Assembly: GCA_043814055.1 (NCBI GenBank)
Contig: JBDRKL010000012.1
Coordinates: 8,596 to 72,595 of the forward strand
Length of the DNA: 64,000 bases
Origin: an archaeon
Lineage (GTDB): Archaea; Undinarchaeota; Undinarchaeia; Undinarchaeales; JBDRKL01
Direction of reading: 5' to 3'
Part shown: positions 1 through 64,000 of the stretch, piece after piece
How positions within the stretch are numbered: the first letter of the stretch is position 1
How the letters are laid out: each line of letters begins with the position of its first letter
Made by a program: the position numbers and the translations under genes
Notes under the pieces: model-generated
Told to the model about the DNA's origin: nothing
Databases searched by the model: none
Seen by the model: only the letters and a program-made list of their open reading frames with translations

Positions 1-281
1 TACCTTGTTTGGCCGTTAACTTCAATCTCAGCGCAGCCACCGTTGCATGGGTATGGGTCCAGCGTAAGAGTGACGTCACCGCAAAGACCGCCGGAACATA
101 ATACTTCAGCGCTGTAACCGAATGCCTGCTGTTGTATGACAGTTGCCGACGTTGAAAGCGGTGTTACAGTCACAACACCGGTAGCGGGAACAGAGCTTTC
201 AATTTGCGCAGATACAGAACCAGCGCAAAGCGTTAAAACTAATACCAAAACCATTATTGAACTCAATACTAAATTCTTCAT
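1..281 (-). CDS. exported protein, N-terminal fragment (gene continues past window start)
   Basis: Own minus-strand translation. ATG at 281-279 is preceded by GGGGAGGT (rc of 284-293). MKNLVLSSIMVLVLVLTLCAGSVSAQIESS... looks like a signal peptide. The frame stays open to position 1. It is absent from the ORF track because the window edge truncates it. Confidence 0.55.
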   Translation of the reverse strand, partial: MKNLVLSSIMVLVLVLTLCAGSVSAQIESSVPATGVVTVTPLSTSATVIQQQAFGYSAEVLCSGGLCGDVTLTLDPYPCNGGCAEIEVNGQTR

Positions 282-479
282 TTGTACCTCCCCAGGTAAA
301 CAATCTCTCAGAGAGAAACTGTGTAGTTAGAGAAGTATGAGTGTGTTTATAAAGATTGTTATTCTCCGGCTGATCCAAACCCACGTAGTGGGTTGGACAA
401 CTCACAAACCCGCCAAAGCGGGTTGCGCAACGCACATCAGTGCGTTTGCGCTGTCGCGAGTTTGTCCCGGAGGAAGAGC

Positions 480-583
480 GTCCCGCATGACGTTGGTTAT
501 GCTGCACAATGAAACGCCAGAGATTTTTAACAGTTTATATTGCTGGCGATTCATTGTGGCGGGACTGCTGAGTAAGTTGAGTG
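480..583 (-). repeat. R-family two-hairpin element (copy R5) in the 23S trailer, carrying a nested 54-nt hairpin (505-558)
   Basis: Minus strand reads CAACTTACTCAGCAGTCCCGC[CACAATGAATCGCCAG...CTGGCGTTTCATTGTG]CAGCATAACCAACGTCATGCGGGAC. It has the same GTCCCGC/GCGGGAC stem and AGCAUAAC-type loop as the copies at 26271-26301 and 26499-26529. Confidence 0.5.
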
Positions 584-660
584 CCATTGGTTAAAGCTCA
601 CGCTCAACTTTGGATCAATTCTAAAAAAATTTTAGAGTGGTCCCGCATAGAGTATGTATT

Positions 661-3610
<2,950 letters not shown>

Positions 3611-3828
3611 AAGTCTACGTCTATGCGGGACCAATGTTACATATTCCCGTGCAGACTAAAGCACGGAATGTAAGGCCGGTCATCGGGCATTGGGCTGTCG
3701 GGAGCCGTACCCTCGAGAACCTCTTCACTCCCACCCCAATAGATCTGGGAGTTGTGTCATCAATGAATTGATGATTGTGATTTCGAAGCGTGAGCTTCGA
3801 AAGACACCCAATTATTTGGGTGTGATGT

Positions 3829-4152
3829 TTAGTCAATTACCCGGCGAGCCACATCTTTTATTTTCTTCGCAGTGTCGTCGTGAAGGTCTTTTGCTGCTTT
3901 CGCTGCTTCGACCATTTTAGTAAGGAGCTTGTCTGCATCTGGCGCCTGCATTAGAGTATGAGATGCCAATGCATCGCTCTCTAGAGAGACTGCAGCTGTA
4001 AGTGCAAGATCTGTTCGGTTCAATGCCAAAATAAGGGACTCAAAATGTTCCCCTGCATCTCTGACATCCTTTTCAGATTCTGTAAGATCTTTTTCTACTT
4101 TGATTAGTGCATCTCTAAATGATTCAATTACTCTTTCTATATCTTCAGACAT
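3829..4152 (-). CDS. hypothetical 107-aa helical acidic protein encoded inside the tRNA-Ala/23S spacer
   Basis: Intact ORF on the same strand as the rRNAs. GAGGTGA lies 7 nt upstream of the ATG (rc of 4160-4166) and a CTTTAAAG box lies ~45 nt upstream. No motif recognised. Confidence 0.6.
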   Translation of the reverse strand: MSEDIERVIESFRDALIKVEKDLTESEKDVRDAGEHFESLILALNRTDLALTAAVSLESDALASHTLMQAPDADKLLTKMVEAAKAAKDLHDDTAKKIKDVARRVID

Positions 4153-4249
4153 TTTTATTTCACCTCGTTGATAGAGTTTCCTCTACTTAATTCTTTAAAG
4201 AACACGCCTTGTATCAGAGGGCGTTACTGCATTATGCAGCTTATTTGAC

Positions 4250-4331
4250 TATGATATGTGCCGAGCAAAGCGAGGCACACAAATTTCGCGTTAGCGAAAT
4301 TTCTTTTGGTCAAACTTTTCGTGAAAAGTTT
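4250..4331 (-). repeat. hairpin + TTGACCAAAAGAAA module (copy M1) directly after tRNA-Ala
   Basis: Minus strand: AAACTTTTCacgAAAAGTTT hairpin (4312-4331), TTGACCAAAAGAAA (rc of 4300-4313), then hairpins ATTTCGCtaacGCGAAAT and TGTGCC..GGCACA. Confidence 0.5.
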
Positions 4332-4334
4332 GAA

Positions 4335-4408
4335 TGGACCCAACGTGATTTGAACACGTGGCCTTCTGCTTGCAAAGCAGACGATCTACCGGACTGATCT
4401 ATGGGCCC
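4335..4408 (-). tRNA. tRNA-Ala (anticodon UGC), no intron, no encoded CCA
   Basis: Hand-folded cloverleaf GGGCCCA-TA-GATC..GATC-G-TCTGC-TTTGCAA-GCAGA-AGGCC-ACGTG-TTCAAAT-CACGT-TGGGTCC-A. The G3:U70 alanine identity pair is present. It sits at the canonical position between 16S and 23S. Confidence 0.92.
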
Positions 4409-4513
4409 AGTTTATGAACCCAGCCTCGGGCTCCAATATGATTATTATTGAGTGACCTGGTGAGAAAAAGACTCCCCCTGTTTAGCCCACAGACTTAGCT
4501 GTGGTGCTTTCTT

Positions 4514-5978
<1,465 letters not shown>

Positions 5979-6268
5979 AATGGGAGAGTTCTTTCTCACC
6001 AGGCCAATTTTTCAGATTCATTCCCCTTAAGGAGAAAGTCCTCACATTTTTTCCCGCGGCCTTGATACAACACGCATACGCCAAGGCATATGCATGTGTG
6101 TCATTCGCCGAAGGCGAACGACAGGTACCCCTCACAGCTTGAAAGAATGAGTGTCGCCACTCCCCGATTTCAGTAGCTAAGGGCCTTCGAAATACGAGAG
6201 GGCCGCGAGTTCTCGTGTAAACGAGAAATTAAAAGCTCTGTTAATATAGAAGGTGGGGTATATAAAGT

Positions 6269-6865
6269 TTACTTCAAAACCGTTCCTGTCTCGCAAAACC
6301 ACAAATACATGTCTAGTTCTGCAAGGTTCATGCCCAGAGTGTCAGCCAATTGCTTCAACTGGGCTTCAATCTCTAAATATCGTGTTCTGCTTAGCGATTT
6401 CGGCTTTTCAATTATGCCATGCACAGCGAGCAAATCAAGTATATGAAAGTCAATTATTGCATAATTCTCATACCCAATATTTCGTAAAAAATGGCTCGCC
6501 TCTTTCATGCCGAGGCCCTTCACATTTTGTACAAGCCAGTCGCGTTCTAAAACCAAATTGTCTTTGAGTTTTCTGGCGTTTACAATATAATTTGCTCTTG
6601 TATTTGGGAATCTATGACCGAGCTCCTTGAGCTTTTTCGCTAGTTGTTTCTCGCTGAGTTTTAGAAAGCCATCTCCAATTTCTTTTTGAATCCTAATCCC
6701 ACCCTCGGCTGTGTAATTCGCGGTGAGGATGCAGAAGCACAATTCTTTGAAAATTTCGTTGCTTGATTTTTTCCCAAGCGATTTGAACTCCTGTAGTCTT
6801 TCAGATATTTGCGAGCTTATATCGTTCGCTTTTAAATTTTCAACCCTGCAAATCAGCTCTTCCAT
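6269..6865 (-). CDS. ogg: N-glycosylase/DNA lyase, Ogg2-type 8-oxoguanine DNA glycosylase (HhH-GPD)
   Basis: 198 aa with a helix-hairpin-helix region, VKGLGMKEASHFLRNIGY, then IIDFHIL. Last gene of the oxidative-stress operon, overlapping dfx by 13 nt. Confidence 0.75.
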   Translation of the reverse strand: MEELICRVENLKANDISSQISERLQEFKSLGKKSSNEIFKELCFCILTANYTAEGGIRIQKEIGDGFLKLSEKQLAKKLKELGHRFPNTRANYIVNARKLKDNLVLERDWLVQNVKGLGMKEASHFLRNIGYENYAIIDFHILDLLAVHGIIEKPKSLSRTRYLEIEAQLKQLADTLGMNLAELDMYLWFCETGTVLK

Positions 6866-7227
6866 AACCCGTGCACGTTGCAGTATGCCTTGACAGTGTA
6901 GTTGTCGCCAATCTTGCAGAACTCCGCCTCAGGCGTATCCCCTGGCTTTAGGTGCTTTATTGTCATCTTGCCGTCTGCAATAATTTCAACCCACTCAATG
7001 TAGTGCTTTTCCTCCATCGGGTGCGGCACTTCGCCGACCTTTACGCGGATTTTTCCACCAACTTCTTCAACCACAGGCACGTGTTTCTCCTTGCCCTCGT
7101 CCTCGGTCTTCGCTACCTGGAGTTCCATGGGCTGGCCGCAGCAGATCAACTGGCCCACTCCGTCGTGCACTACAGCCACAATGTTGCCGCAGATATTGCA
7201 TTTGTAGAGTTCACCTTGGTTTGTCAT
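6853..7227 (-). CDS. dfx: desulfoferrodoxin (2Fe superoxide reductase)
   Basis: 124 aa. The N-terminal desulforedoxin Cys pattern is CNICGN...CCG. The C-terminal neelaredoxin-type domain has KHVPV...H...CNVHGLW. Confidence 0.85.
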   Translation of the reverse strand: MTNQGELYKCNICGNIVAVVHDGVGQLICCGQPMELQVAKTEDEGKEKHVPVVEEVGGKIRVKVGEVPHPMEEKHYIEWVEIIADGKMTIKHLKPGDTPEAEFCKIGDNYTVKAYCNVHGLWKS

Positions 7228-7742
7228 TTTAATCTCACCTCTGACAGTTCAAGATGGTCTTTTTCAACTTCTATGAAAGCTGTGAATATTTCCTTCACGC
7301 GCTCGTTGTCTGCTTCCGCAGCCGCTGCCTTGTAGAACTCTATCGCGCGAGTTTCTCTAGCGTGAGAATTCTCAAGGTTTTCTTTGTTCTCTACTGCGCA
7401 CTCGTCGTCCGCTTTCGGCACAGCATCAAGCTTGAGAATTTTTTTCCATACACTAGCATGCTCTGCCTCAACCTTGCCAAGAGCTTTGAAGAGTTTTTTC
7501 CCTTCCTCGTCATTAGTATCCTCGGCTGCGCAGAAATAAAATGCTGCATTACTGACTTCAACCTGCAGTGCCTTCTCAACATTTGCCTGGTCTTTCTCAG
7601 TCAGCTCAACGTCAAAGTTGACCTTCGCGTCCTGGATTTCCAGTATGTATTTCTTGTGCGCCCCGCAAAAAGGGCAGTTGTCCGGCGCAGACTCTCCGAT
7701 ATAGGGGTCTCCGCAAATTTCACATCTCCAAAGTTTTACCAT
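7224..7742 (-). CDS. rbr: reverse rubrerythrin (N-terminal rubredoxin-like CxxC..CxxC plus ferritin-like diiron domain)
   Basis: 172 aa with CEICGD...CPFCGA at the N-terminus and ExxH-type motifs (EAEHASVW, EVEKDHLE). AAGGAGGT SD precedes the ATG. Confidence 0.8.
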   Translation of the reverse strand: MVKLWRCEICGDPYIGESAPDNCPFCGAHKKYILEIQDAKVNFDVELTEKDQANVEKALQVEVSNAAFYFCAAEDTNDEEGKKLFKALGKVEAEHASVWKKILKLDAVPKADDECAVENKENLENSHARETRAIEFYKAAAAEADNERVKEIFTAFIEVEKDHLELSEVRLK

Positions 7743-7754
7743 TTTATTACCTCC

Positions 7755-7826
7755 TTACTTCTTTTTCTTAGTAACCTTCTTTTTCTTTTTGGTTGTGCAA
7801 CCACATCCGCATCCGCATTCTGGCAT
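7755..7826 (-). CDS. candidate 23-aa micro-ORF MPECGCGCGCTTKKKKKVTKKKK
   Basis: It fills the 89-nt gap between the Fur/PerR stop (7832) and the rbr start (7742). GGTGA lies 6-7 nt upstream of its ATG, and its stop overlaps the rbr SD (TAAGGAGGT). It is only visible as the tail of track ORF 7755..7976. Confidence 0.35.
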   Translation of the reverse strand: MPECGCGCGCTTKKKKKVTKKKK

Positions 7827-7831
7827 TTTAG

Positions 7832-8212
7832 TCACCGCCCTCCGCACTTTTTGCAAGTGCCGTGGAACATGATGCAGACGCAGTTCGCCGCGAAGTCTTG
7901 CTGGCTGAATTTTTTTAGCGCCTGCCTTGAAATTTCCTCTTGGAATGAATTGCATATTTTGTTGCATTTCCCGCACACACAGTGCTGGTGCGCGCAGGTG
8001 TTCCCATCGTAATGGTACTCGCTGTTTATCTCAAGCCGGAGTATTTCGCCGTGCTCAGCCATCTTGTTAAGGTTTCTGTAAACCGTGGCGAGCGTGATTG
8101 TGGGAATTTCCTTTTTCACTGCGGCGTGGACCATCTCTGCAGTTGGGTGTGTCTTGACGCTCTTGAGGTATTCAAGGATTTTGAGCTTCTGCGGGGTGTT
8201 TCTGCAGTTCAT
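7832..8212 (-). CDS. Fur-family (PerR-like) metal-dependent transcriptional regulator
   Basis: 126 aa with an N-terminal wHTH (ATVYRNLNKMAEHGEI), an HxH/CxxC metal site (HQHCVCGKC) and a C-terminal CKKCG. First gene of the peroxide/superoxide operon. Confidence 0.8.
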   Translation of the reverse strand: MNCRNTPQKLKILEYLKSVKTHPTAEMVHAAVKKEIPTITLATVYRNLNKMAEHGEILRLEINSEYHYDGNTCAHQHCVCGKCNKICNSFQEEISRQALKKFSQQDFAANCVCIMFHGTCKKCGGR

Positions 8213-8216
8213 ATTA

Positions 8217-8233
8217 TTAATAATGATTATTAA
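8217..8233. promoter_or_regulatory. perfect 8-1-8 palindrome TTAATAATgATTATTAA, Fur/PerR-box-like operator
   Basis: It lies 5-21 nt upstream of the Fur/PerR ATG and downstream of a TTTTATATA box (rc of 8251-8259). It resembles the 7-1-7 Fur/PerR box architecture (TnATAATnATTATnA). Confidence 0.55.
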
Positions 8234-8250
8234 ATGATAAAGAATACTAG

Positions 8251-8259
8251 TATATAAAA
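8251..8259 (-). promoter_or_regulatory. TATA box (TTTTATATA) of the oxidative-stress operon
   Basis: AT-rich octamer ~40-47 nt upstream of the ATG at 8212 on the minus strand. Confidence 0.4.
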
Positions 8260-8333
8260 GTTGTGGAGAAGTGGTGAAGACGCAACATTCTCTTGGTTTA
8301 ATTTGAACTAAAGTTAATAATAGGAGAGAATGA

Positions 8334-8460
8334 TGCGGGAGACAGGACTTGAACCTGCGAAGGCACTAAGCCATTGGATGTCTTAATCATCGAGCACTGA
8401 GCTCTCAGCACTCAAGATTTCTCTTGAGTCCAACCCATTTGGCCGCTTTGGTACTCCCGC
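8334..8460 (-). tRNA. tRNA-Leu (anticodon CAA) with 43-nt intron at 37/38 (intron about 8380-8422)
   Basis: Hand fold: GCGGGAG-TA-CCA..TGG-G-TTGGA-CTCAAG|intron|A-TCCAA, a long variable arm TGGCTTAGTGCCTTC, then GCAGG-TTCAAGT-CCTGT-CTCCCGC-A. The intron start AGAAATCTTGAG pairs back onto the anticodon region. Confidence 0.85.
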
Positions 8461-8720
8461 TTAGAGTGATTAATGTAATAACCCCTTAAAATTGCTTTTC
8501 ATATGGATTAGAGACCCATACCACCCCTTCACAAACCACTTCATACCCCAAAATAATGATAATGTAATTCGTTGTGGTAGTTATAGGGGCCATCACAAGG
8601 AAAACCTGGTAGTGGCCGGAGGTTCGCCTCCGGTTGCACTCTTTCTTTTAAATTGCTGTCGCAAGCAGTGATTTAAAAGCGCACACGTTCCGCGAAGCGG
8701 AATGTGTCGTGTTTCAAGAA

Positions 8721-8999
8721 TTAGAATCCGAATGCATCTATGAACTTTTTCAACTTGTTGTATTCGGCCATAAACTCGTCGCCAGCCTCGGTTATTGCAT
8801 AGTTCTTGCCTTCTTTGGTTTCAGTTTCTGTTATGAGTGTTTTTTCCAGCAATTCATTCACATACTCCATCATTTTCTTGTGCGAGAGATTTGACTTGTA
8901 CATCAAGTGAGTTGGTTTTATTGAGCCGCCTTTTGCGCGGATAGAGCCCAGCATGTCATAAATGATTTCCATCTTGGTTCGTCTTGTTGAGGGGCTCAT
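8721..8999 (-). CDS. small winged-helix DNA-binding protein
   Basis: 92 aa with the pattern EIIYDML....KPTHLMYKSNLSHKKMMEYVNELLEKTLI...YAITEAGDEF, typical of archaeal wHTH proteins. It overlaps the upstream membrane-protein gene by 4 nt. Confidence 0.55.
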   Translation of the reverse strand: MSPSTRRTKMEIIYDMLGSIRAKGGSIKPTHLMYKSNLSHKKMMEYVNELLEKTLITETETKEGKNYAITEAGDEFMAEYNKLKKFIDAFGF

Positions 9000-9673
9000 C
9001 TTTTGAATACTGATATTATGTTAAACAATAGTATGCCGTAACCAATTAGCTGTGCGACCATTCCGAGCGCGTAGAGCGTTGGCTCAAGTATCATGAACAC
9101 GAACGCGGCCTGGCTCACCAAAATGAAGAAAAACGCCAGCATAATCTGGAGAGCCGGACCGGACTTCTTCTTTGCATAGTTGTACTGGAAGAACGAGAAT
9201 ATGAAAAGCAGGAACGCCGCAGCGACCATATGGAAAACGCTGTAATATGTGAAGCTGAGCTCGGTTGAAATTACAGCGAACATCATCAGCAAAGCGAGCA
9301 CTCTCTTGTCCTTTGTCTTGAGTGTAAGCCAGAAGAGCAGGGCGAGCGAGAACAGGAAGCCTGCGCGGTAGAAGAACACGCCGAGCAAGTAGACGTTCAC
9401 AACGCTGGCCGAGGTCACTGCGGTTACCACAGACTCCATTGGAGCTCTGACTGAGCTGTAATACCTGGCGAAGTTCGCGAAAATCTTGATTAGGAACGAG
9501 AACGCAATCATCGCAAAGGAGTAGAACATTATGCTGTAGCTCTTGGCGCCGATAACTTTCCACGCGCGGTAGCTGAAGTAGAATATGCCCACTGCGACAA
9601 GCAGTGAAATTATGTCAAATATTATGTCATAGCCCGAGAACCAGACCGGGGTAAAGGTTAATGGAACGCCCAT
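8996..9673 (-). CDS. polytopic membrane protein (about 7 TM), unknown function
   Basis: The track ORF 8996..9859 was trimmed to the Met at 9673 (MGVPLTFTPVWF...) because the longer N-terminus runs through tRNA-Glu (9724-9798). Confidence 0.6.
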   Translation of the reverse strand: MGVPLTFTPVWFSGYDIIFDIISLLVAVGIFYFSYRAWKVIGAKSYSIMFYSFAMIAFSFLIKIFANFARYYSSVRAPMESVVTAVTSASVVNVYLLGVFFYRAGFLFSLALLFWLTLKTKDKRVLALLMMFAVISTELSFTYYSVFHMVAAAFLLFIFSFFQYNYAKKKSGPALQIMLAFFFILVSQAAFVFMILEPTLYALGMVAQLIGYGILLFNIISVFKR

Positions 9674-9723
9674 GGAGTAGGATAAAGGACAGAAGTATTT
9701 AAGGGTTTTTAAGTGAGAAGAAA

Positions 9724-9798
9724 TGCCCCAGCCGGGATTCGAACCCGAGTCTCCGCCTTGAAAGGGCGGAATGATTGGCCGGACTACACCACCGGGGC
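9724..9798 (-). tRNA. tRNA-Glu (anticodon UUC)
   Basis: GCCCCGG-TG-GTGTAGTCCGGCCAATCAT-TCCGCC-CTTTCAA-GGCGGA-GAC-TCGGG-TTCGAAT-CCCGG-CTGGGGC-A. No intron and no encoded CCA. Confidence 0.9.
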
Positions 9799-9990
9799 AG
9801 GTTTTTACCAATGTGCACCGAGATACAAAGCTTTTTTCGTCAACGTTTTTGCGAAGCAAAAAGGTTGGACTTCACACCACCGGGGCAACTTTATGTGCGC
9901 CAGGCAATGTACTTTTCTTTTGGTCAAGCTTTTCTTCGTAAAGAAAAGATTGCCGTTGAGTACACCACCGGGGCAACTTTAAGCTATAGG
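9799..9990 (-). repeat. two tandem 88-bp units, each starting with a copy of the tRNA-Glu 5' end (GCCCCGGTGGTGT)
   Basis: The exact 13-mer occurs at 9786-9798 (real tRNA), 9874-9886 and 9962-9974, a spacing of exactly 88 and 88 nt. Each unit has the tRNA 5' fragment, an A/T hairpin, TTGAC(C/G)AAAA, and a ~41-45 nt spacer. Confidence 0.8.
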
Positions 9991-10022
9991 GAGTATGCAT
10001 TAACGAATTTAAAGGTTGCTAT

Positions 10023-10098
10023 TTAGTTCAACTTGCTTGGTAGTTCCGTAGCATCACAAATGTAATGCGGAACCGCGTGTCAACTTCGCGAGAAGTTG
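10023..10098 (+). repeat. R-family two-hairpin element (copy R3)
   Basis: TAGTTCAACTTGCTTGGTAGTTCCGTAGCATCACAAATGTAATGCGGAACCGCGTGTCAACTTcgcgagAAGTTG. It is homologous to 26251-26327, with compensatory stem changes. Confidence 0.6.
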
Positions 10099-10101
10099 TA
10101 A

Positions 10102-10213
10102 TGGGCCCGTCGTGATTCGAACACGAGACCTCACGCTTTCGCAAGCGTGCCCGCATTTTGTGCGGAACACAGCCATATAAGGCGTGCGCTCCACCAGGCT
10201 GAGCTACGGGCCC
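10102..10213 (-). tRNA. tRNA-Ile (anticodon UAU) with 38-nt intron at 37/38 (intron about 10138-10175)
   Basis: GGGCCCG-TA-GCTC-AGCCTGGTG-GAGC-G-CACGC-CTTATA|intron|A-GCGTG-AGGTC-TCGTG-TTCGAAT-CACGA-CGGGCCC-A. The GGGCCCGTAGCTCAG start is typical of archaeal tRNA-Ile. The anticodon TAT reads from 10179-10177. Confidence 0.8.
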
Positions 10214-10349
10214 AAACTTTTATTTAGCCTATGGTTTTGGTTTCCGATGAACTGACCCGATAAGGCCGCAGCATCACCAAAGTGATGCGGCCTAACGCCC
10301 CTCCGCCGCTGTGCGGAGAGCTCCACGGGCCCAAACTTTTATTTAGCCT
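10206..10349 (-). repeat. 25-nt perfect direct repeat (10206-10230 and 10325-10349) bracketing a 94-nt R-family insertion (copy R4, 10231-10324)
   Basis: ACGGGCCCAAACTTTTATTTAGCCT occurs twice. It comprises the last codons and stop of ileS, 6 nt, and the first 8 nt of tRNA-Ile. The intervening sequence holds the hairpins GGCCGCAGCATCACcaaaGTGATGCGGCC and CTCCGCcgctgtGCGGAG. Confidence 0.85.
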
Positions 10350-13269
10350 TGTCAAACCCAATGCTTATCTCCTTGTCCTCGAATTTGCACTCGCCGGAAA
10401 CTTTTGCTTTTACTGGTAGTTCGGCTATATCAATCTTTTCAGCGCCGACTTTCAGCACGATTTCCTCGCGGAACTTGTTCAGTGCCCTGCGTGCAAATTC
10501 GTCTGAACTGGAGAATGTGACGTTGATTTTCTCATCAACCTTGAATTCGTTCTTCTTTCGCAACACCTGGACTGCGCGCATTACCTCGCGGGCTAGCGCT
10601 TCTTCCAGAATTGCTGGGGTGAGCTCGTTGTCCAGCACGAGCTTGCCGAACTCAAATTCTTTTTCAATTCCTTTTGTGCTTCCTGCCTTGAGCTCTTTCA
10701 CATTTGCCTGTGTTTTTATGACTTGCTCAAATGTTTTCAAGGCCTTCTTGACTTTGTCATCACCTTCAACTGCTAGAGTCTTGAGCGGCCAGCGGAGTTT
10801 TACTTTTGCTTCCTCGCGGGCAAAGAATGATGCTTCCACAATGCTGCGCGCGATTTTCATTTCTTCCTCAAGCTTTGCGTCTATTTTCTTTGAGTCCGGT
10901 TTTGGCCAGCTGAGCATGTGGATTGATTCCGGAGCTTTCTTGTCCAAAGGTTTTACAATTGCCTGGTATAGTTCCTCTGTGAGTATTGGGAGGATTGGCG
11001 CGGCTAAAATAAGGTACTGCTTGAGCACGTCATACAAGACCTTGAAAGCTGTGAGCTTGTCCGAGCCCTTTGCCGAAACCCAGGTTCGGTCGCGTATTAA
11101 TTTAATATACCAGCGCGAGAGATCCTCAACCATAAAGTCGCGCAGGAGCGGCGGAGCGTCAGGGAATTCCATATCCTCAAACGCCTGCGTAACCTGCTGG
11201 TTTAGAGTATTTATTCTTGAGATTATCCACTTGTCCTCGGGCTTGAGCTTTTTCGTGTCAAGCTTGAACTCTTCTGGGTTGAAGCCTTCAACATCCATGT
11301 ATTTCGCGAACTGCGCAACGTTCCAGAGAATGTTCAACGCTTTGTAAGCCTCGTCCATGTCTTTCCAATTCACGCGCAGGTCTTCGCCAGACCGCGAAGC
11401 TCCGAGGCAGTAAAGCCTCCAGGCTTCTGAGCCGATTTTTTCAATTACTTCAGAAGGTTCAATTACATTGCCAAGTGATTTTGACATCTTCGCGCCTTTC
11501 TCGTCCGAGATAAAGCCGTGCATGTAAACGTTCTTGTAAGGAGTTACGCCGTGAGAGACCATTGAGAGGCAGAGCTGAGAGTTGAACCAGCCGCGGATTT
11601 GATCCTTTCCTTCTGTGATGAAATCTGCAGGCCAGAGCTTCTTGAACTCCGTTTCATCTTTTGGGAATCCGAGCGATGCCCAGGTCGCTGCGCCTGAGTC
11701 CAGCCACACGTCAAGAATGTCCGGGATTCTGCGCATTTCCTTGCCGCACTCTTCGCACTTGAATGTTACCTTGTCAACGTGAGGCCTGTGGAGCTCTTTC
11801 ACGTCTGCATTGAGCTCTGCGCGTGAGCCGATTACTTTCACGTGGTTGTTCTCACAGCGCCAAATTGGCAATGGAATGCCCCAGTATCGTTGTCTTGAAA
11901 TGCACCAGTCCTGAATGTTCTCAAGCCAGTCGCGGAACCATCGCTCGCCAGCCCAGTCCGGACTCCACTTGACTTTCTTGTTCTCCGCAATGAGCTTATC
12001 CTTCATTTTTGAAACGCCGAGATACCACTGCTCTGTGGCTCTGTAAATAATCGGAGACTTGCAGCGCCAGCAGTGCGCGTACTCGTGCGAAACAGGGGTT
12101 TTCATCGCGAGAATTCCTTTTTCCTTGAGAACGTCAATGAATTTCGTGTTGTCCTTGCTCGCGTTCCAGCCTTGGTATTTCCCGCCGAGCTCGTTGAAGT
12201 CCCCGTTCTCTTCAACAACTGTAAATGCTGGAATGTCCAATTTCCTGCCAACATCAAAGTCCTCTGCGCCGCAGCCAGGGGCTGTGTGCACGCAACCTGA
12301 GCCTGCGCTGAGAGTTACGAAACCGTAGAACATCTCGTCTGAGACCGGCTGGATTGTGTAGGCGTTCGGGTATTTCTTGTGCATTTCCTCATGGACTGGC
12401 ATGTCCCCTGCGAATGGGTTGACATATTCAATTCCTTTCAGTTCACTGCCTTTCAGGGTTTCAACAACCTCGTACTTCTTCTCCATCATACCCATCAATG
12501 CAATTACGAACGGCTTTGCAAGAATCCAATACTCGTCTCCGACTTTGATTTTTGCATAGTCAAAATCAGGGTGCACCGCGACCATCATATTCATCGGGAG
12601 CGTCCAAGGTGTGGTTGTCCAGATTAAAACATACTCGTTCTTTTTTCCGCGGAGCTGGAACTTGACGTAAACTGAAGAGTCTGTTACTGTTTCGTATTCA
12701 AGCTCGTGCTTCGCGAGCGCAGTTGCGCAGCGCCAGCACCAGGTGACTGAGCGCGGGCCTGTGAAGAGAAGACCTTTGTCATGTGCTTTTTTGAGCGCCC
12801 ACCAGGCGCCTTCAATATAGGAGTCGTCAATTGTGCGGTATGGCTTGTCCCAGTCCATCCACACGCCGAGCCGGGCGAACTGCTCATTCATCTTCGCGAG
12901 ATTGTCAAGCGCGAATTTCCTGCAGTTGTCAATGAACTTGTCCATGCCAACGCCGGTTTCAATTTCTTTCTTGTTCTTGATGCCCATCAGCTCTTCAACT
13001 TTCACTTCAATCGGTAGGCCGTGCATGTCGTAGCCCGGCTGGGACCTGACGCTGTAGCCCTGCATTCGCTTGTAGCGCAGAATTGAATCCTTGAGAACTT
13101 TGTTCCAGGCGGTTCCAAGGTGGATGTTCCCGGTTGTGTATGGCGGGCCATCGTTGAAGTACCATTTCTTGTCCTTCTCGTGGAGCTTCTGGACTTTTTC
13201 AAAAATTTTCCCGTCTTTCCAGTACTTGAGAATCTTTTCCTCGGTTTCCTGCGGCTTGAATTGTTCCAT
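10339..13269 (-). CDS. ileS: isoleucyl-tRNA synthetase
   Basis: 976 aa with class I motifs PPYTTGNIHLGTAWN (HIGH-type) and KGAKMSKSLGN (KMSKS), plus a CP1 editing-domain-sized insertion. Confidence 0.95.
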   Translation of the reverse strand: MEQFKPQETEEKILKYWKDGKIFEKVQKLHEKDKKWYFNDGPPYTTGNIHLGTAWNKVLKDSILRYKRMQGYSVRSQPGYDMHGLPIEVKVEELMGIKNKKEIETGVGMDKFIDNCRKFALDNLAKMNEQFARLGVWMDWDKPYRTIDDSYIEGAWWALKKAHDKGLLFTGPRSVTWCWRCATALAKHELEYETVTDSSVYVKFQLRGKKNEYVLIWTTTPWTLPMNMMVAVHPDFDYAKIKVGDEYWILAKPFVIALMGMMEKKYEVVETLKGSELKGIEYVNPFAGDMPVHEEMHKKYPNAYTIQPVSDEMFYGFVTLSAGSGCVHTAPGCGAEDFDVGRKLDIPAFTVVEENGDFNELGGKYQGWNASKDNTKFIDVLKEKGILAMKTPVSHEYAHCWRCKSPIIYRATEQWYLGVSKMKDKLIAENKKVKWSPDWAGERWFRDWLENIQDWCISRQRYWGIPLPIWRCENNHVKVIGSRAELNADVKELHRPHVDKVTFKCEECGKEMRRIPDILDVWLDSGAATWASLGFPKDETEFKKLWPADFITEGKDQIRGWFNSQLCLSMVSHGVTPYKNVYMHGFISDEKGAKMSKSLGNVIEPSEVIEKIGSEAWRLYCLGASRSGEDLRVNWKDMDEAYKALNILWNVAQFAKYMDVEGFNPEEFKLDTKKLKPEDKWIISRINTLNQQVTQAFEDMEFPDAPPLLRDFMVEDLSRWYIKLIRDRTWVSAKGSDKLTAFKVLYDVLKQYLILAAPILPILTEELYQAIVKPLDKKAPESIHMLSWPKPDSKKIDAKLEEEMKIARSIVEASFFAREEAKVKLRWPLKTLAVEGDDKVKKALKTFEQVIKTQANVKELKAGSTKGIEKEFEFGKLVLDNELTPAILEEALAREVMRAVQVLRKKNEFKVDEKINVTFSSSDEFARRALNKFREEIVLKVGAEKIDIAELPVKAKVSGECKFEDKEISIGFDKAK

Positions 13270-13441
13270 TTATTTGTCTCAGGTTTGGCGCGCTTTTATT
13301 TATACTCAACCGTGCCCCAGAAATTTTGAAAAAAGGAGCACAGTTTCCACTAAAACTATCGTATTATGATAATTTCAGAGTCTGTGTTCATTAGATTACA
13401 AATGGGCTCGGTGGTTTAAATAAGTTTCTTCAGCAGAGTAG

Positions 13442-14806
13442 CTATTTCCTATACCTAACTTTTATCTCAACGCTTTCAAAGAACTCATACCACTTGTAGA
13501 ATACAAAGCCGATTAGGATTAGAATTATGCCGCCTTCAATTACGAAGCGCTGAAGCTGCATTATTAGGAACAGGCACATGAATATTCCAAGCAGGGCAGT
13601 GACTGGAAACCTGCCGATGTTAAGCGGAGCTCTGAACTTGCCCTGATAATGGTGCGACTTGTACCTGAGCACGATGAGCGAGAGGTTCACCAAGATAAAA
13701 GTCACGAAGATTGTGAAGTTCGTGAGCTCTGCGATTAAGTTTAGGTCACCACCGAGCATGAAGAGGATTGAAATTATGAGTATACAGAGTATCGCAACCC
13801 AAGGAGTCCTGTGCTTGTTGTGAATTCTTGAAAGAACTGAAGGGAGTGAGCGGGCGTGACTCATTCCATAAGCGATTCGGGAAGTTGAGAGAAGGGTTAT
13901 GAGAACTGTGTTCGCGGTTGAGATTAATGCAACGATGCCGAGAACCAGAAATGCTTTGGTGCCAAGCACAGATGCCGCGACATCAGCAAGCGGAGCTTTT
14001 GATGCTGCCAGATTTTCCCAGCCCATAACGCTCACGGCAGAGATTCCTACAAAAATATAGAGGATTGTTGTAATTGCAATTGAGAGTAACAATGCCTGAG
14101 GAATTACTTTTTCAGGATTCTTGGTTTCCTCAGAAAGTTTTACAACGCTTTCAAAGCCGATGAATGCGAAGAAAATCAATGCCGCGGCGCTGAACACGCC
14201 GGGAAAGCCGTTCGGCATTTCAGTGTAGCTCACAGAGCCGATTGAGGTGAGAGCGAGCACGATGATTGCAATAAGACCGCCGACTTCTATGATTGTGAAA
14301 ATAACGTTGAGGTTTGCGGATTGTCTAACCCCAATGAAATTGACATATGACAAAATTGCGAGCATTGCAATTGCTGGTGCAAGAACCGGAGTTCCAAACA
14401 GGGCAGAGAAATAACTGCCGAACCCAATTGCAACCACTGCCGCAGAGATTATTCCTGCGCTTAAAATCAACCAGCCGACCAAGTGCGCGAGCTTTTTTCC
14501 GAACGCGTGTTCTGCGTAAACATACTCGCCCGCGTCTTTTGGGAAAATTGAGGAAAGTTCAGCGTAACTAAAAGCTGTGAATAATGCAACCACGGATGCG
14601 ATAAGGAATGAGAGCCAGACTGAGTTGCCTGCGAGTCCGGCTGCTGAGCCGATGAGAACGTAAATTCCAGCGCCTGAAATTATGCCAACCCCACAAGAGG
14701 TGGCTTGGAGCAAACCAAGGTCACGACGCAGCGTGATTTCTTTATGCTCACGCTTCCGCTTGTGGTGATGTTCTGGATGCGTTCTGATTCGTTTTGGGTG
14801 TGTCAT
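13442..14806 (-). CDS. APC-superfamily amino acid/polyamine permease
   Basis: 454 aa with ~12 TM segments and the N-terminal signature LGLLQATSCGVGIISGAGIYVLIG. Confidence 0.75.
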   Translation of the reverse strand: MTHPKRIRTHPEHHHKRKREHKEITLRRDLGLLQATSCGVGIISGAGIYVLIGSAAGLAGNSVWLSFLIASVVALFTAFSYAELSSIFPKDAGEYVYAEHAFGKKLAHLVGWLILSAGIISAAVVAIGFGSYFSALFGTPVLAPAIAMLAILSYVNFIGVRQSANLNVIFTIIEVGGLIAIIVLALTSIGSVSYTEMPNGFPGVFSAAALIFFAFIGFESVVKLSEETKNPEKVIPQALLLSIAITTILYIFVGISAVSVMGWENLAASKAPLADVAASVLGTKAFLVLGIVALISTANTVLITLLSTSRIAYGMSHARSLPSVLSRIHNKHRTPWVAILCILIISILFMLGGDLNLIAELTNFTIFVTFILVNLSLIVLRYKSHHYQGKFRAPLNIGRFPVTALLGIFMCLFLIMQLQRFVIEGGIILILIGFVFYKWYEFFESVEIKVRYRK

Positions 14807-14919
14807 TGATTAGAGTGTCATAGGCAGTTCTATTTAAGCATTTTGAAGTCTGCAGTCCGCAAACAGATAATATATTATATTCGTTTTGGTTTATTGTAGC
14901 ATCGCCTTAAGGCAGAAAA

Positions 14920-17607
14920 ATGGCTGAATATTATAGTTTAAGCGCATCAGAAGCAATCAAAACCCTGAAGAGCTCTGGGAAAGGTCTGACCAGCCAAGAG
15001 GCTAGAAAGCGGCTGGAAGAGTTTGGACCAAATGAGCTGAAAAAAGAGACTGGGGCAACTGTTTTGCACATTTTTTTGAACCAGTTCACAAACGCGCTTA
15101 TTTTATTGCTAGTATTTGCAGGCGTTCTGTCCCTGGCCTTGGGGGAGATGATAGAGGCAGTGGCAATTTTTATAATAATACTGCTCAACGCAGTTCTTGG
15201 GTTTTTTCAGGAGTACAGGGCGGAAAAATCAATTGAGACCCTTGAAAGGATGTCAGCCCCCACGGCAAGGGTTCTGCGCGACGGGAAAGAGCAGAAAATT
15301 CCGGCAAGGGAAGTCGTGCCAGGGGACATTCTTTTGCTTGAGGCAGGGGACATTGTTTCAGCGGAAACGCGGCTCGTGGAGGTTTCAAGCCTGCAGATAG
15401 ACGAGGCGTCGCTGACCGGGGAATCCGTACCATCAGCCAAAACCACGGAGCAGTTTGGGCCTGGCACTTCAGTGGCTGATCAGGAGAACATCGCCTTTAT
15501 GGGAACCACAGTAACGTATGGGAAGGGGAAAGGCATTGTAATCAGCACGGGCATGAAAACAGAGTTCGGAAAAATTGCCGCTTCCCTGCAGGAAACAAAA
15601 GAAACTGAAACCCCGCTGCAGAGGAAATTTTCAGAGCTCGCTAGGCAGATAGGCATCATAACAATCGTCCTTATTGCAATAGTTTTTGTCTCCGGCACAA
15701 TCCAGGGGACTTTGTCAGTTGCAAAAATGCTTTTGCTGGCTCTGGTGCTCACCGTGTCCACAATTCCAAATTCATTGCCTCTGGTTGTTACTGTCGGGCT
15801 GTCAATGGGGACAAACCGGCTGGCAAAGAAGAACATGCTCGTCAAGAAGCTTTCCGCAGCGGAAAGCCTAGGCGCGGCAACCATTATTTGCAGCGACAAG
15901 ACCGGGACTATAACGAAAAACCAGATGACCATAACGGAAATGTTTTACAGCGACCAACGAATCAAGGTGAGCGGGGCCGGCTATGAGCCAGAAGGTAGTT
16001 TTTACGCCAGAGGCAAAAGGATTGACCCTGAGCAGCTTGAACTGCCCCTGCGCATAGGCTGCTTGTGCAACAATGCAAAGCTGGTTGAAAAAAGCGGCGA
16101 GTGGGGGATTCTCGGTGACCCGACCGAGGGCGCCTTGGCAGTCCTTGGAAAAAAGGGAGGGCTTGAAGAGGATGAATTGCTCCGCAATTTCTCTTTTGTT
16201 ACAGAGCTGCCATTTGACTCGGACAGGAAAAAAATGTCCGTCATATTTAAAAATGAGGTCAGCAAGAAGACAGAGGTCTATGTTAAAGGAGCCCCTGACC
16301 TTCTTCTGGATTCGTGCAGCAGGATAATTGAGAACGGCAAAGTGAGGAAACTCACAAAGAGGGACAGGGAAAAAATTCTTGAGACGAACGATTCTTTTGC
16401 AGGAAGAGCGCTGCGGGTTCTTGCCCTTGCATACAGGGAGCTTCCAGCGTCCAGTAAGTACAGCATTGAAAGCGTGGAAAAGGACCTAATATTCGCCGGG
16501 CTTGTAGGCATGATTGACCCGCCGAGAGATGGGGTCAGGCAGGCGGTTAAGGAGTGCTGGGAGGCGGGGATAAAAGTTATGGTGATAACAGGGGACCATG
16601 CCCTAACGACCAAGGCAGTGGCCCAAAAAATCGGATTGTTCAGGCGCGGGGACATTGTGCTCACAGGGGACGAAGTTGAAAAAATGAGCGATGCCGAGCT
16701 TGAGGGAAAGATTGAAAAAGTCAGGATTATTGCCAGAGCCCTGCCCATCCAGAAATTAAGAATTGTTGACATCCTGCAAAAGGGTGGGCACATTGTGGCA
16801 ATGACAGGTGACGGGGTGAACGACGCGCCCGCCCTGAAGAAGGCCGACATTGGGATATCAATGGGCATCACTGGCACTGACGTGGCCAAGGAAGTTTCAA
16901 AAGCGATCCTTGTGGACGATAATTTTGCCACAATAGTGAACGCCATTGCAGAGGGGAGGAACATCTACAACACTTTAATCCGGTCTGCCAGGTTCTTCCT
17001 TTCATGCAACACAGGGGAGATAACTGCGGTGTTTGTTGCGATAATGCTTGCATTTCCGCTCCCCCTGCTGCCGCTGCAGATTCTGCTCATGAACATGCTT
17101 ACTGACAATTTCCCGGCTCTAGGTCTTGGGTTTGAGCCGAGAGAGGAGGGGATTATGAAACGGAAGCCAAGGGACCCAAAAGAGAAGCCGATTACGAGGA
17201 GAGTATTCCTGTCAATAATTATCTTTGGATTAATAATGGGGCTGGGAACTTTGTTCATGTTCGTGCAATACGTAGACATTCACCTGGGCAAAGCACAGAC
17301 AGTGGCGTTCACAACGCTTGTAATGTTCCAGATGTTTGCCGTAATGAGTAGCAGGACGCTGTACCCCTCAAGAAAGCACCTTAATCCTCTCTCAAACATG
17401 TGGCTGTTCAGCGCGGTTTGCCTGTCGCTAGTCATACAACTGGCGGTTATTTACTGGTCTCCGCTGCAGTTAATCTTCGGAACCGTCCCTCTGCTTGGGG
17501 TTGACTGGCTCAAAATCATCGGCATCTCAAGCATGGGATTCGTGATGATGGAGATAAGCAAGCTTTTTGTTGGGGAGAGCAAGCCTCAGGCGGTTTGCCT
17601 CGTGTAG
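14920..17607 (+). CDS. P-type cation-transporting ATPase (type II, Ca2+/cation-like)
   Basis: 895 aa with the phosphorylation motif CSDKTGTITKN, TGES, and the hinge MTGDGVNDAPALKKADIGISMG. Confidence 0.9.
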   Translation: MAEYYSLSASEAIKTLKSSGKGLTSQEARKRLEEFGPNELKKETGATVLHIFLNQFTNALILLLVFAGVLSLALGEMIEAVAIFIIILLNAVLGFFQEYRAEKSIETLERMSAPTARVLRDGKEQKIPAREVVPGDILLLEAGDIVSAETRLVEVSSLQIDEASLTGESVPSAKTTEQFGPGTSVADQENIAFMGTTVTYGKGKGIVISTGMKTEFGKIAASLQETKETETPLQRKFSELARQIGIITIVLIAIVFVSGTIQGTLSVAKMLLLALVLTVSTIPNSLPLVVTVGLSMGTNRLAKKNMLVKKLSAAESLGAATIICSDKTGTITKNQMTITEMFYSDQRIKVSGAGYEPEGSFYARGKRIDPEQLELPLRIGCLCNNAKLVEKSGEWGILGDPTEGALAVLGKKGGLEEDELLRNFSFVTELPFDSDRKKMSVIFKNEVSKKTEVYVKGAPDLLLDSCSRIIENGKVRKLTKRDREKILETNDSFAGRALRVLALAYRELPASSKYSIESVEKDLIFAGLVGMIDPPRDGVRQAVKECWEAGIKVMVITGDHALTTKAVAQKIGLFRRGDIVLTGDEVEKMSDAELEGKIEKVRIIARALPIQKLRIVDILQKGGHIVAMTGDGVNDAPALKKADIGISMGITGTDVAKEVSKAILVDDNFATIVNAIAEGRNIYNTLIRSARFFLSCNTGEITAVFVAIMLAFPLPLLPLQILLMNMLTDNFPALGLGFEPREEGIMKRKPRDPKEKPITRRVFLSIIIFGLIMGLGTLFMFVQYVDIHLGKAQTVAFTTLVMFQMFAVMSSRTLYPSRKHLNPLSNMWLFSAVCLSLVIQLAVIYWSPLQLIFGTVPLLGVDWLKIIGISSMGFVMMEISKLFVGESKPQAVCLV

Positions 17608-19508
17608 TTCAGCTTGCCACCAGCCAGGAGGATTTGCATGAACCTTTTGGTCAGGCTATGCCTAACCTTGATTGGCCCGCCGTTGTATTTTATTGTAAAC
17701 TCTGCACTACAGTTCTTCATATGCGCCTTGATGCCCAGGATTTCAATTTTGCCGCCCTGCTTTATTTTGTTGTAGTCAGATTTGTCCGCAAACTCCAGGG
17801 GAATTATGCCAAAGTTGATTAGGTTGTCCTTGTGGATTCGCGCAAAGGATTTTGCAATCACTGCCTTGACCCCTAAGTACATTGGAGCGAGGGCTGCGTG
17901 CTCCCTTGAGGAGCCCTGACCATAATTTTCTCCGCCGATTATGAAGCCGCCCTTGTTCTTCTTTGCGCGGTTCACAAATTCCGGGTCAACCTGCTCAAAT
18001 ACATAGTCTGAAATTGCAGGAAGGTTGCTGCGCAGAGGAAGAAGTTTTGCCCCTGCCGGCATTATGTGGTCTGTGGTTATGTCATCACCAACTTTTAGAA
18101 GGACTTTTCCTGTGAGCACTGCAGGGAGCGGGTTCATTTTTGGGAGAGGCTTGATGTTTGGGCCGCGGATTATTTTGATATTTGAATTGGATTTTGGCGG
18201 CTTGATTATCATTCTGTCATCGATTGTGAATTTTGCAGGCAGTTTTACATCAGGGCACTTGCCGAGCTTTCTCGGGTCTGTGATTTTTCCAGTTAATGCG
18301 CAGGCAACTGCAGTTTCAGGGCTGCACAGGTATGCTTTCGCGCTTTTTGTCCCGCATCGGCCCTCAAAGTTGCGGTTGAAAGTCCTGATTGTAACCGCGT
18401 TTGTTTGCGGTGCCTGGCCCATTCCAATGCAAGGCCCGCAGGCGCACTCCAGAACTCTTGCGCCTGATGCAATTATGTGGGAAAGTTCTCCTGTCTCAGC
18501 AAGTTCATTTAAGACTTGTTTGGAGCCTGGGCTGATTGTGAGTGAAACATCAGGGTGAACTGTTTTTCCTTTGAGCATTGCAGCAACTGTCTTGAGGTCT
18601 TTGAGCGATGAGTTTGTGCAGGAGCCAATGCAGACTTGCTGGACTGGGGTTCCTGCGACTTGGCTGACTTTCACAACATTGCCTGGGCTGTGCGGCTTTG
18701 CGATTAAAGGTTCAAGCTTACTGAGATTTATTTCAATTGTTTCATCGTATTTCACCCCAGAATCTGCGCTCAACGCCTGCCAGTCTTTTGCGCGACCCTG
18801 CGCAGTAAGGAATTTCTTTGTAATATTGTCTGAGGGGAAGATTGATGTGGTTGCTCCGGTCTCGGTGCCCATATTCGTGATTGTGCCGCGCTCAGGAACT
18901 GTGAGCGTTAAGATGCCTGGGCCGTAGTATTCCAATATTTTTCCAACTGCGCCTTTCACCCCGAGTTTTCTGAGCACTTCAAGTATCACATCTTTGGCTG
19001 CAACGCAGTTCGGGAGTTTTCCTGTGAGTTTTACCCCTACAATTTTTGGAACTTTCACGTAGAATTCCCCGCCGCCCATTGCAACTGCAACATCCAAACC
19101 TCCAGCGCCGATTGCGATTGAGCCAACTCCGCCTGCAGTTGGAGTGTGCGAGTCTGAGCCGAGGAGAGTTCTGCCAGGTCTTGCGAAGCGCTCAAGATGG
19201 AGCTGATGACAGATTCCGTTACCGGCTCTTGAGAGAAGAATTCCATACTTTTCGGCAATGCTCTGCAGGAACTTGTGGTCGTCCGCGTTGCGGAAGTCGC
19301 TCTGGAGCGTGTTGTGGTCAATGTAAGAAACCGAGAGCTCGGTCTTGACTTTCTTGACACCCATTGCCTCAAATTGGAGGTAGGCCATTGTGCCTGTTGC
19401 GTCCTGGGTGAGCGTTTGGTCTATCCGTATTGCAATCTCGCTGTCCGGCTCCCACTTGCCTTTCACTATGTGCTTTTCAAGGATTTTTTGAGCCAGGGAT
19501 TTTGCCAT
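17586..19508 (-). CDS. acn: aconitate hydratase (fused aconitase catalytic plus swivel domains)
   Basis: 640 aa with Fe-S ligand motifs IGSCTNSS and CGPCIGMG and a C-terminal swivel GENYGQGSSREHAA. Confidence 0.85.
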   Translation of the reverse strand: MAKSLAQKILEKHIVKGKWEPDSEIAIRIDQTLTQDATGTMAYLQFEAMGVKKVKTELSVSYIDHNTLQSDFRNADDHKFLQSIAEKYGILLSRAGNGICHQLHLERFARPGRTLLGSDSHTPTAGGVGSIAIGAGGLDVAVAMGGGEFYVKVPKIVGVKLTGKLPNCVAAKDVILEVLRKLGVKGAVGKILEYYGPGILTLTVPERGTITNMGTETGATTSIFPSDNITKKFLTAQGRAKDWQALSADSGVKYDETIEINLSKLEPLIAKPHSPGNVVKVSQVAGTPVQQVCIGSCTNSSLKDLKTVAAMLKGKTVHPDVSLTISPGSKQVLNELAETGELSHIIASGARVLECACGPCIGMGQAPQTNAVTIRTFNRNFEGRCGTKSAKAYLCSPETAVACALTGKITDPRKLGKCPDVKLPAKFTIDDRMIIKPPKSNSNIKIIRGPNIKPLPKMNPLPAVLTGKVLLKVGDDITTDHIMPAGAKLLPLRSNLPAISDYVFEQVDPEFVNRAKKNKGGFIIGGENYGQGSSREHAALAPMYLGVKAVIAKSFARIHKDNLINFGIIPLEFADKSDYNKIKQGGKIEILGIKAHMKNCSAEFTIKYNGGPIKVRHSLTKRFMQILLAGGKLNYTRQTA

Positions 19509-19543
19509 GCGTGATGTCCGTAAGATTTATTTATATATGTTAG

Positions 19544-19563
19544 TATGAAGCGTCAGCTTCATA
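19544..19563. promoter_or_regulatory. perfect inverted repeat TATGAAGCgtcaGCTTCATA in the divergent acn/regulator intergenic region
   Basis: An 8-bp arm, 4-nt spacer palindrome sits between two TATA-like boxes (TTTATTTATATAT and AAGTATATAAAGG). Candidate operator for the adjacent wHTH protein. Confidence 0.4.
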
Positions 19564-19612
19564 TGTGATGAGGTAAAAAAGTATATAAAGGAGAATTAAT
19601 ACCGCTATACAT

Positions 19613-19990
19613 ATGACAAAGGAAACGCTTTCAGTGCTGAGCGAGAAAGTCAGGGAAGAGGAAGACCCTGAGGTTTTGCTTAGCGAGATTTTTAAGTTCA
19701 TAAACCTGGAACCGGCGATGATTGCGATTTATTTCAAGCTGCTTCATTCTGAAAAAGCAATGACTGTTACCGATTTGAAGGGCGCGCTGACTTATTCCGA
19801 GCGGACGATTAGAAAGTATCTCAAGGACATGCTGGACACCGGGTACATCAAGCGGACCACTATTGAGGAGGAAAGACCGTGCTATGCGTACTTTGCGGTT
19901 TCCCCGAAGAAGGTTTGGCAGAAACTAGTAAGTGAAGTTAGAAAGGTGAGGAAAAGAGCTACAAAGGCATTTGGGAAATATAACGGTTAA
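19613..19990 (+). CDS. wHTH transcriptional regulator (TrmB/MarR-like)
   Basis: 125 aa with MTVTDLKGALTYSERTIRKYLKDMLDTGYIKR, a helix-turn-helix plus wing pattern. Confidence 0.55.
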   Translation: MTKETLSVLSEKVREEEDPEVLLSEIFKFINLEPAMIAIYFKLLHSEKAMTVTDLKGALTYSERTIRKYLKDMLDTGYIKRTTIEEERPCYAYFAVSPKKVWQKLVSEVRKVRKRATKAFGKYNG

Positions 19991-21201
19991 GCCTGGTATT
20001 TCTTAAACTTCTGCTCAAGTTTTGGGTCCTGCAAAGTGTTCATCACGTACTCTGCGAATTTTGCGCCTGTTGCTCCGGACTTGTGCCCGGTTACCTTGAG
20101 TTTTTTCTCATACTGCTCACAGATGTCAAGAGCCATGTCAAGTTTTTTGGATTTTTCCCCAAAGCCGATGTGGTTTAATAGCATTGCAGTTGCTTTCATC
20201 ATGCTTGATGGGTCTGCGTATTCGCCGCGGCCTTCCTCAACCATTCGCGGAGCGGTTCCGTGGATTGCCTCAAACATCGCGTACTGCTTTCCAATGTTCG
20301 CGCTGCCAGCGCTCCCGACCCCGCCCTGAATTTGCGCTGCCTCGTCCGTGATTATGTCGCCGTAAAGATTTGGAAGCACTACAACTTTGAATTCTTTCTG
20401 CCGCGCCGGGTCTATGAGCTTCGCAGTCATTATGTCTATGAACCAGTCGTCCCATTTTACCATAGGATAGTTCTTCGCGATGCGCTCTGCAGTGTCAAGG
20501 AACTTGCCGTCAGTTGCCTTGACCACGTTGGCTTTTGTCACAACGCTTACCTTGTTAATTTTATTTTTCTTTGCGTACTCAAATGCGAGCTTGATTATGC
20601 GCTCCGAGCCCTGGGTTGTGATTACCTTGAAGTCAATTGCAAGGTCCTTTGTTACATTGATTCCTTTGCTGCCGAGTATGTAAGCGCCTTCTGTGTTTTC
20701 CCTGAAGAATATCCAGTCAATTCCCTTGTCCGGAACGCTGATTGGCCGCACATTCGCGAACAGGTCAAGCTCGCGGCGCATTGCCACGTTCGCGCTTTCA
20801 ATGTTCGGCCACTTGTCGCCCTTCTTTGGCGTGAGTGTTGGGCCTTTGAGAATGATGTGGCAGGCTTTGAGCTGCTTGAGCACGTCGTCCGGGATTGCCT
20901 TTTTGGCTTTTGCGCGGTTTTCAATTGTGAGCCCGGTTATCTCGCGGATTTCAATCTTGCCGCTCTTTATTTCATCCGCGAGCAGGAATTCAAGAATTGT
21001 TCGCGCTGGCTTGCAGATGTACGGGCCGATTCCGTCTCCGCCTGCTATGCCGATTATGATTGGGTTAAGCTTGCTGTAGTCTGTCCACTTCTGCCCCTTC
21101 TTGAGCTTGTCAACTCGAGCGAGCTGTTCTTCAAGAACTTTTCCAAAATGGTTCTTCGCTTTTGTGATTGCTTGTTTATTCATCGTGCATGTATGCGACA
21201 T
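19987..21201 (-). CDS. icd: isocitrate dehydrogenase (isocitrate/isopropylmalate dehydrogenase family)
   Basis: 404 aa with NLYGDIITDEAAQIQGGVGSAGSANIG. An alternative start at 21183 (MNKQ...) would give an 8-nt overlap with the aclA stop. Confidence 0.85.
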   Translation of the reverse strand: MSHTCTMNKQAITKAKNHFGKVLEEQLARVDKLKKGQKWTDYSKLNPIIIGIAGGDGIGPYICKPARTILEFLLADEIKSGKIEIREITGLTIENRAKAKKAIPDDVLKQLKACHIILKGPTLTPKKGDKWPNIESANVAMRRELDLFANVRPISVPDKGIDWIFFRENTEGAYILGSKGINVTKDLAIDFKVITTQGSERIIKLAFEYAKKNKINKVSVVTKANVVKATDGKFLDTAERIAKNYPMVKWDDWFIDIMTAKLIDPARQKEFKVVVLPNLYGDIITDEAAQIQGGVGSAGSANIGKQYAMFEAIHGTAPRMVEEGRGEYADPSSMMKATAMLLNHIGFGEKSKKLDMALDICEQYEKKLKVTGHKSGATGAKFAEYVMNTLQDPKLEQKFKKYQA

Positions 21202-23002
21202 CGTCCTGCGGATGCCTGTAAAGTCCTTGCTTGAGCCTGTACTGGTCCAGGATGTGACCGATTATGCCGATGCTCCTCCCAAGCAGGAAGAATGAGTTTA
21301 GGACTCCGGTGTTTACCATTTCATCAATCTCAGCGTCTTTGAACTGACCTGTGCTTTTCATCAGGTCAAGGAATGTTACTCCGATGCAGCCGTCCACGTT
21401 CAGGATGAGCGTGCCTTTCTTCTGGGTTGTGATTTTTTCAACTGCGAGCGCGTAGTCAAGGTACTCAGTTGACTTGAAGTTCTTCTTTGCGAACTTGACG
21501 AGCACTGTGACTCGCTTGTCAGGATTTCCTATGCTCTTGATGCGGTGACCGATGCCGGGGATGTATTTGCCCTGCTTTTTCATTTCCTTGACAAAGTCCT
21601 CTGGCTTTGTGCCAGCGTCCTTTGCCTGCTTGAAGAACATTGCGGCGTCGCTGATTGCCCCGCCAAATCTTGGACCAATTGTGAGTATGCCTGAAGCGAG
21701 TGATGACATAACATCTCTGCCTGCGCGGGCTGCAACTATCGCGTTATGAGCGCCTGAGACGCATGGACCGTGGTCTGCTGTGGTTTTCAAAATCATTTCA
21801 ATGTAGTCGTTAGCGTACTTCGGAAGCTTTTTCTTGAACCAGAGCTGGGCGATTGTTTCACCAAGGGTTCCTTTCTCAACGAATTCGCTTATCGGACGGT
21901 CTCCGTAGGTTGCTTCCTCGCCGCGGTCATCAGAAATCGTGCAGATGAAATTTGTCGGCCTTCTTACTTTGCCTTCTTTCACAGCTTTTTTGTAGTCCAT
22001 TGGAACGTTTGGAAGATTTTCAGGGATTGGAATCTCCTTGTACTTATTGCCTGAAACCCGTTCATAAGTCTTGCGTATTTTTTCCCCGAAGTCGTTGAAT
22101 GAGTTTGGTACTATTGCTCCGGCTTCTACAAGGGCTTTGTTCTTCGCGTCCGCGGTTTCCTTGTTGCTTCCTGCTTTCGCACCAGCGTGGCCGAACTGGA
22201 CTTCAGTCAGGAACATTTTCGCGCAGGTTCCAGTCACCCACATCACCAAGGGCTTCTTGAGCTGTTTCTTTTTGAGTGCTTCCGCAATATCGTACTCCTC
22301 AGTTCCGCCAACTTCGCCAAGGCAGACCATCATTTTCACTTTTGGATTATTTTCATAGCGGAGTAGATGTGAAAGTAAAGTTGAGCCGGGGTATTTGTCC
22401 CCGCCGATTGCCATTCCCTCGTAAACTCCGTCCGAGTTGTGCGAGACAATGTTGAAGAGCTCGTTTATCATTCCGCCGGATTTTGAAACCAAGCCAACTG
22501 AGCCCTGCTGGAATAGGCGGGAGGCGATTATGTTGTCTATTGTTCCGCCTGTGTTCCCAATCTTGAAAGCGCCTGCTGTCATTCCACCGACTGTTGCAGG
22601 TCCGATTATTACTTTGCCGAGCTTTTTCGCAAGCGCGGCAAGCTCGCGTTCCCTGCGCTCAGGCACTCCTTCTGCAATTACTGCGATTGTCTTGATTTTT
22701 TTGTGCTCAAGGGCTTCCTTGGTGGTTGAGTATGCTGAGCGGAATGAGGCGAAGTTCAGCATCACACTAACGTCAGGGTGCTTTTGCATTGCCTCGTTGA
22801 TTGTGCGGTACATTGGAATGAGAATTTCGTTTGGACCGAAGAAATATTTCTGAAGACCGGCGCGGGTTTCGTTCACAATCGCTGCTATGCTTGGTTTTTT
22901 TCGTCCGCAGACATAGTCAAAGTCCAGCATTCTCTGGATTGCGTTTTCGCGGTTGCCGTACATTATTGCTCGGGTGTCTTTTGTGAAGAGTGAGGCGCTC
23001 AT
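21176..23002 (-). CDS. aclA: ATP-citrate lyase alpha subunit (CoA-ligase domains fused to a citrate-synthase-like lyase domain)
   Basis: 608 aa with the phosphohistidine loop VQFGHAGAKAG and a C-terminal citrate-synthase-type GPRFGGA and GHRIKSIGNPDKR. Confidence 0.85.
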   Translation of the reverse strand: MSASLFTKDTRAIMYGNRENAIQRMLDFDYVCGRKKPSIAAIVNETRAGLQKYFFGPNEILIPMYRTINEAMQKHPDVSVMLNFASFRSAYSTTKEALEHKKIKTIAVIAEGVPERRERELAALAKKLGKVIIGPATVGGMTAGAFKIGNTGGTIDNIIASRLFQQGSVGLVSKSGGMINELFNIVSHNSDGVYEGMAIGGDKYPGSTLLSHLLRYENNPKVKMMVCLGEVGGTEEYDIAEALKKKQLKKPLVMWVTGTCAKMFLTEVQFGHAGAKAGSNKETADAKNKALVEAGAIVPNSFNDFGEKIRKTYERVSGNKYKEIPIPENLPNVPMDYKKAVKEGKVRRPTNFICTISDDRGEEATYGDRPISEFVEKGTLGETIAQLWFKKKLPKYANDYIEMILKTTADHGPCVSGAHNAIVAARAGRDVMSSLASGILTIGPRFGGAISDAAMFFKQAKDAGTKPEDFVKEMKKQGKYIPGIGHRIKSIGNPDKRVTVLVKFAKKNFKSTEYLDYALAVEKITTQKKGTLILNVDGCIGVTFLDLMKSTGQFKDAEIDEMVNTGVLNSFFLLGRSIGIIGHILDQYRLKQGLYRHPQDDVAYMHDE

Positions 23003-24237
23003 TTAACCCCCAGAGCGATTGGAACAACTGCAGTCATGTGAGATTCAGGACCGTGCACTTTAATTGGAATTCCGGTTTCCTTGCCGAGCTTACGCATGTT
23101 GTCCAGGCCTTCCTTGAAGTTCGGCCCTCCGCGGCGCACGTAGATTTTTACTTTATTTTTCTTTAGCTTTGGTGCGTACTCGCGCAGGGCCTGAATTATT
23201 CCTGTGAAAGTTTTTGCAACATCAGTGAAGTTCGCGATGCCTCCGCCTATGATTAGGATTTTGCCGTTGTTTCGCGTCATTAAGTCCAGGATTGTTTTCG
23301 CGTAGTTGTAAGTTTCCTCAGTGCTCGGGTTGCCACTATACTCGCCGTAGTTCGCAAGCTCTTTGCTAAAGCCCAGGTCGCATACTGTGTCTGAGTAAAT
23401 CACGGACGCTCCGCCGCCTGCGACCATTGTCCAGACTTTTCCTTTTGGATTAAGGATTGTTAATTTCAAAGAAGCGCCTGAATCCTCATCAATCTTTTTT
23501 ATGTAATGCTCTTCGCGCGTAAGCTTTCTTCCGAATGGAGCTGGGAATTCCAAATCACCCCAGATTGCTGCATTTTCAAAGAACGCGGTGTCGTCAAGCT
23601 TTGCGACAAGGTCCAGCGGGACTATGTTTTTGCCTGAGAACACGAACGGGTTGAATTCTATGTATGTGAAGCCGAGTTCTGTGAAAGTTTTGTAAACTGA
23701 TTTTATGAAATTGATTATTTGCTCTCGATTCTTAACTCCGGCTGGGACAAGTTTTTTAAAATCCACATTGCTCAAAGAGCCTAGGATTGGCACTTTCGTG
23801 GTTTTCACATTAGCCCAATTTTCTTCAACGTCAACTCCGCCCTTTGTTGAGAAGTAAATATTATCGCCATCGCGGTCCATCTTCATCGCGAGGTAATACT
23901 CTTCGTCGTGCGGCACAAAAGGTTCAATGAGGAAGTGCGTGAGAACTCCGGTTGTTTTCCCAACCGTGGCTGTGCGGTTCATATTTTTCTTGATGAAGGC
24001 GGTTGCTTGAGCTAGGTTCGCGTTGAGCAGGATGAGTTTGTTCTTGCCGCGCTTTCCGAATAGCTGGTCTGGCTTTACAACAAGCTTGGTCTTTTTGAGC
24101 CACTGGTTCTTTTCGCCGAGCTGACCGAGCTTGGTTTCAGGAGTTACAAGAACGAGCTTGCCTGGGATTGAAGAATTCTTAATGTATTTTGCCAGGAGTA
24201 GTTTTCCGTCGTACTCCCGAATGCCGCGTTCTGCCAT
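22999..24237 (-). CDS. aclB: ATP-citrate lyase beta subunit (ATP-grasp)
   Basis: 412 aa, N-terminus MAERGIREYDGKLLLAKY..., ATP-grasp succinyl-CoA-synthetase-beta-like. 4-nt overlap with aclA. Confidence 0.8.
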   Translation of the reverse strand: MAERGIREYDGKLLLAKYIKNSSIPGKLVLVTPETKLGQLGEKNQWLKKTKLVVKPDQLFGKRGKNKLILLNANLAQATAFIKKNMNRTATVGKTTGVLTHFLIEPFVPHDEEYYLAMKMDRDGDNIYFSTKGGVDVEENWANVKTTKVPILGSLSNVDFKKLVPAGVKNREQIINFIKSVYKTFTELGFTYIEFNPFVFSGKNIVPLDLVAKLDDTAFFENAAIWGDLEFPAPFGRKLTREEHYIKKIDEDSGASLKLTILNPKGKVWTMVAGGGASVIYSDTVCDLGFSKELANYGEYSGNPSTEETYNYAKTILDLMTRNNGKILIIGGGIANFTDVAKTFTGIIQALREYAPKLKKNKVKIYVRRGGPNFKEGLDNMRKLGKETGIPIKVHGPESHMTAVVPIALGVK

Positions 24238-24795
24238 TTATTCTAACACCAATTCGTATTTGTGCGGGTTGTGCATCTGCATTCCGTGGACAGCAGAGTA
24301 TGAGATTGAAGTCCCTATGCACACAGTCACTTCGCCGCTAAGGTCTTTTGGTACATCATTAAAGAGCAGATAGCCGGTTCTCGTCTCGTTTGGCTCAACA
24401 TCTAAGCCGTCAAAGTTCCAGCCGGTTATCTCGTATTTGTCCGGGATTTTCTGCACGTATGCGTTCTCTGAGTAGAAAGTGAGTGGAGCTGTTCCAACGT
24501 TCTTGACCTCAATTGAGGCGCGGAACTCTGTAACTTCAGAGCCGGTTGAGTCAAGGTGCGTGAAATAGCCGATATCAATGAGCTTGGTCTCGAACATTCC
24601 GTAATTGTGCTCCTTGTTTATCCAGGCGTAGTTGTATTCCTCTTCAAATTCAGGCTCAGGTTCTGACTCATCTGCTGGCGCAGAAACCTCTACTGGAGAT
24701 GGCTCTGCCGCTGGTTCCTCCATTGGGAATTGGATACAGCCTGATGCTGACACTACAAGGATTAAAATAAGTGCAAAGAGAGCGAGTTTTCTCAT
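24238..24795 (-). CDS. lipoprotein-like exported protein (Ig-like/DUF4352-like C-terminal domain)
   Basis: Track ORF 24238..25242 was trimmed to the Met at 24795: MRKLALFALILILVVSASGC (signal plus lipobox-like Cys), then an acidic linker. Its stop abuts the aclB start. Confidence 0.6.
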   Translation of the reverse strand: MRKLALFALILILVVSASGCIQFPMEEPAAEPSPVEVSAPADESEPEPEFEEEYNYAWINKEHNYGMFETKLIDIGYFTHLDSTGSEVTEFRASIEVKNVGTAPLTFYSENAYVQKIPDKYEITGWNFDGLDVEPNETRTGYLLFNDVPKDLSGEVTVCIGTSISYSAVHGMQMHNPHKYELVLE

Positions 24796-24858
24796 AGCTG
24801 GAGGTAGGGAAGGATAATATTTAAAGTTGTTTGTATAATCAAATGGAGAGGTGAAAGA

Positions 24859-25551
24859 ATGGAATTGAAACAAGCTCCAGCGATAATACCAGCACTGGAT
24901 TTGCCGATTGCAGAGGCAGGGGAATTGGTCGCGAAGCTGAAGGATGTTGAGGACAAGATTGCCGCTTACAAGATTAGCTCGCTTCACGCGTTTGAGTGCG
25001 GGCTGAAGGTTGCGGTTGATGAGCTCAGAAAGCACACTGAGCTGCCGATAATTTATGACCACCAGAAGGGCTGTACTGATATCCCTGCGATTACTGAAAA
25101 GCAGGTCAGGCTTGCCAAGAAACTGGGAGTTGATGCTTTCATCGCGGTTCCGCTTGGTGCAGGAGGGGGGACGCTTAGCGCTTTTGTTAATACTGCGAAA
25201 GAAGTTGAGGTTCTGCCGATTGTTTTGCTTGAAATGACCCACTCAGGGGCAAATGACTTTTTGAAAGATGACACGCCGAAATTGGTTTTTGAAAAAGCAA
25301 GCGCGCTCGGAGTGAAATATTATGTTGCTCCGGGAAATAAGCCGGACAAACTAAAGGAGTACAAGGCAATGATTGGCGATGCTTTAATAATGAGCCCGGG
25401 AATTGGAGTTCAAGGCGGCGGAGCTGAGGAAGCAGTAGCTGCGGGGACTGATTACCCGATTGTCGGCGGGGCGATTTACAAGGCAGATGATCCTGTTGCT
25501 GCGGTTAATGAGTTGTATGAGCAGGCGAAAAGGGGGTATGAAACAAGATGA
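24859..25551 (+). CDS. pyrF: orotidine 5'-phosphate decarboxylase
   Basis: 230 aa with IIPALDL and IIYDHQKGCTDIP (Asp-x-Lys-x-x-Asp type). GGAGAGGTGA SD precedes the start. Confidence 0.8.
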   Translation: MELKQAPAIIPALDLPIAEAGELVAKLKDVEDKIAAYKISSLHAFECGLKVAVDELRKHTELPIIYDHQKGCTDIPAITEKQVRLAKKLGVDAFIAVPLGAGGGTLSAFVNTAKEVEVLPIVLLEMTHSGANDFLKDDTPKLVFEKASALGVKYYVAPGNKPDKLKEYKAMIGDALIMSPGIGVQGGGAEEAVAAGTDYPIVGGAIYKADDPVAAVNELYEQAKRGYETR

Positions 25552-26186
25552 CAAAAAAAGAAATTGCTGAGATTCTGCTGAAGATAAAAGCTGTAACGCT
25601 GAACGTGAAGGAGCCGTACACTTACGCGTCCGGAATAAGAAGCCCGATTTACACTGACAACAGGCTGCTGATGTCGCACGTTCCTGAGCGCAGGAGGATT
25701 GTTGAAATAATGCAGGAGGCTCTTAAGGAAAAGGGAATTGACTTTGACGTGATTGCAGGCACAGCGACCGCGGGGATACCGCACGCTGCGTGGCTCTCTG
25801 AGCTTGAAAATTCCCCTATGATTTATGTGCGCGGGAAGCAGAAGGAGCACGGCAAGCAGAACAAGGTTGAGGGCAATCTTGAGACCGGGCAGACCGTGAT
25901 TGTGGTTGAGGATTTGATAAGCACAGGCGGGAGCTCAATTGAAACTGTTGAGGCAATCCGAAGCGCAGGCGGGATTGTTGAGAATGTTCTTGTGATTTTC
26001 ACCTATGACATGAAGAAAGCAAAGGACGCGTTTGAGAAGGCGAAGTGCAATGTGATTGCTCTTTGTGATTTTGGCTCAATGATTGAAGAGGCAGCTGAGC
26101 GAAAATACATTACAGAAAAAGAGGCTGAGATTGCGAAAGAGTGGAATAAGGATCCTGAGAATTGGGGTAAGAAGTATGGGTTTTGA
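25548..26186 (+). CDS. pyrE: orotate phosphoribosyltransferase
   Basis: 212 aa with the PRPP-binding loop VIVVEDLISTGGSS. 4-nt overlap with pyrF. Confidence 0.85.
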   Translation: MTKKEIAEILLKIKAVTLNVKEPYTYASGIRSPIYTDNRLLMSHVPERRRIVEIMQEALKEKGIDFDVIAGTATAGIPHAAWLSELENSPMIYVRGKQKEHGKQNKVEGNLETGQTVIVVEDLISTGGSSIETVEAIRSAGGIVENVLVIFTYDMKKAKDAFEKAKCNVIALCDFGSMIEEAAERKYITEKEAEIAKEWNKDPENWGKKYGF

Positions 26187-26250
26187 ATAAGAAAAGGTTT
26201 AAATTATATAGTAATTACCAATATAGCTCCCTTAGTGGGCAAATAGCAAA

Positions 26251-26327
26251 GTAGTTTGACTTGCTTGGCAGTCCCGCAGCATCACAAACTTAACGCGGGA
26301 CAATTTGTCAACTGAATTTGCAGTTGT
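26251..26327 (+). repeat. R-family two-hairpin element (copy R1), abutting the tRNA-Asn 5' end
   Basis: GTAGTTTGACTTGCTTGGCA-GTCCCGC-agcatcacaaacttaac-GCGGGAC-aatttgt-CAACTGaatttgCAGTTG-t. Hairpin 1 is 26271-26301 and hairpin 2 is 26309-26326. Confidence 0.65.
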
Positions 26328-26452
26328 GCCTCTGTAGCTCAGCGGTAGAGCGTCTGGCTGTTATCACAAAGCGCGCTTTGTGAATCATCACGAAGCGCAG
26401 CGAAGTGATGGGTACCAGAAGGTCGCAGGTTCAAATCCTGCCGGAGGCGCCA
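26328..26452 (+). tRNA. tRNA-Asn (anticodon GUU) with 50-nt intron at 37/38 (26364-26413); CCA encoded
   Basis: GCCTCTG-TA-GCTC-AGCGGTA-GAGC-G-TCTGG-CTGTTA|intron|A-CCAGA-AGGTC-GCAGG-TTCAAAT-CCTGC-CGGAGGC-G-CCA. The intron forms two hairpins (TCACAAAGCgcGCTTTGTGA and CATCAC..GTGATG). Confidence 0.88.
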
Positions 26453-26477
26453 ATCTTATTTTCATTTATTTAACCAA

Positions 26478-26556
26478 AGGCAAACAAATAGCTTGGCAGT
26501 CCCGCAGCATAACAAACTTAACGCGGGACAATTTGCCGGCGTAATTTGACGCCGAT
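26478..26556 (+). repeat. R-family two-hairpin element (copy R2), 3' of tRNA-Asn
   Basis: GGCAAACAAATAGCTTGGCA-GTCCCGC-agcataacaaacttaac-GCGGGAC-aatttg-CCGGCGtaatttgaCGCCG. Hairpin 1 is nearly identical to R1, and hairpin 2 has a completely different but still complementary stem. Confidence 0.65.
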
Positions 26557-26651
26557 TTATGCAAAAACCTGAATAATTTGAATAGAAAGGAAAAATCCAG
26601 AAAGATTTAAAAACTCAACCGCCATATGAGGCAATCTAAATAGGCTAAGCA

Positions 26652-27932
26652 ATGACATCCAATCCTTTTGAAAACGCGCTAAAACAGCTTGAGAAAGCTA
26701 ACTCCATCGAGCCCATAGACCCGGGCATATACGAGATTCTGAAGACACCGCAGAGGATTTATGAAGTTTCCGTTCCAGTCCAGAAGGACGACGGGAGCAT
26801 AGAAAACTGCAAGGGCTACCGCGTCCAGTACAACGACGCGCGCGGACCCACGAAAGGTGGCATAAGGTTCCACCCGAACGTGACGCTTGACGAGGTCAAG
26901 GCGCTCTCGGCGTGGATGACCTGGAAGTGCGCGGTTGTTAATGTTCCATTCGGCGGAGCCAAGGGCGGGGTAACCTGTAATCCCAAGGGAATGAGTGAGA
27001 CTGAGCTTGAGAGCCTGAGCAGGGGATTTATGCGCGAGATTGCCGGGTTCATAGGCCCGGACACGGACATTCCAGCTCCTGATGTTTACACCAATCCGAA
27101 GATAATGAACTGGATGAGAGATGAATACTCAAAGATAGTCGGCAAGGACACGCCGGCTATTATCACTGGAAAGCCAATTGAGCAGGGAGGTTCTGAAGGC
27201 AGGGGTGCAGCAACCGCGAAGGGCGGTGTTTTTGTCCTGACCGAGGCGTGCAAGCACGTTTCAAACTGCCCGCCTGAGGTTGTTGCGAAGTGCAAGCAGA
27301 GCGGAAAGTGCCAGACCCATGCCAAGGTTGTTGTGCAGGGCTACGGGAACGCAGGAGCTCACGTGGCTGAGATTCTTGACAAGCTCGGCTACAAGGTGAT
27401 TTCAGTCAGTGACTCGCACGGCGGCATAGTCAATGAAGATGGCTTGGACCTGAAAAAAGTAGATGAGCACAAGAAGGAAACCGGCTCAGTTATTGGTTTG
27501 GAAGGTGCAAAAGATATTTCTGACGAGGAACAGCTTGAGCTGGACTGCCACATACTCGTTCCTGCCGCGCTGGAGAACCAGATTACGGAAGAGAACGCGG
27601 ACAAGATAAAAGCGAACATAATTCTTGAGCTCGCGAACGGGCCGACAACTCCTGAGGCGGACAAGATACTCTGGGAAAAGAAGAAATTTTTGATACCGGA
27701 TATTCTCGGAAATGCGGGCGGCGTGACTGTGAGCTATTACGAGTGGTTGCAGAACAAGAGCGGAGAGCACTGGACCGAGGAGGATGTTTTCGCAAAGCTC
27801 AAGATAGTTATGGAGAAGGCATTCCACGACGTGTGGGCTGTTTCAAAAGAGTATGATATTGATATGAGAACTGCGGCATTCGTGCTCGCGGTTAGAAGAG
27901 TTTCTGAGGCTGAAAAAGCTAGGCAGAAGTAG
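26652..27932 (+). CDS. gdhA: glutamate dehydrogenase
   Basis: 426 aa with KGGIRFHP and the active-site PFGGAKGG, plus the Rossmann VVVQGYGNAG. Confidence 0.92.
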   Translation: MTSNPFENALKQLEKANSIEPIDPGIYEILKTPQRIYEVSVPVQKDDGSIENCKGYRVQYNDARGPTKGGIRFHPNVTLDEVKALSAWMTWKCAVVNVPFGGAKGGVTCNPKGMSETELESLSRGFMREIAGFIGPDTDIPAPDVYTNPKIMNWMRDEYSKIVGKDTPAIITGKPIEQGGSEGRGAATAKGGVFVLTEACKHVSNCPPEVVAKCKQSGKCQTHAKVVVQGYGNAGAHVAEILDKLGYKVISVSDSHGGIVNEDGLDLKKVDEHKKETGSVIGLEGAKDISDEEQLELDCHILVPAALENQITEENADKIKANIILELANGPTTPEADKILWEKKKFLIPDILGNAGGVTVSYYEWLQNKSGEHWTEEDVFAKLKIVMEKAFHDVWAVSKEYDIDMRTAAFVLAVRRVSEAEKARQK

Positions 27933-28877
27933 TTACCAATCAACAGCCCGAGTTTTCATTCCTGTTTTCTGCTCCAAGTATTTCACAGCGTGCAGGGCTG
28001 CTTTTGTTCCGTTGCCCACCGCAGTTGTGATTTGTTTTGTCCCGCCAATCACGTCACCGGCTGCGTAGAGCCCTGGTATGCTTGTTGCGCCTTCCCTGGA
28101 AACTTTCACGTGACCTTCCTCGTCCAGCTTCGCGCCAATCTTGCCGGCCATTTCAGAGGCTGGGTTTACTCCAATGTTTATGAAAACTCCGTCTGTTTCT
28201 ATGATTTTTTCCTCGTTTGTTTTTGTGTTGTGGACTTTGAGCCCGGTAACTAGCTTGCCGCCGAGCACTTCCAGCGCGGCGGTGTTAATTATGAGCTCCA
28301 CATTGCTTTGCTTTAGGTTTTTAAGCGTTGCCGCGTCAGCGCGGAACTCCTCCCGCCTGTGGATGAGATAAACTTTCTTCGCGATTTTGCTTAGCAGGAG
28401 AGCTGAGTCAACAGCTGTGTTCCCGCCTCCGATTACAGCGACTGTTCTGCCTCTGAAAAATTGAGCGTCGCACGTGGTGCAGTAGCTGACCCCCTTGCCG
28501 CGGAACTCTTCCTCACCAGGGATGCCGAGCTTGCGGTGCTCTGCGCCTGTTGCGAAAATCACAACCCAGGCCTTGTACTCAGCCTTGGCTGTCTTGAGTA
28601 TGAACTGCTCGTTGTCCATCTTGAGCTCGGTTACCGGCTCCATAAGGACCTTTGCGCCGGCCTTCTCTGCCTGTTCCTTCATTTTTTGAGATAAAGTTGT
28701 GCCAGCGATGCCTTCAGGATAACCAGGATAGTTCTCTATGAACGGGGTCTGCGCCATCTGCCCTCCTGGTATCTTTGACTCAAATAGGATGGTCTTCACT
28801 TCCTGGCGGGCTGCATAGATTCCAGCGGTCATTCCAGCTGGTCCGCAGCCAACGATTAGTATGTCGTATTTGTCCAT
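27933..28877 (-). CDS. trxB: thioredoxin-disulfide reductase
   Basis: 314 aa with FAD motif ILIVGCGPAGMTA, redox-active CTTCDAQ, NADPH motif VAVIGGGNTAVD and AAGDV. Confidence 0.88.
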   Translation of the reverse strand: MDKYDILIVGCGPAGMTAGIYAARQEVKTILFESKIPGGQMAQTPFIENYPGYPEGIAGTTLSQKMKEQAEKAGAKVLMEPVTELKMDNEQFILKTAKAEYKAWVVIFATGAEHRKLGIPGEEEFRGKGVSYCTTCDAQFFRGRTVAVIGGGNTAVDSALLLSKIAKKVYLIHRREEFRADAATLKNLKQSNVELIINTAALEVLGGKLVTGLKVHNTKTNEEKIIETDGVFINIGVNPASEMAGKIGAKLDEEGHVKVSREGATSIPGLYAAGDVIGGTKQITTAVGNGTKAALHAVKYLEQKTGMKTRAVDW

Positions 28878-29055
28878 AGCTCAAGAATGGGACGCGGTTT
28901 TAATATAGTTTGCGCAAGAAAAACCTTAAATACGGGGAACAACACTGATAGTCTTACAAATGAAACTAAGTGAGTGTCTTCACAGCTAGAGAAATGATTT
29001 CACTTAGTTTGGATTCTGGAAAATTTTTAAAGAGCTTTAGCTGTAAAATTAAAGC

Positions 29056-29197
29056 AAAAAATGGCCCGGGTAGTTCATTGGCAACCTTTTTCTTTTCACA
29101 AAAGAAAAAGCTCGAACGCGCACAGCGCGTTGAGCAACTCGCTGTCGCGAGTTTGTTTGACCAAAAAGAAAACTTCGGACCGATTTGCGAAAAAAAT
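29056..29197 (+). repeat. 135-bp unit beginning with a 20-nt copy of the tRNA-His start region (pseudo 5' fragment), then a hairpin module (copy M4)
   Basis: AAAAAATGGCCCGGGTAGTT occurs at 29056-29075 and again at 29191-29210, where it is the real tRNA start. After the first copy comes CATTGGCAACC + CTTTTTCTTTTcacAAAAGAAAAAG + two GC hairpins (29110-29135, 29136-29153) + TTGACCAAAAAGAAAA (29157-). Confidence 0.8.
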
Positions 29198-29273
29198 GGC
29201 CCGGGTAGTTTAGTGGTTAGAATTGGAGACTGTGGATCTTCAGACGCGAGTTCAATTCCCGCCCTGGGCCCCA
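29198..29273 (+). tRNA. tRNA-His (anticodon GUG) with genome-encoded G-1, C73 and CCA
   Basis: G(-1)-GCCCGGG-TA-GTTTAGTGGTTAGAAT-T-GGAGA-CTGTGGA-TCTTC-AGAC-GCGAG-TTCAATT-CCCGC-CCTGGGC-C-CCA. One A.C mismatch in the T stem. Confidence 0.85.
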
Positions 29274-29276
29274 TTC

Positions 29277-29360
29277 AACCTTTTTTCCCTTGCGATTGGG
29301 GGAAAAAGCTTGACCAAAAATCAGGGGCGTTCGCTCGCTACGCTTGCGAAGCCCCACTTC
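29277..29360 (+). repeat. hairpin + CTTGACCAAAAA module (copy M5) plus a 32-nt GC hairpin in the hisS leader
   Basis: AACCTTTTTTCCCttgcgattGGGGGAAAAAG-CTTGACCAAAAA (29309-29320), then GGGGCGTTCGC..GCGAAGCCCC (29324-29355). Confidence 0.6.
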
Positions 29361-29378
29361 TTTTTACAGGTGATTTAG

Positions 29379-30668
29379 ATGGATAAATTTGAAGCCACCC
29401 GCGGAATGAGGGATTTCCTTCCAGAGGAGATGGAGAAGAGAAGGTATGTTATTGATATTATTAGGACGACCTTCAAGACCTATGGCTTTGGCGAGATTTG
29501 GACTCCTGCGCTTGAGAGCCTTGGGCTGCTAAGCGCAAAGAGTGGAGGCGGGGACGAGATTGCAAAGACAATATTCACGCTCAAGGACCAAGGAGGAAGG
29601 ATGCTCGGGCTCAAGTTTGACCAGACTGTTCCAACCTCAAGGGTTATCGCGAACAACCCGCAGCTTACAAAGCCATTCAAGCGATTCATAATCAGCCCGG
29701 TTTGGAGGTATGAGAGACCGCAAGCAGGGCGATATAGGGAATTCTGGCAGGCGGATGTGGATATTTTCGGCTCGAAAAACCCAGAGGCAGATGTTGAGAC
29801 TGTTGCGTGCACAGCCGCTGTTCTTACTGCGCTTGAGTTTGAGGAGTATGAGATAATCATAAACAACAGAAAACTGCTCAAGGGGCTTGCGATGCAGTTC
29901 GGATTCAAGGAGAACCAGGTTGTGGACCTGCAGAGGTGCATTGACAAGCTGGACAAGAACAGCGAGGGTGAAGTTGTGCGCGAAGCAGCTGAGAAAGGGC
30001 TTGACGAGGACTTGGTAAGGGACTTTATAGCCACGATAAGCATGGAAGGGAAGCCGGAGGATGTTTTGAAAAAGATAAAGCCAAGTTTGAAAGATACACT
30101 TGCGCTGGAAGGGCTTGGCGAACTAGAGGAGTTTATTTCACTTTCAAAGCCGTATGGCATTTATGAGAAGCTCAAGCTGAACTTGAGCATGGTAAGAGGC
30201 TTGGATTATTACACCGGCACGATTTTTGAGTTCAAGGCAACTGACGCCAAGATTGGCTCGTTTATGGGCGGCGGAAGGTTTGACAAGCTTGTTTCAGCTG
30301 CAGGCGGAGAAGCGATTGCAGCCACCGGGCTTTCAATAGGCGTGGACAGGCTTGTTGAAATTTTGAGAACTAAAGAGAAACTCAAGGCAAGCGGCGGGTG
30401 CAGGGTTCTTGTAGGCTATTTCCCTAACTGCAGGGAGAAAGCAATTGAGATTGCGCAGGGATTGAGGAAGGCTGGGGTTGAAACTGATTTTGACACAAAG
30501 CGCAGGAGCGTTTCAAAAGTTCTGGACTATGCGAACGCGAAGAAGATTCCTTACGTGGTTCTTGTTGGAGAGAAAGAGCTGAAGGAGAACAAGGTTGCGC
30601 TTAAGAATATGGAAACAGGAGAGCAGAAGTTGGTTAAGGAGAGCGAGCTGTTAAAAAGTTTAAAGTAG
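29379..30668 (+). CDS. hisS: histidyl-tRNA synthetase (complete, with anticodon-binding domain)
   Basis: 429 aa with class II motif 2 VWRYERPQAGRYREFWQ, the HisRS motifs RGLDYYTG and GGGRFDKL, motif 3 ATGLSIGVDR, and a C-terminal alpha/beta anticodon-binding domain. AGGTGAT SD. Confidence 0.9.
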   Translation: MDKFEATRGMRDFLPEEMEKRRYVIDIIRTTFKTYGFGEIWTPALESLGLLSAKSGGGDEIAKTIFTLKDQGGRMLGLKFDQTVPTSRVIANNPQLTKPFKRFIISPVWRYERPQAGRYREFWQADVDIFGSKNPEADVETVACTAAVLTALEFEEYEIIINNRKLLKGLAMQFGFKENQVVDLQRCIDKLDKNSEGEVVREAAEKGLDEDLVRDFIATISMEGKPEDVLKKIKPSLKDTLALEGLGELEEFISLSKPYGIYEKLKLNLSMVRGLDYYTGTIFEFKATDAKIGSFMGGGRFDKLVSAAGGEAIAATGLSIGVDRLVEILRTKEKLKASGGCRVLVGYFPNCREKAIEIAQGLRKAGVETDFDTKRRSVSKVLDYANAKKIPYVVLVGEKELKENKVALKNMETGEQKLVKESELLKSLK

Positions 30669-30698
30669 TGGGAAAAACATAGGTAATGATTATGGCAA

Positions 30699-30887
30699 GT
30701 GAGTATCTTCACATGGATATGCAAACTGGACACGAAGTCCCGTCTAGTTATACCTTTTAAGGCGCGGAAAGAGCTTGAGATTTCTGATTCTGTTCTTTTG
30801 AAACTTACAGAAGACGGACTAGTTGTTACAAAATCTAATGGAGAAGAGGGAAGGCCAATTTCTAAGATGTGTAGGAGAGTAGAATGA
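30699..30887 (+). CDS. AbrB/SpoVT-type small DNA-binding protein (GTG start)
   Basis: 62 aa with SRLVIPFKARKELEISDSVLLKLTEDGLVV, matching the swapped-hairpin AbrB-type pattern. It lies between hisS and hisG. Confidence 0.45.
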   Translation: MSIFTWICKLDTKSRLVIPFKARKELEISDSVLLKLTEDGLVVTKSNGEEGRPISKMCRRVE

Positions 30888-30935
30888 AAAATTCAGCAGA
30901 GTGTCTTCATTTTAGGAATACCAAATAAGGGGCGT

Positions 30936-31508
30936 TTGAAAGAGCCAGCAGTAGAACTTTTAAAAAAGGCAGGTTTGATTCTTGGCGAGAATGGGAGGTG
31001 CCTGAGCAACAAGGTAGAGGGGGAGAATATTGTTGTGCAGTCTTTCAGGGCAAAGGACATTCCGCTCTATATTGCAGAGGGCGCTGTGGATGTGGGAATT
31101 ACAGGATATGACATTTGGAAAGAGTCCAGATTAGAGCTGAAAGAATTGCTTGACCTGAAATTCGGTTACTGCGACTTGATTTTGGCAGGGGTGGCTGGGA
31201 AAAAAATAAAGAGAGGGGTGAGGGTTGGAACTTCATTTCCCATGCTTACTGCAAATTACTTCGCAAGGCAGGGAATCGCAGCGAGGATTATTGAAGTTTC
31301 AGGCGCAGTTGAGATTCTTCCAAAGTTAGGAATTGCCGATTTTGTAGTTGACTTGACCAGCACGGGCGCCACCTTGAGGGAGAACGGGCTGGTTGTGCTT
31401 GACAAAATTTTGAGCTCTTCAGCAAGATTGCTGTGCAGGCGGATGAAAGAAAAAAACGTAAAATTTGCTGAGCGACTCAGGGAGGTTATTGAAAATGAAA
31501 ATTTATGA
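30936..31508 (+). CDS. hisG: ATP phosphoribosyltransferase, short form (true start probably upstream at a non-canonical codon, 30891-30918)
   Basis: 190 aa from the TTG. The conserved HisG N-terminus ILGIPNKGRL is encoded in-frame just upstream of that TTG. PRPP-binding DLTSTGATLRENGL is present. There is no C-terminal regulatory domain, so this is the short form. Confidence 0.85.
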   Translation: MKEPAVELLKKAGLILGENGRCLSNKVEGENIVVQSFRAKDIPLYIAEGAVDVGITGYDIWKESRLELKELLDLKFGYCDLILAGVAGKKIKRGVRVGTSFPMLTANYFARQGIAARIIEVSGAVEILPKLGIADFVVDLTSTGATLRENGLVVLDKILSSSARLLCRRMKEKNVKFAERLREVIENENL

Positions 31509-32772
31509 GATGGGGGAAGTCCCGAAAACAATAATGATGCGAGCTAAGACTGACGTTGACTCTGTTAAAGAAAGTGTAGGAGAAACAATAAAAAATATCA
31601 GAAAAAATGGGGATACAGCGCTTCGCAAGTATACTGAGAAGTTTGACAGGGTTTTGATAGAGGATTTCAAAACCAGTGAGGACGAGATTAGGGAAGCATA
31701 TGAGGAGATAGATCCGCTTGTTCTTGAAAAAATCAAAGAGCAAATTGAGTATTCAAAAAAGTTCGCGAGCGCAGACAAGAAGAATTTAAAAGAGGAGTGG
31801 AGCGTTCAGCTTGGGGAAGGAATTGAAGGTGGTTTGAAACTTACTCCGATTGAAAGTGTTGGGCTCTACGTGCCAGGCGGGAAAAACCCGTTCCCGACTG
31901 TGATGCAGATTCTTGCGATTCCTGCAAAGATTGCTGGGGTGGAGAAGATTGTTGCGTGCACTCCACCACAGAAAGACGGAAAAATACTAGCAGAGGTTTT
32001 GGTTGCTGCAGATTTGTGCGGCGTGGATGAGGTTTACAAGATGGGCGGGGCGCAGGCAGTTGCTGCTTTTGCTTACGGGACTGAGAGCGTGCCAAAGGTT
32101 TTGAAAGTTGTGGGGCCGGGGAATCCATATGTTACTGCTGCAAAGCTGCTGTGCTTTGGGGAAATTGGGATTGACATGCCAGCAGGACCGAGCGAAGCAT
32201 TGATTATTGCAGATGAAGGCGCAACTCCAAGTTGGCTTGCAGCAGATATCCTTGCAAGGGCAGAGCACGGACCGGATTCTGCCGCTGTGCTTGTAACCTG
32301 GAAAAGGGAAATTGCTGAGAAAACCTTGGAGGAAGTTGGAAGGCAGAAGAAAGAGCGTTCAAGGCAGGAGTATATTGAAACTGCGCTAGAAAAATACTGC
32401 GCGGTTGTTCTTGTCAAGGATTTAAGAGAAGCTGTTGATTTTGCAAACGAATATGCTCCGGAGCACTTGGAGCTACAGGTGGAGAGCCCAAGAGAGATTC
32501 TGCCCTTGATAAATAATGCAGGGTCAGTGTTTCTCGGTTATTACAATCCAGTGGCTGTTGGCGACTACGCAAGCGGCGTGAACCACATATTGCCAACCGG
32601 TCAGTGGGCCAAGATGTTCTCGCCTGTAAGCGTTGAGACATTTATGAAGCGCGTGCAGTTTTCGTATGTGAACAAAACCGGGCTTGAGAAGCTGAAAGGA
32701 ATTGTTGACACGATTGCTGATATTGAAGGTTTGGACGCGCACAGGGAGAGCGTAGATATTAGGCTCCGCTGA
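31495..32772 (+). CDS. hisD: histidinol dehydrogenase
   Basis: Track ORF trimmed to the ATG at 31495 (GGGAGG 10-15 nt upstream). 425 aa with ARAEHGPDSAAVLVT and SVFLGYY..VAVGDYASGVNHILPT. Confidence 0.9.
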   Translation: MKIYEMGEVPKTIMMRAKTDVDSVKESVGETIKNIRKNGDTALRKYTEKFDRVLIEDFKTSEDEIREAYEEIDPLVLEKIKEQIEYSKKFASADKKNLKEEWSVQLGEGIEGGLKLTPIESVGLYVPGGKNPFPTVMQILAIPAKIAGVEKIVACTPPQKDGKILAEVLVAADLCGVDEVYKMGGAQAVAAFAYGTESVPKVLKVVGPGNPYVTAAKLLCFGEIGIDMPAGPSEALIIADEGATPSWLAADILARAEHGPDSAAVLVTWKREIAEKTLEEVGRQKKERSRQEYIETALEKYCAVVLVKDLREAVDFANEYAPEHLELQVESPREILPLINNAGSVFLGYYNPVAVGDYASGVNHILPTGQWAKMFSPVSVETFMKRVQFSYVNKTGLEKLKGIVDTIADIEGLDAHRESVDIRLR

Positions 32773-32801
32773 GAACAGCGGGGTTCGATTGGAGGTGAAA
32801 A

Positions 32802-33407
32802 ATGAAAATTGAGGAAAAAAGGAAGACCAGCGAGTCTGAAATAAAAGTGGTTTTGGAAGATGGTCAGAGAAGAGATATGAAAATTGATACTGGCTTGAAC
32901 TTTTTGAACCACCAAGTGAAGCAGATAGCGTGGCGGCTGTGCATGAACATAGACGCGAGCATAAAGAACACAACTGAGTACAGGAGCACGCACACGATGT
33001 CAGAGGATTTGGGAATAGTGCTAGGCAGGGCTTTGCTCAAGATGTACGAACAGAAAGCAAAAGAAGGTGTGAATGGGTTCGGCGCAGCGTATGGAGTGAT
33101 TGACGAGGCGCGGGCTTTCGCAGCGGTGAGCATAGAAGGCAGGGCAAACTCGTTTGTGGAGATGTGCCCTGAAATTGAGCGGCTTGAACTTGTTGAGGAT
33201 ATGCTGTGCTGGGACTTGGTCGCATTCCTTGAAGGGCTTGCGCAGGGCATGAAAGCAACTGTGCAGGTGAACATTGAGCGTGGCAGAGACCCCCACCACT
33301 CCTGGGAAGCTACGTACAGGGCACTCGGAGAGGCGCTCAAAATAGCACTTCAGAAGAATGAATGGAGGAAAGGCACAATTGCAGGAGTAAAAGGAACACT
33401 AGAATGA
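32802..33407 (+). CDS. hisB: imidazoleglycerol-phosphate dehydratase
   Basis: 201 aa with RGRDPHHSWEATYRALGEAL (the second His-His-x-x-Glu motif) and an upstream TGLNFLNHQ. Confidence 0.8.
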   Translation: MKIEEKRKTSESEIKVVLEDGQRRDMKIDTGLNFLNHQVKQIAWRLCMNIDASIKNTTEYRSTHTMSEDLGIVLGRALLKMYEQKAKEGVNGFGAAYGVIDEARAFAAVSIEGRANSFVEMCPEIERLELVEDMLCWDLVAFLEGLAQGMKATVQVNIERGRDPHHSWEATYRALGEALKIALQKNEWRKGTIAGVKGTLE

Positions 33408-34063
33408 AAGCTGTAATTTTTGACATGGACGGGGTGCTGGTCAAGGAGGACCGGTACTGGAAAGTGGCCAGTGAAGTGGCATTTGACCTAGCGGGGAGAA
33501 GGATTCCTTTTGCTTTCGTTCAAGAGTGCAAAAGCAGGGGAATGAATTCAAACTGGGAAATCTGCTACGAGTTCGTCAAAGGGACTGGGATTGATTATGA
33601 AGGAGTCAAAGAACTTTTTCAGAAAAAGTTGGCAGAATTAAATCCAAAAAATGAGCTTGTAATAAGTAGAGAGGCTTTCCTTGATGTTTTCTTTAGCCTG
33701 AAGCCCTTGTACTCAATGTACATAGCGACCAGCAGACCGAGGAAAGAAGCGCTGGAGGCGGTTGAGCAGACTGTTCTTTCAGAATTTTTCAATGAGGATT
33801 CGGTTTATGGAATGGAAGATGCCGCACCTGAGAAAAATCTGAAAGAAGCCCTGTTCTCCATGGTCAGGGAGAAAAACAAATTAGGGGACTGCATCGTGGT
33901 TGGGGATACTGTTTCAGATGTCCTGGCAGGAAAGCGCCTTGGGTTCATGGCAGTTGGAGTTTATGGCAGTTTGGACAATAGGGCAGACCTTGAAAAAGCC
34001 AGGGCGGATATTTTGGCAGAGAACCTATCGGAGCTTTGGATTTTGTTGGATGGAATCAAATGA
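33404..34063 (+). CDS. HAD-superfamily hydrolase, candidate histidinol-phosphate phosphatase
   Basis: ATGA overlap with the hisB stop. MKAVIFDMDGVLV (HAD motif I) and VVGDTVSDVLAG (motif IV). Its position inside the his operon suggests the missing phosphatase step. Confidence 0.6.
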   Translation: MKAVIFDMDGVLVKEDRYWKVASEVAFDLAGRRIPFAFVQECKSRGMNSNWEICYEFVKGTGIDYEGVKELFQKKLAELNPKNELVISREAFLDVFFSLKPLYSMYIATSRPRKEALEAVEQTVLSEFFNEDSVYGMEDAAPEKNLKEALFSMVREKNKLGDCIVVGDTVSDVLAGKRLGFMAVGVYGSLDNRADLEKARADILAENLSELWILLDGIK

Positions 34064-34731
34064 AAATTTATCCTGCAATTGATTTGCTTGGCGGAAGAGC
34101 AGTGCAATTGGTTGGCGGAGATCCAACTAAGCTTTTGTTTAGCAGGGATGCTCTTGAGCAGGCTGAGAAATTCAAAGAAGTGACCTTGTGGCTGATTGAT
34201 TTGAATTCTGCACTAGGCAATGGATCTAACCTCAAACTTATAAAAAAAATACTCACTAAAAGCCCTGCTTGCGTTGGAGGAGGCATTCGAACCATAGAAA
34301 AAGCCAATGAAATGTTAGAAGCAGGGGCTGAAAAAATAATCATTGGAACAAAAGCAGTTGAAGACCCTGAGTTTTTGAAAAACTTCGATCCAGAAAAGGT
34401 GATAGTTGCACTTGACTGCAAGAAGGGGAAAGTATGCATTGATGCGTGGCAATCTGAGACTGGGCGCGAAGTTGAAGACATTGGAGCAAAATATTACCTT
34501 GTAACAAATATTGATGTTGAGGGACGGCAGGAAGGACTTGACTTTTCTTTTGTTGAGAATGTTTTGGACAAATTGCCTAATGTGATAATTTCTGGCGGAA
34601 TTTCTTCCCCAGAAGATGTTTTTAAAATTAAAAAAATGGGCGCGTACGGTGTCGTTATAGGCAGCGCGCTTTATTCTGGAAAAATAAAACTTGAGGAGGT
34701 TTTAAATGAAAAAAATAATGCCATGCCTTGA
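34060..34731 (+). CDS. hisA: ProFAR isomerase
   Basis: ATGA overlap with the HAD gene. MKIYPAIDLLGGRAVQLVGG, then ...VIISGGISS...GVVIGSALY. Confidence 0.88.
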   Translation: MKIYPAIDLLGGRAVQLVGGDPTKLLFSRDALEQAEKFKEVTLWLIDLNSALGNGSNLKLIKKILTKSPACVGGGIRTIEKANEMLEAGAEKIIIGTKAVEDPEFLKNFDPEKVIVALDCKKGKVCIDAWQSETGREVEDIGAKYYLVTNIDVEGRQEGLDFSFVENVLDKLPNVIISGGISSPEDVFKIKKMGAYGVVIGSALYSGKIKLEEVLNEKNNAMP

Positions 34732-35455
34732 CACTTTTGATGGAAAGCTTGTCAAAGGCGTGAAGTTTGAGATAAACAAAGAATTTGGAGACCCAGTAGA
34801 GTATGCAAAGAAGTATTGTGAAGATGGTGCTGACGAGCTTGCTGTGCTGGACATTAACGCGACTCCTGAAGGGAGAGCTACATTGCTCGAGGTTGTGAAG
34901 AACATTTCAGCAGTGTGCACTGTGCCGCTCACAGTTGGGGGCGGAATACGGAGTGTTGAAGAGATTGAAAAAGTGCTTGATGCAGGCGCTGACAAGGTTT
35001 CAATAAACACCGCTGCTGTGAATCGACCTGAGTTGATTAAAGAAGCTGCTGAAAAATTTGGCTCTGAAAAAATTGTTGTAGCAATTGACTTCACCAAGAA
35101 AGATGGAACTTGGAAAGTGCTTGTTAATGCAGGAAAAACAATTGTTGACAAAGACGTGATTGAATGGGCCAAAGAAGCTGAGGAGTTGGGCGCAGGAACT
35201 TTGCTTCCAACTAGTTTGGATGCTGATGGGACAAAAAAGGGCTTTGATTTAGAGGCAACCCGGCTGATAAAAGAGTCTGTTTCAGTGCCAGTAATCGCAA
35301 GTGGCGGCGCAGGAACTCTTGAGGACATGTACAAAGTGCTGACAGAGGGTAAAGCGGATGTTGCATTGGCAGCAAGTATTTTCCACTACGGAGAATACAC
35401 AGTACGGGATGTCAAGAAGTATCTAAAAGAAAAAGGAGTTGAGGTGAATCTATGA
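34706..35455 (+). CDS. hisF: imidazole glycerol phosphate synthase cyclase subunit
   Basis: 249 aa with [27 protein letters not shown] and VIASGGAG. Confidence 0.92.
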
Positions 35456-36009
35456 ATTTGAAACCAGTTATTGCTCAGGACGCCAGCACAAAAGAAGTGC
35501 TTATGCTAGCGTGGGCCAATGAAGAAGCGCTTGAGAAAACAAAGGAAACCGGGTATGCCTGGTATTGGTCAAGAAGCAGAAATAAACTGTGGAAGAAGGG
35601 TGAGAGCTCAGGAAATGTGCAGAAGATTGTTGAGGTTATGGAAGACTGTGACAAGGATGCTCTGCTGTACATTGTTGAGCAGAAAGGAAATGCCTGCCAC
35701 ACTGGGAAATATTCCTGCTTCAAAAAGGAAAAACCATTTACGCTTGAAGTTTTGGAAAAAGTGATTGAGCAGAGGAAGCTGGAGAAACAAGAAGGCAGTT
35801 ATACTGTGAAGCTTTTGGAGGATGAGGAATTGGCGTGTGAGAAAGTTTTGGAAGAGGCAGGAGAAGTTGTGCAGGCGGTGAAGAAAGAGGGAAAACAGAG
35901 AACAATTGAAGAGGCCGCTGACGTGCTGTATCACTTGATGGTTTTGCTCGCTGGGAAAGGTATAAAATGGATAGAGGTTGTTGGGGAATTAAGCAATAGG
36001 TCTAAATAA
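35452..36009 (+). CDS. hisI: bifunctional PR-AMP cyclohydrolase / PR-ATP pyrophosphatase
   Basis: 185 aa. HisI part: [17 protein letters not shown]...CDKDALL...GNACHTG..SCF. HisE part: EEAGEV......[14 protein letters not shown]. Confidence 0.88.
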
Positions 36010-37567
36010 ACACCTTAATATCATCATTATACCGCAGGGCTCTTTCAACTATCTTTCCGAGCTTGGTCCTTCTGTTAAGGCGGATTTCAGTGATTCTTCC
36101 TATTTTTGTCTTTAGGAGGAAGTTCTTGCCGGCGTAGAGCGTGACCTCCTTGTTCGCGCACTCATTATCAAGCGTTATTATGTAATCGCTCTTGGTTTGC
36201 TGCACCACGGCTTTTGAGCCCTTTGGCGCGTCACCGGCTGGCATCACGACTGTTTCCTCGCCGAAGGTGTAGATTTCATACTCAAGCCGGCCGGACTCAA
36301 AGTCAAGCACTTCAACAACCGGGCGCGCAAGGTCAGCTTCCATCATCCCTGCAGGAACTTTGACCTTCATTTTGGTCTCGTAGACTGTTTGGATTTTCGC
36401 GTCCTTTATGAAAATTACAGTGTCAACTATGTGCGCGATCTGACCGAGCTCTAATCGCCCAACTAATCTTTGTATCGCGTTAACAGGCTCGCTTGAGTGA
36501 GTGACTCCAACCATTCCGACCCCAGCTAGGCGCATATCCGCGAAGACCGTGAAGTCAGAGCTCTTCCTTAGCTCGTCGTAGATTGTATAGTCAGGCCGGA
36601 CAAGGAGGAGTATGTCAGCGGACTTTGCCATTGAGCCCTCAAGCGGACCGTATTGCGTGATTTCTTTTCCAACCTGAAGATCGCGGGGGCTCTCAAGGGT
36701 TTTAACAATTGTTCCTTTTTCCTGGTAGTGCTCGGCAAGTGCTGCAGCGAATGAGGATTTGCCTGCGCCAGGGGAGCCGCAGATGAATATGCCCTCGGCT
36801 TTCCCGTCCAAGCGCTCGCGAAGCTTGTCTGACATTAAGTATGAGTCCAAGGTTGGTTTTTTGATTGGATGCGCAGCTGTGATTTCCATTACGTTCGTGA
36901 AAGGCGGTTCTGTAATTACGATGCGATAGTTCCCATCCTGCACAACTGTGGCACCGTTCGCGCTTATCTCGGTTGTGCGGGTCGCGCGGGCCTTGTCCAT
37001 TATACCGCGGTAGAGCCCGTCAAGCTCTTCGTCTTTCATTGGCTCCTCGCGGATTGCAGCGAACTCAACCTTGCCTGGCATTCCTTTCTTTGCCATTGGG
37101 GAAAGCCCTGCCTTGAGGTGCACGCTCATTGTCTCCTTGTCAAAGAACTGCTCAATGCCCGGCGCGTCCTTTAGCTTTGTCTCAATGTGCTTGCACTCTA
37201 TGCCGCGGGCTTTTGCCGCGAGGTACATTATGTAATCACCGGTTAGAAGAGTTGCGCCGAGTTTTGTGGCTGCCTCGCGTATCATGCCATCAATTGAGCC
37301 GAAGCGCGCTGCCTTGATTTCCTCAACGCTCGGCCGCTCGCCGTGATAGTTCAAAGTGATTTTGCCTTTCTTCTCAAGCTCCTTGAGCTTGGCGAGCTCC
37401 TCAAGCCCGTCAAAGCCGATTGTGCGTCCTTTGTTCGCCTGGTTCTCCAGCTCGGAAATTACTGATTCAAGAATTATGACTTCGCCATTGAGCTTGCCGG
37501 ACTCAATAAGCTCTGAAATTTTGCCGATTATGATAATGCTTGTGTCCGGCAGAGTCTTCTTATCCAT
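36002..37567 (-). CDS. PIN-domain / PilT-like ATPase fusion protein (COG1855-like)
   Basis: 521 aa with an N-terminal PIN-like region, Walker [13 protein letters not shown], and a C-terminal KH/TRAM-sized extension. Confidence 0.6.
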
Positions 37568-37663
37568 ACAAAGCTTTAAAAGACCAGAGTATTAATTTGT
37601 TTCTATGAGACACACACTAAGAAATTGGTTTTGCGTGTTCATCAACATCGGAGGCCGATGTTG

Positions 37664-38140
37664 ATGATTTCAAAAGCGGTTTTTCTCAAACTGAAGCAGG
37701 ACCAGAAAGAGCGCGTGCTCGCAGCGCTTTTTGAGGCAAAGTTCAAGAGCTTCAGCATTTTGAAGGAGAGCGTTGTTATTGATGTTCCAGCCGGCTACAG
37801 CGTTCGCGTTGCGGCTGTGCTTCAGTGCGAGGAGCAGGACGAAATAGTCAAGAGAATTTTCGTTGTTATGGAAGAGTTCAACGACTTCCTGACCACAAAG
37901 GACATTAATGAGATTTACACCCACGTGGACGAGCTTGCCAAGACCGGCGAGTTTGTTCCGGAGCGGGATGATTTCTGGGTTGTGACGAACGAGAAGTGGA
38001 CCTACGAAGCGTATGAATACGCGCGCGGCAAGGTTGCACTAATGGACGCGGACGCGGTTATTGAGGGCATTGAAAAATACTACGACAAGTCGCGAGAGCT
38101 ACGAGATGCTGTGAGGCACTTCGGGCTTGTAAAGGAATAA
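37664..38140 (+). CDS. hypothetical protein
   Basis: GGAGG at 37650-37654 favours the ATG at 37664 (9-nt spacing) over 37658 or the track start at 37625. No recognisable motif. Confidence 0.5.
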   Translation: MISKAVFLKLKQDQKERVLAALFEAKFKSFSILKESVVIDVPAGYSVRVAAVLQCEEQDEIVKRIFVVMEEFNDFLTTKDINEIYTHVDELAKTGEFVPERDDFWVVTNEKWTYEAYEYARGKVALMDADAVIEGIEKYYDKSRELRDAVRHFGLVKE

Positions 38141-38142
38141 AA

Positions 38143-38577
38143 CTAAGAACTCATCTGAGTGTTTTCAGAATTTGGCAGGTTCAGGTTTACCAGGACATCC
38201 TGGAACTCAGGGCCATTGAGTATCAGCTCAACTTCAGTAAGTATGCCAACGAGCTCGGTGCCGTTTACCACAGGGAGCTTTTTTATCTTGTACTCCGCCA
38301 TTAGCTTTGCCGCGTCCTGCAGGGTTGTCTCAGGGGTTGTCACAACGAGGGGTGAGCTCATTATTTCTCCGACTGTTGTCGCATTCGGCTTTTTGTCCTT
38401 CGCGATGACCTTGTACATTAGGTCAGTGCTCGTCACGATGCCGAGCGCCTCTGTTTCACTAACTATTATCACACAGCTGAGCTGGTGCTTTTCCATTTCC
38501 TTGACCGCCTTGACCACGCTGGTTTCCTTCGTGGTGGTGTAAACATTCCTAGACATTACTTCTGCAACTGTTGTCAT
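38143..38577 (-). CDS. CBS-domain pair protein
   Basis: 144 aa with two CBS repeats (VMSRNVYT...GIVTSTDL and IMSSPLVV...GILTEVEL). Confidence 0.8.
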   Translation of the reverse strand: MTTVAEVMSRNVYTTTKETSVVKAVKEMEKHQLSCVIIVSETEALGIVTSTDLMYKVIAKDKKPNATTVGEIMSSPLVVTTPETTLQDAAKLMAEYKIKKLPVVNGTELVGILTEVELILNGPEFQDVLVNLNLPNSENTQMSS

Positions 38578-38600
38578 AAATTCATCTTTGATTTTGGGTT

Positions 38601-39020
38601 TTATATGCTTGCGGGTTCGCGGAGCTTTAGCCCCAGCTTCTGCTCAAGCTTCTTGATGAGCTTGTCGTCCGGAACCATTGAGCCTGACATTAACTTGTTT
38701 ATCACAGATTCTTTCTCGTTGAGCATCTGCGCGAACTCGTCCTTCTTCTTCCCACTTCTATTCCATACGTTGCGGATTAGCTCAGAGTAGTTTTCAACAA
38801 GCTCCAGCTCGCCGGGCTCGTCAGAATATGAAGGTTGGGATTGGGGCTGAGAGAACTTTGGCGCAGAAACGCTTTTAGAAGATTTTGAAACCGGCTGCGG
38901 CACTGAGAACTGAACCTCTTCACCATATCTCACGCAGTCGTCGCAAACGCTGAGAATTGAGCCCTCTGTTTTTATCTTCCTGACTCTTCTAAGTTCCTTG
39001 CCGCAAAGTTCGCAGTCCAT
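38601..39020 (-). CDS. mbf1: archaeal multiprotein bridging factor 1 (zinc ribbon plus cro/C1 HTH)
   Basis: 139 aa with an N-terminal CELCG...CDDC zinc ribbon and a C-terminal HTH KKDEFAQMLNEKESVINKLMSG. Confidence 0.75.
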   Translation of the reverse strand: MDCELCGKELRRVRKIKTEGSILSVCDDCVRYGEEVQFSVPQPVSKSSKSVSAPKFSQPQSQPSYSDEPGELELVENYSELIRNVWNRSGKKKDEFAQMLNEKESVINKLMSGSMVPDDKLIKKLEQKLGLKLREPASI

Positions 39021-39027
39021 TTCTTCC

Positions 39028-39849
39028 TTAAACCAATTTTACAGTAATTTTTCCCTTTGTGTCGCTGTCAAAATCATGACTGAAATAGTATATCCTTGGA
39101 CCATAGAAGGTGTGGCTCCACTCTTCCCCGGGGTCAATCTTGACCGGAGCGGTTCCCTGTTCAAAATTTATTTTGTGAGGATATTCGTCCATGTTAACCC
39201 AAGTTATGCGTGCAGGGGAGTTCACTATCAGGACATCTGGCTCAAAACTCCATCTGTACATGTAGATTGTTTCAGAACTAGCGGGTTCAATTTCTGTTGC
39301 ATCTGCATAGGAAGGGATTGAATATGCTGTTGAGAGAGTCACACGAATTCGGCCATTCAAACGCGGGTAAAGGCTGCAATCGTAACTGTAAATTTTTGGA
39401 CCAATGAAAGAATAGGTCCAGGATTCACCTTGCGCCAGTTTTGGGGACTCCGCATAATTATTGCCGAATCTTACCCTGTGATACTTGGTGTCAGTGTTCA
39501 CCCAAGTAACTTCAACGAGATTGGCAGCATCAATAACTTCTGGCTTAAAGCCCTTTGCAGTTATTTCCACTGTGGCAGTGGCAACTTTAATTTCCGCACC
39601 AAGTTCTTCTTTTTCTTCTGTTTTCACGAGTTTTATTGCTGTTTTTGGAGTTTCAGGGGTTTTTAGCTCAGCAGGTTTGATTGGATTCACCACAAGGCTG
39701 ACCTCGGCAATGTTTGATGGTGTGGCTGATGTTTCCTGATAACCCATTCCAGCAAGGGAGTTTAAAGGGAAGTATGAGAACTGCACCCCGATTACTATAA
39801 TGAGTATTCCGATGATAAGACCAGTTGCAACGGCGTCGTATTTGTCCAT
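39028..39849 (-). CDS. membrane-anchored protein with two cupredoxin-like repeats lacking obvious Cu ligands
   Basis: 273 aa with one N-terminal TM. The repeats F(K/E)P(E/D)V(I/L).....V.WVN.D...H..(R/N)F....... are typical of the cupredoxin fold, but no Cys-His-Met ligand set was seen. Confidence 0.45.
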   Translation of the reverse strand: MDKYDAVATGLIIGILIIVIGVQFSYFPLNSLAGMGYQETSATPSNIAEVSLVVNPIKPAELKTPETPKTAIKLVKTEEKEELGAEIKVATATVEITAKGFKPEVIDAANLVEVTWVNTDTKYHRVRFGNNYAESPKLAQGESWTYSFIGPKIYSYDCSLYPRLNGRIRVTLSTAYSIPSYADATEIEPASSETIYMYRWSFEPDVLIVNSPARITWVNMDEYPHKINFEQGTAPVKIDPGEEWSHTFYGPRIYYFSHDFDSDTKGKITVKLV

Positions 39850-39924
39850 AATTACGAATAGGAAAAGGTGGTTTATATTCGTTTCTGGCGTTAGGTATTT
39901 ATTAGAGGAGGGCGAAAAGGGGTT

Positions 39925-40479
39925 ATGGAATATAGGGATGTCTGGGTTGTTTCAGCGTTTTCAATACTGTCGGCGTTATCGTATTTGTTTTTTGACACGC
40001 TCGGGCCGTTTAATGGGAATTATTACCTGGATGCTTTTATGGAATTGCTTTCACAACTTGGCGGGGTTTACATTTACTTCGCGCTCGGCGGGGCCCTCGT
40101 GGGCTACGCGTTCCTCTACGGCAGGGGCGAGATGAAGCAAAAGGGCGCATTTTTCATGTTCGCGCTCCTCGTGGACACCCTGCTCATACTCGCGCTCAAG
40201 GACCTGATTGGCAGGGAGCGGCCGATTCCTGAAACACATTACACAAAGGCGTTCCCGAGCGGGCACGCAGCGAACGGAATATTCACCGCGAAGATGCTCG
40301 GTGACTGGTATCCAAAGTTCAGGGGCGGGTTGTACGCGTTTATGCTGCTCTGCGTCTCAAGCAGGATTTATTTTGGAGCTCATTATCTTTCAGATATTTT
40401 CGCAGGGTTTGCGATAAGCTATGGGACCGCGGTGCTGTGGATGTGGGTTTATGGGAAGTATGTTGAGAAGTCTGAATAG
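39925..40479 (+). CDS. PAP2-family membrane phosphatase
   Basis: 184 aa with KDLIGRERP, PSGHAANG and SRIYFGAHYLSD, the three PAP2 motifs. Confidence 0.85.
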   Translation: MEYRDVWVVSAFSILSALSYLFFDTLGPFNGNYYLDAFMELLSQLGGVYIYFALGGALVGYAFLYGRGEMKQKGAFFMFALLVDTLLILALKDLIGRERPIPETHYTKAFPSGHAANGIFTAKMLGDWYPKFRGGLYAFMLLCVSSRIYFGAHYLSDIFAGFAISYGTAVLWMWVYGKYVEKSE

Positions 40480-40481
40480 CC

Positions 40482-40562
40482 GAGCGTTAGCGAAGCTCCG
40501 AATCGCTCTGCGATTCGTTTTTTGGTCAAGCTTTTTTCACAAATATAACCAATAAAAAGGTT
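40482..40562 (-). repeat. hairpin + CTTGACCAAAAA module (copy M6), no downstream gene on its strand
   Basis: Minus strand: AACCTTTTTattggttatatttgtgAAAAAAG-CTTGACCAAAAAAC + GAATCGCagaGCGATTC + GAGCttcgctaacGCTC. Confidence 0.55.
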
Positions 40563-40669
40563 GTCTCAGATCGCCCATCACTCATCACCTTATCAGATCG
40601 ATGTCGGATCTTCATTGACAGCTTATGTTAATAAATAAACTAATATAAATAGTGTTTTAAGTTGCGGTT

Positions 40670-40894
40670 TTATGCTGTTTCTTCTTCAGATTCTTCTTCA
40701 GCCGGCGCTTCCGGTTCGGATGATTCCCCTTCTGCAGGTGTCTCGTCCTCAATGGATTCGTCGTCGCAGCAATCGCAAGAATCGTCAGTTGACTCTTCTG
40801 CAGGTGCCTCGTTTGAAGTTTCTTCAGAAGTCTCTTTGGTGGTCTCTTCTGCAGTTGCGTCCACAGATGTTTCGTTTTGTGTTTCTTCTTCCAT
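40670..40894 (-). CDS. hyper-acidic 74-aa protein with a central DDSCDCCDDES motif
   Basis: A strong SD, AAAGGAGGAAATCAAAATG, and a position 29 nt downstream of the ferredoxin stop on the same strand. Alternative plus-strand Ser-rich ORFs lack any SD. Confidence 0.6.
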   Translation of the reverse strand: MEEETQNETSVDATAEETTKETSEETSNEAPAEESTDDSCDCCDDESIEDETPAEGESSEPEAPAEEESEEETA

Positions 40895-40923
40895 TTTGAT
40901 TTCCTCCTTTAATTGATTATGAG

Positions 40924-41163
40924 TTATGCCTCAACCGCTGTGTCTTCTGCAGGGACTTCAGTTGGTAGGGTCTTTGGCTTTATTTCAATTGCAGTCTGCG
41001 GGCAGGCTGAAACACATGCTCCACATTCTACACAGACATTTGGATTTGCCTGTGGCTTGCCGTCCGGGCCTTTGCTGTCTTCCATCGCTTTAGGGTCAAG
41101 CGGGCATACTGCTACGCACGCTTTGCAATTTATGCATAGTTCATAGTTTACTATTGCTGGCAT
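40924..41163 (-). CDS. 2x[4Fe-4S] ferredoxin
   Basis: 79 aa with CINCKACVAVCP and CVECGACVSACP. GGAGAGGTGAT SD. Confidence 0.9.
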   Translation of the reverse strand: MPAIVNYELCINCKACVAVCPLDPKAMEDSKGPDGKPQANPNVCVECGACVSACPQTAIEIKPKTLPTEVPAEDTAVEA

Positions 41164-41275
41164 TTTTCAATCACCTCTCCGACTTTAAAATTTTAATCAT
41201 ATATAAAACTATTGCAACCTGTATGCAGTGAAGTTGCAGAAAAGGTTATTAAAGCATTAGGGCAAAATTGGCTGT

Positions 41276-41824
41276 ATGAAGCTCATTGTTGGAGTCACAG
41301 GAGCGTCTGGAATGCCTCTAGCCCAGCGGCTGCTTGAAGTTCTCGCTGAGAAAAAGGTTGAGGTTCATTTGATTGTTTCTGAGAGCGCGAAGAAAGTTAT
41401 GGAGTTTGAGGAAACCAAGCTGGAGAATTTGGAGAAACTCGCTGCGGAAGTTCACAATGAGAAAGATATTTCGGCTTCAATCGCGTCCGGCTCGTTCAAG
41501 ACGGACGGTATGGTTGTGATTCCGTGCAGCATGAAAACCATTGGCGGCTTGGCGTCGGGCTACTCGGACAATTTGATTCTGCGCGCAGGGGATGTTTGTC
41601 TTAAGCAGGACAGGAAATTAATTCTTGTGCCGCGGGAGACTCCGCTGAGTTATATTCACTTGAAGAACTTGACCACACTGAAACAGGCCGGAGCTGTGAT
41701 TCTGCCGCCGGTGGTGGCGTTCTACCAGAAGCCGCGCACTTTGGAGGATATGACAGATTTTATAATAGGCAAAGTCTTAGATTCGCTTGAGATTGAACAT
41801 AAACTATACGAGAGGTGGAAGTAA
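41276..41824 (+). CDS. ubiX: flavin prenyltransferase UbiX (makes prenyl-FMN for UbiD enzymes)
   Basis: 182 aa with VGVTGASG and VVIPCSMKTIGGLASG. Confidence 0.88.
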   Translation: MKLIVGVTGASGMPLAQRLLEVLAEKKVEVHLIVSESAKKVMEFEETKLENLEKLAAEVHNEKDISASIASGSFKTDGMVVIPCSMKTIGGLASGYSDNLILRAGDVCLKQDRKLILVPRETPLSYIHLKNLTTLKQAGAVILPPVVAFYQKPRTLEDMTDFIIGKVLDSLEIEHKLYERWK

Positions 41825-43081
41825 ATGAAACCATTGAACTTTCAACAGGCAGTTGAGAAGCTCCGCGAGAAAGGAATGCTTGAGGTTGTTTCAGAAGAGC
41901 GCAGCATTGGAGAAATCGCTGAGAAGATTAAGGACTTGAAGCCGATTCTTTTTGAGAATACCGGGACAGATTATAAGGTTGCTGCGAACGTTTGTGGCAA
42001 GGAACTTTTTGAAGCTTACTTTGACGCGCCTTGGAAAGATATCCGCGCGCAGTTTGGGAAAGCTGCTGGAAGTCCTGGCACGGTTGAAGCAACTGACGAG
42101 TTTCCGTTTGAGGAAACCGATGATGATTTTGAAAGCCTGCCGATTCCAATGTACTACAAAGGCGACGGCGGGAAATACATCACTGCAGGGGTTTTCGTGA
42201 TTGAGCAGGATGGGGTGAGGAATTTGTCTTATCACAGGACTATGATTGTTGACGGCAAGACCGCGGTTGTGCGGTTGTGCAAGAGGCATTTGTGGGACGC
42301 GTATGAGAAGAATGGGAATGAATTGGATGTGGCGATTTGCATTGGATTAGATCCTGCGCTTCTTTCAGTTGCATCTTTCTCCACCAAGGAGCCGATGGAT
42401 GAGACTGAGATTGCAGCAGGGTTCTATGAACAGCCGCTGAAGATGGTCAAGATGAGCAACGGGATTTCAGTTCCGCGCTGTGCAGAGATTGTGATTCTTG
42501 GAAAGATTACAAAAGAGCAGGCAAAGGAAGGGCCATTTGTTGACTCAACCGGAACTATGGACGGGGAGAGGCAGCAACCGGTGTTCAAACTTGAGAAAGT
42601 TCTGCGCAAGAAAGATGCGATATTCTATGCACTCGTGCCAGGCCGCGGAGAGCACTCATTCCTGATGGGTGTGAGCAAGGAGCCGATTTTGTTCAACGAG
42701 ATTGCAAAGGTCGCGGACATTCAGGATATTTCATTCGCAGACGGCGGGATAGAATGGATGGGCGCTGTGGTGAGCATCAAGAAGAAGTCTGATGCTGATG
42801 TGAAGAAAGTTATTGAAACCGCGTTCGCTACACACAAGAGCCTGAAGCACGTCTGGGTGTTTGATGAGGACATTGACCTGCTGAACCATATGGACCGCGA
42901 ATGGGCGTTCACTACGCGGTTCCAGGGCGACAAGGACATTTACACTTATCCAGGCGAGCCAGGGTCAAGCCTTGACCCGAGCTCAGAGCCAGGTGATGAC
43001 AGGAGAAATACGTGCAAGGTTGGGTTTGACTGTACGATACCGATGGGGAAGGACAAGAAGGACTTTGAGAAGGTGGCGTGA
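41825..43081 (+). CDS. UbiD-family decarboxylase, candidate trans-anhydromevalonate-5-phosphate decarboxylase
   Basis: 418 aa with UbiD-like architecture. It starts 1 nt after the ubiX stop. The functional call rests on clustering with MVK, AcnX L/S and IPK. Confidence 0.7.
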   Translation: MKPLNFQQAVEKLREKGMLEVVSEERSIGEIAEKIKDLKPILFENTGTDYKVAANVCGKELFEAYFDAPWKDIRAQFGKAAGSPGTVEATDEFPFEETDDDFESLPIPMYYKGDGGKYITAGVFVIEQDGVRNLSYHRTMIVDGKTAVVRLCKRHLWDAYEKNGNELDVAICIGLDPALLSVASFSTKEPMDETEIAAGFYEQPLKMVKMSNGISVPRCAEIVILGKITKEQAKEGPFVDSTGTMDGERQQPVFKLEKVLRKKDAIFYALVPGRGEHSFLMGVSKEPILFNEIAKVADIQDISFADGGIEWMGAVVSIKKKSDADVKKVIETAFATHKSLKHVWVFDEDIDLLNHMDREWAFTTRFQGDKDIYTYPGEPGSSLDPSSEPGDDRRNTCKVGFDCTIPMGKDKKDFEKVA

Positions 43082-43881
43082 GGATGGATTTGCATAGTGA
43101 GACAGCAAATGAGCAAAAACGGCTTGAGTACCTGAGAGGCATTCTTCAAAAACTTGAAAAATGCCAGGGATATTGGGAAAAAGTAGCAAGTGCTGTTGTA
43201 GATTCAAATAAATACAAAATTGGTGCATTTTTAAAAGAGAATAAAGAGCTGGGACGGGATGTCGAACAGATTATGATTACAGAGCTGAACGACGACCCTG
43301 GACTAAACAACGGTAATTACCTGTGGATGCTAAAGCTCACATATAAATTATATGAGGAGATTAATAGGATACTAGGGAAGGCGGACTCAGACGAGATTAC
43401 TAATATAGATGCAGATGCGAAAATTAAGAGTTTGTACCGCAGGACGAAGATGTTGCGGGTAAAGGAACTTCGAAAAATCAAGACACGCCCTGTGCCGGAA
43501 TCTGCGCATGGAATGACATTAGAACTTTTGAAAGCACTCAACAAGGAAATTTCTAGAATCACTGAGGAAATAGAAAGGGAACAGAACAAGCTTGAAAAAC
43601 TTGAGAATAGGCGGAAGAAGGCATCCTTGACGAAGAAAAGGAAACCCAAAACCCCTGAGAAACTCCACCCAAAAGGTATGGAGCTTGAGGATCTCCGCGC
43701 TCTTGTTTTGAAAAAATACCAGTGGTACATGAGGTATATGAACGACGAGCAGGAGTTCCCAAGCTTCACAGAAGATAGTATAAAGAATGCGGAAAAAAAG
43801 TATACGTTGGTGGATATGAACAAGGAGATGGACTTCCTGCTTAAGCACAAGAGCAGGAAGGATTTTGAAGAGGAAGCGTAG
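43078..43881 (+). CDS. hypothetical Lys/Glu-rich coiled-coil protein (267 aa) inserted between the UbiD-type gene and mvk
   Basis: GTGA overlap with the UbiD stop (or ATG at 43084). Its stop lies 1 nt before the mvk ATG. It is markedly A/T-rich relative to flanks (hand count 43141-43260 about 33% GC versus 55% for 42961-43020). Confidence 0.6.
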   Translation: MRMDLHSETANEQKRLEYLRGILQKLEKCQGYWEKVASAVVDSNKYKIGAFLKENKELGRDVEQIMITELNDDPGLNNGNYLWMLKLTYKLYEEINRILGKADSDEITNIDADAKIKSLYRRTKMLRVKELRKIKTRPVPESAHGMTLELLKALNKEISRITEEIEREQNKLEKLENRRKKASLTKKRKPKTPEKLHPKGMELEDLRALVLKKYQWYMRYMNDEQEFPSFTEDSIKNAEKKYTLVDMNKEMDFLLKHKSRKDFEEEA

Positions 43882-43882
43882 C

Positions 43883-44854
43883 ATGGCAGAAGGCAGTGGC
43901 TTTGGAAAAGTGATTTTGTTCAACGAGCACTTCGTTGTTTATGGAGTTCCAGCTATTGCGAGCGCGATTTCTAACAAGACTGTTGCAAAGGTTACTGAAG
44001 CTGAGAGCCTGAAGCCGAGTGGCAACGAGGGCTCAATGGTCGGGAACGGCTGGGTGCTTGAGGACAACAGGGATGCGAACGAGGGCTATAAAACCAAGAA
44101 GCTTGAGCACCAGAAAGAATCAATTGAGCTTGTCCTGAACGCTGCAGATTTTATTGCAGATGAAACTCCAATTAAGATTGAGCTCGGCGGGGACTTGAAA
44201 GCCGTGGGCGGAGTTGGGGCGAGCGCTGCGGTCTGCGTTTCAATCGCGCGGGCTTTGAGCAAGGAATTTGAACTGGGCTTTGATGATGATAAAATAAATG
44301 AGATTGCCTATGAAGGAGAAAAAGCATATGCTGGAACCCCTAGCGGGATTGACAACACTGCTTCAACTTATGGCGGGCTTCTGTGGTTTGTGAAGAATAC
44401 TGAGGGCGGGGCTAACACAATGGATTTGATGGAGCTCAAGGAGCCTTTGGAAATTGTGATGGGAAATACTGGGATTACTACTGATACCAAAGCAGCGGTT
44501 GAGGGAGTTCGGGAAAGGAAAGAGGGGAATCCTGAGTATGAGAAAATATTTGCGCGGGCGCACGAGCTTGGGAAAGAAGCGCTCATCGCGTTGAATGATT
44601 TTAATTTGGAGAAAGTTGGGGCGTTGATGAATGAGAATCACGGAATGCTTCAGAAGATTGGAGTTTCGCACGAGAAGCTTGACGAGCTCGTGGAAATTGC
44701 GCAGGAGAACGGAGCTCTTGGAGCGAAGATGACTGGCGGCGGAATGGGCGGATATATGCTTGCGCTTACTCCGGGCAAGGAACTGCAGGAGAAAGTTGCG
44801 AAGGCGATGGAAGACACGGGTTATGAAGCTTTGAGGACTAAGATTGGGGTTTAA
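43883..44854 (+). CDS. mvk: mevalonate kinase
   Basis: Trimmed to MAEGSGFGKVILFNEHFVVYG (GHMP motif I). Motif II VGGVGASAAV, catalytic SGIDNTASTYGG, motif III GAKMTGGGMGG. Confidence 0.85.
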   Translation: MAEGSGFGKVILFNEHFVVYGVPAIASAISNKTVAKVTEAESLKPSGNEGSMVGNGWVLEDNRDANEGYKTKKLEHQKESIELVLNAADFIADETPIKIELGGDLKAVGGVGASAAVCVSIARALSKEFELGFDDDKINEIAYEGEKAYAGTPSGIDNTASTYGGLLWFVKNTEGGANTMDLMELKEPLEIVMGNTGITTDTKAAVEGVRERKEGNPEYEKIFARAHELGKEALIALNDFNLEKVGALMNENHGMLQKIGVSHEKLDELVEIAQENGALGAKMTGGGMGGYMLALTPGKELQEKVAKAMEDTGYEALRTKIGV

Positions 44855-46048
44855 ATGAACTTAACAAAAGACGAAGAGGCAATGCTCAATGGAGAGCATG
44901 GGAACGCGAAGAAAAAGTCAATGGAAATTCTAGTTGCGCTGGGGAAGATTTTTGGAGCTGAGCGGTTGATTCCTGTAAAGAGTGTTCAAGTTGCAGGGGT
45001 TTCATATTCAAATTTAGGCGAGCCAGGCTTGGAGTACTTGTCCGAGCTTGCGAAGGATGGTAAGGTTGAAGTTTTGACTACGCTGAATCCAGCAGGGATG
45101 GATTTGAAGAACTGGGAAGAATTGGGGTTTGCGCCTGAGTTTGCTGAGAAGCAGAAGCGAGTTATTAATGCGTTCACTGCGATGGGGATTCAAGCGACTT
45201 GCACCTGCACTCCTTATTTGATTGGTAACAAGCCAAAGCTTGGCGAGCACATTGCGTGGAGTGAGTCGAGCGCGGTGACTTATGCGAACTCTATGCTTGG
45301 CGCGAGGACTAATCGGGAAGGTGGGCCGAGCGCTTTGGCTGCGGCGCTGACTGGGAAAACGCCTGAGTATGGTTTGCACTTGGATGAGAACAGGAAACCG
45401 CATATTCATTTTAAGGTTGAAGTGAAATTGGAAAAGCTTTCGGACTATGGGGCTTTGGGCTATGCGATTGGACAGAAGTGCGAGAACAAGATTGCTTATA
45501 TCAGCGGCGTGGAAAAGCCGAGTGTGGATGAGCTCAAGACACTCTGTGCTTCGATTGTAACTTACGGAGCTCAGCCGATTTTCCATATGGAAGGGGTTAC
45601 ACCTGAAACTACAAACTACGAACTACCAACTACAAACTACACAATCACAGAGGCAGACATCAAAGAAGCCTACGAGGCGTTGACTGATGAAGGAACTGAT
45701 GTTGACTTTGTAAGTATTGGTTGTCCGCACGCGAGCATTGAGGAGATTGAAAAAGTTGCAGAGCTGTTGGAAGGTAAACAGGTTAAGGTTGATACTTGGA
45801 TTGCAACTGCGCGGCCTATCAAAGTTGAAGCAGACAAGTTGGGCTTTTCAAAAACTATTGAAGATGCAGGAGCGAAGTTTTCGTGCGATACCTGTATGGC
45901 AGTAGCTCCGCTCAAGGGCAGGTTCAAAACTTGTGCGACTACGAGCGCGAAGGCGTGCTACTACGCGAGGAACAAGAACGCGATGAAGATGCGGATTGGA
46001 AGCTTGGAGCAATGCATTGATGCGGCGGTGAGTGGGGAATGGAGATGA
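44855..46048 (+). CDS. aconitase-X (DUF521-like) catalytic subunit, candidate phosphomevalonate dehydratase large subunit
   Basis: 397 aa. The N-terminus LTKDEEAMLNGEHGNAKKKSMEILVALG is typical of the AcnX large subunit, with Cys residues for an Fe-S cluster. Operon context supports the call. Confidence 0.7.
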   Translation: MNLTKDEEAMLNGEHGNAKKKSMEILVALGKIFGAERLIPVKSVQVAGVSYSNLGEPGLEYLSELAKDGKVEVLTTLNPAGMDLKNWEELGFAPEFAEKQKRVINAFTAMGIQATCTCTPYLIGNKPKLGEHIAWSESSAVTYANSMLGARTNREGGPSALAAALTGKTPEYGLHLDENRKPHIHFKVEVKLEKLSDYGALGYAIGQKCENKIAYISGVEKPSVDELKTLCASIVTYGAQPIFHMEGVTPETTNYELPTTNYTITEADIKEAYEALTDEGTDVDFVSIGCPHASIEEIEKVAELLEGKQVKVDTWIATARPIKVEADKLGFSKTIEDAGAKFSCDTCMAVAPLKGRFKTCATTSAKACYYARNKNAMKMRIGSLEQCIDAAVSGEWR

Positions 46049-46335
46049 AAGAGCAGATAAAGAATTTCTTAATGCCGGATTTGAAGAGGGTTGTACTATT
46101 TTCCCTAATCAGTCTAGGCATGTATATTATAGCTTTTCATATTTTTAAGGGGTATTTAGCAACTTATGGCTACCCATTGCCATTCGGTTATGCTAAGACA
46201 GTGCCGGGAAGCATATTTGCAGGCCCATTGTATATAGCTTGGAGCATACCGAATATACTGGCGAATCTCTTGATTTATTACTTGATTGCGTGCCTATTTT
46301 CTTTTGCTTATGAGAATCTGCGAGGTTCAAAATGA
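46039..46335 (+). CDS. small hydrophobic protein (2-3 TM) between the two AcnX subunit genes
   Basis: 98 aa (or a start at 46045, giving an ATGA overlap with the upstream stop). Its end overlaps the downstream ATG by 4 nt. A/T-rich. Confidence 0.5.
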   Translation: MEMKEQIKNFLMPDLKRVVLFSLISLGMYIIAFHIFKGYLATYGYPLPFGYAKTVPGSIFAGPLYIAWSIPNILANLLIYYLIACLFSFAYENLRGSK

Positions 46336-46715
46336 AAGGCAGAACAATAGTTAAAGGAATCGCAGAAGGCATTGCCCTGGTCAGCCAAGAGCCCATCTCA
46401 TTCTACGGCGGAGTTGACCCGGACACTGGAATTGTGGTTGAAAAAGGGCATGCCCTTGAAGGAAAAGAACTGACTGGGAAGATTCTCGTGTTCCCGCAGG
46501 GCAAAGGGAGCACAGTCGGGTCCTATGTTATTTACGCGCTGAAGAAAAATGGCAAGGCGCCTGCGGCGATTGTTTGCAGGGAAACCGAGACCATTGTCGC
46601 GGTCGGGGCGATTATCGCAGAGATTCCAATGGTGGATAAAGTAGATATATCAGGAATTAATAGTGGCGATAAGCTTAAAGTGGATGGAGACCAAGGGGAA
46701 GTAATCATATTATGA
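46332..46715 (+). CDS. aconitase-X swivel (DUF126-like) subunit, candidate phosphomevalonate dehydratase small subunit
   Basis: 127 aa with GRTIVKGIAEG.ALVS.EPISFYGGVDP.TG and LVFPQGKGSTVGSYV. Confidence 0.7.
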   Translation: MKGRTIVKGIAEGIALVSQEPISFYGGVDPDTGIVVEKGHALEGKELTGKILVFPQGKGSTVGSYVIYALKKNGKAPAAIVCRETETIVAVGAIIAEIPMVDKVDISGINSGDKLKVDGDQGEVIIL

Positions 46716-47620
46716 TAAAAGCATCTGCACCTTCAAAATTAATGCTGTTTGGGGAGCACGCGCTACTCTACGGCGAGCCCGCGATAGCCACTGCGGTTGA
46801 CAAGCGGGCGCACGTCACAGCCTGCGAACTTGAAAAGCCGCGGATTGTGATTGAGCGCAAGGAATCAGATGAGAGCATAGATATTTCTATCAAAGACAAG
46901 TCAGACCACCCAATTGCAAAAGCTGTCCAGGCAACGTTGAAGCACCTTAACAAGAATGTCGGCATTGGAATTGAAATTGACAACGGCGTCACGGACAGCG
47001 CTGCCATAATCAGCGCGACCACGGGCGCAGTGATGAAGCTTCTTACTGACAACTTGATAAAGCCCGAGGTGGCTGAGGTCTCGTATGAAACAGGAAAACT
47101 GCTGAACAACGGAACGAATGGCATAGACAGCACTGTCACGACTTTTGGGGGCACTGTCATGTTTGAGAAGGGGCAGGGCAGGACTGTTCCAATTCATAAT
47201 GACCTGAGCTTTGTCATAGGAGACACAGGAATAAGGAGCGACCCGAACGAGCTTATTGCAAAAATAAAGACAGTGGCGGAGGACCCAAAAGTTGCGCTCA
47301 TGGTATTCAGCATCGGCTCGCTTGTGCGGCGCGCGAATAACGCGCTCATAGCAGGGAACCCGCTTGAGATTGGCCGTCTGATGGATATGAACCACGTGTT
47401 TCTCAGGAATCTTGGCGTGAGCAACCAGTCGCTGGAAAACATAATTGAAGCGGCGAAGGAGACCGGCGCATTCGGAGCCAAGATAACAGGGACAGGCGGC
47501 GAGGGCACGGTAATTGCGCTCACAGACAAGCCAAACGAAGTTGCAAAGGCGATGAAAGAGGCGGGAGCAGTGAAAGCATTCTCAATAAAAAGCAACCAGG
47601 AGGGAGTGAGAATTGAATAA
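46712..47620 (+). CDS. second GHMP-kinase-fold protein, MVK-like but with degenerate phosphate-binding loops
   Basis: 302 aa. Motif I is intact (APSKLMLFGEHALLYG) and the catalytic NGIDSTVTTFGG is intact. Motif II reads DNGVTDSAA instead of PxGSGLGSSAA, and motif III reads TGTGGEG. Confidence 0.7.
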   Translation: MIKASAPSKLMLFGEHALLYGEPAIATAVDKRAHVTACELEKPRIVIERKESDESIDISIKDKSDHPIAKAVQATLKHLNKNVGIGIEIDNGVTDSAAIISATTGAVMKLLTDNLIKPEVAEVSYETGKLLNNGTNGIDSTVTTFGGTVMFEKGQGRTVPIHNDLSFVIGDTGIRSDPNELIAKIKTVAEDPKVALMVFSIGSLVRRANNALIAGNPLEIGRLMDMNHVFLRNLGVSNQSLENIIEAAKETGAFGAKITGTGGEGTVIALTDKPNEVAKAMKEAGAVKAFSIKSNQEGVRIE

Positions 47621-48407
47621 CGGAAAGGATTTAGTTTTCATAAAGCTGGGAGGTTCTGCAATAACTTTCAAGGACCAGCCAGGGAAGGCGAATTTTAAAG
47701 TGCTTGACAGGAGCGCGGCGGAGATTGCAGAAATTGCCATAGATTATAATTTATTGGTCGGCCACGGCGGAGGTTCGTTTCCGCACCCGGTCGCACAGGA
47801 GTACAAGGTGCAGGAGGGAATTAAGATATGCGGAACAAAAGGATTCGTGGAGACGCAGAATGCGGTGCGCAAGATTAACTCTCTCGTGGTGAAGAGTCTT
47901 GTGGACAAGGGAGTTCCTGTTGTTCCTATACAAACCTCCGCGTGCGCTGTGATGTCAAAGGGCGAGATAACCGAGATGTATCTTGACCCGATAAAAGAGG
48001 CGTTAAAGAACAGGATGGTTCCTGTGCTAAATGGGGACGTGCTATTTGACCTGACAACAGGCTGCGGCATAGCTTCCACTGAGATGATATTTAATTACCT
48101 TGCGAAAAAGCTCGGGCCAAAGCGCATCATACTTGGGGCGAATGTTGACGGGGTTTACGCAGGCGGGGCTGATGGCGGCAAGCTCATAGCAAGAATAGAC
48201 AAGAACAACAAGCGGAAAATTATTGAAGAACTTAAAGAAGTTGAGCCAGCAGTCCCGGATGTTACTGGAAGCATGGCTCACAAGGTTGAAGAGCTTTATA
48301 ATTTGAGCAAACTGGATATTGGAATACAAATAGTAAACATGCTGAAGGAGGGGTACCTGAAAAGGGCAGTGCAAGGCGAGCACCTGGGCACTATTATTCA
48401 CGTGTAA
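47613..48407 (+). CDS. ipk: isopentenyl phosphate kinase
   Basis: 264 aa from a TTG start, amino-acid-kinase fold with VFIKLGGSAITFK and VGHGGGSFPH. Confidence 0.85.
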   Translation: MNNGKDLVFIKLGGSAITFKDQPGKANFKVLDRSAAEIAEIAIDYNLLVGHGGGSFPHPVAQEYKVQEGIKICGTKGFVETQNAVRKINSLVVKSLVDKGVPVVPIQTSACAVMSKGEITEMYLDPIKEALKNRMVPVLNGDVLFDLTTGCGIASTEMIFNYLAKKLGPKRIILGANVDGVYAGGADGGKLIARIDKNNKRKIIEELKEVEPAVPDVTGSMAHKVEELYNLSKLDIGIQIVNMLKEGYLKRAVQGEHLGTIIHV

Positions 48408-48408
48408 A

Positions 48409-49458
48409 ATGGCAAGCAAAACTGAGAACAGAAAACTGGACCACATCAACATATGCTCTGATGAGGGCGTTGAGGCGAAGGAGAAGAGCACAATGCTTGA
48501 GCTCGTGGACTTTGTGCACGAGGCGCTTCCTGAGATAAATATTGATGAAATTGATTTGTCAGTTGAGCTGTTCGGGAAAAAACTCAACGCGCCAATCATA
48601 ATCAGCGCAATGACCGGCGGGCACGCAGTAGCTGAAAAAATAAACAAAAACCTCGCGAAGGCGGCGCAGAAGCTCGGGGTCGGGTTTGGGGTTGGCTCGC
48701 AGAGGGCGATGATTGAGGATGAAAAGCTCGCATACACTTACCAGGTGCGGGATGTTGCACCGGACATACTTGTGATTGGGAATATTGGCGCGCCACAGAT
48801 TCGCGAATATGAAAAAGGCGAGGTGCAGAAAGCGGTTGAGGATATTGAAGCGGATGTTCTCGCAGTGCACTTGAACGCATTGCAGGAAGTGATACAGCCG
48901 GAGGGCGACACGGATTTCAAGGGATTCGCTGATGATATTGGAAAGCTTGTGAAGAAAATGAAAGTGCCGGTGATTGTAAAGGAAACCGGAGCTGGAATTT
49001 CAAAAGAGGCGGCTAAAGAGCTGATAGAAAAAGGAGTCGCAGGCATAGACACTGGCGGGGCAGGAGGAACTTCCTTCGCAGCGGTTGAATACAAGCGGAC
49101 CAAGGGAAAGGACACGGGCTTGTGGGACTGGGGCATACCAACCGCAGCCTCAATACTTGAGGTCAGGAGCGTTTCAAAAGACATCCCGCTTATTGCAACA
49201 GGAGGAATACGGACAGGGATGAGTGTTGCAAAGACGATTGCGCTCGGCGCGGACGCGGCGGGAATTGGATTGCCTCTGCTCAACGCGGCAAGGGAAAGCT
49301 CGGAGAAAGTTGAGGAAGAGCTTGAAAAAATAATTGACAGCCTGAAAAAAGCCATGTTCCTGACAGGTTCTGCCAGCTTGGGAGAATTGAAGAAGAAAAA
49401 AATTGTCCTCAAAGGCGAACTATATAACTGGGCAGTGCAAAGGGGGCTGAATGGCTAA
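48409..49458 (+). CDS. fni: type 2 (FMN-dependent) isopentenyl-diphosphate delta-isomerase
   Basis: 349 aa with IIISAMTGG, VKETGAGIS, GGAGGTSFA and ATGGIRTG. Confidence 0.9.
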   Translation: MASKTENRKLDHINICSDEGVEAKEKSTMLELVDFVHEALPEINIDEIDLSVELFGKKLNAPIIISAMTGGHAVAEKINKNLAKAAQKLGVGFGVGSQRAMIEDEKLAYTYQVRDVAPDILVIGNIGAPQIREYEKGEVQKAVEDIEADVLAVHLNALQEVIQPEGDTDFKGFADDIGKLVKKMKVPVIVKETGAGISKEAAKELIEKGVAGIDTGGAGGTSFAAVEYKRTKGKDTGLWDWGIPTAASILEVRSVSKDIPLIATGGIRTGMSVAKTIALGADAAGIGLPLLNAARESSEKVEEELEKIIDSLKKAMFLTGSASLGELKKKKIVLKGELYNWAVQRGLNG

Positions 49459-50341
49459 GAAAAAGGGCGTGGAGAAGATAGAGGTTACACTTGCGGAGAA
49501 GGCAAAAACGCTCATTGAGATAACCCGGCCGGTGAACTGCGGAATGATAGGAATTTCAGTTGCCATCGCAATGTGGGTTGGGTTTGGAGGAATGCCTCTG
49601 TTTGTCCTGCTGATTGCTGCGCTGGTGGCTGCGATAGGCATAAACGCCGCAGGGAACGCGCTTAATGATTATTATGACATTGATATTGACAGGATAAACA
49701 AACCGGGCAAGGCGCTTCCATCAGGGAAGATAACCAAGGTTGGGCTTTGGATTTATGCCACTTTGTTGTTCGCTATGGGAAATACGGTTGCGATGCTCTA
49801 CTTGACCAAAATCCCAATAATAATTGCAGTAATTAATTCTGTCCTCCTCATAGTCTATGCGATAAAAGTCAAGAAGTCAGGATTCCTGGGGAACATAATG
49901 ATAAGCTACCTTGTTGCTTCTGTGTTTGCGTTCGCGGCCGCGGTTGTTGACGCGCTCATGATAGGAATATTCCTTTCAATAGCTGCGTTCTTCACGAATG
50001 CAGCACGTGAAATTCTGAAGGACCTTGAGGATGTCAGGGGGGACGAGCTTGGCGGAGCGCAGACGCTTCCGCTAGCAGAGGGCGGCAAAAAGACCATGAT
50101 AGTTGTTGCGTCATTCCTGATACTCGCGATAATATTGAGCCCGCTGCCATACCTGCTTGAAATACTTTCAATGTACTACATAGCAATAATACTCGTGGCT
50201 GACACAATATTGCTCGGTGTGATATACTCAGTCCTGAATAAGCGGACAAGAAAAAGCGCCACGGTCAACCAGAGGCGCATAAAGTTCGCAGCGATAATAG
50301 GAATTCTCGCGTTCCTCGCGGGAACTGTTCCATGGCCATAA
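49451..50341 (+). CDS. UbiA-family prenyltransferase, digeranylgeranylglyceryl phosphate synthase-like
   Basis: 296 aa with ~8 TM and Asp-rich motifs NALNDYYDIDIDRINKP and KDLEDVRGDE. Confidence 0.8.
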   Translation: MAKKKGVEKIEVTLAEKAKTLIEITRPVNCGMIGISVAIAMWVGFGGMPLFVLLIAALVAAIGINAAGNALNDYYDIDIDRINKPGKALPSGKITKVGLWIYATLLFAMGNTVAMLYLTKIPIIIAVINSVLLIVYAIKVKKSGFLGNIMISYLVASVFAFAAAVVDALMIGIFLSIAAFFTNAAREILKDLEDVRGDELGGAQTLPLAEGGKKTMIVVASFLILAIILSPLPYLLEILSMYYIAIILVADTILLGVIYSVLNKRTRKSATVNQRRIKFAAIIGILAFLAGTVPWP

Positions 50342-51363
50342 ATGAAACCTGCACCCCAAGGATTGTGATAGAAAACAACGCATTAGATGGGATTGGCGAT
50401 ATTGTTGAGGGGGGCAGGGCGCTCATAGTTGCTGACGAAACCACAATGAGGGTTGCAGGAGACCGGGTAAAAAAAGCGCTTGAGGAAAAGGGAATTGATG
50501 TTAGCGTTTATTTTGCAAAGATTTCTGATGAGAAAACTGTTTCCGAGGCAGTGGATGCTGTGAAAGAATCAGGCGCTGAGATTGTTCTGGGAATTGGGGG
50601 AGGAACTTGCATAGACATTGCAAAACTTAGCTCGTTCAGGAATAACGTGCCGTTTATTTCAGTTCCGACATCTGCCGCGCACGATGGGATCTGCTCGCCA
50701 GTTGCCTCAATAAAGCAGGCAGACGGGCTGAAGTCATATCCGGCAAAGCCGCCGATTGCGGTTGTTGCTGATATTTTAATCATAAAAAATGCACCTGAGA
50801 AATTTTACGCTGCAGGTGTGGGGGATTTAATCGCGAATTTCACTGCCGTGGCTGACTGGGAATTGGCAAGAGATGAAAAGGGCGACGAGTTCAATGAGGA
50901 ATCTGCCGAGCTTTCAAGGAAGAGCGCGCAGGCGATTTTGGAGGCAATTGATTCGGTTGCGGAGCGGAGTGATGAGGGAGTAAGAATTGTTATGGATGCT
51001 CTAATCAAGTCAGGGGTTTCAATGTGCATGGCAGGCTCCAGCAGACCGTGCTCTGGGGCTGAGCACTTGTTCTCGCACAACTTGGACAAGATTGCAGGCT
51101 TTCCAGCACTGCACGGCGCCCAGTGCGGGGTCGGCGCGATATTGATGGCAAAACTGCACGGGCTTGACTGGGAAAAATACAAGGAAGTGCTTGAGAAGGT
51201 TGGGGCTCCGACCACTGCAAAAGAGCTTGGGGTGAGTGAGGGGCAAATCGTGCAGGCACTCGTTAGTGCACACATGCTCCGGGATAGGTACACAATACTA
51301 CACAAGGCGCCGTTGAACGAAGAAAAAGCTAAAGAACTAGCAAAGATTACAGGTGTAATATGA
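50332..51363 (+). CDS. egsA: sn-glycerol-1-phosphate dehydrogenase
   Basis: 343 aa with LGIGGGTCIDIAK, AAHDG and SGAEHLFSH (metal ligands of the G1PDH/Fe-ADH fold). Confidence 0.85.
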   Translation: MAINETCTPRIVIENNALDGIGDIVEGGRALIVADETTMRVAGDRVKKALEEKGIDVSVYFAKISDEKTVSEAVDAVKESGAEIVLGIGGGTCIDIAKLSSFRNNVPFISVPTSAAHDGICSPVASIKQADGLKSYPAKPPIAVVADILIIKNAPEKFYAAGVGDLIANFTAVADWELARDEKGDEFNEESAELSRKSAQAILEAIDSVAERSDEGVRIVMDALIKSGVSMCMAGSSRPCSGAEHLFSHNLDKIAGFPALHGAQCGVGAILMAKLHGLDWEKYKEVLEKVGAPTTAKELGVSEGQIVQALVSAHMLRDRYTILHKAPLNEEKAKELAKITGVI

Positions 51364-52109
51364 AAGACGTAAGGAAGCACATATTTGACAAGCTCAAGAA
51401 AGAGAAACTTGTATTCACATTGCTAGACCCTGAAAAGCTTGACGCGAAAGAGGCCGGAAAGCTCGCGAAGAAGCTTGAGGACATTGGGTCTGATGCCATA
51501 ATGCTCGGCGGCTCAACAACTGGCTCAATAGATGATGTTGCAAAGGCGGTTAAGGATGCAGTGAGCATTCCGATAATACTTTTCCCAAGCTCTGCGATGT
51601 CACTCTCAAAGCACGCGGATGCTGTGTTCTTCATGAGCCTGATAAACTCTGAGAAGATTGAATACCTGATGGGGGAGCAATTGAAGGGCTCACTAATGGT
51701 CAAGAATTATGGCTTGGAACCGATAGGAATGGGCTACATCGTGATAAATACTGGTGAGCCAACAATGGTTGAGAAGGTTGCACAGATAAGGCGGCTCACG
51801 AACAAGGAAGCGGTATCGTGCGCGCTAGCCGCTGAGTACTTCGGGATGAAAGTGGTCTACCTTGAGGCAGGATCCGGGGCGCAGAGCCCTGTGCCAGACA
51901 GCATGATAAGCGCTGTGAAAAAGGAGATTGGAGTGCCGCTCATAGTTGGCGGCGGAATAAACGGCCCGCTGATGGCCAAGAAGAAGCTTGAGGCAGGGGC
52001 TGACATTATTGTAATAGGCACTGTGATAGAAAAGGCGTACGCAAAGGCCGCTGAGATAATTGACATTGTAAAAAAAATCCCGGTTGAAAAGAAAGGATTG
52101 AAAAAATGA
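51360..52109 (+). CDS. geranylgeranylglyceryl phosphate synthase (PcrB/GGGPS family)
   Basis: 249 aa with TLLDPEK, IMLGGSTTG, VYLEAGSGA and LIVGGGI. Confidence 0.85.
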   Translation: MKDVRKHIFDKLKKEKLVFTLLDPEKLDAKEAGKLAKKLEDIGSDAIMLGGSTTGSIDDVAKAVKDAVSIPIILFPSSAMSLSKHADAVFFMSLINSEKIEYLMGEQLKGSLMVKNYGLEPIGMGYIVINTGEPTMVEKVAQIRRLTNKEAVSCALAAEYFGMKVVYLEAGSGAQSPVPDSMISAVKKEIGVPLIVGGGINGPLMAKKKLEAGADIIVIGTVIEKAYAKAAEIIDIVKKIPVEKKGLKK

Positions 52110-52354
52110 GCTGGTTGTTCTCCTTAAGAATGAAACTGCACAGGGTTAAAAGGAGAAAGAAAACTATCCCAGACATTAAGGAAGAAATAGAGGAACTGAA
52201 ATCAGGAATAGTCCATCTAAATGATCAGTACATGCAGCGAACCATAGAAGACCGGGAGTACGAGAGAAAAAAGCAGGATGCTCTGCATAAAATTCATCAT
52301 CTTGAGGAGAGGATACTTGAGAAGAAGATGGAGAATATGGGCGAAAATATGTAA
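52106..52354 (+). CDS. small basic coiled-coil protein (82 aa)
   Basis: ATGA overlap with the GGGPS stop. No recognisable motif. Confidence 0.45.
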   Translation: MSWLFSLRMKLHRVKRRKKTIPDIKEEIEELKSGIVHLNDQYMQRTIEDREYERKKQDALHKIHHLEERILEKKMENMGENM

Positions 52355-52369
52355 ATTTTTGAGTAACAA

Positions 52370-53047
52370 ATGAAACTAGCAGTACTTTTTTCAGGGGGCA
52401 AGGACAGTACAATGGCTTTGCACAAGGTTCTGAAGCAGGGGCACGACGTTACTCATTTGGTTTCTGCGTTTCCGAAGAACCCAGAGAGCATGCTTTACCA
52501 CACTTCAAATATTGAGCTTACCAAGCTCGCGGCAGAAGCGATTGGAATTCCACTTTTGAAACTTGAGGTTGAAAGTTTGGAAGACACTGGGGAGGCGGCT
52601 GAGCTTGAGGAAGCTTTGGAGAAGCTGGATATTGAGGGAATTGTTGTTGGCGGAGTTAGCTCAAAATATCAGGCAAGGATTTTCAGTGCGATTGCAGACA
52701 AGCTTGGGATTGAGATGATTGCCCCGTACTGGGGAAAGCCGCACGAAGAATTGATTCGGGAGGCGATTGGAGCTGGGTATGATATCAGGATTACTTCTGT
52801 TTCTGCTGATGGGCTTGATGAGAATTGGCTTGGAAGGAAATTGGACTTGGAAACGCTTGAAGAGTTAAAGAAGCTTAAAGAAACGTATGGGGTTGATATT
52901 GGGGGCGAGGGCGGGGAGTACTGCACTGTGGTTGTTGCAGGGCCGATTTTCAAGAAGCGAATTAAGTTTTTGGAGTCTGAAAAGGTTTGGGAAGGGATGA
53001 GCGGGAAGCTTGTTGTGAAAAAGGCAGAGCTCGTGGCGAGCAAATAA
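52370..53047 (+). CDS. diphthine-ammonia ligase (Dph6 / MJ0570-type PP-loop ATPase)
   Basis: 225 aa with the PP-loop VLFSGGKDS and GEGGEYCT. Confidence 0.75.
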   Translation: MKLAVLFSGGKDSTMALHKVLKQGHDVTHLVSAFPKNPESMLYHTSNIELTKLAAEAIGIPLLKLEVESLEDTGEAAELEEALEKLDIEGIVVGGVSSKYQARIFSAIADKLGIEMIAPYWGKPHEELIREAIGAGYDIRITSVSADGLDENWLGRKLDLETLEELKKLKETYGVDIGGEGGEYCTVVVAGPIFKKRIKFLESEKVWEGMSGKLVVKKAELVASK

Positions 53048-53120
53048 TAATACACCGAGGCACGGGCGAGGAGAGCTTGGTTAAGGTTTATATAGCACTT
53101 TCAATTAATGGCAATCGGGA

Positions 53121-54209
53121 ATGACATTTAGCGAACGAACTAACAAGATACTGCACGCAGCAGTTTTGTTCCTTTCCCTGTACTTTTTCCTAGTTTCAAT
53201 AAAGCTCATGGGCGGGTCGTTCAAGCTTATGGGCTCAGGTTTTGCCGAGACGCTCCTGAGCGCGACTGCGAATCCGCTTACAGCACTCTTTATTGGAATT
53301 CTTGCAACTGCAATTATTCAAAGCTCATCTTCAACTACTTCAATTATTGTTGCGTTCGTTGGCGCTGGTATGCTGCCGCTTGAGGCAGCTATCCCTATGG
53401 TAATGGGTGCAAATATTGGAACAACAGTTACAAACACCTTGGTTTCATTTGCCCATCTTACGCGGCGGAGCGAGTTCAGATTGGCGTTTTCTTCTTCAAT
53501 TGTCCACTTATTTTTCAACGCGATTATTGTTATGATATTTTTCCCGCTTGAACAAGCTACTCATATTCTTCAGAGAACTGCGATTTATATGGCTGATATG
53601 ACTGTTGGAACTTCAGGCATGACTTTCACAAGCCCGTTGGATCAAGTAATTACGCCAGTTGTGAAAGCAGTGATACACGTTCTTCCTCCTCAGTACATGA
53701 TACTAATTTCAGTTGTGGTGCTTATGATTGCGCTGAAGTATCTTGTGACAGCAACAAAAGTCCTGTTCATTTCAGGCAGGGAGAATTTCCTGAGCAAGTA
53801 CTTGTTCAAGACTGCCAAAATAAGCTTTGTGTGCGGATTCCTACTTACTGCGCTTGTGCAAAGCAGTTCAATCACAACATCACTTGTAGTTCCATTTGCA
53901 GGGGCAGGCCTCTTGTCACTAGAGCAAATATTCCCATTCGCACTGGGCGCAAATATTGGAACTACGGTTACAGCGTTCCTTGCGGCTCTGGTTACTGGAA
54001 CAACAATGGCGCTGGCGCTTGCATATGTGCACATACTCTTCAATTCGCTTGGCGCAATTGTGATATGGCCAATTAGAAAATTGCCGATATGGATGGCGGA
54101 GAAGATGGGCGAGATAGTTGAGAAAAAGCGCAGGGTAGCTCTTATATACGTGGCAGTAATATTCTACATACTGCCCCTCATGGTCTTAATATTAAGCGGG
54201 GTGATTTAA
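53121..54209 (+). CDS. Na+/phosphate cotransporter family membrane protein
   Basis: 362 aa with a duplicated signature, QSSS.TTS..V......L......GANIGTTVT (53300s and 53860s). Confidence 0.8.
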   Translation: MTFSERTNKILHAAVLFLSLYFFLVSIKLMGGSFKLMGSGFAETLLSATANPLTALFIGILATAIIQSSSSTTSIIVAFVGAGMLPLEAAIPMVMGANIGTTVTNTLVSFAHLTRRSEFRLAFSSSIVHLFFNAIIVMIFFPLEQATHILQRTAIYMADMTVGTSGMTFTSPLDQVITPVVKAVIHVLPPQYMILISVVVLMIALKYLVTATKVLFISGRENFLSKYLFKTAKISFVCGFLLTALVQSSSITTSLVVPFAGAGLLSLEQIFPFALGANIGTTVTAFLAALVTGTTMALALAYVHILFNSLGAIVIWPIRKLPIWMAEKMGEIVEKKRRVALIYVAVIFYILPLMVLILSGVI

Positions 54210-54211
54210 AA

Positions 54212-54967
54212 ATGGAACTTTACAAAAGAATATATGATGCGTGGAAGAAGCGGCCGATACTGGAAGATGCATATAATCATGCAGCAGACATACTGAAGCG
54301 GGACCAGTACATGTTCAATGAGGTCTGCACTGCCCTAATAAGCGGCGGCTCCACAAGGGAGAGCAGTACTGATGAGGAGAGGGACATAGTTGAGATAATC
54401 ACAGAGGAAGACCACAAGATAAACGACATGGCGAGGAGCATCCGCCAGGAACTGCTGTCTTATCTTGCGCTGAACAGCTCGCCTGACCTGTCATCCTCGC
54501 TTGTGCTCACGAGCCTTGTGATATACCTTGAGCGGCTTGGGGATTACACAAAGGACCTTGCTCAGCTTACCCTGCTCAACGCGCCGAAGTTCAGGCAGAT
54601 GACTTACCATGGGGACATAGAAAAATATCAAAAGCACTTGATGGTAATGTTTGACCTTACAATAAAGGCATTTGAAAACGGGGACAAGGTTGCGGCGATG
54701 AAAGTAATGAACGAGAATGTCAAGCTCAGGAATGAGACTGATGTTTTGCTGCACAAAATCAATACTGACAAAAACATACGCGGCAGGGAGGCAATGACCT
54801 ACACTTTGTACACCCGATATTTCAGGAGAGTTGCCGGGCACTTGGAAAATGTCGCATCAAGCGTGATTTCGCCATTCCCTGACTTGGGGTTCAAGCACGC
54901 TGCAGGGGTTAAGCTCACGGAGAAGAGAACAAAGATGAGCAATATTGTGAAAAAGAGAGGGAAGTAG
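54212..54967 (+). CDS. PhoU-like regulatory protein (paralog 1)
   Basis: 251 aa with LERLGDYTKDLAQL and RRVAGHLENVASSV, the two PhoU-type helices. It starts 2 nt after the transporter stop. Confidence 0.65.
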   Translation: MELYKRIYDAWKKRPILEDAYNHAADILKRDQYMFNEVCTALISGGSTRESSTDEERDIVEIITEEDHKINDMARSIRQELLSYLALNSSPDLSSSLVLTSLVIYLERLGDYTKDLAQLTLLNAPKFRQMTYHGDIEKYQKHLMVMFDLTIKAFENGDKVAAMKVMNENVKLRNETDVLLHKINTDKNIRGREAMTYTLYTRYFRRVAGHLENVASSVISPFPDLGFKHAAGVKLTEKRTKMSNIVKKRGK

Positions 54968-55108
54968 ACAAAGTTCTTATACATAAAGATAAAAATCAAC
55001 TCGTATGGATGTTGTGATTCTAATACTGGCTTTTTTTACATAGGTCAGACAATAGATATACTCATAAGGAAGGCGATTGACAAGGAAAAGCCGCTGTGGC
55101 TACTTGTT

Positions 55109-55600
55109 TTGCCGGCTCTTCTCCTGCCGACGTATATCTTAAGCGATTTTTTCTTCAAGTTCATCCTCCTTTTCATACTCATAATGTGGAGCCGCGTATG
55201 CAGGAGCTCGGGTTATGGATTGAATTACCAGTTTCCGCTCATAGTTGCAGGCGGCATAGTGCTCGGACCTGCAGCAGGGGCAATCCTTGGTTTTGTGCCG
55301 CTGATCCTCGTGCCATTCATCCGGCCTGACGCACAGGTCGTGTCAATATACCAGAGCGCGGTGCTCCTGACTATAATAGGCGCAGTGAGCGGGTTCCTTG
55401 GCGGGTTTGGACCAGGGCTTTGGGTGGATTTTGCAATTTGGTCCCTGGTAGCGTTCAACATTGTCCGGCTGGTCCTGCTGTTCGGGCGTTTGCCGCCGAA
55501 GAATACTGTGTTCTTTTTCCCCATAAACGTGGGAATCAATTACTATCTAATTACCAATTATCTCGTTCCAATAATAACTTGGCTGGGTGGTAATGCTTAA
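55109..55600 (+). CDS. membrane protein, start uncertain
   Basis: 163 aa from a TTG. The frame is open from 54968 with no ATG, GTG or TTG before 55109. About 5 TM. Confidence 0.45.
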   Translation: MPALLLPTYILSDFFFKFILLFILIMWSRVCRSSGYGLNYQFPLIVAGGIVLGPAAGAILGFVPLILVPFIRPDAQVVSIYQSAVLLTIIGAVSGFLGGFGPGLWVDFAIWSLVAFNIVRLVLLFGRLPPKNTVFFFPINVGINYYLITNYLVPIITWLGGNA

Positions 55601-55620
55601 AGCATAGGAGGACAAATAAA

Positions 55621-56469
55621 ATGAAAATGATAGAAAAAATCAGGGAAAAAATCAAGGCTTACAAGGAGATGTATTACATCTGGAGGAAGCGGCCTACTGC
55701 AACGTTCCAGGAAATAACTGACATCTGGACCAAGGAACCTATGCTGAAGAAGGCAAGGAAGAACGCTGTAGACATGCTTAAGCGCGATCAGTTCATGTTC
55801 AACGAGGTTTCAAATGCACTCCTGACAGGCGAGATAATAAGGAAGACTTCAAAGGGCAAGACAGAGAGCATAGTTGACATCCTGCAGAGGGAAGACGAGA
55901 AGATAAACGAGTACACGCAACAGATAAGGAGAGAGGTAATGAATTATATGGCGGACAACTCTGCGCCGAATGTTGAAGCCTCGCTTGTGCTTACCAGCTT
56001 GGTAATAGACCTTGAAAGATTAGGAGACCAGACAAAGGACCTTGCAAAGCTCACACTTATTAGCAAACCTGATTTTGAGAAGCGGACATATATGAGGGAC
56101 ATAGAGAAACAGCAGAGGAGAATAATGGGAATGTTTGACAAGACCATCACGGCCTTTGAGAACAAGGACAAGGAAGTGGCGGGCGAGGTGATGGATGATA
56201 ACGTCTCACTCAGGAACGAGACCGACGTTTTGCTGCACACGCTAAGCACTGACAAAAACATACGCGGCAGGGAAATGCTGATGTACACGCTTTATATTCG
56301 GTTTTACAGAAGGGCTGCAGCGCACTTGGAGAACATCGCGTCAAGCGTGATTTCCCCGTTCCCATATCTGGGATTCAAGAGCGCGCCTGATGTGAAACTG
56401 CACAAGAAAAGGAAGAAGATGAGTAGGATTGTTAAAAAGAAGAGCAAGACTGCTAAAAGCCAATCCTAG
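55621..56469 (+). CDS. PhoU-like regulatory protein (paralog 2)
   Basis: 282 aa, clearly paralogous to 54212-54967 (LERLGDQTKDLAKL, RRAAAHLENIASSVISPFP). Confidence 0.65.
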   Translation: MKMIEKIREKIKAYKEMYYIWRKRPTATFQEITDIWTKEPMLKKARKNAVDMLKRDQFMFNEVSNALLTGEIIRKTSKGKTESIVDILQREDEKINEYTQQIRREVMNYMADNSAPNVEASLVLTSLVIDLERLGDQTKDLAKLTLISKPDFEKRTYMRDIEKQQRRIMGMFDKTITAFENKDKEVAGEVMDDNVSLRNETDVLLHTLSTDKNIRGREMLMYTLYIRFYRRAAAHLENIASSVISPFPYLGFKSAPDVKLHKKRKKMSRIVKKKSKTAKSQS

Positions 56470-57136
56470 TTCCGGTGAATTCCTGGTTTGAAAGAATTTT
56501 TTCTATGTTAGCCAGGTCTTTGCCATTTACAATAGCCATCTTGATTTTGCTCTCTGCGAGCATCTCCGCCGCGACCTTGTCCATTATGGTTGCCTTGTTG
56601 GCCTCGTGCTCCTGGTCGCCGAGCTTTTTCAGCTCTTCGTAGGAGATTGTTTCAAGTGGTTTCGCGTCCTTGTTCTTCTTTGGGTCTGAGTCGTAAACAT
56701 AATCAACGTCAGTTCCTTTCACAACAAGCTCTGCACCCCAGGTTTTTGCAATTTCCACAGCCACTGCGTCGGTTCTTTGCCCGGGCCTGAAGCCGCCAGC
56801 AACTATGATTTTGCCAGGGTGAGCTTTTGTGAGTGCAATAAATTCTGCCTCGCTTCGCGGGACTTCGGGGCAGGCGTTTTGGTCAAGGGCTGAGATTAGA
56901 GTTGAAGCAACGAATCGTGATGCTTGGATTCCGATTAGGTCAAGAAGACGCGGGTCCTTGGTGAATTTTTTCCCAGCCTTGCCAAATTCGCGGGAGAGTT
57001 TTCCGCCGCCGACAACAATTGCGAGCTCATGCTCTGCTGACCAATTTGAGACAGAAGAAGCTAGTTTTTCAAGAAATTCAAAGTCAACGGAATTCGGCGC
57101 GAGAATTGAGCCGCCGAATTTGAGGACTGCTTTCAT
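56453..57136 (-). CDS. pyrH: UMP kinase (archaeal type)
   Basis: Track ORF trimmed to MKAVLKFGGSIL at 57136. IVVGGG and GGFRPGQRTD are present. Confidence 0.85.
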   Translation of the reverse strand: MKAVLKFGGSILAPNSVDFEFLEKLASSVSNWSAEHELAIVVGGGKLSREFGKAGKKFTKDPRLLDLIGIQASRFVASTLISALDQNACPEVPRSEAEFIALTKAHPGKIIVAGGFRPGQRTDAVAVEIAKTWGAELVVKGTDVDYVYDSDPKKNKDAKPLETISYEELKKLGDQEHEANKATIMDKVAAEMLAESKIKMAIVNGKDLANIEKILSNQEFTGTRIGF

Positions 57137-57140
57137 TATA

Positions 57141-57347
57141 TTATATTGTTTCCTTGCCTGTTGCGCGCACCATGAACCCTGCAAGGCGGTTTCGCACTTT
57201 CTTGCTCGGGCAGTTGAGCTCGCGCGAGTCCATGAGCTCCTGGAGCGTTTTCTTGATTTGTTCAAAGTCAGGCTTGAACTTGGTTGGGTACTTCTCAATA
57301 AGGTCCTTACCTGCTCTTTTTATGAAAGTTTGTTTTATATTGCCCAT
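57141..57347 (-). CDS. rps17e: 30S ribosomal protein S17e
   Basis: Trimmed to MGNIKQTFIKRAGKDLIEKYP...KKVRNRLAGF. A TTTATAAA box lies 26-33 nt upstream, which suggests a leaderless mRNA. Confidence 0.85.
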   Translation of the reverse strand: MGNIKQTFIKRAGKDLIEKYPTKFKPDFEQIKKTLQELMDSRELNCPSKKVRNRLAGFMVRATGKETI

Positions 57348-57382
57348 TGTGGCACTTGTATCTATTAACTGCTTTATAAAGA

Positions 57383-57406
57383 TTGTCAAAGCGCAAGCTT
57401 TGACAA
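57383..57406. promoter_or_regulatory. perfect 10-bp inverted repeat TTGTCAAAGCgcaaGCTTTGACAA between rps17e and nop5
   Basis: It lies in the 111-nt divergent intergenic region, next to the palindromic TATA TTTATAAA (57373-57380). Confidence 0.4.
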
Positions 57407-57458
57407 ACAGCAGTTCACTCAGTGAATCGCTGGATTATTAAAGGAGAAGATACAGATA

Positions 57459-58247
57459 ATGCCTATGAATTTCTCAAAAGAACAGCTAGCAGAGCATGAG
57501 AAGAACTCGGCAATCACCAAGCGGGAGCTGAAGGAAGCTCTTTCTAGTTCAGACCAGAGGATTTCACAGATAGTGACCTCTATTAGCGAGCTGGATGAAT
57601 CAATTAATGTTAATGTTGAAAGGCTTAGGGAGTGGTATATGTTATATTACCCAGAGGTTGTGGCGAAGATAAAGAACAACGAGGCGTTCGTGAAGGCGAC
57701 TGCAAAAGCGAAGTCAAGGGATGATTTTCATGACGTGCCGAAGGACTCCATAGGCGCGGATTTCGCGCAGACTGATGTGGACACGATGAGGATTTTAGCG
57801 CGCTCAATTCAGGAGACCTACGAGCTTCAGGAGAAGTTTAGGAATGTTCTGAAGACCCTGATGAAGGCGAATTACCCGAACTTGCAGACAGTTGCTGGGG
57901 ATATTGTCGGCGCAAAGCTCATCGCGCATGCAGGAGATGCTGAGCGTTTGGCAAGGATGGCGAGCTCAACGATTCAAATTCTCGGCGCTGAGAAGGCTTT
58001 GTTCAGGCACATGACCACTGGAGCGAAATCTCCTAAATATGGAATTTTGCTCCAGCATCAACTGCTTCAGAGCGCAAGGCGCGGGGAGAAAGGCAAGGTT
58101 GCGCGGGCTGTGGCTGGGAAGATTTCAATTGCGGTGAAAGTGGATGTTTACGGCGGCGAGTACTGCGGGGACAAATTGAGAAAGGACATGGAACGGGCTG
58201 TGGAGAGGATTAAGGAGAAAGCTAAGAGGAAGGGGTTGAAAGGATGA
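57459..58247 (+). CDS. nop5: Nop5 (Nop56/58) C/D box sRNP core protein, short form
   Basis: 262 aa with LREWYMLYYPE (NOSIC-type), GAEKALFRH and PKYGILLQH (Nop domain). 4-nt overlap with fibrillarin. Confidence 0.85.
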   Translation: MPMNFSKEQLAEHEKNSAITKRELKEALSSSDQRISQIVTSISELDESINVNVERLREWYMLYYPEVVAKIKNNEAFVKATAKAKSRDDFHDVPKDSIGADFAQTDVDTMRILARSIQETYELQEKFRNVLKTLMKANYPNLQTVAGDIVGAKLIAHAGDAERLARMASSTIQILGAEKALFRHMTTGAKSPKYGILLQHQLLQSARRGEKGKVARAVAGKISIAVKVDVYGGEYCGDKLRKDMERAVERIKEKAKRKGLKG

Positions 58248-58897
58248 ATAAGAAATTTGACCAAATAAGATACATTGGAAAAGACGTTGCAACCGAGAAC
58301 ATTGTTCCAGGCAGCCGGGTATATGGTGAGAAGATTGAGAAGAAGGCTGGGGTTGAATTCAGGCTCTGGGACCCGTACCGCTCAAAGATGGCTGCAGCGC
58401 TCAGGCAGGGCGTCAAGACTTTCCCATTTAAGGAAGATTCAAAAGTTCTTTATCTCGGGGCTGGGAATGGAACCACGGTTTCGCACATTGCAGATGTTTG
58501 CAAACACGGTTTTGTTTACTCAGTTGAGTTCTCACCAAGAGCTGTGACTGACTTGATGATGGTTGCTGATGAGAGGAAAAACATAATTCCAATTCTGGCG
58601 AATGCGAAATTCCCAGAGAGATATGCAGAGAAGGTGCCGCAGGTTGATATTCTTTATGAGGATGTTGCGCAAAAGGGGCAGGTTGACATTCTGAAAGTGA
58701 ATGCGGACAAGTTCCTGAAGCAGGATGGGTATTTGTTTTTGATGGTTAAAGCAAGGTCAATTGATGTTACAAAGGAGCCAAAGTATGTGTTTGAAGTTGT
58801 GGCGAATGAATTGATGGAGAATTACAAAATTTTAGAACGCATTAAGCTTGACCCGTACGAGAAGGACCATATGTGCATTGTGATGCAGAAGAAATGA
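58244..58897 (+). CDS. flpA: fibrillarin-like rRNA/tRNA 2'-O-methyltransferase
   Basis: 217 aa with the SAM motif VLYLGAGNGTTVSHIAD. Confidence 0.92.
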   Translation: MNKKFDQIRYIGKDVATENIVPGSRVYGEKIEKKAGVEFRLWDPYRSKMAAALRQGVKTFPFKEDSKVLYLGAGNGTTVSHIADVCKHGFVYSVEFSPRAVTDLMMVADERKNIIPILANAKFPERYAEKVPQVDILYEDVAQKGQVDILKVNADKFLKQDGYLFLMVKARSIDVTKEPKYVFEVVANELMENYKILERIKLDPYEKDHMCIVMQKK

Positions 58898-58902
58898 TAC
58901 AA

Positions 58903-59012
58903 CCTTTTTCCGCGAAGGCGCGCAAAAAGCTCAAACACACAAAGTGTGTTGAGCAACACGCTGTCGCGTGTTTGCTTGACCAAAAAAATTCGCTTCGCTC
59001 GAAAGGTAGAAT
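58903..59012 (+). repeat. hairpin module (copy M7): CCTTTTT..AAAAAG hairpin, two covarying GC hairpins, then CTTGACCAAAAAAA
   Basis: AACCTTTTTCCGCGAAGGCGCGCAAAAAG + GCTCAAACACACaaaGTGTGTTGAGC (58929-58954) + AACACGCtgtcGCGTGTT (58955-58972) + TGCTTGACCAAAAAAA. TTGACC lies 37 nt before the ATG at 59013. Confidence 0.65.
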
Positions 59013-59930
59013 ATGATAAGAGAAGAACTGCTCAATAAGGTCTCGCAAACCCTGCGCGAGGCAGGCTACGAAGTTGCGCTCCAGTGCACGCCAAGCTGTT
59101 TTGACATACTCGCCCGCAGTGGGCACATTCTGCTCGTGAAAGTTTTGACAAATGTTGACTCGCTCTATGAGGAGCAGGCCGAGGATTTGAAAAGGATTGC
59201 GGATGTTCTGGACGCTTCGCCGCTGCTCGTTGGCGGCACTGCGCGGGGCGAGATGATGAAGGAGAGCACGATGTATGAGAGGCACGGGATTCCTGCTGTT
59301 TCGTTTGACACTTTTGCCGAGACCATAGTTGATAAAAGATTGCCTTTTGTTTACGCGAAGAAGGGCGGGTTCTACGCGCACATCAACGCGGACTTTTTGA
59401 AGAAGTTGCGGGAGAAGAAAGACCTTTCTTTGAATGATTTGGCGCGGGAAGCCGGGGTTTCAAAAGCAACGATTCAGAATTATGAGAAGGGTGAGGGCGC
59501 TGAGGTTGACAATATCTTCCGCCTGCAGGAAGCGCTGGGCGACTTGGTTCTGGATCCCATTGACTTATTTGACTTTGAGGAGAAACCTATAGAGGTTCAG
59601 CCGCGGACTGTCTACGAGCGCGAAATTCACGCGCAGCTTGGCGATATAGGTTTTAAAACAACTGCGGTTACAAAGGCGGCGTTTAGCATTGTTGGAAAGC
59701 ACAAGGATGATATTCTGCTCACTGGCTTGAGGAAGGAGTCAATTGAGAAAAAAGCGCAGGACATCCACGGGGCTTCAATGGCGCTTGAGCAGCACGGGAT
59801 GTTCGTTGTGAACAAGGCGGTGCAGAAAAGCGTTTCAGGAGTTCCTGTTCTTGAAAGGAAAGAGCTTGACAAGGTTGTTACATCAAGGGAATTACTTAAA
59901 ATACTGAAAGAACTAGAGGAGGAACAATGA
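59013..59930 (+). CDS. putative HTH (cro/C1-type) transcriptional regulator, COG1395-like
   Basis: 305 aa with a central HTH, KDLSLNDLAREAGVSKATIQNYEKG. The architecture is typical of the conserved archaeal regulator family. Confidence 0.6.
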   Translation: MIREELLNKVSQTLREAGYEVALQCTPSCFDILARSGHILLVKVLTNVDSLYEEQAEDLKRIADVLDASPLLVGGTARGEMMKESTMYERHGIPAVSFDTFAETIVDKRLPFVYAKKGGFYAHINADFLKKLREKKDLSLNDLAREAGVSKATIQNYEKGEGAEVDNIFRLQEALGDLVLDPIDLFDFEEKPIEVQPRTVYEREIHAQLGDIGFKTTAVTKAAFSIVGKHKDDILLTGLRKESIEKKAQDIHGASMALEQHGMFVVNKAVQKSVSGVPVLERKELDKVVTSRELLKILKELEEEQ

Positions 59931-60250
59931 GCGAAACCATTATTGTGCAGAAAGGATTCAGGAATTTGAAAGAGTTTATAGCAGGGCAGAATAATTTTTA
60001 CGCGTATTTCCTAAAAGGGAATGACTGGGGTGAGATTCGCAGGAGGCATCCTTGGTTCAAGAGATTCCAGAAAGAACATCCAGAGTTGGAAAAAGCACTG
60101 GTAAAGGCAGTGGGAAAAGCAGTAAAGGAACGGGACGAATATCCTTACGAGCAATTGTTTGAGGCGTACAAACTGATGTCAGAGATGGTGCATTCGGGCG
60201 ATTTCAAGAAGGGAAGATACAAGGAACCTAGCCGGATTTTGATTTCGTGA
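59927..60250 (+). CDS. hypothetical protein (107 aa)
   Basis: ATGA overlap with the upstream gene. No motif recognised. Confidence 0.5.
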   Translation: MSETIIVQKGFRNLKEFIAGQNNFYAYFLKGNDWGEIRRRHPWFKRFQKEHPELEKALVKAVGKAVKERDEYPYEQLFEAYKLMSEMVHSGDFKKGRYKEPSRILIS

Positions 60251-60271
60251 GTTGTTCAAATACCCCAAGGC

Positions 60272-61861
60272 TCACTCTTCACCCAACTTCTCAAGTATAG
60301 TGTCAAGTTTTGCATCAATCTCGTCAAGCCGCTTTTCAATATCCTCATCTGAAACAGCAGCAGGAGTTTCAACCACGGATTCTTCCGCCTCAACCACTTC
60401 AGCCCCACCGAACATTGTTTTCAGGAGCGCTGCGTGTACATCGTCAAGATTTGAATATTCCGCGGTCTTAATTACATAAGCCCGCTCCTCTTCGCCAAGC
60501 AAGTTGACCCCTGCAAGAGCCATTATCCTCTGGCCGCTGCCAGAGCCGCTCACGATTGATGACAGCGCATACAAATTCTTGTCTTCGTCCTGATAAATCT
60601 GAACCTGTTGCGGTATCCAGCCCTCAAAGTTCTGCACCTCTGCGCGCGCGAACCTGAATATCTTGTTCACTCCGGCGAGATTTCTCTCCAGCTTGTCAAG
60701 TTTTAATAGCGTGATTTCTCCAGAGTTCGTATGGTCTGCTCCAACGAGGAGTATTCCCGCAATCCTTGCGCCGCTTATCTCTCCGCCTATCGGCTCGTAA
60801 ACAACCACCCAGTATAACTTGTCATTGTATACTGTGAGGAAGGGGTATTTCTGCCACGTGCTGGAGCTGCTGCTGAGCTGACCGCCTGGAATCTCGTACA
60901 GGGATTCGCCATCTGATGAGCGCTGTGTGACGTGCTTAGCCCACCAGCCGAACCTGTTGTAACCGTATACATTGGCCTGCTGGAGCGCTAGGCTCTCTGG
61001 GTAGCAGCGGACGTCCCCACCCAGGAACTCTGAGAGCTCCTGAAGCTCGTCCGGGTTGTAATGCGTTATATCCGAATTTTTAGCGTTTACCAATGTGACG
61101 CCTTCAAATGATTTCTTGTATGTGAATATGAACCAGTTGATTGAGGTCCTTGGATAAACCCACCAGTACCCGCCGTCTGCGTCGGTTGTTATGTAGCCGT
61201 CATCAACCAGCCAAAGCCTGTTGTGGTACCAGGCACGGCGCTTTGAGTAATCCCAAAAGAGCTTGGCCTCTGTGTGCTCCAAGTCAATCTCTGTGACAAC
61301 AGGGCTGGCCTCTATCTCTGCCGAGGTTTGGGAAACGCCTGGTGCGCTTTTTGTGAGCTGGTTTATGAGGCCTCGCGGTTCTATTACTGCGCGCCACACG
61401 AGCTCTCCTTCTTCATAGACAGGGTCAGTGTCAATTACATCAGCCCAGCCAAAGCGGTTAGCGCGAAGCCTGATTCCTCCAGTGTTCTCCGGGACTTTTC
61501 TGACAACGCTCGTCTGGAAGAGGGTGGTTTCCTTTAGCTCAGCGAGGTCTACTTCCTGCGCGTTGAAGTCTGCGCCATCCTCCACGTTGTAGAAGCTTGG
61601 GGACATGCCGACCCAGAGAATGCTCCAGACGCCGCCGATAGCGATTACGGCGATGAAATATGCTATGATTAGCTTTGCAGAGTTGTTAATCTGCAGAGGG
61701 ACTGGCTCTTCAGAATCAAACTTGAGTACATTGAGAGCCAGGAGTATGCCGGGAATTCCGAAGAAGATTCCGAAGTACACGATTTGCACGTCCAGGGATT
61801 GCCACCATAGGAAATAAGTTATGAGCAAAAGCGGTATTACAAGAAATAGGTTTTTTTTCAT
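60272..61861 (-). CDS. membrane protein with a large extracytoplasmic domain and an acidic C-terminal tail
   Basis: 529 aa with three N-terminal TM segments, a Trp/Tyr-rich central domain and a C-terminal coiled/acidic tail. No family recognised. Confidence 0.6.
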   Translation of the reverse strand: MKKNLFLVIPLLLITYFLWWQSLDVQIVYFGIFFGIPGILLALNVLKFDSEEPVPLQINNSAKLIIAYFIAVIAIGGVWSILWVGMSPSFYNVEDGADFNAQEVDLAELKETTLFQTSVVRKVPENTGGIRLRANRFGWADVIDTDPVYEEGELVWRAVIEPRGLINQLTKSAPGVSQTSAEIEASPVVTEIDLEHTEAKLFWDYSKRRAWYHNRLWLVDDGYITTDADGGYWWVYPRTSINWFIFTYKKSFEGVTLVNAKNSDITHYNPDELQELSEFLGGDVRCYPESLALQQANVYGYNRFGWWAKHVTQRSSDGESLYEIPGGQLSSSSSTWQKYPFLTVYNDKLYWVVVYEPIGGEISGARIAGILLVGADHTNSGEITLLKLDKLERNLAGVNKIFRFARAEVQNFEGWIPQQVQIYQDEDKNLYALSSIVSGSGSGQRIMALAGVNLLGEEERAYVIKTAEYSNLDDVHAALLKTMFGGAEVVEAEESVVETPAAVSDEDIEKRLDEIDAKLDTILEKLGEE

Positions 61862-62020
61862 AAGAGTGGTGTAATGTGGAGGGGGTAATATAGTTTGGGG
61901 GATAGGGAGTTAGGAAAAAAGAGTTAGTTTTCTGCAAAGCCCCCCTCATTCGTAACACTTATATACTACTTTTAGTAGAGTATACAGTCCGATTAATTTT
62001 ACTGGGAGGTAAATAAACAA

Positions 62021-63670
62021 ATGACACAAATGGGAGGGCAGCCTGTCTACATTATGTCAGACAAGGCGCAGAGGACCATGGGCAGGGATGCCCAGCGAAT
62101 GAACATCATGGCCGGTCGAATAGTTGCCGAGACCGTGAGAACTACTTTAGGCCCGAAGGGAATGGACAAGATGCTTGTTGATTCTTTGGGCGATGTTGTG
62201 ATTACGAACGACGGCGCGACCATACTGACCGAGATGGACATAAACCACCCGGCAGCGAAGATGCTGGTTGAGGTCGCGAAGACCCAGGACAAAGAGGTCG
62301 GCGACGGAACAACTACAGCTGTTGTTATCGCAGGCGAGCTCCTGAAGAAGGCAGAGGAGCTTTTGGACCAGGGCATACACCCGACAGTCATAACAAGGGG
62401 TTACCGCCTGGCGAACGACAAGGCTCAGGAAGTGCTGGAGAGCATTGCCGAGAATGTCTCGCACACCGACAGGGACACGCTTGAGAAAATCGCAATGACC
62501 GCGATGACCGGAAAATCAGCTGAGAGGGCAAGAGAAAGTCTTGCGAAGCTCGCTGTTGAGGCAGTCACGCTGGTCGCTGATGAACGCGATGGAAAAAGGA
62601 CAGTGAACCAGGACAATATCAAGCTGGAGAAGAAGCAGGGCGGCTCAATTGACGACTCAGAGCTGATAAAAGGGATTATACTTGACAAGGAAAGAGCCCA
62701 CTCTGGAATGCCAGAGCGCGTTGAAAAAGCAAAGATCGCTTTGGTTGACGCTGCGATTGAAATCAAGAAGACAGAGACCGACGCTGAGATAAGCATCACA
62801 GACCCGAGCAAGCTCAAGGACTTCCTTGACCAGGAAGAGAACATGCTGAAAGAGATGGTTGAGAAGGTCAAGAAGTCTGGCGCGAACGTGCTGTTCTGCC
62901 AGAAGGGCATAGAGGACATTGCACAGCACTTCCTAGCAAAGGCAGGAATCCTGGCTGCGCGAAGGGTTAAGAAGAGCGACATGGACGCGCTCGCAAGGGC
63001 CACGGGCGGAAAGGTTGTTTCAAGCCTTGACAGCCTGACAGAAAAGGACCTTGGCTACGCAGGCATTGTTGAGGAGAAGAAAATTGCAGGCGACGAAATG
63101 ATGTTCGTGACCGGCTGCAAGTCCCCGAAAGCTGTTTCCGTTCTAGTGAGGGGCGGGACAGAGCACGTTGTGGACGAGGTTGAGCGCGCATTGAAGGACG
63201 CAGTCGGCGGAGTCGCATCTGCAATTGAGCTTGGAAAAATTGTTGGCGGCGGCGGGGCTGTTGAGATGGAAGTCGTGAAGGAGCTGAGAAAAGCTGCTGA
63301 GAAAACAGGCGGCAGGGAACAGCTCGCAATGACAGCTTTCGCAGACGCGCTGGAAATCATTCCAAGAACCCTTGCTGAGAACGCAGGTCTTGACACAATA
63401 GACAAGCTCGTTGAGCTCAGGAGCCAGCACGAGAAAGCAGGAAACAAATGGATCGGGCTTGACGTGTTCACTGGAAAGACTATGGACATGTACAAGGAAG
63501 GCGTCATAGAGCCGCTCAAGATAAAGACGCAGGCGATTAAGAGCGCGTCAGAAGCGGCAGAAATGATTCTGCGCATAGACGACATTATCAGCGCAAGGAA
63601 CATGAGTGAGTCCGGCGGTGGCGGTGGAATGCCGCCTGAAGGAATGGGTGGAATGCCAGGGATGATGTAA
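62021..63670 (+). CDS. ths: thermosome subunit (group II chaperonin)
   Basis: 549 aa with [28 protein letters not shown] and the C-terminal GGM-type tail [26 protein letters not shown]. Confidence 0.95.
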
Positions 63671-63761
63671 GGCCTCGGTCTGTTTAGCCCACTTCGCGAA
63701 GCGAATGTGGGTGCTCACCCTCCGCGAGCAGGCGGAGGTGTGGATGCCGGGGATGATGTAG
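63649..63761 (+). repeat. imperfect ~21-nt direct repeat of the thermosome 3' end bracketing a 70-nt two-hairpin insertion (copy R6)
   Basis: GGAATGCCAGGGATGATGTAA (ends at 63670) versus GGATGCCGGGGATGATGTAG (ends at 63761). Between them lie CCCACTTCGCgaaGCGAATGTGGG and CCTCCGCgagcagGCGGAGG. Confidence 0.7.
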
Positions 63762-63875
63762 ATACCCAATAAATAATCTGAAGAGGGGCTCAATACAAGG
63801 GCTCCTCTTTTTCTAATTTTTTAATCGTTATCATAAGCTTTAAATAGATACTTTCTTTATTCCGCAGTGGTAACA

Positions 63876-64000
63876 ATGCCGCTAAGAGAGGAAACTTACG
63901 AAATAGTCCCGATTGACCCTGTTCACAAGGCTGAGAGGAAGCACGAGAGCCTTGAGAAGGAAATTGCAGACATAAAAGCCGCGATGAGGGGGACTGTTGG
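63876..64000 (+). CDS. hypothetical protein, N-terminal fragment (runs off window end)
   Basis: Own translation from the ATG at 63876: MPLREETYEIVPIDPVHKAERKHESLEKEIADIKAAMRGT... The frame is open to the window edge and no SD is obvious. Confidence 0.35.
   Translation, partial: MPLREETYEIVPIDPVHKAERKHESLEKEIADIKAAMRGTV

Follow-up and report, generated by a model that had tools for sequence, protein, structure and literature searches.

No loci of a cell are transcribed more strongly or conserved better than its ribosomal RNA operons, which are assumed to carry rRNA and tRNA only. The locus described here, which lies in the window (the whole 64,000-nt stretch of contig JBDRKL010000012.1 that was analysed), raises the question of whether a protein-coding gene is carried between the tRNA-Ala and 23S rRNA genes of such an operon and, if so, how it is expressed. 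A sequence-only reading of the window had offered two answers, namely that an inserted gene splits the operon into two transcription units or that an mRNA is released from the pre-rRNA. The account favoured here, at a probability of roughly 0.5, is that a genuine lineage-specific small gene sits on an insertion of ~480 nt and would be expressed through a single pre-rRNA and its processing.

The 16S, tRNA-Ala and 23S genes were found co-oriented and in the canonical order first described, on the minus strand, which the sequence-only reading had left unstated; this strand carries the whole operon together with the spacer ORF (Table 1). The tRNA-Ala to 23S spacer, originally put at ~720 nt, measures 717 nt. 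Both arms of the 23S processing stem were located, and both processing stems (16S and 23S) are intact by inverted repeats and cofolding; a canonical 3-4-3 bulge-helix-bulge (BHB) was not obvious in the minimum free energy fold of the 23S stem. The ORF itself falls outside this stem, ending 213 nt short of the 23S 5' end.

Table 1. Features of the rRNA operon and of its spacer, with positions in the window; all lie on the minus strand, and the operon therefore runs from high to low numbers.
Feature	Position	Strand	Evidence or remark
rRNA operon promoter, BRE/TATA, AGTAAACTTTATATAC	6258..6273	-	16.3 bits on the genome's own BRE/TATA matrix; top match in 6400..300
16S processing stem, 5' arm	5992..6021	-	inverted repeat with 4438-4467; cofold helix >25 bp
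16S rRNA	4514..5977	-	Rfam RF01959, 1506.6 bits, full length
16S processing stem, 3' arm	4438..4467	-	inverted repeat and cofold; T5 run at 4469-4465
tRNA-Ala (TGC)	4334..4409	-	ARAGORN and Rfam
tRNA trailer cassette: hairpin CAAACTTTTC-AC-GAAAAGTTTG, then (TTG)ACCAAAAGAAA; T-run is T4	4300..4333	-	
Six further small hairpins, including palindrome TTCTTTAAAGAA (4202..4191)	4167..4299	-	RNA fold
Shine-Dalgarno GAGGTGA, 7 nt 5' of ATG	4160..4166	-	complementary to 16S 3' end (..GATCACCTCCT)
107-codon orphan ORF, acidic protein, predicted helical hairpin	3829..4152	-	
Three tight hairpins 3' of stop codon	3757..3823	-	singly 3823..3804, 3802..3781 and 3774..3757
Conserved 3' part of spacer, begins ATCACAATCATCAATTCATTGATGA	3646..3785	-	common to same-order relatives (alignment) and G014
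23S processing stem, 5' arm; TAACATTGGTCCCGC kept in all relatives	3606..3645	-	inverted repeat, alignment, cofold
23S rRNA	655..3616	-	Rfam RF02540, 2708.7 bits, full length
23S processing stem, 3' arm	626..665	-	inverted repeat and cofold
T7 run, likely operon terminator	623..629	-	sole run of T>=5 outside the 16S stem, operon strand

The sequence comes from the metagenome-assembled genome of a DPANN archaeon (~0.98 Mb in 14 contigs), the sole member of its family among the genomes compared. The spacer is probably native to this genome, because the 153-kb contig has genes on both sides of it, because other copies of the cassette that the insert carries are found in the same genome, and because the codon usage of the ORF agrees with that of the genome.

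The evidence that the ORF is a gene comes from its start, its codons, its product and the folding of its RNA. The frame is intact over 107 codons on the operon strand, and no earlier start codon follows the stop upstream of it; GAGGTGA is spaced 7 nt from the ATG, as had been noted from the letters, and this spacing is optimal. Its length alone is not significant, because an ORF of at least 107 codons turns up in 7-11% of 717-nt sequences randomised at equal composition (P = 0.07-0.11). Codon usage was scored by log-odds, with 596 long ORFs from this genome as the training set; the ORF obtained 0.28 bits per codon. Pieces of real genes cut to 107 codons place this value at their 33rd percentile, 99% of 393 shadow ORFs score lower, and all five other frames at the same place were negative. 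Of 847 long ORFs, 24 have GAGGTGA at Shine-Dalgarno (SD) distance from their start, ~60 times what the frequency of this heptamer across the genome would give, and the chance of a perfect SD before the first ATG, taken from the genome frequency, is ~5e-4. The hydrophobic moment of the product peaks at 100-105 degrees (z = 3.7, P = 0.002 versus residue shuffles). Taken jointly, the codon usage, the periodicity of an amphipathic helix and the SD are significant. The confident helical-hairpin model and the unstructured ORF RNA, both described below, are two further independent properties in favour, and on all five the ORF very probably is, or lately was, genuine protein-coding sequence.

The product had been called acidic, all-helical and unrecognisable, and each of these descriptions stands. 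The protein carries a net charge of -8 (24 D/E versus 16 K/R), is rich in Ala, Asp and Leu, and is almost without Gly or Pro. Helicity is predicted both by its periodicity and by AlphaFold2, which, run without an alignment (single sequence), returned a hairpin of two long helices at a mean pLDDT of 85.5; such a hairpin would probably pair as a dimer into a four-helix bundle. Sequence and profile searches yielded no relative. Among 5.8 billion clustered proteins only the 107-aa protein itself was found, and HMMER against 1.8 billion representatives gave one extra match (P0002, E = 3e-5), which was judged spurious because it falls in tandem-repeat, beta-rich sequence of a surface protein of 2212 aa. 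The product had no significant match in Pfam, NCBIfam, PHROGs, PADLOC or the sequences of the PDB, no homologue in 60 other genomes read in six frames (among them the 16 remaining genomes of the phylum), no relative in scans of metagenome and genome contigs, and no paralogue in its own genome. Foldseek against the PDB returned nothing at E <= 0.001 and only generic helical hairpins (ROP, CHMP4B, prefoldin). A homing-endonuclease or rRNA-intron gene was considered and rejected on the lack of a LAGLIDADG, GIY-YIG, HNH or PD-(D/E)XK domain in the product, on the helical-hairpin fold and on the location in a spacer.

Small all-helical genes embedded in rRNA genes are known in the form of the 23S intervening sequence (IVS) proteins (PF05635, four-helix bundle), which the spacer ORF resembles in this respect. 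A true PF05635 member is present in a genome of the same order (G009), inside the 23S gene and not in the spacer. The ORF product differs from these proteins in its spacer location and in being predicted as a two-helix hairpin, not as a four-helix-bundle monomer, and descent as a divergent IVS protein was rejected on the lack of a Pfam match, an empty BLASTP search and an hhalign probability of 0.1% against a 23-member alignment.

Whether relatives keep the ORF was asked of five genomes of the same order (G002, G003, G004, G007 and G010), in which the tRNA-Ala to 23S spacer is 137-319 nt long. These short spacers align only with the last ~220 nt of the present one, from ATCACAATCATCAATTCATTGATGA to the 23S stem. 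The ~480 nt that bear the ORF have no counterpart in them and therefore arrived on a lineage-specific insertion. The ORF is thus absent from this position in these five genomes, and what the sequence-only reading had described, a gene inserted into an otherwise canonical operon, is borne out by the coding signatures together with the absence of the segment from all five relatives.

A second small ORF was found in the same spacer of G014, which belongs to the same phylum and to another order. It encodes 87 aa with four CxxC pairs and matches Pfam DZR_2 (E = 5e-6) and DZR (E = 6e-5), i.e. a double zinc ribbon; it begins 40 nt after an intron-containing tRNA-Ala and stops 6 nt short of a conserved ATCACATTCATC..GATGA element that is also in the spacer described here. 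The 87-aa protein is likewise a singleton in homology searches. On these comparisons, unrelated small genes fill the same slot in two orders: a same-strand small ORF is present here and in G014, the two occupants are unrelated, and the slot is empty in the five same-order genomes.

The gap between 16S and 23S was surveyed in 61 archaeal genomes, ~36 of which have both genes on one contig. It is 120-480 nt in most of these ~36, 700-910 nt in the present genome (G000, 897), G014 (711), G030 (725) and G060 (908), and 3.5-4 kb in G001, G009 and G059, while 16S and 23S are fully unlinked in G025, G029 and G052. The mid-sized spacers of G030 and G060 contain no convincing ORF, and the contig of G016 ends before the spacer. 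In the sister family within the same order, the gap is 3.5 kb in G001, where it is occupied by NUDIX, tRNA-binding, CAP and nitrilase-family genes on both strands, and ~4 kb in G009.

The rest of the spacer is dense in hairpins. The 5' flank of the ORF (4333..4153, 181 nt) folds into seven hairpins at z = -5.76, the 183 nt after the ORF fold at z = -5.34, and the 3' part of the spacer RNA contains five hairpins. The ORF is the only unstructured stretch, its RNA folding no better than shuffles (z = +0.69). The three tight hairpins reported downstream of the ORF were recovered, the second and third of them in spacer sequence that aligns with the relatives lacking the ORF. The hairpin/TTGACCAAAAGAAA cassette reported upstream was likewise located, directly 3' of tRNA-Ala at 4333..4300. 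Genome-wide there are ~24 hairpin-type copies of this hairpin/TTGAYCAAAA cassette, mostly directly 3' of tRNA genes (at least 10 of them stand-alone) and often in tandem with duplicated tRNA 3' ends; these 34 nt are the only part of the insert that recurs in the genome. The 5' arm of 21 copies contains T5-T6, the length expected to terminate archaeal RNA polymerase. The tRNA-Ala copy is one of two with T4 only, and a matching change in its 3' arm keeps the hairpin intact.

How the gene would be transcribed depends on whether the insert brought signals of its own. Promoters were scored with a BRE/TATA weight matrix built from 345 sites upstream of the genome's own, mostly leaderless, genes, on which the median for real sites is 10.7 bits, whereas random positions reach 4.0 bits at their 99.5th percentile. 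The CTTTAAAG box that had been proposed ~45 nt upstream of the ORF is present (4200..4193), but as a TATA box it scores at background: the region gives -4.8 to +4.3 bits depending on register and is without an A-rich BRE. It forms the centre of a perfect 12-nt palindrome, TTCTTTAAAGAA, one of the seven hairpins of the 5' flank, and is better read as RNA structure because of this position in a hairpin array; its assignment as a TATA box was rejected on both counts. The rest of the tRNA-Ala to 23S spacer contains nothing above 6.6 bits. Runs of T>=5 on the operon strand occur at two places only in 6.1 kb, the 16S stem and the T7 run after the 23S stem. There is none between tRNA-Ala and 23S, an absence that is not significant alone, as about one is expected in 717 nt. 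The spacer as a whole has no credible internal promoter or terminator.

The best-placed alternative, although an unlikely one overall, is that the operon is split. The insert would have brought a terminator-type cassette and a weak promoter, TTTAAA (4199..4194), so that 16S and tRNA-Ala form one transcript and the ORF has a separate promoter, whose transcript starts with a leader of ~18 nt and reads through to 23S; the ORF promoter would then have become the 23S promoter. The cassette follows at least ten stand-alone tRNA genes, which it ends, and could terminate transcription here too, but its T-run is T4, not T5-T6. TTTAAA is enriched 8.9-fold at TATA positions, and its place at -47 from the ATG matches the peak of TATA-like words upstream of SD-led genes (-45..-36), such a word being found there in 23 of 70 SD-led genes that are not operon-internal; against this stand the near-background score, the missing BRE and the palindrome. 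No terminator separates the ORF from 23S, which counts for the split, but 23S, the most heavily transcribed gene, would have to rely on a near-background promoter. Precedents exist in Borrelia burgdorferi, where 16S-tRNA-Ala is transcribed apart from 23S-5S (PMC3037291), and in the sister family (G001/G009), where 16S and 23S are fully separated. The strong SD was also considered as a marker of operon-internal genes and was rejected for this use, the association being too weak (49% versus 39%, p = 0.05). Overall, the sequence evidence weakens the split. Read-through into a single pre-rRNA is favoured because of the weak CTTTAAAG score beside the 16.3 bits of the rRNA promoter, the palindrome, the lack of an internal run of T>=5, the T4 cassette and the two intact processing stems; given a real gene, co-transcription with the pre-rRNA is the likelier arrangement and a separate unit a minority prospect.

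A further alternative, which fits either mode of transcription and is improbable, is that the gene was carried in by, or is left over from, a mobile element with a preference for the ends of tRNA genes, a preference seen in archaeal integrative elements and in the hairpin cassettes of this lineage; in this case its place would reflect the insertion preference of the element and not any link to rRNA. The insert does start right at the tRNA-Ala 3' end with a cassette that elsewhere accompanies duplicated tRNA 3' ends in tandem, and the same slot in G014 holds an unrelated gene. At the distal border, 22 nt (3777-3798) share 73% identity with the T-arm of tRNA-Ala, but this stretch is not a target duplication, because it overlaps the ATCACA spacer element, which is ancestral in the relatives without the insert. 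The 15-nt repeats around the ORF are at chance level, so that every candidate for a target-site duplication or att repeat around the insert was rejected as either ancestral or expected by chance. The features of tRNA-targeting integrative elements, a tRNA 3' repeat at the far border and an integrase, were not found; nor was a transposase, a nuclease or a match to PHROGs or PADLOC, and the ORF and the rest of the insert beyond the cassette are single-copy in the genome. The least probable alternative, that the spacer was swollen by junk or hairpin cassettes and the frame is a chance event or a decaying remnant, agrees with a length that random sequence can reach, with a total orphan absent from all relatives and with cassettes that demonstrably colonise spacers of this genome, but leaves unaccounted for the perfect SD before the first ATG, codon usage in the range of real genes, the amphipathic periodicity and the position of the ORF as the one unstructured stretch among hairpins.

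Expression of a genuine gene from a single pre-rRNA would proceed as follows. The ~480 nt were inserted downstream of the tRNA-Ala trailer and ahead of the conserved pre-23S leader, leaving the operon otherwise intact. One transcript would run from the strong promoter (6273..6258) to the T7 run (629..623), and, as happens in model archaea, 16S and 23S would be cut out at their processing stems. Release of tRNA-Ala would fall to RNase P and tRNase Z, the latter cutting at the tRNA 3' end, and the splicing endonuclease would cut the 23S processing stem, so that a spacer RNA of ~0.7 kb is released. The hairpin arrays that flank the unstructured, SD-led ORF may protect the ends of this RNA, and ribosomes would start at GAGGTGA-N7-AUG on the single-stranded SD and ORF. 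Expression of the ORF would in this way be coupled to rRNA synthesis. What the sequence shows is the signals of a gene, its insertion, the intact stems and the lack of a credible promoter or terminator inside the spacer, whereas co-transcription, release by processing and translation are what we infer.

Parts of this route have parallels in which an mRNA is linked to a tRNA. Messages joined to tRNAs in polycistronic transcripts are familiar from the E. coli tufB operon and from mitochondrial tRNA punctuation, and here too the 5' end of the mRNA would come from tRNA 3' processing; unlike those cases, which are not rRNA operons, the downstream boundary would be an rRNA processing stem. In model archaea, spacer pieces are ligated and persist after BHB cleavage (PMC7038931), and the same cleavage and ligation machinery would release the spacer RNA between the tRNA-Ala 3' end and the 23S stem; the known products of this kind are non-coding, whereas the ORF here would be translated. 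In the literature searched, a translated mRNA made by BHB-type spacer release was not described.

That rRNA genes can be interrupted or unlinked is well established, above all for DPANN archaea (Brewer et al., 10.1101/705046 / ISME J 2020; Juttner and Ferreira-Cerca, PMC8997704). The present locus is like them in that protein-coding DNA parts 16S from 23S in an archaeon that has a small genome and probably depends on a host, and the complete unlinked state, with 3.5-4 kb of genes on both strands, is seen in the sister family. It is unlike them in its gap, which at 897 nt lies below the 1500 nt above which Brewer et al. count the genes as unlinked and so falls among linked operons, and in holding one same-strand gene with the stems, tRNA-Ala and the pre-23S leader intact and no credible second promoter. 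In B. burgdorferi, a 16S-tRNA-Ala block is likewise followed by inserted non-rRNA DNA and then by 23S, and separate 16S-tRNA-Ala and 23S transcripts are documented (PMC3037291), but in that bacterium the gap spans several kb and three transcripts have been separated by experiment, whereas the present gap is small and its sequence points, on balance, to one transcript. By its layout, the operon looks like one that is still working as one unit, or like a first step of unlinking. In the literature searched, no description was found of a lone SD-led gene within an otherwise intact archaeal operon that looks like a single unit, at a slot which unrelated genes reuse, nor of the tRNA-Ala/pre-23S slot pattern itself.

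From the two occupied spacers, it seems that new small genes can land, and may be expressed, in the stretch from tRNA-Ala to 23S. A broader and tentative proposal is that in DPANN archaea the slot bounded by the tRNA-Ala trailer and the pre-23S leader is a recurrent 'free expression' site, in which unrelated small genes would be transcribed from the rRNA promoter at the level of rRNA and would yield translatable mRNAs only by way of tRNA 3' processing and stem excision. Recurrence in two orders makes this idea testable by comparative genomics and metatranscriptomics, and the locus bears on annotation pipelines that mask rRNA operons and on ITS-based typing. The finding gains clearly in interest if expression from the pre-rRNA is true. 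If the ORF is translated, part of a pre-rRNA spacer would be an mRNA whose expression is tied to ribosome production, and the locus would capture a first step from the linked operon to the unlinked layout common in DPANN and Asgard archaea. If the proposal of a recurrent slot is also true, mRNA biogenesis and the fixation of new genes would depend on the ribosome-biogenesis machinery, and the 107-aa hairpin protein and the zinc-ribbon protein of G014 would be made in step with ribosome synthesis.

In the sister-family genome G001, in which 16S and 23S are separated, the interval between them is occupied by NUDIX, tRNA-binding-domain, CAP-domain and nitrilase-family genes together with a tRNA on the opposite strand, and the rRNA operon is thus fully broken up in this genome. 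The spacer ORF of G014, which belongs to another order of the phylum, lies between an intron-containing tRNA-Ala and a conserved pre-23S element; it is a singleton orphan, and its sole annotation is hypothetical protein. Coordinates of these and the following features are collected in the table.

A gene of family PF05635 (23S rRNA intervening-sequence protein) was found within the 23S gene of G009, a second sister-family genome with separated 16S and 23S, placed in the same DPANN order as the source genome. The conserved 5' end of the 23S precedes it by ~40 nt, and the ~480-nt insert that carries it is bordered by long inverted repeats. The nearest homologues of its product are bacterial (Solitalea, Psychroflexus and Omnitrophota, ~50% identity). 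The insert resembles an IVS or an intron that carries an IVP gene and was gained by an archaeon.

All members of the order share a TAACATTGGTCC element and an invariant C-GATGA motif closely upstream of the 23S stem; within the pre-23S leader these may serve as processing boxes or as C/D-like boxes.

Coordinates of features in rRNA operons and at tRNA genes
Feature	Locus	Position	Strand	Remark
87-aa ORF	L027 (G014:C8:4350-5150)	530..267	minus	four CxxC pairs (double zinc ribbon)
16S-23S gap	L024 (G001:C47)	651-4118		3.5 kb
PF05635 gene	L025 (G009:C22)	about 600-1152	minus	119 aa; E = 6e-38
C-GATGA motif and TAACATTGGTCC	window	3646-3700		
Hairpin cassettes (examples)	window	4300-4333, 9914-9950, 29300-29340, 58940-58990		
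tRNA preceded by GC-rich hairpin and (T)TGTCAAC(T)	window	about 26328		
'tRNA-Pyl' call	C12 (source genome)	115016		outside the window

The hairpin cassette (CAAMCTTTTT..AAAAAGYTTGAYCAAAA) is present in ~24 copies genome-wide, mostly directly 3' of tRNA genes. Several copies are arranged in tandem, and a duplicated tRNA 3' end stands before each of them, as in the three consecutive copies that follow tRNA-Thr on contig C10 of the source genome. The cassettes look like oligo-T terminator hairpins that have spread through insertion at tRNA ends.

ARAGORN with intron search also called a 'tRNA-Pyl' (CTA anticodon), which may be a miscalled intron-containing tRNA.

Across the whole genome, a TATA-like peak was located at -35 to -26 from the ATG and a strong SD was found on ~15% of genes; most genes of the source genome appear to be leaderless. 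When tRNA upstream regions were compared genome-wide, no TATA box was seen at many of the genes (Thr, Leu, Pro, Asn and Ser); in its place stood a GC-rich hairpin and, after it, (T)TGTCAAC(T) at 14-20 nt from the mature 5' end. At tRNA-Glu and tRNA-His, TTGACCAAAAGAAA was found at a distance of 32-41 nt on the upstream side. This archaeon may have unusual tRNA promoters.

Follow-up and report, generated by a model that had tools for sequence, protein, structure and literature searches.

A complete, intron-less tRNA-Glu gene in this uncultured archaeon of the Undinarchaeota (DPANN) is preceded by two further copies of its own 5' end, and the question raised by the locus is how a gene of this kind came to have two false starts in front of the real one. 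In the window, by which we mean the whole stretch of 64,000 nucleotides that was analysed, the 13-mer GCCCCGGTGGTGT occurs three times on the minus strand, each start lying exactly 88 nt from the next, as had been described in an earlier note on this DNA. By chance, 0.02 matches to this 13-mer would be expected, and three copies appeared in none of 100 shuffles. The copy at 9786–9798 forms the first 13 nt of the intact gene and is the only one that opens an intact gene. Because both ARAGORN and Rfam place this gene on the minus strand, the two extra copies lie upstream in the gene's own orientation; they are referred to here as decoy starts.

About 9724–9798 (9723/9799 by an alternative call), minus strand: intact, intron-less tRNA-Glu(UUC), found by ARAGORN and by the Rfam tRNA model (55.9 bits, full-length model match).
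9962–9974, minus strand: decoy start 1, in which tRNA-Glu positions 1–13 are repeated exactly, plus A14.
9874–9886, minus strand: decoy start 2, likewise an exact repeat of positions 1–13, identical to decoy 1 when the 7 upstream nucleotides (to 9893) are included.

The repeat was thus present as claimed, but its length had been understated, since the exact repeats extend over 14–20 nt. Decoys 1 and 2 have 20 nt in common (9874–9893 and 9962–9981, TAAAGTT followed by the 13-mer), and the exact match to the real start is 14 nt for decoy 2 and 15 nt for decoy 1. An assembly artefact is unlikely, as the repeats are far below the assembly k-mer length and kindred structures are found in independent JGI, ENA and NCBI assemblies, including one that is identical in the two samples L083 and L084. 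That the host is an archaeon is indicated by its archaeal rRNA and its Undinarchaeota relatives.

The corresponding loci in relatives were reached through protein homologues and the contigs encoding them, which gave approximately 20 kb per relative beside the 64 kb of this genome. A scan of the genome collection with the isoleucyl-tRNA synthetase (IleRS) returned only bacteria and relatives at no more than 46% identity. The locus was read in six relatives (L082, L083 with its duplicate L084, L085 and L105 among them), and every one has one tRNA-Glu start compared with three here; L105 is the closest relative compared. By alignment, the region 5' of decoy 1 is orthologous to the tRNA-Glu promoter and leader in L105 and L083, where the gene has a single start. 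Since the lineage promoter adjoins the first decoy at tRNA-Glu, as the IleRS stop codon does at the tRNA-Ile gene described below, the decoys show where the ancestral start lay, and the inserts are the derived feature. Comparison of the aligned loci shows the three-start arrangement to be derived from a single-start ancestor, and on the same alignments decoy 1 is the occupant of the ancestral tRNA-Glu start. A metagenome scan for two 13-mers lying 55–85 nt apart yielded no second arrangement of the Glu type; all 16 matches were irrelevant, being tandem repeats in coding sequence apart from one true tandem pair of tRNA-Glu genes (L091) from another organism.

The sequences between and upstream of the starts contain the following elements.

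10004–10017, minus strand: the only canonical lineage-type promoter of the region, AACCTTTAAATTCG (with AACCTTTAAAT at 10007–10017), a TATA-like TTTAAAT motif ending 32 nt before decoy 1.
9887–9961, minus strand: unit A cassette, 75 nt between 13-mers (fold z = −3.95, 0 of 200 shuffles).
9929–9948, minus strand: unit A hairpin CTTTTCTT-tacg-AAGAAAAG, from sequence and folding.
9918–9927, minus strand: TTGACCAAAA of unit A.
9912–9928, minus strand: CTTGACCAAAAGAAAAG of unit A.
9897–9913, minus strand: AGTACATTGCCTGGCGC, a stretch of unit A able to pair with decoy 1.
9799–9873, minus strand: unit B cassette, 75 nt between 13-mers, from sequence, folding and homology to unit A.
9846–9862, minus strand: unit B T5 hairpin TTTTTGC-ttc-GCAAAAA, from sequence and folding.
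9834–9843, minus strand: TTGACGAAAA of unit B.
9823–9838, minus strand: weak lineage-type promoter-like box GAAAAAAGCTTTGTAT of unit B, ending 24 nt before the tRNA +1.

The earlier note had described two units that diverged from each other while keeping one layout, namely the tRNA fragment, an A/T hairpin, TTGAC(C/G)AAAA and a distance of 41 or 45 nt to the next G+1, and this description was found to be accurate for both. The two 75-nt segments are mutually homologous (alignment z = 4.5, p = 0.0015), with interiors that are only about 60% alike, and they have GGYGCACAT in common beyond the generic features of such modules. The core of unit A resembles modules at 4300–4320, 29304–29319 and 40520–40535. 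TTGAC(C/G)AAAA closes a directional T/A-hairpin module at its distal end. This motif was also considered as a bacterial −35 box and rejected, as a sigma-70 scan gave no site in the units and the host is an archaeon; a scan of the units for bacterial promoters or intrinsic terminators was likewise empty. The suggestion that a promoter had been duplicated together with the tRNA start is not supported, there being a single lineage-type promoter, 5' of decoy 1. The same promoter motif is found 5' of tRNA-Glu in L105 and L083 and also 5' of other genes. With this canonical promoter upstream of decoy 1 and T4CT3 and T5 runs downstream, the short abortive transcripts that the earlier note considered possible are plausible for this decoy.

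A period of 88 nt is close to the length of a tRNA plus a short spacer, and the locus could in principle have held three whole tRNA-Glu genes (75 nt plus a 13-nt spacer), the upstream two of which have since degenerated inside. In the units a discriminator-like A follows CTGGCGC or CGGTGC, giving lengths of 79 and 73 nt from the decoy +1, which would suit such an array, and the tandem pair in L091 has a similar spacing. However, neither unit is similar to the tRNA-Glu body (alignment z of about 0; combined p = 0.11 in a second test) or matched by a tRNA model, and decay that erased the bodies should not have spared 13–20 nt of exact sequence, non-tRNA bases included. The edges of the inserts are sharp and no residual likeness to a tRNA body is found within them, which indicates that the inserts are not decayed tRNA copies. 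The Ile and His structures described below cannot be whole-gene arrays, because their repeats begin in the IleRS ORF or in the leader and their inserts are module-like. Decayed whole-tRNA copies are thus rejected by both the alignment statistics and the covariance model, and we regard an array origin as highly unlikely.

The succession of a promoter, a 5' fragment, an 11–14-nt tail and a T-run resembles the 5' genes of split tRNAs, in which case the decoy and terminator would form a separate 5' piece to be joined in trans to a 3' piece elsewhere, in the manner of Nanoarchaeum or Caldivirga; the lineage belongs to the DPANN archaea and has tRNA genes with large non-canonical introns. Such an arrangement is scarcely credible here given the intact tRNA-Glu (55.9 bits) directly downstream, the restriction of the canonical promoter to decoy 1 and the failure to find any complement of the post-decoy tails (ACTCAACGGCAAT and GAAGTCCAACC) in the 64-kb window. 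To our knowledge, the known split tRNAs are not divided after position 13. A bulge-helix-bulge intron was also rejected: the two junctions have the same sequence instead of complementary ones, and the downstream copy is complete without splicing.

Two other tRNA genes in the window have the same kind of structure at their 5' ends.

10102–10213, minus strand: tRNA-Ile(UAU) with a 39-nt intron (Rfam, 53.7 bits).
10206–10230 and 10325–10349, minus strand: tRNA-Ile decoy structure, an exact 25-nt repeat found in the sequence.
10231–10324, minus strand: 94-nt two-hairpin insert between the 25-nt repeats.
29056–29210, plus strand: tRNA-His decoy structure with the exact 20-nt repeat AAAAAATGGCCCGGGTAGTT at 29056–29075 and 29191–29210.
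29076–29190, plus strand: 115-nt tRNA-His cassette containing the hairpin CTTTTTCTTTTcacAAAAGAAAAAG, two more hairpins, TTGACC and the A-rich box AAAAAGAAAACTTCGG.

The Ile repeat is made up of the final 11 nt of the IleRS ORF, with its stop codon, followed by 6 nt of spacer and by tRNA positions 1–8; the ORF itself ends at 10339. In relatives, tRNA-Ile(UAU) and the IleRS stop codon either overlap or lie a few nucleotides apart. In the window it is the decoy that holds this site, and the real gene is preceded by a useless copy of the IleRS tail. This is direct proof of the direction of change at tRNA-Ile, with the decoy position ancestral. The insert is a member of a family of two-hairpin elements that is also found beside tRNA-Asn.

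In the tRNA-His cassette, AAAAAGAAAACTTCGG ends about 20–25 nt 5' of the real tRNA start. The hairpin and A-rich box are identical in L171, the histidyl-tRNA synthetase (HisRS) of which is only 64% identical, and comparison of the two cassettes reveals two perfectly conserved blocks (25 and 17 nt) amid diverged spacers. In both genomes the decoy equals the genome's own tRNA at the two variable positions. No second copy of the conserved blocks was found in 236 kb, where they occur only at the tRNA-His locus, and the unit is missing in L170, the HisRS of which is 90% identical to that of L171. The mosaic of conserved blocks, diverged spacers and a decoy that follows its own tRNA looks like the product of long-term selection and concerted evolution, as would be expected of a functional element and not of a passive scar.

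A census of local exact repeats of at least 18 nt was carried out over about 236 kb from ten Undinarchaeota contigs. Of the seven such repeats, five overlap the end of a tRNA gene and a sixth flanks tRNA-Asn, which makes six with a tRNA association. Approximately 8 of the 31 tRNA genes covered have end repeats of this kind, the case in L171 having been read directly. The tRNA-Ile gene was struck independently in the window, after position 8 and with a GC-hairpin insert, and in L086, after position 11 and with a T/A-hairpin insert. All eight inserts are 61–140 nt in length and lack an ORF, and the duplications measure 14, 15, 18, 20, 25 or 32 nt. The identical bases extend beyond the tRNA, to 7 non-tRNA bases in the 20-nt Glu decoy repeat and 17 in the Ile repeat; as these are unchanged while the interiors of the Glu units have diverged, the repeats are young-looking.

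The inserted modules also occur apart from the decoys. A T/A-hairpin with CTTGACCAAAA is found 3' of tRNA-Ala, tRNA-His, a C/D-like sRNA and the fibrillarin gene, and a T/A-hairpin module opens the tRNA-Leu intron in L105; in L083 the same tRNA-Leu gene has a 32-nt duplication of its 5' half. Module types recur in the sampled DNA, although the copy number of each type is low in the 236 kb. Bacterial REP and BIME elements are short, directional, hairpin-forming intergenic modules that follow genes and that combine conserved flanks with variable, covarying stems in modular arrangements. The cassette modules have all of these properties, but no RAYT- or IS200-like gene was seen here and each cassette type has a low copy number. 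We know of no REP element that enters tRNA genes with long target duplications. The cassettes also differ from MITE or transposon insertions in that the target duplications have no fixed length and no common terminal inverted repeats were found beyond the internal hairpins.

In our view, the 88-bp units are best explained as the footprints of two short insertions into the 5' part of tRNA-Glu, each of which regenerated the gene, and we assign this reading a probability of about 0.5. Serial insertion at the tRNA 5' site was one of two origins proposed in the earlier note, the other being the promoter-cassette duplication dismissed above, and it is the better fit because of the single start in relatives, the orthologous upstream region, the sharp edges and the recurrence at other tRNAs. 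Each insertion would have taken place after tRNA-Glu position 13, in the D-arm, and delivered a hairpin cassette of about 70 nt (68 and 74 nt if there were two insertions). The target would have been duplicated each time, once over 14 nt and once over 20 nt comprising a few leader bases and tRNA positions 1–13, so that an intact tRNA was restored downstream and the old start was left stranded upstream as a decoy. The cassettes may have come from pools of hairpin modules in the flanks and introns of Undinarchaeota stable-RNA genes, spread by a recombination or transposition process favouring tRNA positions 8–14. Expression would then proceed mainly by read-through from the ancestral promoter, with a leader of about 185 nt cut off by RNase P, and the weak cassette-borne box 24 nt upstream may contribute to expression of the real tRNA. 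Partial termination at the T4CT3 and T5 runs behind the decoys would leave short decoy transcripts as by-products.

Several observations count against this reading. The target duplications vary in length (14–32 nt) and fit no known transposase, and no enzyme for the insertion was found. Two independent insertions do not predict the equal 88/88 spacing. The shared GGYGCACAT suggests that one unit was duplicated, as opposed to two separate arrivals, and the tRNA-His cassette, common to the window and the distant L171, looks like evidence against a passive scar. That its conserved blocks have no second copy in the 236 kb also weighs against the reading.

Insertion of short cassettes has also to be weighed against the scars of larger elements, in which a virus or plasmid integrase would have inserted its element twice in tandem at a 5' att site of the tRNA and deletions in this small genome would then have left only the att-proximal arms, terminator-like by the left repeat and promoter-like by the right. 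Partial tRNA duplications flanking integrated archaeal elements are well documented (PMC9897764; PMC3293823), the 5' fragment in Caldiarchaeum among them. As at integrative elements, part of the target tRNA is directly repeated here, over 14, 15 or 20 nt in the Glu structure and over 25 and 20 nt in those of Ile and His, respectively. The tRNA-Asn of L083 has serial pseudo-3' ends of the classical type, and between the window and L171 the His cassette agrees in its two outer blocks and differs in the middle, as it would after independent internal deletions. However, none of 44 ORFs scanned with Pfam across the window encodes an integrase, a transposase or another mobile-element protein, none of the eight inserts approaches kilobase scale, the repeats contain host-specific non-tRNA bases such as the IleRS tail, and parts of the cassettes match host intergenic modules (for example 58948–58986, at 92%). 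When IMG/VR was searched for attP-like matches, the repeats of Glu and His and the hairpin of His gave either nothing or chance matches in coding sequences of bacterial phages, although the viruses of this lineage may be unsampled. We consider an eroded element unlikely.

The locus was also compared with the closest characterized systems. In archaeal integrative elements (SSV1, pNOB8-type, PYG1, TKV) a direct repeat of a tRNA piece flanks the insert, leaving one gene and one fragment, and serial events at one tRNA are possible, as is the case here (PMC9897764; PMC3293823). Those inserts, however, are 9–23 kb in length and carry an integrase and element genes, and their repeats usually cover about 40–50 nt of the 3' half, whereas the inserts reported here are geneless and of 61–140 nt, with repeats of 14–32 nt that span the leader and positions 1 to 8–14, include host-specific non-tRNA bases and have no integrase nearby. 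In Caldiarchaeum subterraneum a 5' fragment, tRNA-Thr-F, lies upstream of the complete tRNA-Thr-II, an arrangement that Sugahara et al. (2012, PMC3293823) interpreted as a stage in the disruption of tRNA genes. The order of 5' fragment, inserted DNA and complete gene is the same as at tRNA-Glu, but the insert there is 1.8 kb and encodes a recombinase, while that at tRNA-Glu is a 75-nt hairpin cassette, present twice in tandem, without a recombinase. Recently split tRNA genes with adjacent halves are found in the Desulfurococcales, for example tRNA-Asp of Aeropyrum pernix (Chan, Cozen and Lowe, 2011, PMC3218864). There too about 100 nt of DNA intervenes in a tRNA gene and can uncouple transcription of the 5' part, and tRNA loci are rearrangement hotspots (PMC3218864). 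In contrast to the present locus, nothing is duplicated in those genes and the halves are trans-spliced through a bulge-helix-bulge; here the 5' part is duplicated, the gene is complete and the window holds no complementary anchor.

The folding of the cassettes bears on a different possibility, namely that the units are maintained RNA modules in a structured leader, with a closing helix that uses the exact copy of the tRNA 5' strand as an acceptor-stem mimic or minihelix. Such a leader could direct processing by RNase P and tRNase Z, act as a self-quenched insulator that combines a terminator with a promoter, or regulate the expression of a tRNA or aminoacyl-tRNA-synthetase operon, and the 88-nt units would have arisen by tandem duplication and been retained by selection. 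The units fold better than shuffled sequences, with the decoy paired to a stretch 3' of the hairpin; fold z values are −3.95 for unit A, −3.49 for L086, −2.8 for both Ile and the tRNA-Asn of L082, and about −2.5 for His, and the pairing partners are G·U-rich and resemble a tRNA 3' acceptor strand. The homology and equal length of units A and B would suit duplication, and the conservation of the His hairpin and A-rich box despite 64% HisRS identity, with a decoy that tracks its own tRNA, would suit selection. In four cassettes the A-rich box lies 21–27 nt before the real +1, the place of a TATA box; it is, however, unlike the TTTAAAT promoters of the lineage. Unit B shows no more structure than expected by chance (z = −1.5), and the Rfam tRNA model misses the units even at E = 5–10. 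Pairing between decoy and partner is significant in L086 only (p = 0.002), borderline in unit A (p = 0.053) and not significant in the others; we dropped it as a general rule and regard it as suggestive. Furthermore, the Glu units are missing from every relative examined and the His unit from L170, which indicates that the units are dispensable. A functional leader is in our opinion possible but doubtful.

It may also be, and we put this forward only tentatively, that the units belong to a previously undescribed class of miniature tRNA-targeting cassettes, each combining a hairpin and an A-rich box with an exact copy of the tRNA 5' strand as a cap, and each maintained and homogenized with the tRNA start. 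These could act as acceptor-stem mimics, as terminator-promoter insulators or as both, and might also represent intermediates on the way to the intron-bearing or split tRNA genes of DPANN archaea.

The origin of introns, fragments and splits in archaeal tRNA genes is a long-standing question, and existing models rest on a small number of kilobase-scale integrations of mobile elements. In the Undinarchaeota, about one quarter of the tRNA genes sampled have fresh-looking insertions of less than 150 bp with duplication of the gene end, and the inserts are built from hairpin modules that are also present inside tRNA introns. Natural before-and-after pairs are available in tRNA-Ile, across seven genomes, and in tRNA-Leu, with either an intron cassette or a duplicated 5' half, and the number of such pairs makes the process of tRNA disruption one that can be reconstructed and tested. 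Decoy starts can misguide the annotation of tRNAs and promoters in metagenome-assembled genomes and, if functional, the cassettes would constitute a new type of cis element for the expression of stable RNAs in archaea.

The tRNA-Glu locus holds one intact gene and, upstream of it, two exact copies of the tRNA 5' end, termed decoys here.

9724–9798, minus strand, intact tRNA-Glu(UUC)
9799–9873, unit B
9874–9886, inner decoy
9887–9961, unit A
9962–9974, outer decoy

Both decoys repeat the first 13 nt of the tRNA (GCCCCGGTGGTGT); read in the orientation of the gene, they lie upstream at successive steps of 88 and 88 nt. The three copies compare with 0.02 expected by chance, and 0 of 100 shuffles gave three matches. 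An earlier note had reported this 13-mer, its positions and its spacing, which are confirmed, with exact repeats that extend a little past 13 nt: between the decoys 20 nt agree (TAAAGTT plus the 13-mer), and the real start agrees with the inner decoy over 14 nt. Its description of the units is likewise accurate. A T/A-rich hairpin lies 10–13 nt past each decoy (9929–9948 and 9846–9862), and both units have TTGAC(C/G)AAAA and then a 41–45 nt spacer. The units are homologous to one another (z = 4.5, p = 0.0015). Their exact spacing and the GGYGCACAT found in both suggest duplication of one unit; against this, the interiors are only ~60% alike although 20 nt of the repeat stay exact.

The window is archaeal, with a 16S–tRNA-Ala–23S operon at 655–5977. 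IleRS homologues place it in Undinarchaeota (DPANN): they are 61–75% identical and have cluster mates that carry the names Candidatus Undinarchaeales and Naiadarchaeum; for the matches after these, identity falls to 49%. An oxidative-stress cluster adjoining the rRNA operon (6269–8212, minus strand; rubrerythrin-like and desulfoferrodoxin-like ORFs by eye, a Fur-family regulator by Pfam) fits an anaerobic lifestyle. Cognate synthetases adjoin tRNA genes. tRNA-Ile(UAU) (10102–10213, minus strand), with a 39-nt intron and an anticodon unusual for archaea, is directly 3' of IleRS (10339–13269, minus strand), and tRNA-His (29199–29270, plus strand) is directly 5' of HisRS and the his biosynthesis operon on the same strand (29379–30665, 30936–36006).

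When the whole window was scanned for exact direct repeats (at least 14 nt long, no more than 400 nt apart), only tRNA loci were returned (Glu, Ile, His and Asn). Similar structures were found at tRNA genes in orthologous regions of nine more Undinarchaeota contigs (regions carry L numbers), reached via IleRS, membrane-protein and HisRS homologues.

Window, intron-containing tRNA-Ile(UAU), neighbour of tRNA-Glu: 25-nt repeat, 10206–10230 and 10325–10349, spacing 119
Window, tRNA-His: 20-nt repeat, 29056–29075 and 29191–29210, spacing 135
Window, tRNA-Asn: 45-nt element on either side of the gene
L082, tRNA-Asn: 15-nt repeat, spacing 86 nt
L086, tRNA-Ile(UAU): 18-nt repeat, spacing 79 nt
L083 and L084, tRNA-Leu(CAA): 32-nt repeat of the 5' half, spacing 166 nt
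L083, tRNA-Asn: serial pseudo-3' ends downstream of the gene
L171, tRNA-His: repeat of at least 10 nt, the contig beginning within the decoy

Across ~236 kb of Undinarchaeota contigs, about 8 of 31 tRNA genes are affected, and six of the seven local repeats of at least 18 nt are tRNA-associated (five overlap a tRNA end, one flanks tRNA-Asn). Such repeats are not expected by chance.

Several further features of these relatives were also noted. The L083 pseudo-3' ends (1900–2090, minus strand) comprise GGAGCGCCACTC and a degenerate 3' half that closes with GTCGGGGGCGCCACT, an exact 15-mer; the layout is that of classical att remnants. tRNA-Leu(CAA) of L105 (16993–17231, minus strand) has a ~150-nt intron at position 37/38 that opens with a complete T5-containing hairpin module, which is read through or else in effect splits the gene; that of L083 (18188–18330, plus strand) combines a short homologous intron with the upstream 5'-half duplication. 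In L172 (9673–9775, plus strand) the promoter motif CCAAACCTTTAAAT is duplicated upstream of tRNA-His, the copies 89 nt apart, and in L170 (11287–11348, plus strand) a 19-nt hairpin repeat, AGAAGGGATTGCCTTCACC, follows HisRS, its copies 43 nt apart, with a related copy upstream of tRNA-His.

At three loci the sequence comparisons show that the decoy is the ancestral start and the insert derived. In L081/L105, L082, L083 and L085 no more than a few nucleotides separate the start of tRNA-Ile(UAU) from the IleRS stop codon, or the two overlap; a small ORF intervenes in L087. In the window this place is held by the decoy (10325–10332), and the real gene, 119 nt beyond, bears the final 11 nt of the IleRS ORF, stop codon included, as a second copy, so that tRNA-Ile and its 17 upstream bases are a displaced copy. 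The copy-number comparison proposed in the earlier note gave a single tRNA-Glu start in all relatives read, whereas the window bears decoys. The sole lineage-type promoter at the Glu locus, AACCTTTAAAT (10007–10017), is 32 nt upstream of the outermost decoy; together with the leader after it, it aligns to the corresponding promoter–leader stretch of tRNA-Glu in L105 and L083. L172 has one tRNA-His start, a real one, and what precedes it matches AGCTTTAGCTGTAAAATT, which precedes the His decoy of the window. As a separate observation, tRNA-Glu has a T-loop insertion in L083 (100 nt; 15506–15680, plus strand) and L105 (48 nt; 9793–9915, plus strand) that the copies in L085, L082 and the window lack; closely related lineages thus differ in whether they have the intron.

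In our view, two serial target-duplicating cassette insertions at tRNA-Glu are most likely. Two cassettes would have entered after position 13, one with duplication of −7 to +13 and the other of −1 to +13, thereby restoring the gene and leaving two decoys. Such insertions explain the sharp repeat edges, the identical non-tRNA bases within the repeats, the restriction of TAAAGTT to the two decoys, the lack of the units in relatives and the independent events on one tRNA elsewhere (tRNA-Ile, hit in the window after position 8 and in L086 after position 11). With the exception of the Leu event (position 34), every 5' event lies at positions 8–14, which indicates that the D-arm region is a probable insertion hotspot.

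The inserts are not decayed tRNA copies: alignments to the tRNA body were no better than shuffles (combined p = 0.11), and the Rfam tRNA model did not detect the units even at E = 5–10. The hairpin and CTTGACCAAAA core of units A and B form a directional module, always in the sense of the preceding gene.

4290–4330, minus strand, after tRNA-Ala in the rRNA spacer
29280–29320, plus strand, after tRNA-His
40480–40545, minus strand, after a C/D-like small RNA
58896–58990, plus strand, after fibrillarin

The module also occurs in the L086 tRNA-Ile insert and opens the L105 tRNA-Leu intron. Further GC hairpins often follow it, with compensatory changes in the stems between copies; in the His cassette, hairpins 2–3 share 92% identity with a module after fibrillarin. 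The small RNA, a candidate C/D-box sRNA at ~40560–40625 (minus strand; ATGAAGA..CTGA..GTGATGA..CTGA), lies just upstream of its module and has no Rfam call. Since a T5-containing module lies inside an intron and upstream of tRNA-His, the modules cannot be efficient terminators, and terminator-like refers to their form only. The window tRNA-Ile insert is a copy of a different, two-hairpin element (~75–95 nt), which also abuts tRNA-Asn and the tRNA-Ile 3' end.

10030–10101, plus strand, two-hairpin element
10231–10324, plus strand, two-hairpin element
26255–26327, plus strand, two-hairpin element
26480–26560, plus strand, two-hairpin element

Its hairpin 1 keeps the loop AGCATCAC(A/C)AA while the stems covary, and the hairpin 2 stems are fully swapped; the two copies flanking tRNA-Asn are identical at 44 of 45 nt. 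The family has no Rfam match.

Some observations do not fit simple insertion. The His cassette is common to the window and L171 despite 64% HisRS identity, and L170, with a HisRS that shares 90% identity with the L171 protein, lacks it. Two blocks, a 25-nt hairpin and AAAAAGAAAACTTCGG, are perfectly conserved between the two cassettes, the middles being unrelated and the spacers diverged, and each decoy equals its own genome's tRNA-His at two positions where the tRNAs differ. This pattern points to one of two histories: an old, selected element whose repeats evolved in concert, or related cassettes that arrived independently. For most units, folding is also significantly better than in shuffled sequences, and the decoy pairs with a G·U-rich partner resembling the tRNA 3' acceptor strand; a direct test of this duplex was significant for L086 only. 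That the units are a functional structured leader or minihelix seems unlikely to us, and this reading stays alive because of the regular spacing and shared motif of the Glu units, the common His cassette with decoys that track their own tRNA, and the folding.

Partial tRNA duplications by integrating elements (PMC9897764, PMC3293823) and adjacent, recently split tRNAs (PMC3218864) are well described, and like them the loci reported here have a repeated gene end on either side of inserted DNA. They differ in scale (<150 bp, no genes), position (leader and first 8–14 nt of the tRNA), content (host-type hairpin modules) and frequency within one lineage. A scan of 44 ORFs across the window turned up no integrase, no transposase and no other gene of a mobile element, and the ORFs that have Pfam matches are housekeeping genes. 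Queries of IMG/VR with the Glu and His repeats, the His hairpin and the double 13-mer brought no meaningful match, and when metagenomes were scanned for two 13-mers 55–85 nt apart, the only hits were coding repeats and a single genuine tandem tRNA-Glu pair. A literature search on Undinarchaeota tRNAs yielded no description of tRNA decoy cassettes.

Under the insertion history, read-through from the ancestral promoter would be the main source of the real tRNA-Glu, as long leaders with structure are usual in the window (the tRNA-Asn leader is ~120 nt). The box GAAAAAAGCTTTGTAT, which ends 24 nt before tRNA-Glu +1, in agreement with the 23 nt at L082 tRNA-Glu, may contribute, and the T runs past the decoys (T4CT3 in unit A, T5 in unit B) could yield short abortive RNAs. 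The IleRS stop codon lies within tRNA-Ile in L081 (5675–5689) and within the tRNA-Ile decoy start in L086 (12918–12936). With the stop inside the real tRNA, excision of the tRNA from a shared transcript would strip the mRNA of its stop codon; in L086 the decoy preserves it. These loci are of interest for the evolution of archaeal tRNA genes.

Follow-up and report, generated by a model that had tools for sequence, protein, structure and literature searches.

Where the leaders, fragments, introns and split arrangements of archaeal tRNA genes come from has long been an unsolved problem, and the agents proposed so far for disrupted archaeal tRNA genes are large integrating elements. Typical archaeal MITEs leave target duplications of roughly 2-10 bp, and insertion sequences of the IS1634/IS1549 group (IS4 family) create long variable repeats. 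Duplications in CRISPR arrays are repeat-length, roughly 24-37 bp. Insertion of REP/BIME sequences and of the palindrome-associated elements derived from IS200/IS605 leaves no target duplication and requires HUH (Y1) transposases.

Archaeal tRNA fragments of integrase origin lie in repeats that flank recombinase-encoding elements of 1.8-23 kb (PMC3293823, PMC9897764). For the casposase, a 15-bp duplication overlapping a tRNA 3' end is found with the A. boonei casposon, off-target duplications measure 16-22 bp, and the enzyme integrates short DNA duplexes (PMC5137440).

In the archaeal DNA analysed here, a 64-kb stretch referred to in its entirety as the window, and in related genomes, insertion accompanied by a 15-32-bp target duplication recurs at tRNA ends, with inserts from two cassette families.

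A perfect 25-nt repeat brackets a two-hairpin insert between ileS and tRNA-Ile

Two copies of the 25-mer ACGGGCCCAAACTTTTATTTAGCCT, and no more, are present, at 10206-10230 and 10325-10349, with 0 mismatches. The expected number of such pairs is 0 (100 dinucleotide shuffles), and the same pair was recovered by independent repeat scans. The features of the junction are as follows; type 1 is one of the two cassette families.

10339..13269, minus strand: ileS, isoleucyl-tRNA synthetase, 976 aa (ORF list; Pfam tRNA-synt_1, Anticodon_1, DUF5915)
10341-10339, minus strand: ileS stop codon TAA, inside repeat copy 1
10325..10349, minus strand: repeat copy 1, ileS-proximal, holding the last ileS codons, the stop, AAGTTT and an orphan tRNA-Ile nt 1-8
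10231..10324, no strand assigned: 94-nt type-1 cassette, in plus-strand order tail, hairpin A, 7-nt spacer, hairpin B
10301..10318, no strand assigned: hairpin B, CTCCGC-CGCTGT-GCGGAG, with the CTCCGC-N6-GCGGAG motif common to three type-1 inserts
10264..10292, no strand assigned: hairpin A, of the AGCATCAC hairpin family, GGCCGC-AGC-ATCAC-CAAA-GTGAT-GCGGCC with a bulge of 3 nt
10206..10230, minus strand: repeat copy 2, tRNA-proximal, holding an orphan ileS end and the real tRNA-Ile nt 1-8
10102..10213, minus strand: tRNA-Ile(UAU), with a ~38-nt intron at position 37/38 (Rfam, 53.7 bits)
9990..10101, minus strand: tRNA-Ile 3' trailer cassette, a CAACTTC hairpin and a AGCATCAC-type hairpin (alignment to the 94-nt insert, z = 5.0)

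Read on the minus strand, either copy of the repeat is AGGCTAAATAA-AAGTTT-GGGCCCGT, with the ileS frame running ...AAG GCT AAA TAA. Nucleotides 1-8 of tRNA-Ile are GGGCCCGT, and the first 8 nt of the gene, GGGCCCGU, sit in the downstream repeat copy. Most of the repeat (17 of its 25 bases) derives from the ileS end and the spacer and not from the tRNA. The anticodon loop CUUAUA identifies the tRNA as Ile-UAU, and its ~38-nt intron is the reason that ARAGORN missed it. The IleS of the window is 100% identical to P0001, the IleS of an NCBI MAG.

The 94-nt insert contains no ORF. As DNA it folds at -20.2 kcal/mol (z = -4.07), and none of 200 shuffles folded as well. No terminal inverted repeats were found at the insert, whose ends, GGAGCTC... 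and ...AACCAAAACCAT, are not complementary.

Relatives retain the empty junction

The protein database contains IleS homologues of 61-75% identity, and the DNA around seven of them (IleS 62-75% identical) was used for comparison; a scan of the genome collection with IleS yielded relatives at most 46% identical among the matches listed. The gene order amino-acid permease, ileS, tRNA-Ile(UAU) is kept in all seven relatives, and in five of them the intron-containing tRNA-Ile(UAU) abuts or overlaps the ileS stop. The junctions compare as follows.

Window: 25/25 repeat around 94 nt
L081: ileS stop inside the tRNA, at tRNA positions 13-15
L082, L083, L088: stop, 3 nt, tRNA
L089: stop, 10 nt, tRNA
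L086: a Zn-ribbon-like small ORF, ~175 nt, between ileS and the tRNA
L087: AAAAGTTGGGACCGTAGC twice, 18/18, at 12918-12935 and 12997-13014, around 61 nt

From these junction states, direct abutment of ileS and tRNA-Ile is ancestral and the window form is derived. The preliminary description had proposed that tRNA-Ile once sat just after the ileS stop and that a ~94-nt element had then been inserted with a 25-nt target duplication, and it had called for an alignment of orthologous junctions in search of an empty site. Such sites exist in L081, L082, L083, L088 and L089, and both steps of the proposed history are borne out, as is the underlying observation of a perfect duplication around a 94-nt insert with two genuine hairpins. 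Without its insert the window junction would read ...GACAAGGCTAAATAAAAGTTTGGGCCCGTAGCTCAG...

The 17 repeat bases that belong to the ileS end and spacer differ in every relative. At the L087 junction both the span of the repeat and the insert, a type-2 cassette, differ from those of the window, and the ileS stop TAG is made by tRNA positions 8-10 of the first repeat copy. L087 thus represents a second, independent insertion at the same junction.

The arrangement recurs at tRNA ends across the clade

Fourteen short-range direct repeats are present in the window, against about one in mononucleotide shuffles, and every non-coding one lies at a tRNA end or at the end of the thermosome gene. Repeat scans confirmed the recurrence at the Glu, His and thermosome loci that had been noted before, and it extends to tRNA-Asn, tRNA-Leu and tRNA-Ile genes of relatives. 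The loci in the window are listed first, followed by those in relatives.

9958-9981, 9870-9893, 9782-9805, minus strand: tRNA-Glu 5'-end repeat in three copies at 88-nt spacing, with two 64-nt type-2 cassettes between them
9724-9798, minus strand: intact tRNA-Glu
29056-29081 and 29191-29216, plus strand: tRNA-His 5'-end repeat, 135 nt apart, around a 109-nt type-2 cassette with two extra hairpins
63653-63669 and 63744-63760, plus strand: thermosome 3'-end repeat, 16/17 identical, 91 nt apart, comprising the last 17 nt of the ORF including the stop
63671-63740, plus strand: thermosome type-1 cassette, ~70 nt, directly after the stop codon
26263..26535, plus strand: 45-nt repeat (44/45) of a AGCATCAC hairpin module flanking tRNA-Asn (26328-26449)
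L082, tRNA-Asn 5' end: 15/15 repeat, 71-nt insert
L083, tRNA-Leu 5' end: 32/32 repeat, 134-nt insert
L083, tRNA-Asn 3' end: 18/19 repeat, 136-nt insert
L083, tRNA-Ile 3' end, read by eye: GCCCACCACAAACTTTT again as CCCCACCATAAACTTTT ~190 nt downstream, an older site

In all, ~230 kb of DNA from a single uncultured clade of marine archaea, represented by five genomes, contains at least nine insertions with target duplication, and the process is lineage-wide and not confined to the ileS/tRNA-Ile junction. In the window, three of five tRNA genes but only 1 of 59 protein genes carry an event (Fisher p = 9e-4). Over all events the repeats measure 15, 17, 18, 19, 20, 25, 26 and 32 nt and the inserts 61-136 nt, or ~190 nt at the one older 3'-end site. 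Insertion falls within the initial 8-32 nt of a tRNA gene or at its last nucleotides and, once, at the thermosome stop codon.

Unduplicated counterparts were found for each 5'-end case and for the thermosome case. There is no duplication at tRNA-Glu in L082 or at tRNA-Leu, tRNA-His and tRNA-Asn in L087. In L150, which belongs to the same genome as L082, the thermosome stop stands directly before the spacer and terminator that follow the second copy in the window. L084 is identical to L083, including the tRNA-Leu event of the latter (two samples), and offers no strain polymorphism. An assembly artefact was rejected: independent assemblies (NCBI, JGI, ENA) show the signature in the middle of contigs, and two samples share the L083 Leu event.

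At tRNA-Glu, the repeats of the two units are identical (20/20) and the cassettes share only 43 of 64 nt (~67%), which points to repeated insertion at one spot. An intergenic module at 58948-58986 matches part of the tRNA-His insert with 92% identity over 39 nt. At tRNA-His, as in every 5' case with its own promoter, it is the first, truncated copy that has the TATA box upstream of it.

Several further features of this DNA were recorded. The AGCATCAC modules at first lay on the plus strand in four of four cases, and a minus-strand copy in the 23S trailer breaks this orientation bias. Introns of tRNA-Asn, tRNA-Glu (T-loop) and tRNA-Ile undergo gain, loss or replacement across the clade. GC skew in the window tracks gene orientation and gives no replication direction. 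The window also encodes ATP-citrate lyase, aconitase and the histidine and mevalonate pathways, and one thermosome homologue, at 75% identity, is labelled Undinarchaeales.

The diversity of sites bears on the idea that the repeats are att cores, left by a larger element that was integrated by a tyrosine or SSV/pNOB8-type integrase and then almost wholly deleted. Duplication of tRNA fragments by integrating elements is common in archaea (PMC9897764), the 5' fragment of Caldiarchaeum tRNA-Thr being one instance (PMC3293823), and the L083 tRNA-Asn 3' case, with its degenerate copy of much of the tRNA 3' half, would suit such an origin. All nine inserts are nevertheless only 61-190 nt long, and none has an ORF or a recombinase remnant. 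The 17 non-tRNA bases of the Ile repeat are unconserved in relatives and would not be carried by an incoming element, the many repeats at many sites would require many specificities, and a protein-gene stop codon was targeted as well. We regard this origin as very unlikely.

The inserts belong to two cassette families

Three inserts were aligned with the adjacent tRNA body, and their similarity to it was at chance (z = 0.95 for the window Ile insert, 1.0 for L083 Leu and -0.3 for L082 Asn). Their flanking repeats are perfect (25/25, 32/32 and 15/15, respectively). Because of this combination a decayed tandem duplicate is excluded. Instead, the inserts belong to two families of tRNA-trailer spacer cassettes, which also serve as normal 3' trailers of stable RNAs in this clade.

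Type 1 comprises the Ile and thermosome inserts of the window and the L082 Asn insert. Its members are GC-rich and share the order variable tail, hairpin A, a ~7-nt spacer, C-CTCCGC-N6-GCGGAG, 3-6 nt and then the repeat. In ~116 kb there are three copies of the CTCCGC-N6-GCGGAG motif where 0.05 would be expected; each lies inside a repeat-flanked insert, and two genomes are represented. Beyond these three inserts, none was found in 230 kb of clade DNA. The L082 Asn and L083 Leu inserts have GCCGCGNAGCGGCACTC in common. Relative to transcription, hairpin B comes first at Ile and L082 Asn and last at the thermosome gene. The occurrence of type-1 cassettes in both orientations speaks for an event at the level of DNA.

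Type 2 comprises both Glu inserts and the His insert of the window and the L087 Ile insert. The layout is CAAC(C), a T-run, a variable loop and an A-run, forming a terminator hairpin, followed by G(C/T)T(T/C)GA(C/T)CAAAAA; the sequence after the terminator hairpin is TTGACCAAAA (also given as GCTTGACCAAAAGAAAA). All type-2 inserts begin with CAAYC (CGATC in L087), 0-8 nt from the end of the tRNA fragment. The two tRNA-Glu cassettes are homologous (z = 6.6), and the module could be aligned across 10 sites in three genomes. It is the normal trailer of tRNA-Ala, tRNA-His, a C/D box sRNA (~40563-40614, minus strand) and the fibrillarin gene, and it also trails tRNAs in L083 and L087. In three independent events the type-2 tail, T(T/C)GACCAAAAGAA, begins 40-41 nt before the tRNA (manual count), which suggests, by inference, that it doubles as a promoter.

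The 94-nt Ile insert can be aligned over its whole length with the trailer of its own tRNA (57 of 85 positions, 67%; z = 5.0; 0 of 500 shuffles), a cassette that runs up to the TATA box of the tRNA-Glu unit. The insert is accordingly assigned, from the alignment, to the tRNA-trailer cassette family as a paralogue of the tRNA-Ile trailer. It is not a recent copy of the local trailer, because the repeat is 25/25 identical with about 31 positions free of constraint in one or other of the copies.

This homology is also what a tandem duplication of junction, tRNA and trailer would leave if the tRNA body were then deleted from the upstream copy. The architecture of a 5' fragment, a trailer-type cassette and an intact gene agrees with such a history, and at tRNA-His both insert and trailer are type 2. 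The ages cannot be reconciled, however, as a perfect repeat would have to be as old as an insert and trailer that agree at only 57 of 85 positions. Moreover, tRNA-Glu in the window, tRNA-Asn in L082 and tRNA-Ile in L087 do not have such a cassette as their own trailer, the same two-step accident would be required many times, and the thermosome case would stay unexplained. A duplication followed by deletion is thus improbable.

Searches for further copies, enzymes and RNA families

No second copy of the 94-nt insert was found in the 64-kb window or in the relatives' DNA. The core of the insert had no other copy in metagenome or viral contigs and no similarity in phage or plasmid records. A metagenome scan with the motif that the L082 and L083 inserts have in common gave 59 matches, unrelated and mostly from gut bacteria, and did not recover the L082 and L083 contigs themselves. 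The genes of the 64-kb window include none for a transposase, integrase, reverse transcriptase or Cas1, and none appeared among the precomputed Pfam annotations shown for the relatives' loci.

Rfam at relaxed thresholds gave no match for either type-1 insert or the L083 Leu locus. By inspection, a K-turn and a C/D or H/ACA sRNA were rejected for hairpin A, whose stems are Watson-Crick and which has no boxes or pocket. A tRNA-like cloverleaf of the insert was rejected as well; a GGCCCG/CGGGTC pairing is possible at Ile but is not general. A BHB intron was also rejected: the minimum free energy fold pairs two GGGCCC palindromes and shows no 3-4-3 bulge-helix-bulge geometry, and the repeat lacks the BHB arrangement of stem strand, 3-nt bulge, palindromic 4-mer and complementary stem strand.

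These searches, together with the orientation data, bear on the proposal that a functional RNA device is kept here by selection, either a BHB-intron-like element or a small RNA from the tRNA 5' fragment with its own promoter and terminator. A TATA box ~25-30 nt upstream of the truncated first copy and a type-2 T-run terminator within ~10 nt would permit a short 5'-fragment RNA, and the Glu fragment copies are 20/20 identical when their cassettes are only ~67% alike. Against this, no BHB motif is possible between the repeat copies on inspection, Rfam offers no match even when relaxed, type-1 cassettes lie in both orientations relative to transcription, and the sites are not conserved between genomes. 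The proposal consequently has very little to recommend it.

Staggered integration and template switching as proposed sources of the duplications

The favoured interpretation is that the 25-nt repeat is a target-site duplication created by DNA-level insertion of a ~94-bp two-hairpin non-coding cassette, one of at least nine events in the clade, with staggered integration as the most likely route. Confidence in this interpretation as a whole is about evenly balanced. Whether staggered integration or replication template switching was at work is unresolved as far as the enzymology goes, and the preference for the former is an inference that has not been demonstrated. It is preferred because cassette starts and ends are defined next to the repeat in independent events.

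By this route, the target would be opened by nicks staggered by 15-32 bp, a pre-existing short duplex would be joined into the opened target, and filling of the gaps would duplicate the target. The chemistry would be that of Cas1-family integrases, with the gene for the enzyme presumably lying in another part of the genome. Survival would be expected only for insertions with a duplication that crosses a gene boundary, because both neighbouring genes are then regenerated. At the ileS junction, the synthetase gene would gain its own stop codon and a hairpin-protected 3' end, tRNA-Ile would gain its own 5' leader, and the RNase P cut would no longer fall beside or inside the ileS stop codon. The conflict between RNase P and the stop would be extreme in the L081 and L087 arrangements, where the stop codon lies within tRNA sequence. 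Its removal would explain why insertions became fixed in two lineages at the same junction.

Some observations count against cassette integration. There are no terminal inverted repeats and no conserved termini beyond hairpin B, the tail length is variable, and a single transposase or integrase would not usually give duplications ranging over 15-32 bp. The lack of a near-identical second copy of the Ile insert in the DNA and collections searched also weighs against it, as does the lack of genes for a mobilising enzyme in the window and among the annotations shown for the relatives' loci. Where a 5' case has a promoter of its own, the repeat begins near the predicted transcription start, which simple staggered integration does not predict.

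Replication template switching (FoSTeS/MMBIR-like) is a serious rival. Here a nascent strand would stall in a heavily transcribed tRNA or thermosome gene, copy a whole spacer cassette from another stable-RNA trailer, return upstream and re-copy 15-32 nt. No dedicated element or enzyme is needed, in keeping with the lack of detected mobile-element genes in the window, and variable repeat and insert lengths without inverted-repeat ends are accommodated. The targets are highly transcribed genes, and the inserts resemble the ordinary trailer, terminator and promoter spacers found after tRNA-Ala, tRNA-His, the C/D sRNA and the fibrillarin gene. The 67% paralogy of the Ile insert with a normal trailer and the 39-nt, 92% match of the His insert to the 58948-58986 module point the same way. 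On the other side, in three type-1 events, independent of one another and drawn from two genomes, the same hairpin stands 3-6 nt from the edge of the insert, and type-2 inserts begin with CAAYC or CGATC near the tRNA fragment; random jumps would not give such defined ends. A donor sequence was not found. Template switching is therefore possible but remains the less probable route.

Of the mechanisms listed in the preliminary description, a repeat-duplicating one, whether by staggered cut or replicative, fits the data better. Recombination at a tRNA att site, also on that list, is the least supported, given the 17 of 25 non-tRNA bases, the absence of a recombinase or element remnant between the repeats and the differing repeats at many sites.

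A bolder proposal, offered only tentatively, is that the inserts are undescribed mobile "punctuation cassettes", 60-140-bp modules of terminator, promoter or hairpin without inverted-repeat ends that a long-stagger integrase (Cas1-like or unknown) pastes into the termini of tRNA and other highly expressed genes. If so, the process would keep generating leaders and trailers for tRNA genes, orphan tRNA fragments from either end and perhaps non-canonical introns, and it would give a concrete, testable account of how tRNA genes become disrupted and overlapping genes uncoupled. Should an enzyme be responsible, it would be an integrase whose target duplications are unusually long and of variable length, and it would bear on how Cas1-type integration arose. 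There is a realistic chance that a new class of small mobile cassette is involved. With young events marked by perfect repeats, both empty and filled sites, and two cassette families, the process is directly testable. It also means that a compact genome can separate abutting or overlapping genes, here those of an aminoacyl-tRNA synthetase and its cognate tRNA, in one step.

Comparison with known systems

The window events resemble casposon and Cas1 integration in that the duplications are at least 14 bp long, overlap a gene end and leave the gene intact. They depart from it in that the inserts lack terminal inverted repeats, duplications vary in length, tRNA 5' ends are targeted as well as 3' ends, and no cas1 or casposase gene is among the window ORFs. 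Superficially, the tRNA-Glu locus, with three repeats at 88-nt spacing, looks like a CRISPR mini-array. Unlike CRISPR spacers, however, the inserts are 61-136 nt long, structured, mutually homologous and not unique. A CRISPR array was rejected for the Glu locus, where the "spacers" are homologous (z = 6.6), the repeat is the tRNA-Glu 5' end and no cas genes were found.

Integrase-made tRNA fragments, such as those of Caldiarchaeum tRNA-Thr and the Thermococcales islands, likewise place a partial tRNA in a direct repeat with an intact gene whose function is kept. Their repeats are att cores in conserved tRNA sequence, whereas here the inserted DNA is 61-136 nt and non-coding and the repeat reaches into species-specific flank.

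With MITEs and insertion sequences the cassettes share small size, non-autonomy, hairpin formation, target duplications and families of related copies. They differ in lacking terminal inverted repeats, in copies that are not near-identical in the DNA searched, in the absence of a detected cognate transposase and in duplications far longer than those of typical archaeal MITEs. The MITE criterion of a flanking duplication absent from empty sites is met (25/25 repeat; five empty relatives), whereas that of a fixed duplication length is not (15-32 nt). Related cassettes stand at several loci, but the 94-nt insert itself is present only once in the 64-kb window and was not met in the collections searched, the rest of the genome lying outside the search.

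REP/BIME and palindrome-associated elements are also short, GC-rich imperfect hairpins at gene ends or in intergenic DNA, with possible termination or mRNA-stabilising roles. In contrast to them, every young copy here comes with a 15-32-nt duplication, and no HUH transposase was detected. As with archaeal non-canonical tRNA introns, hairpin-rich insertions in tRNA genes vary between close relatives. Unlike those introns, the Ile insert, with the duplication taken into account, falls outside the mature tRNA and has no BHB, and its removal would proceed through 5'-leader processing and not splicing. In their outcome the cassette events resemble Cas1-type and MITE insertion, but when tested for membership they do not qualify as MITEs, casposons, integrase att remnants, BHB introns or CRISPR arrays.

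Organization of synthetase and tRNA gene pairs

The tRNA-Ile(UAU) gene, whose anticodon is rare in archaea, is the immediate downstream neighbor of ileS in each of the eight clade genomes compared, the window (10102-10213) and seven relatives. The junction itself varies. The ileS stop codon falls within the tRNA-Ile 5' end in relatives L081 and L087, and relative L086 carries a small Zn-ribbon-like ORF there (12929-13105). A second synthetase neighbor, tRNA-His (window 29199-29270), lies immediately 5' of hisS.

Variation at tRNA-Asn and among tRNA introns

In the window, tRNA-Asn contains a 50-nt intron and is bracketed by a 45-nt repeat (44/45 identical; 26263-26535, + strand) of the AGCATCAC hairpin module, a recurrent family. 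Each repeat copy is followed by a hairpin; the loop, AATTTG, is kept in both, and the stems are wholly exchanged (CAACTG/CAGTTG versus CGGCGT/ACGCCG). The orientation of tRNA-Asn relative to the adjacent PRTase gene is inverted between the window and L087, where a LAGLIDADG homing-endonuclease-like ORF (2717-3745, - strand) adjoins it. The tRNA-Asn introns of the window and relative L083 are unrelated to each other, and relative L082 has none. Large, lineage-specific variation extends to other tRNA introns of the clade.

Lineage-specific tRNA inserts and introns in relatives
L083, 15511-15677: tRNA-Glu, hairpin-rich T-loop insert of ~95 nt
L089, 6087-6289: tRNA-Ile, intron of ~130 nt
L083, 18190-18330: tRNA-Leu(CAA), which appears to hold more than one intron

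Hairpins at the thermosome 3' end and in the rRNA operon

In L149, the closest thermosome relative (82% identical), ~110 nt with three different hairpins (11654-11800) separate the thermosome stop codon from the conserved spacer and terminator. No clear repeat surrounds this stretch at the L149 thermosome 3' end. It may stem from an earlier insertion comparable to the duplication-flanked cassettes of the window.

A further hairpin-module copy (CAGTCCCGC...AGCATAACCAACGTCATGCGGGAC) occupies the 23S rRNA 3' trailer (window ~470-575, - strand). Because a second hairpin (CACAATGAATCGCCAG...CTGGCGTTTCATTGTG) sits inside it, the arrangement suggests a nested insertion. The same operon encodes a 107-aa ORF (window 3829-4152, - strand) with a good Shine-Dalgarno sequence (GAGGTGAAATAAAAATG) between tRNA-Ala and 23S rRNA, an unusual site for a protein gene.

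Type-2 modules and associated RNA features

Type-2 modules combine CAACC, a terminator hairpin and a conserved tail. One directly follows an unannotated C/D box sRNA (window ~40563-40614, - strand) that has its own TATA box and recognizable boxes (C AUGAAGA, D' CUGA, C' GUGAUGA, D CUGA); Rfam did not detect this sRNA. The intergenic module 3' of the fibrillarin gene (window 58898-59012, + strand) matches part of the type-2 insert at tRNA-His with 92% identity over 39 nt. The mismatches compensate for one another across the stem (CGCGC/GCGCG versus CACAC/GTGTG), a pattern that indicates selection on the hairpin structure.

In three independent insertion events, the type-2 tail T(T/C)GACCAAA(A)GAA begins 40-41 nt 5' of the tRNA 5' end:
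window 29310-29325
window 9918-9927
L087 ~12964-12976

This tail may be an A-rich promoter element, different from the clade's usual AAANCTTTAAATA box. Downstream of type-2 modules lie minihelix-like GGGGC...GCCCCA hairpins, one terminating in ...CCCCCACCA:
window 29325-29358
L083 ~13079-13125
L083 ~13190-13226

These hairpins resemble the acceptor stem of a tRNA with its CCA end, and so could be remnants of tRNAs or signals for processing by RNase P/Z that precede the next gene (hisS).

Follow-up and report, generated by a model that had tools for sequence, protein, structure and literature searches.

The R repeats and their host genes

The window analysed here, a 64-kb stretch of one Undinarchaeota MAG whose IleRS has its nearest named relatives in the Undinarchaeales and Naiadarchaeum, contains a two-hairpin repeat of about 75 nt, here called R, in five copies, each next to the 23S rRNA gene or to one of two tRNA genes. 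The tRNA-Asn(GUU) gene (26328..26449, forward strand) has a 51-nt intron at the canonical position and R1 and R2 on its flanks. The tRNA-Ile(UAU) gene (10102..10213, reverse strand) has a 39-nt intron, also at the canonical position, with R4 on the leader side and R3 on the trailer side. R5 is in the trailer of the 23S rRNA.

R1 (26253..26326, forward strand) occupies the 5' leader of tRNA-Asn, ending 1 nt from position +1 of the tRNA, and consists of a 5' extension (26253-26270), hairpin 1 (26271-26301; GTCCCGC, a 17-nt loop, and GCGGGAC), a spacer (26302-26308), and hairpin 2 (26309-26326). R2 (26482..26554, forward strand) is in the 3' trailer of the same tRNA, downstream of a T-rich stretch, and likewise has a 5' extension, followed by hairpin 1 (26499-26529), spacer (26530-26536), and hairpin 2 (26537-26554; CGGCGT/ACGCCG). 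R1 and R2 are 98% identical over 45 nt; 42 of 44 positions match outside stem 2, but only 4 of 12 within it. R3 (10024..10098, forward strand) is antisense to tRNA-Ile and lies 3 nt past the tRNA 3' end; it has the 5' extension, hairpin 1 at 10043-10073 (GTTCCGT/GCGGAAC), the spacer, and hairpin 2 at 10081-10098. R4 (10240..10318, forward strand), also antisense to tRNA-Ile, is in its leader, with hairpin 1 at 10263-10293 (AGGCCGC/GCGGCCT), the spacer, and hairpin 2 at 10301-10318; within its hairpin 1 is the inner palindrome GCATCAC-CAAA-GTGATGC. R5 (480..583, reverse strand) is found downstream of a run of seven T (627-621) and has a 5' extension (583-566), a 5' arm (565-559), an insertion (558-504), the loop (503-487), and a 3' arm (486-480). 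The 55-nt insertion that splits it is a nested 54-nt hairpin plus one C, placed between the 5' arm and the loop, the stem/loop junction at which a first-pass annotation of this DNA had located such a hairpin, and hairpin 2 of R5 has decayed. Orientation relative to the host gene is therefore mixed, R1, R2, and R5 being sense and R3 and R4 antisense.

All five copies had been proposed in the first-pass annotation, and all exist, at or near the positions it assigned. The loop pattern AGCATNACNAANNTNANGCGG, with 15 specified bases, has five zero-mismatch matches in the window, at 26278, 26506, 10050, and 10270 on the forward strand and 503-483 on the reverse strand; the sixth-best match, and the sole other one, has three mismatches. 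A covariance model of the copies, as the annotation had also suggested, separates them clearly: with filters off, covariance model R1 scores R1 at 72.9, R2 at 70.1, R3 at 68.0, and R4 at 55.7 bits and the halves of R5 at 20.2 and 17.0 bits, while the best non-R match in the 64 kb reaches 9.3 bits. The copy count applies to these 64 kb. Stable-RNA flanks hold all five copies, yet make up only about 40% of the noncoding DNA of the window; because the five copies represent just three independent loci, the enrichment is roughly p = 0.05. The same model finds no R adjoining tRNA-Ala, tRNA-Glu, or tRNA-His in the window.

The two tRNAs flanked by R are also the two intron-bearing tRNAs of the window, and the tRNA-Ile intron had been described as a shortened R. 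This relationship did not hold. Local alignment of the R copies with the tRNA-Ile gene, including its intron, gave nothing at p <= 0.02, and the intron hairpin is found in four of the five relatives, all of them lacking R; its sequence in L042 and L043 is GTTTCG/GTTTCA, with no clear stem in L043. The tRNA-Asn intron has a homologue in L043, and the genes of L040 and L044 are intronless. Since relatives without R share the introns, the introns are older than R.

Fold, conserved loop, and known RNA classes

The 56-nt cores of R1 to R4 align without gaps as a 7-bp stem capped by a 17-nt loop, 7 nt of spacer, and a 6-bp stem capped by a 6-nt loop. Standard pairs fill 97% of pair cells, and both sides have changed in 7 of 13 pairs, figures that are descriptive rather than a test given only five related copies. 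Stem 1, proposed as GUCCCGC/GCGGGAC with a compensated change in R3, is indeed 100% paired in these four copies, with three double-sided changes in R4 and, in R3, one further double-sided change and one U.G pair. For stem 2, in R1 to R4, the paired fraction is 93%, and four of its six pairs show double-sided changes. The claim that hairpin 2 differs between copies yet always pairs needs correction for R5, whose second hairpin is not intact. Shifting the 3' partners by one to three columns lowers pairing to 36-46%.

Conservation of the loop, also claimed earlier, is clear: 11 of 17 columns of loop 1 are invariant, compared with none of 13 in the spacer and loop 2 (Fisher p = 3e-4), and the contrast extends to R4 and R5, whose flanks are unrelated. 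Within the loop, the 5' half (AGCATMAC..MAA) is conserved above all its surroundings. The loop includes AGCAUCAC; read in the R orientation it is A/C-rich and predicted to be unpaired, and the predicted folds of R1 and R2 leave it open. The compensated stems, together with a loop conserved beyond its surroundings, suggest that something reads both fold and loop. A loop so much more conserved than the spacer is the signature of a constrained recognition site and makes a function plausible, and the conserved 5' half is most likely a protein-recognition site. The G.U pairs give conflicting clues to the strand, with the U.G pair in the R3 stem favoring the strand of the first-pass annotation and the wobbles of the inner helix favoring the opposite strand.

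If the reader of the loop acted on DNA, R would be an imperfect palindrome recognized by a protein dimer, serving as the core site of a recombinase or as the target of a transcription factor that controls stable-RNA loci, and the hairpins would be a by-product of symmetry. The palindrome of R4, GCATCAC-N4-GTGATGC within CCGC...GCGG, is perfect, the orientation independence of the copies would be natural, the tRNA loci of the clade show inversions and partial duplications, and the predicted folding energy is about equal on both strands. However, conservation is asymmetric, with the left half invariant and the right half decayed in R1 and R2 (4 of 7 positions), compensatory changes in the outer stem would alter the half-sites of such a protein, and the sequence of hairpin 2 varies completely. 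The ORFs scanned, which lie between 3.8 and 35.5 kb of the window, include no transposase, integrase, recombinase, or RAYT. We regard a DNA site as very unlikely.

The copies could instead be stand-alone small-RNA genes with their own promoters, encoding trans-acting regulators or guides. In the R orientation, A/T-rich TATA-like boxes are present about 25-40 nt upstream of hairpin 1 in R2 (TTTATTTAACC), R5 (TTTAACCAATGG), R3 (ATTTAAAGG), and R4 (TTTATTTAGCC), and such genes would explain an orientation independent of the neighbors. However, the A/T-richness of intergenic DNA would by itself be expected to produce TATA-like words; R1, inside the tRNA-Asn leader, lacks such a box, and no oligo-T terminator follows the unit. 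Pairing of the loop or its complement with the local 16S, 23S, and five tRNAs (RNAduplex) was no better than for shuffled loops in either orientation, so that no target of the loop complement appeared among these RNAs and a guide RNA is rejected. R also has neither C/D nor H/ACA boxes, while a C/D candidate elsewhere in the window does have boxes. Small-RNA genes are a very improbable account of R.

Several specific classes can be rejected on structural grounds. As a BHB or BHL substrate, R would have an inner helix that is only 68% paired, one pair being standard in just one of five copies, and the motif is formed by R4 alone. No copy has a strict C box (RUGAUGA) on either strand or a consistently placed CUGA, as a box C/D sRNA would. 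An H/ACA sRNA would have an internal pseudouridylation pocket and a single-stranded ACA 3' of its stem, but the R stem is an uninterrupted 7 bp; an ACA is found only after R1 and R2, where it overlaps the stem, and R3, R4, and R5 have none there. We conclude that R is neither a guide acting in trans nor a BHB element, and that it belongs to neither the C/D nor the H/ACA class. A genuine C/D-like candidate with all four boxes is located at about 40622-40567 on the reverse strand of the window.

R is not a tRNA pseudogene or fragment, since the tRNA model at E <= 10 finds only the real genes, and local alignments of R with all five tRNAs are not significant. No match to Rfam was obtained at gathering thresholds, and E <= 10 gives only unrelated chance matches over the three R loci; with no Rfam signal at E <= 10, R as the missing 5S rRNA or RNase P RNA of the 23S trailer was also rejected. 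An intrinsic terminator is excluded by the lack of a run of at least four T after either hairpin on either strand. A small ORF on the reverse strand (ATG CTG CGG...) was discarded because the frames vary in length from 8 to 30 codons, the frame is not kept in R5, and no Shine-Dalgarno sequence has the proper spacing. A leader-trailer helix around tRNA-Asn occurs in the minimum-free-energy fold, but it was set aside and is not relied on because it depends on bulged pairings of repeated words.

The 23S processing stem, relatives, and spacer scars

In the 23S processing stem, GGTCCCGCATAG (3632-3621) pairs with CTATGCGGGACC (650-639), both on the reverse strand. The 5' strand (3621..3632) has GTCCCGCA in common with the hairpin 1 stem of R, and the 3' strand (639..650) has ATGCGGGAC in common with R5; the reported identity of the hairpin 1 7-mer to the core of this stem is correct. 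The 3' half of R5, when reverse-complemented, also agrees with the 23S 5' flank in 14 of 15 nt, with p about 1e-3 per test over about 90 tests, or a family-wise p of about 0.1.

These matches could mean that R is a relic of a larger RNA gene, either a body-deleted 23S processing stem or the anticodon arm of an intron-bearing tRNA. R5 matches both 23S flanks, the tRNA-Asn intron has ATCACAAAG and CATCAC...GTGATG, which resemble the R loop, and body-deleted tRNA copies, common in the clade, provide an analogy upstream of tRNA-His, tRNA-Glu, and tRNA-Ile. Nevertheless, local alignments of R with tRNA-Asn and tRNA-Ile are not significant, the tRNA covariance model is blank on the R units at E <= 10, and the family-wise value for the 23S flank is that given above. 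A relic would account for the origin of R but not for conservation of the loop, and is highly improbable.

The first-pass annotation favored a cis-acting RNA element, in which the loop binds a maturation factor or nuclease and marks spacers for processing, termination, or protection, perhaps as a mimic of the 23S stem. The conserved loop and compensated stems are consistent with this, as are the exclusive location of R beside tRNA or rRNA genes, the certain placement of R1 within the tRNA-Asn leader, the A/C-rich loop predicted to be unpaired in the R orientation, and the sequences GTCCCGCA/TGCGGGAC common to R and the 23S processing stem, along with the 14/15-nt match of R5. However, R3 and R4 are antisense to their host tRNA, R5 is disrupted, tRNA-Ala, tRNA-Glu, and tRNA-His of the same window have no R, and five relatives mature the same tRNAs without it. 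These relatives are five loci (L040-L044) with IleRS 66-75% identical to that of the window. R is absent from the orthologous tRNA-Ile sites of all five (covariance model, filters off) and from the orthologous tRNA-Asn sites in four; three of the loci extend to the 16S/23S 5' flanks, where R is likewise absent, and a conserved processing signal is not supported on this basis. Nor does a noncoding copy of a relative's 23S stem sequence occur elsewhere in its locus. A cis-acting element is therefore unlikely. From the broader claim of a functional RNA, the family, the compensated stems, and the conserved loop stand; a guide, a splicing substrate, a conserved processing signal, and a single RNA sense are not supported.

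Wider collections gave the same picture. One loop-pattern scan each of JGI metagenome contigs and IMG/VR returned only chance matches, at 14 metagenome and 3 viral loci, which lack the stems and score at most 23 bits under the covariance model, and genome contigs with relatives of the PyrE-like protein (at most 57% identity) have no tRNA or R nearby. Absence of R at the same sites in five relatives makes a recently spread spacer cassette likelier than a conserved processing signal or guide.

The first-pass annotation was silent on insertion and duplication scars and on the wider modular hairpin architecture of these spacers. The R4-bearing insert is bracketed by two copies of a perfect 25-nt direct repeat, ACGGGCCCAAACTTTTATTTAGCCT. 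Copy A (10206..10230) contains the first 8 nt of the real tRNA-Ile and 17 nt upstream, and copy B (10325..10349) is a pseudo-5' end of tRNA-Ile that overlaps the IleRS stop codon (10339-10341). In L040, L041, L042, and L044 the tRNA-Ile starts 3-6 nt past the IleRS stop codon and there is no R4; the gap in the window has 119 extra nt relative to these four. The tRNA-Ile of L043 has its own pseudo-5' insert at that site, without R. At tRNA-Asn, 129 nt separate the TATA box from the tRNA in the window, compared with 37-41 nt in L042 and L044, and R1 is within the roughly 90 nt that these two lack between the conserved promoter and the tRNA. A flanking direct repeat was found for R4 only, and none for R1, R2, R3, or R5.

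Comparable scars are found without R. Exact pseudo-5' tRNA fragments followed by trailer-like hairpins are present upstream of tRNA-His and tRNA-Glu (two units) in the window, and the tRNA-Asn of L040 and tRNA-Ile of L043 are preceded by the same arrangement. A generic trailer module of Undinarchaeota stable RNAs, defined in this analysis as a CAAC...GUUG hairpin immediately past the RNA 3' end, then UUGAC(C)AAAA, then a GC hairpin, has seven noncoding copies in the window compared with about 1.8 expected; over 29 nt of this module, the tRNA-His trailer of the window and the tRNA-Ile trailer of L042 are 93% identical. On the tRNA strand, hairpin 2 of R3 is a homologue of the tRNA-Ala trailer hairpin, with 80% identity over 41 nt. 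The layout of this module fits the reverse complements of R3 and R1, but not R2, R4, and R5, given their position or orientation.

Origin of R and comparison with known elements

With about even confidence, we interpret R as a genome-specific family of hairpin spacer cassettes of about 75 nt, added to the leaders and trailers of stable RNAs in one Undinarchaeota lineage by copying at the DNA level. The cassette would have originated from modular hairpin 'punctuation' after stable-RNA genes across the phylum, in the order A/U-rich terminator-like hairpin, TTGAC motif, and GC hairpin. Spread as DNA may have occurred locally by tandem duplication of a tRNA with its trailer and subsequent loss of the upstream tRNA body, which would leave a tRNA with one R on either side, the two pointing the same way (R - tRNA - R); a minimum of one more dispersal or inversion event between loci would also be required. 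R would be transcribed passively within pre-tRNA or pre-rRNA spacers and discarded at end maturation, although passive transcription is near-certain only for R1. The hairpins presumably persist because the copies must fold, whether as a nuclease-resistant or insulating spacer structure or as a substrate of the copying process.

Like REP/BIME sequences and prokaryotic MITEs, R is short, hairpin-forming, multi-copy, found only in noncoding DNA, and restricted to one lineage, and it has compensatory stem variation, decay, and one copy with a nested insertion. It differs from them in lacking terminal inverted repeats, since the unit ends (AGTTYRACTTGC... and ...hairpin 2) are not inverted copies of each other and inverted symmetry is confined to the internal hairpins. 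A regular short target-site duplication was not seen either, R4 alone being bracketed by a direct repeat, of 25 nt. The ORFs scanned between 3.8 and 35.5 kb include no partner transposase or RAYT, the five copies known from 64 kb are all beside stable-RNA genes, and the second hairpin keeps its geometry while its sequence is unrelated between copies. The GC-rich helix flanking stable-RNA genes resembles archaeal rRNA processing stems and BHB motifs, and in the same genome the basal helix of the 23S processing stem has exactly the sequence of the R stem, GUCCCGC(A)/(U)GCGGGAC. However, R does not have the paired 3-nt bulges 4 bp apart of a BHB, a BHL can be drawn only for R4, the hairpins are local and do not join leader to trailer, and the 23S stems of the relatives (UGGUUCCG...) have no R-like copies.

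Archaeal tRNA introns transpose in the Thermoproteales, and R is similar in that short structured sequences are found at several tRNA-associated sites in one lineage; however, R is outside the mature tRNA, has no BHB, and has no significant similarity to the introns. Integrative elements leave partial tRNA-gene duplications (review PMC9897764; model PMC3293823). The 25 nt around R4, a tRNA fragment repeated in direct orientation beyond the insert, resembles such a scar, and other tRNAs of the clade have 14-20-nt repeats of a tRNA fragment. The inserts here are hairpin modules of 65-135 nt rather than kilobase-sized elements with an integrase, the repeat is the tRNA 5' end and upstream sequence, and the insert resembles the trailer of the tRNA itself.

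A stronger version of the cassette reading is quite unlikely, but would have greater consequences. R would be a small non-autonomous hairpin element with a sequence-specific recognition loop (AGCAUMAC..MAA) and a stem copying the basal helix of the 23S processing stem, which inserts at tRNA termini, once with a 25-bp duplication, and recruits to the new spacers the same maturation factor or nuclease, making its insertions tolerated or useful; this would be an undescribed remodelling of stable-RNA loci in DPANN. If it is true that the loop is a protein-recognition site common to the 23S processing stem, this would point to a lineage-specific maturation factor. If R is only a spacer repeat, its meaning is descriptive: very compact Undinarchaeota genomes still gain and shuffle small hairpin cassettes around genes for tRNA and rRNA, and covariation in hairpins, taken by itself, says little about whether an RNA gene is present. 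The wider arrangement, in which an exact copy of a tRNA gene's 5' end, followed by terminator-like hairpin modules, stands upstream of tRNA genes across the clade, may matter more than R, and could bear on the gain of tRNA promoters, leaders, and introns in archaea.

Copies, fold and conservation of R

The first-pass annotation described five copies of R, a two-hairpin repeat of about 75 nt, around tRNA-Asn, tRNA-Ile, and the 23S trailer. They lie in the leader (R1) and trailer (R2) of tRNA-Asn, on the leader (R4) and trailer (R3) sides of tRNA-Ile, and in the 23S trailer (R5). All five were recovered: the loop-derived pattern AGCATNACNAANNTNANGCGG has five zero-mismatch matches in the 64-kb window, at these sites, and its sole further match requires three mismatches. 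A covariance model of the five copies, run over all 64 kb with filters off, scored R1-R4 at 73, 70, 68, and 56 bits and the split R5 at 20 + 17 bits, with no other match above 9.3 bits. Measured from the base of hairpin 1 to the last position of hairpin 2, each of R1-R4 spans exactly 56 nt, and their alignment is gapless (a 7-bp stem around a 17-nt loop, a 7-nt spacer, and a 6-bp stem around a 6-nt loop). In this alignment standard pairs fill 96.9% of pair cells and 7 of 13 pairs have changed on both sides, which for five related copies is descriptive only and no real covariation test; sliding the 3' partners by 1-3 columns reduces pairing to 36-46%. The outer three pairs of R4 stem 1 are all swapped on both sides (G-C to A-U, U-A to G-C, C-G to G-C), and the compensatory change proposed for the R3 stem is present as one compensatory pair, together with one U.G pair. 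The hairpin-1 loop is conserved, as had been claimed, with 11 of 17 columns invariant versus 0 of 13 in the spacer and loop 2 (Fisher p = 3e-4). R1, R3, and R5 also have in common a 19-nt 5' extension (roughly AGTTYRACTTGCTTGGYAG), of which R2 and R4 have part. Hairpin 2, said to pair in every copy, does so in R1-R4 but has decayed in R5. The nested hairpin of R5 lies exactly at the stem/loop junction, as a 55-nt insertion (558-504) comprising a perfect 54-nt hairpin and one C.

R1 and R2, 228 nt apart, have 98% identity across a 45-nt stretch. In hairpin 2, however, the stems are unrelated (4/12) and the loops identical (6/6), while the hairpin-2 stem of R1 matches that of R3 at 10/12. Gradual compensatory drift cannot yield this pattern; the copies are mosaics. 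In R1, R2, and R3 (26302-26326, 26530-26554, 10074-10098) the 7-nt spacer repeats the hairpin-2 loop (AATTTG/AATTTG; CGCGTG/CGCGAG), so that the order is S - X - S - X reverse-complemented, with S common to R1 and R2 and X differing between them.

Genomic setting and comparison with relatives

The isoleucyl-tRNA synthetase (IleRS) is a 976-aa ORF adjoining tRNA-Ile and is 100% identical to NCBI protein MFH1424895.1. It forms a tight group with about 12 proteins at 61-75% identity (next matches at most 49%), whose named members are Candidatus Undinarchaeales and Candidatus Naiadarchaeum limnaeum; the host is therefore an Undinarchaeota (DPANN) archaeon. The rRNA operon is on the minus strand (16S, 5977-4514; tRNA-Ala, 4408-4335, between 16S and 23S; 23S, 3616-655), and intron-bearing tRNA-Ile(UAU) and tRNA-Asn(GUU) lie at 10213-10102 (-) and 26328-26449 (+); tRNA-Glu and tRNA-His are also present. 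Cognate synthetases adjoin tRNA genes (10102-13269, 29199-35455), and HisRS and a histidine-biosynthesis operon are directly downstream of tRNA-His. Between tRNA-Ala and 23S, a 107-aa ORF with a Shine-Dalgarno sequence (4152-3829, -) has no Pfam match; the L040 spacer has an ORF-like stretch likewise downstream of tRNA-Ala. No 5S rRNA lies downstream of 23S (300-654, -). In the trailer there, a seven-T run (627-621) is succeeded by one GC-rich hairpin after another over about 300 nt; R5 is among them, and Rfam gives no match to this stretch at E <= 10. The tRNA-His leader has, at 29140-29156, an exact copy of the 17-nt word at 449-465.

The IleRS neighbourhoods of five related genomes, L040 (70% identity), L041 (75%), L042 (68%), L043 (66%), and L044 (68%), are syntenic with the window: each has IleRS, an intron-bearing tRNA-Ile, and the rRNA operon 4-9 kb further, with pyrF/pyrE and tRNA-Asn nearby. 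The covariance model with filters off did not find R in these neighbourhoods. In wider scans, the pattern GYAGCATMACMAANNTNAYGCGG matched 14 loci in JGI metagenome contigs and 3 in IMG/VR, all lacking the flanking stem and scoring at most 23 bits, compared to 56-73 bits for R1-R4. Across these scans, R is confined to the genome of the window.

In four of the five relatives (L040, L041, L042, L044) tRNA-Ile begins just 3-6 nt past the IleRS stop codon; the window has 119 extra nt. The 25-nt ACGGGCCCAAACTTTTATTTAGCCT, comprising the stop-codon region and the first 8 nt of tRNA-Ile, occurs there in two perfect copies (10206-10230 and 10325-10349) that bracket the R4 unit. The promoter word GAAAAGGTTTAAAT of tRNA-Asn, kept in the window, L042, and L044, is 37-41 nt upstream of the gene in the two relatives versus 129 nt in the window, and the extra ~90 nt contain the R1 unit, whose end stops 1 nt short of tRNA +1. 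Because R1 sits between promoter word and tRNA, its transcription within the tRNA-Asn leader is almost certain, the one well-founded statement on the expression of R. By these junctions, R copies look like insertions or duplications.

The tRNA-Asn gene is at 5623-5695 in L040, 2088-2203 in L042, 3878-4001 in L043, and 5088-5160 in L044. Its 51-nt intron in the window is homologous to that of L043, and absent in L040 and L044, and L042 has another intron; the gene's orientation with respect to pyrE varies as well. Such variation indicates repeated inversions and intron turnover. In the window and L040-L044, the A-rich word CATAAA(A)GT fills positions -10 to -1 at most tRNA genes, with TATA-like boxes about 29-41 nt upstream of tRNA starts; this would fit leaders that are very short or missing altogether at insert-free genes.

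Hairpin modules in the spacers of the clade

A generic trailer module consists of a hairpin (5' arm CAAC and a U-run; 3' arm an A-run and GUUG), then TTGACCAAAA, then a variable GC-rich hairpin. Hairpin-preceded TTGACCAAAA occurs at seven noncoding sites in the window, with about 1.8 expected: 4313(-), 9843(-), 9927(-), 29157(+), 29310(+), 40529(-), and 58976(+). They lie after tRNA-Ala, tRNA-His, a candidate box C/D sRNA, and a protein gene; relatives have the module at L042 13066 and L043 4041 and 12964. Over 29 nt of the module, the tRNA-His trailer of the window and the tRNA-Ile trailer of L042 have 93% identity. This second family, larger than R, lies 3' of stable-RNA and some protein genes, and may be both a bidirectional oligo-T terminator and a promoter element. 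Several tRNA starts have TTGACC 40-45 nt upstream. The box C/D candidate (~40622-40567, -; AUGAAGA ... CUGA ... GUGAUGA ... CUGA), missed by Rfam at gathering thresholds, has the module directly 3'.

Upstream of several tRNAs, the 5' end of the gene is present in a further exact copy, after which come trailer-like, terminator-like hairpin modules and only then the gene itself. In the window these are tRNA-His (29056-29075 and 29191-29210, 20 nt exact), tRNA-Glu (9782-9804, 9870-9892, and 9958-9980; two 88-nt units, 20 nt exact each), and tRNA-Ile (25 nt); L040 has one for tRNA-Asn (14 nt, about 5537-5550) and L043 one for tRNA-Ile (18 nt, about 12925-12942). Which tRNAs have such copies (11-20 nt including a few upstream bases) varies between Undinarchaeota genomes. 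Perfect repeats with diverged DNA in between suggest that selection or gene conversion acts on the 5' fragments. Most simply, the copies would have arisen when a tRNA and its trailer were duplicated in tandem and the upstream tRNA body was then lost, which leaves module - tRNA - module in direct orientation.

R1/R2 and R4/R3 have exactly this direct arrangement, module - tRNA - module. Reverse complements of R3 and R1 have the generic trailer layout (CAACUU...AAGUUG hairpin, ACA, and a GC hairpin that is hairpin 1 of R), and the trailer hairpin of tRNA-Ala is a homologue of R3 hairpin 2 (80% over 41 nt, a span that takes in the tRNA 3' end). Given this fit on the other strand, we read R as probably a recently amplified variant of the trailer-module family.

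Candidate functions and origin of R

The stem of R is identical to the basal helix of the 23S processing stem of the same genome (3632-3621 pairs with 650-639), as first noticed for its 7-mer, and this favors some function. It also bears on the very doubtful proposal that R is a relic of a processing stem or intron. Against the 23S 5' flank, the R5 3' half in reverse complement agrees at 14 of 15 positions, a score reached by 27 of 20,000 shuffles; over about 90 such comparisons the family-wise p is ~0.1. The processing stem of relatives is UGGUUCCG..., and their loci have no noncoding copy of their own 23S stem elsewhere. AUUGGYYC starts both the 16S and 23S processing stems in all four genomes (the window, 3621-3640 and 5990-6010 (-), L040, L042, and L043), and the remainder differs. 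The tRNA-Ile intron had been taken for a shortened R. Its hairpin, GTTCCGCA-CAAAA-TGCGGG, has short words in common with R, and the tRNA-Asn intron contains ATCACAAAG and CATCAC...GTGATG, resembling the R loop; local alignment gave no significant match of any R copy to either tRNA. A similar tRNA-Ile hairpin is in four of five relatives, all without R (GTTCCG in L040, L041, and L044; GTTTCG in L042), and L043 retains GTTTCA with no clear stem. A shared origin is possible but unsupported; if related, the introns are older than R.

A cis-acting processing or protein-binding RNA is unlikely. R1, R2, and R5 point the same way as the stable-RNA gene beside them, while R3 and R4 run antisense to tRNA-Ile and tRNA-Glu. 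The relatives do without R in maturing these tRNAs, tRNA-Ala, tRNA-Glu, and tRNA-His in the window also lack it, and R5 is decaying. Some function is nevertheless favored by the placement of all five copies in stable-RNA flanks, which make up ~40% of noncoding DNA in the window (p ~0.05, three independent loci only). The half-loop AGCATMAC..MAA also persists in R4 and R5 despite changed flanks, spacers, and outer stem pairs. From this survival, something apparently reads the half-loop: the machinery copying the element, a factor in maturation, or a protein that binds DNA. That R is a DNA-level protein site is improbable. Strand signals conflict (the U.G pair of R3 favors the strand first annotated, possible inner-helix wobbles the opposite), and folding energies are equal on both strands.

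The least probable reading is that the copies are stand-alone sRNA genes. Neither hairpin is followed by a U-run, and R has no Rfam match even at E <= 10. Box C/D and H/ACA sRNAs were rejected, R having no C/D boxes, unlike the C/D-like gene at ~40622-40567 (-), and no H/ACA layout. A BHB or bulge-helix-loop was also rejected, with an inner helix 68% paired and formed by R4 only. The complement of the loop had been suggested as a target; pairing of loop and complement with local 16S, 23S, and five tRNAs is no better than that of shuffled loops.

From 64 kb of one genome and five related copies, read as sequence alone, the chances are about even that R is a lineage-specific two-hairpin spacer cassette, with the conserved loop as the residue this would not account for. 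Such a cassette would derive from the generic hairpin punctuation of the clade, spread as DNA by partial tandem duplication and at least one dispersal, and be carried passively within precursor spacers.
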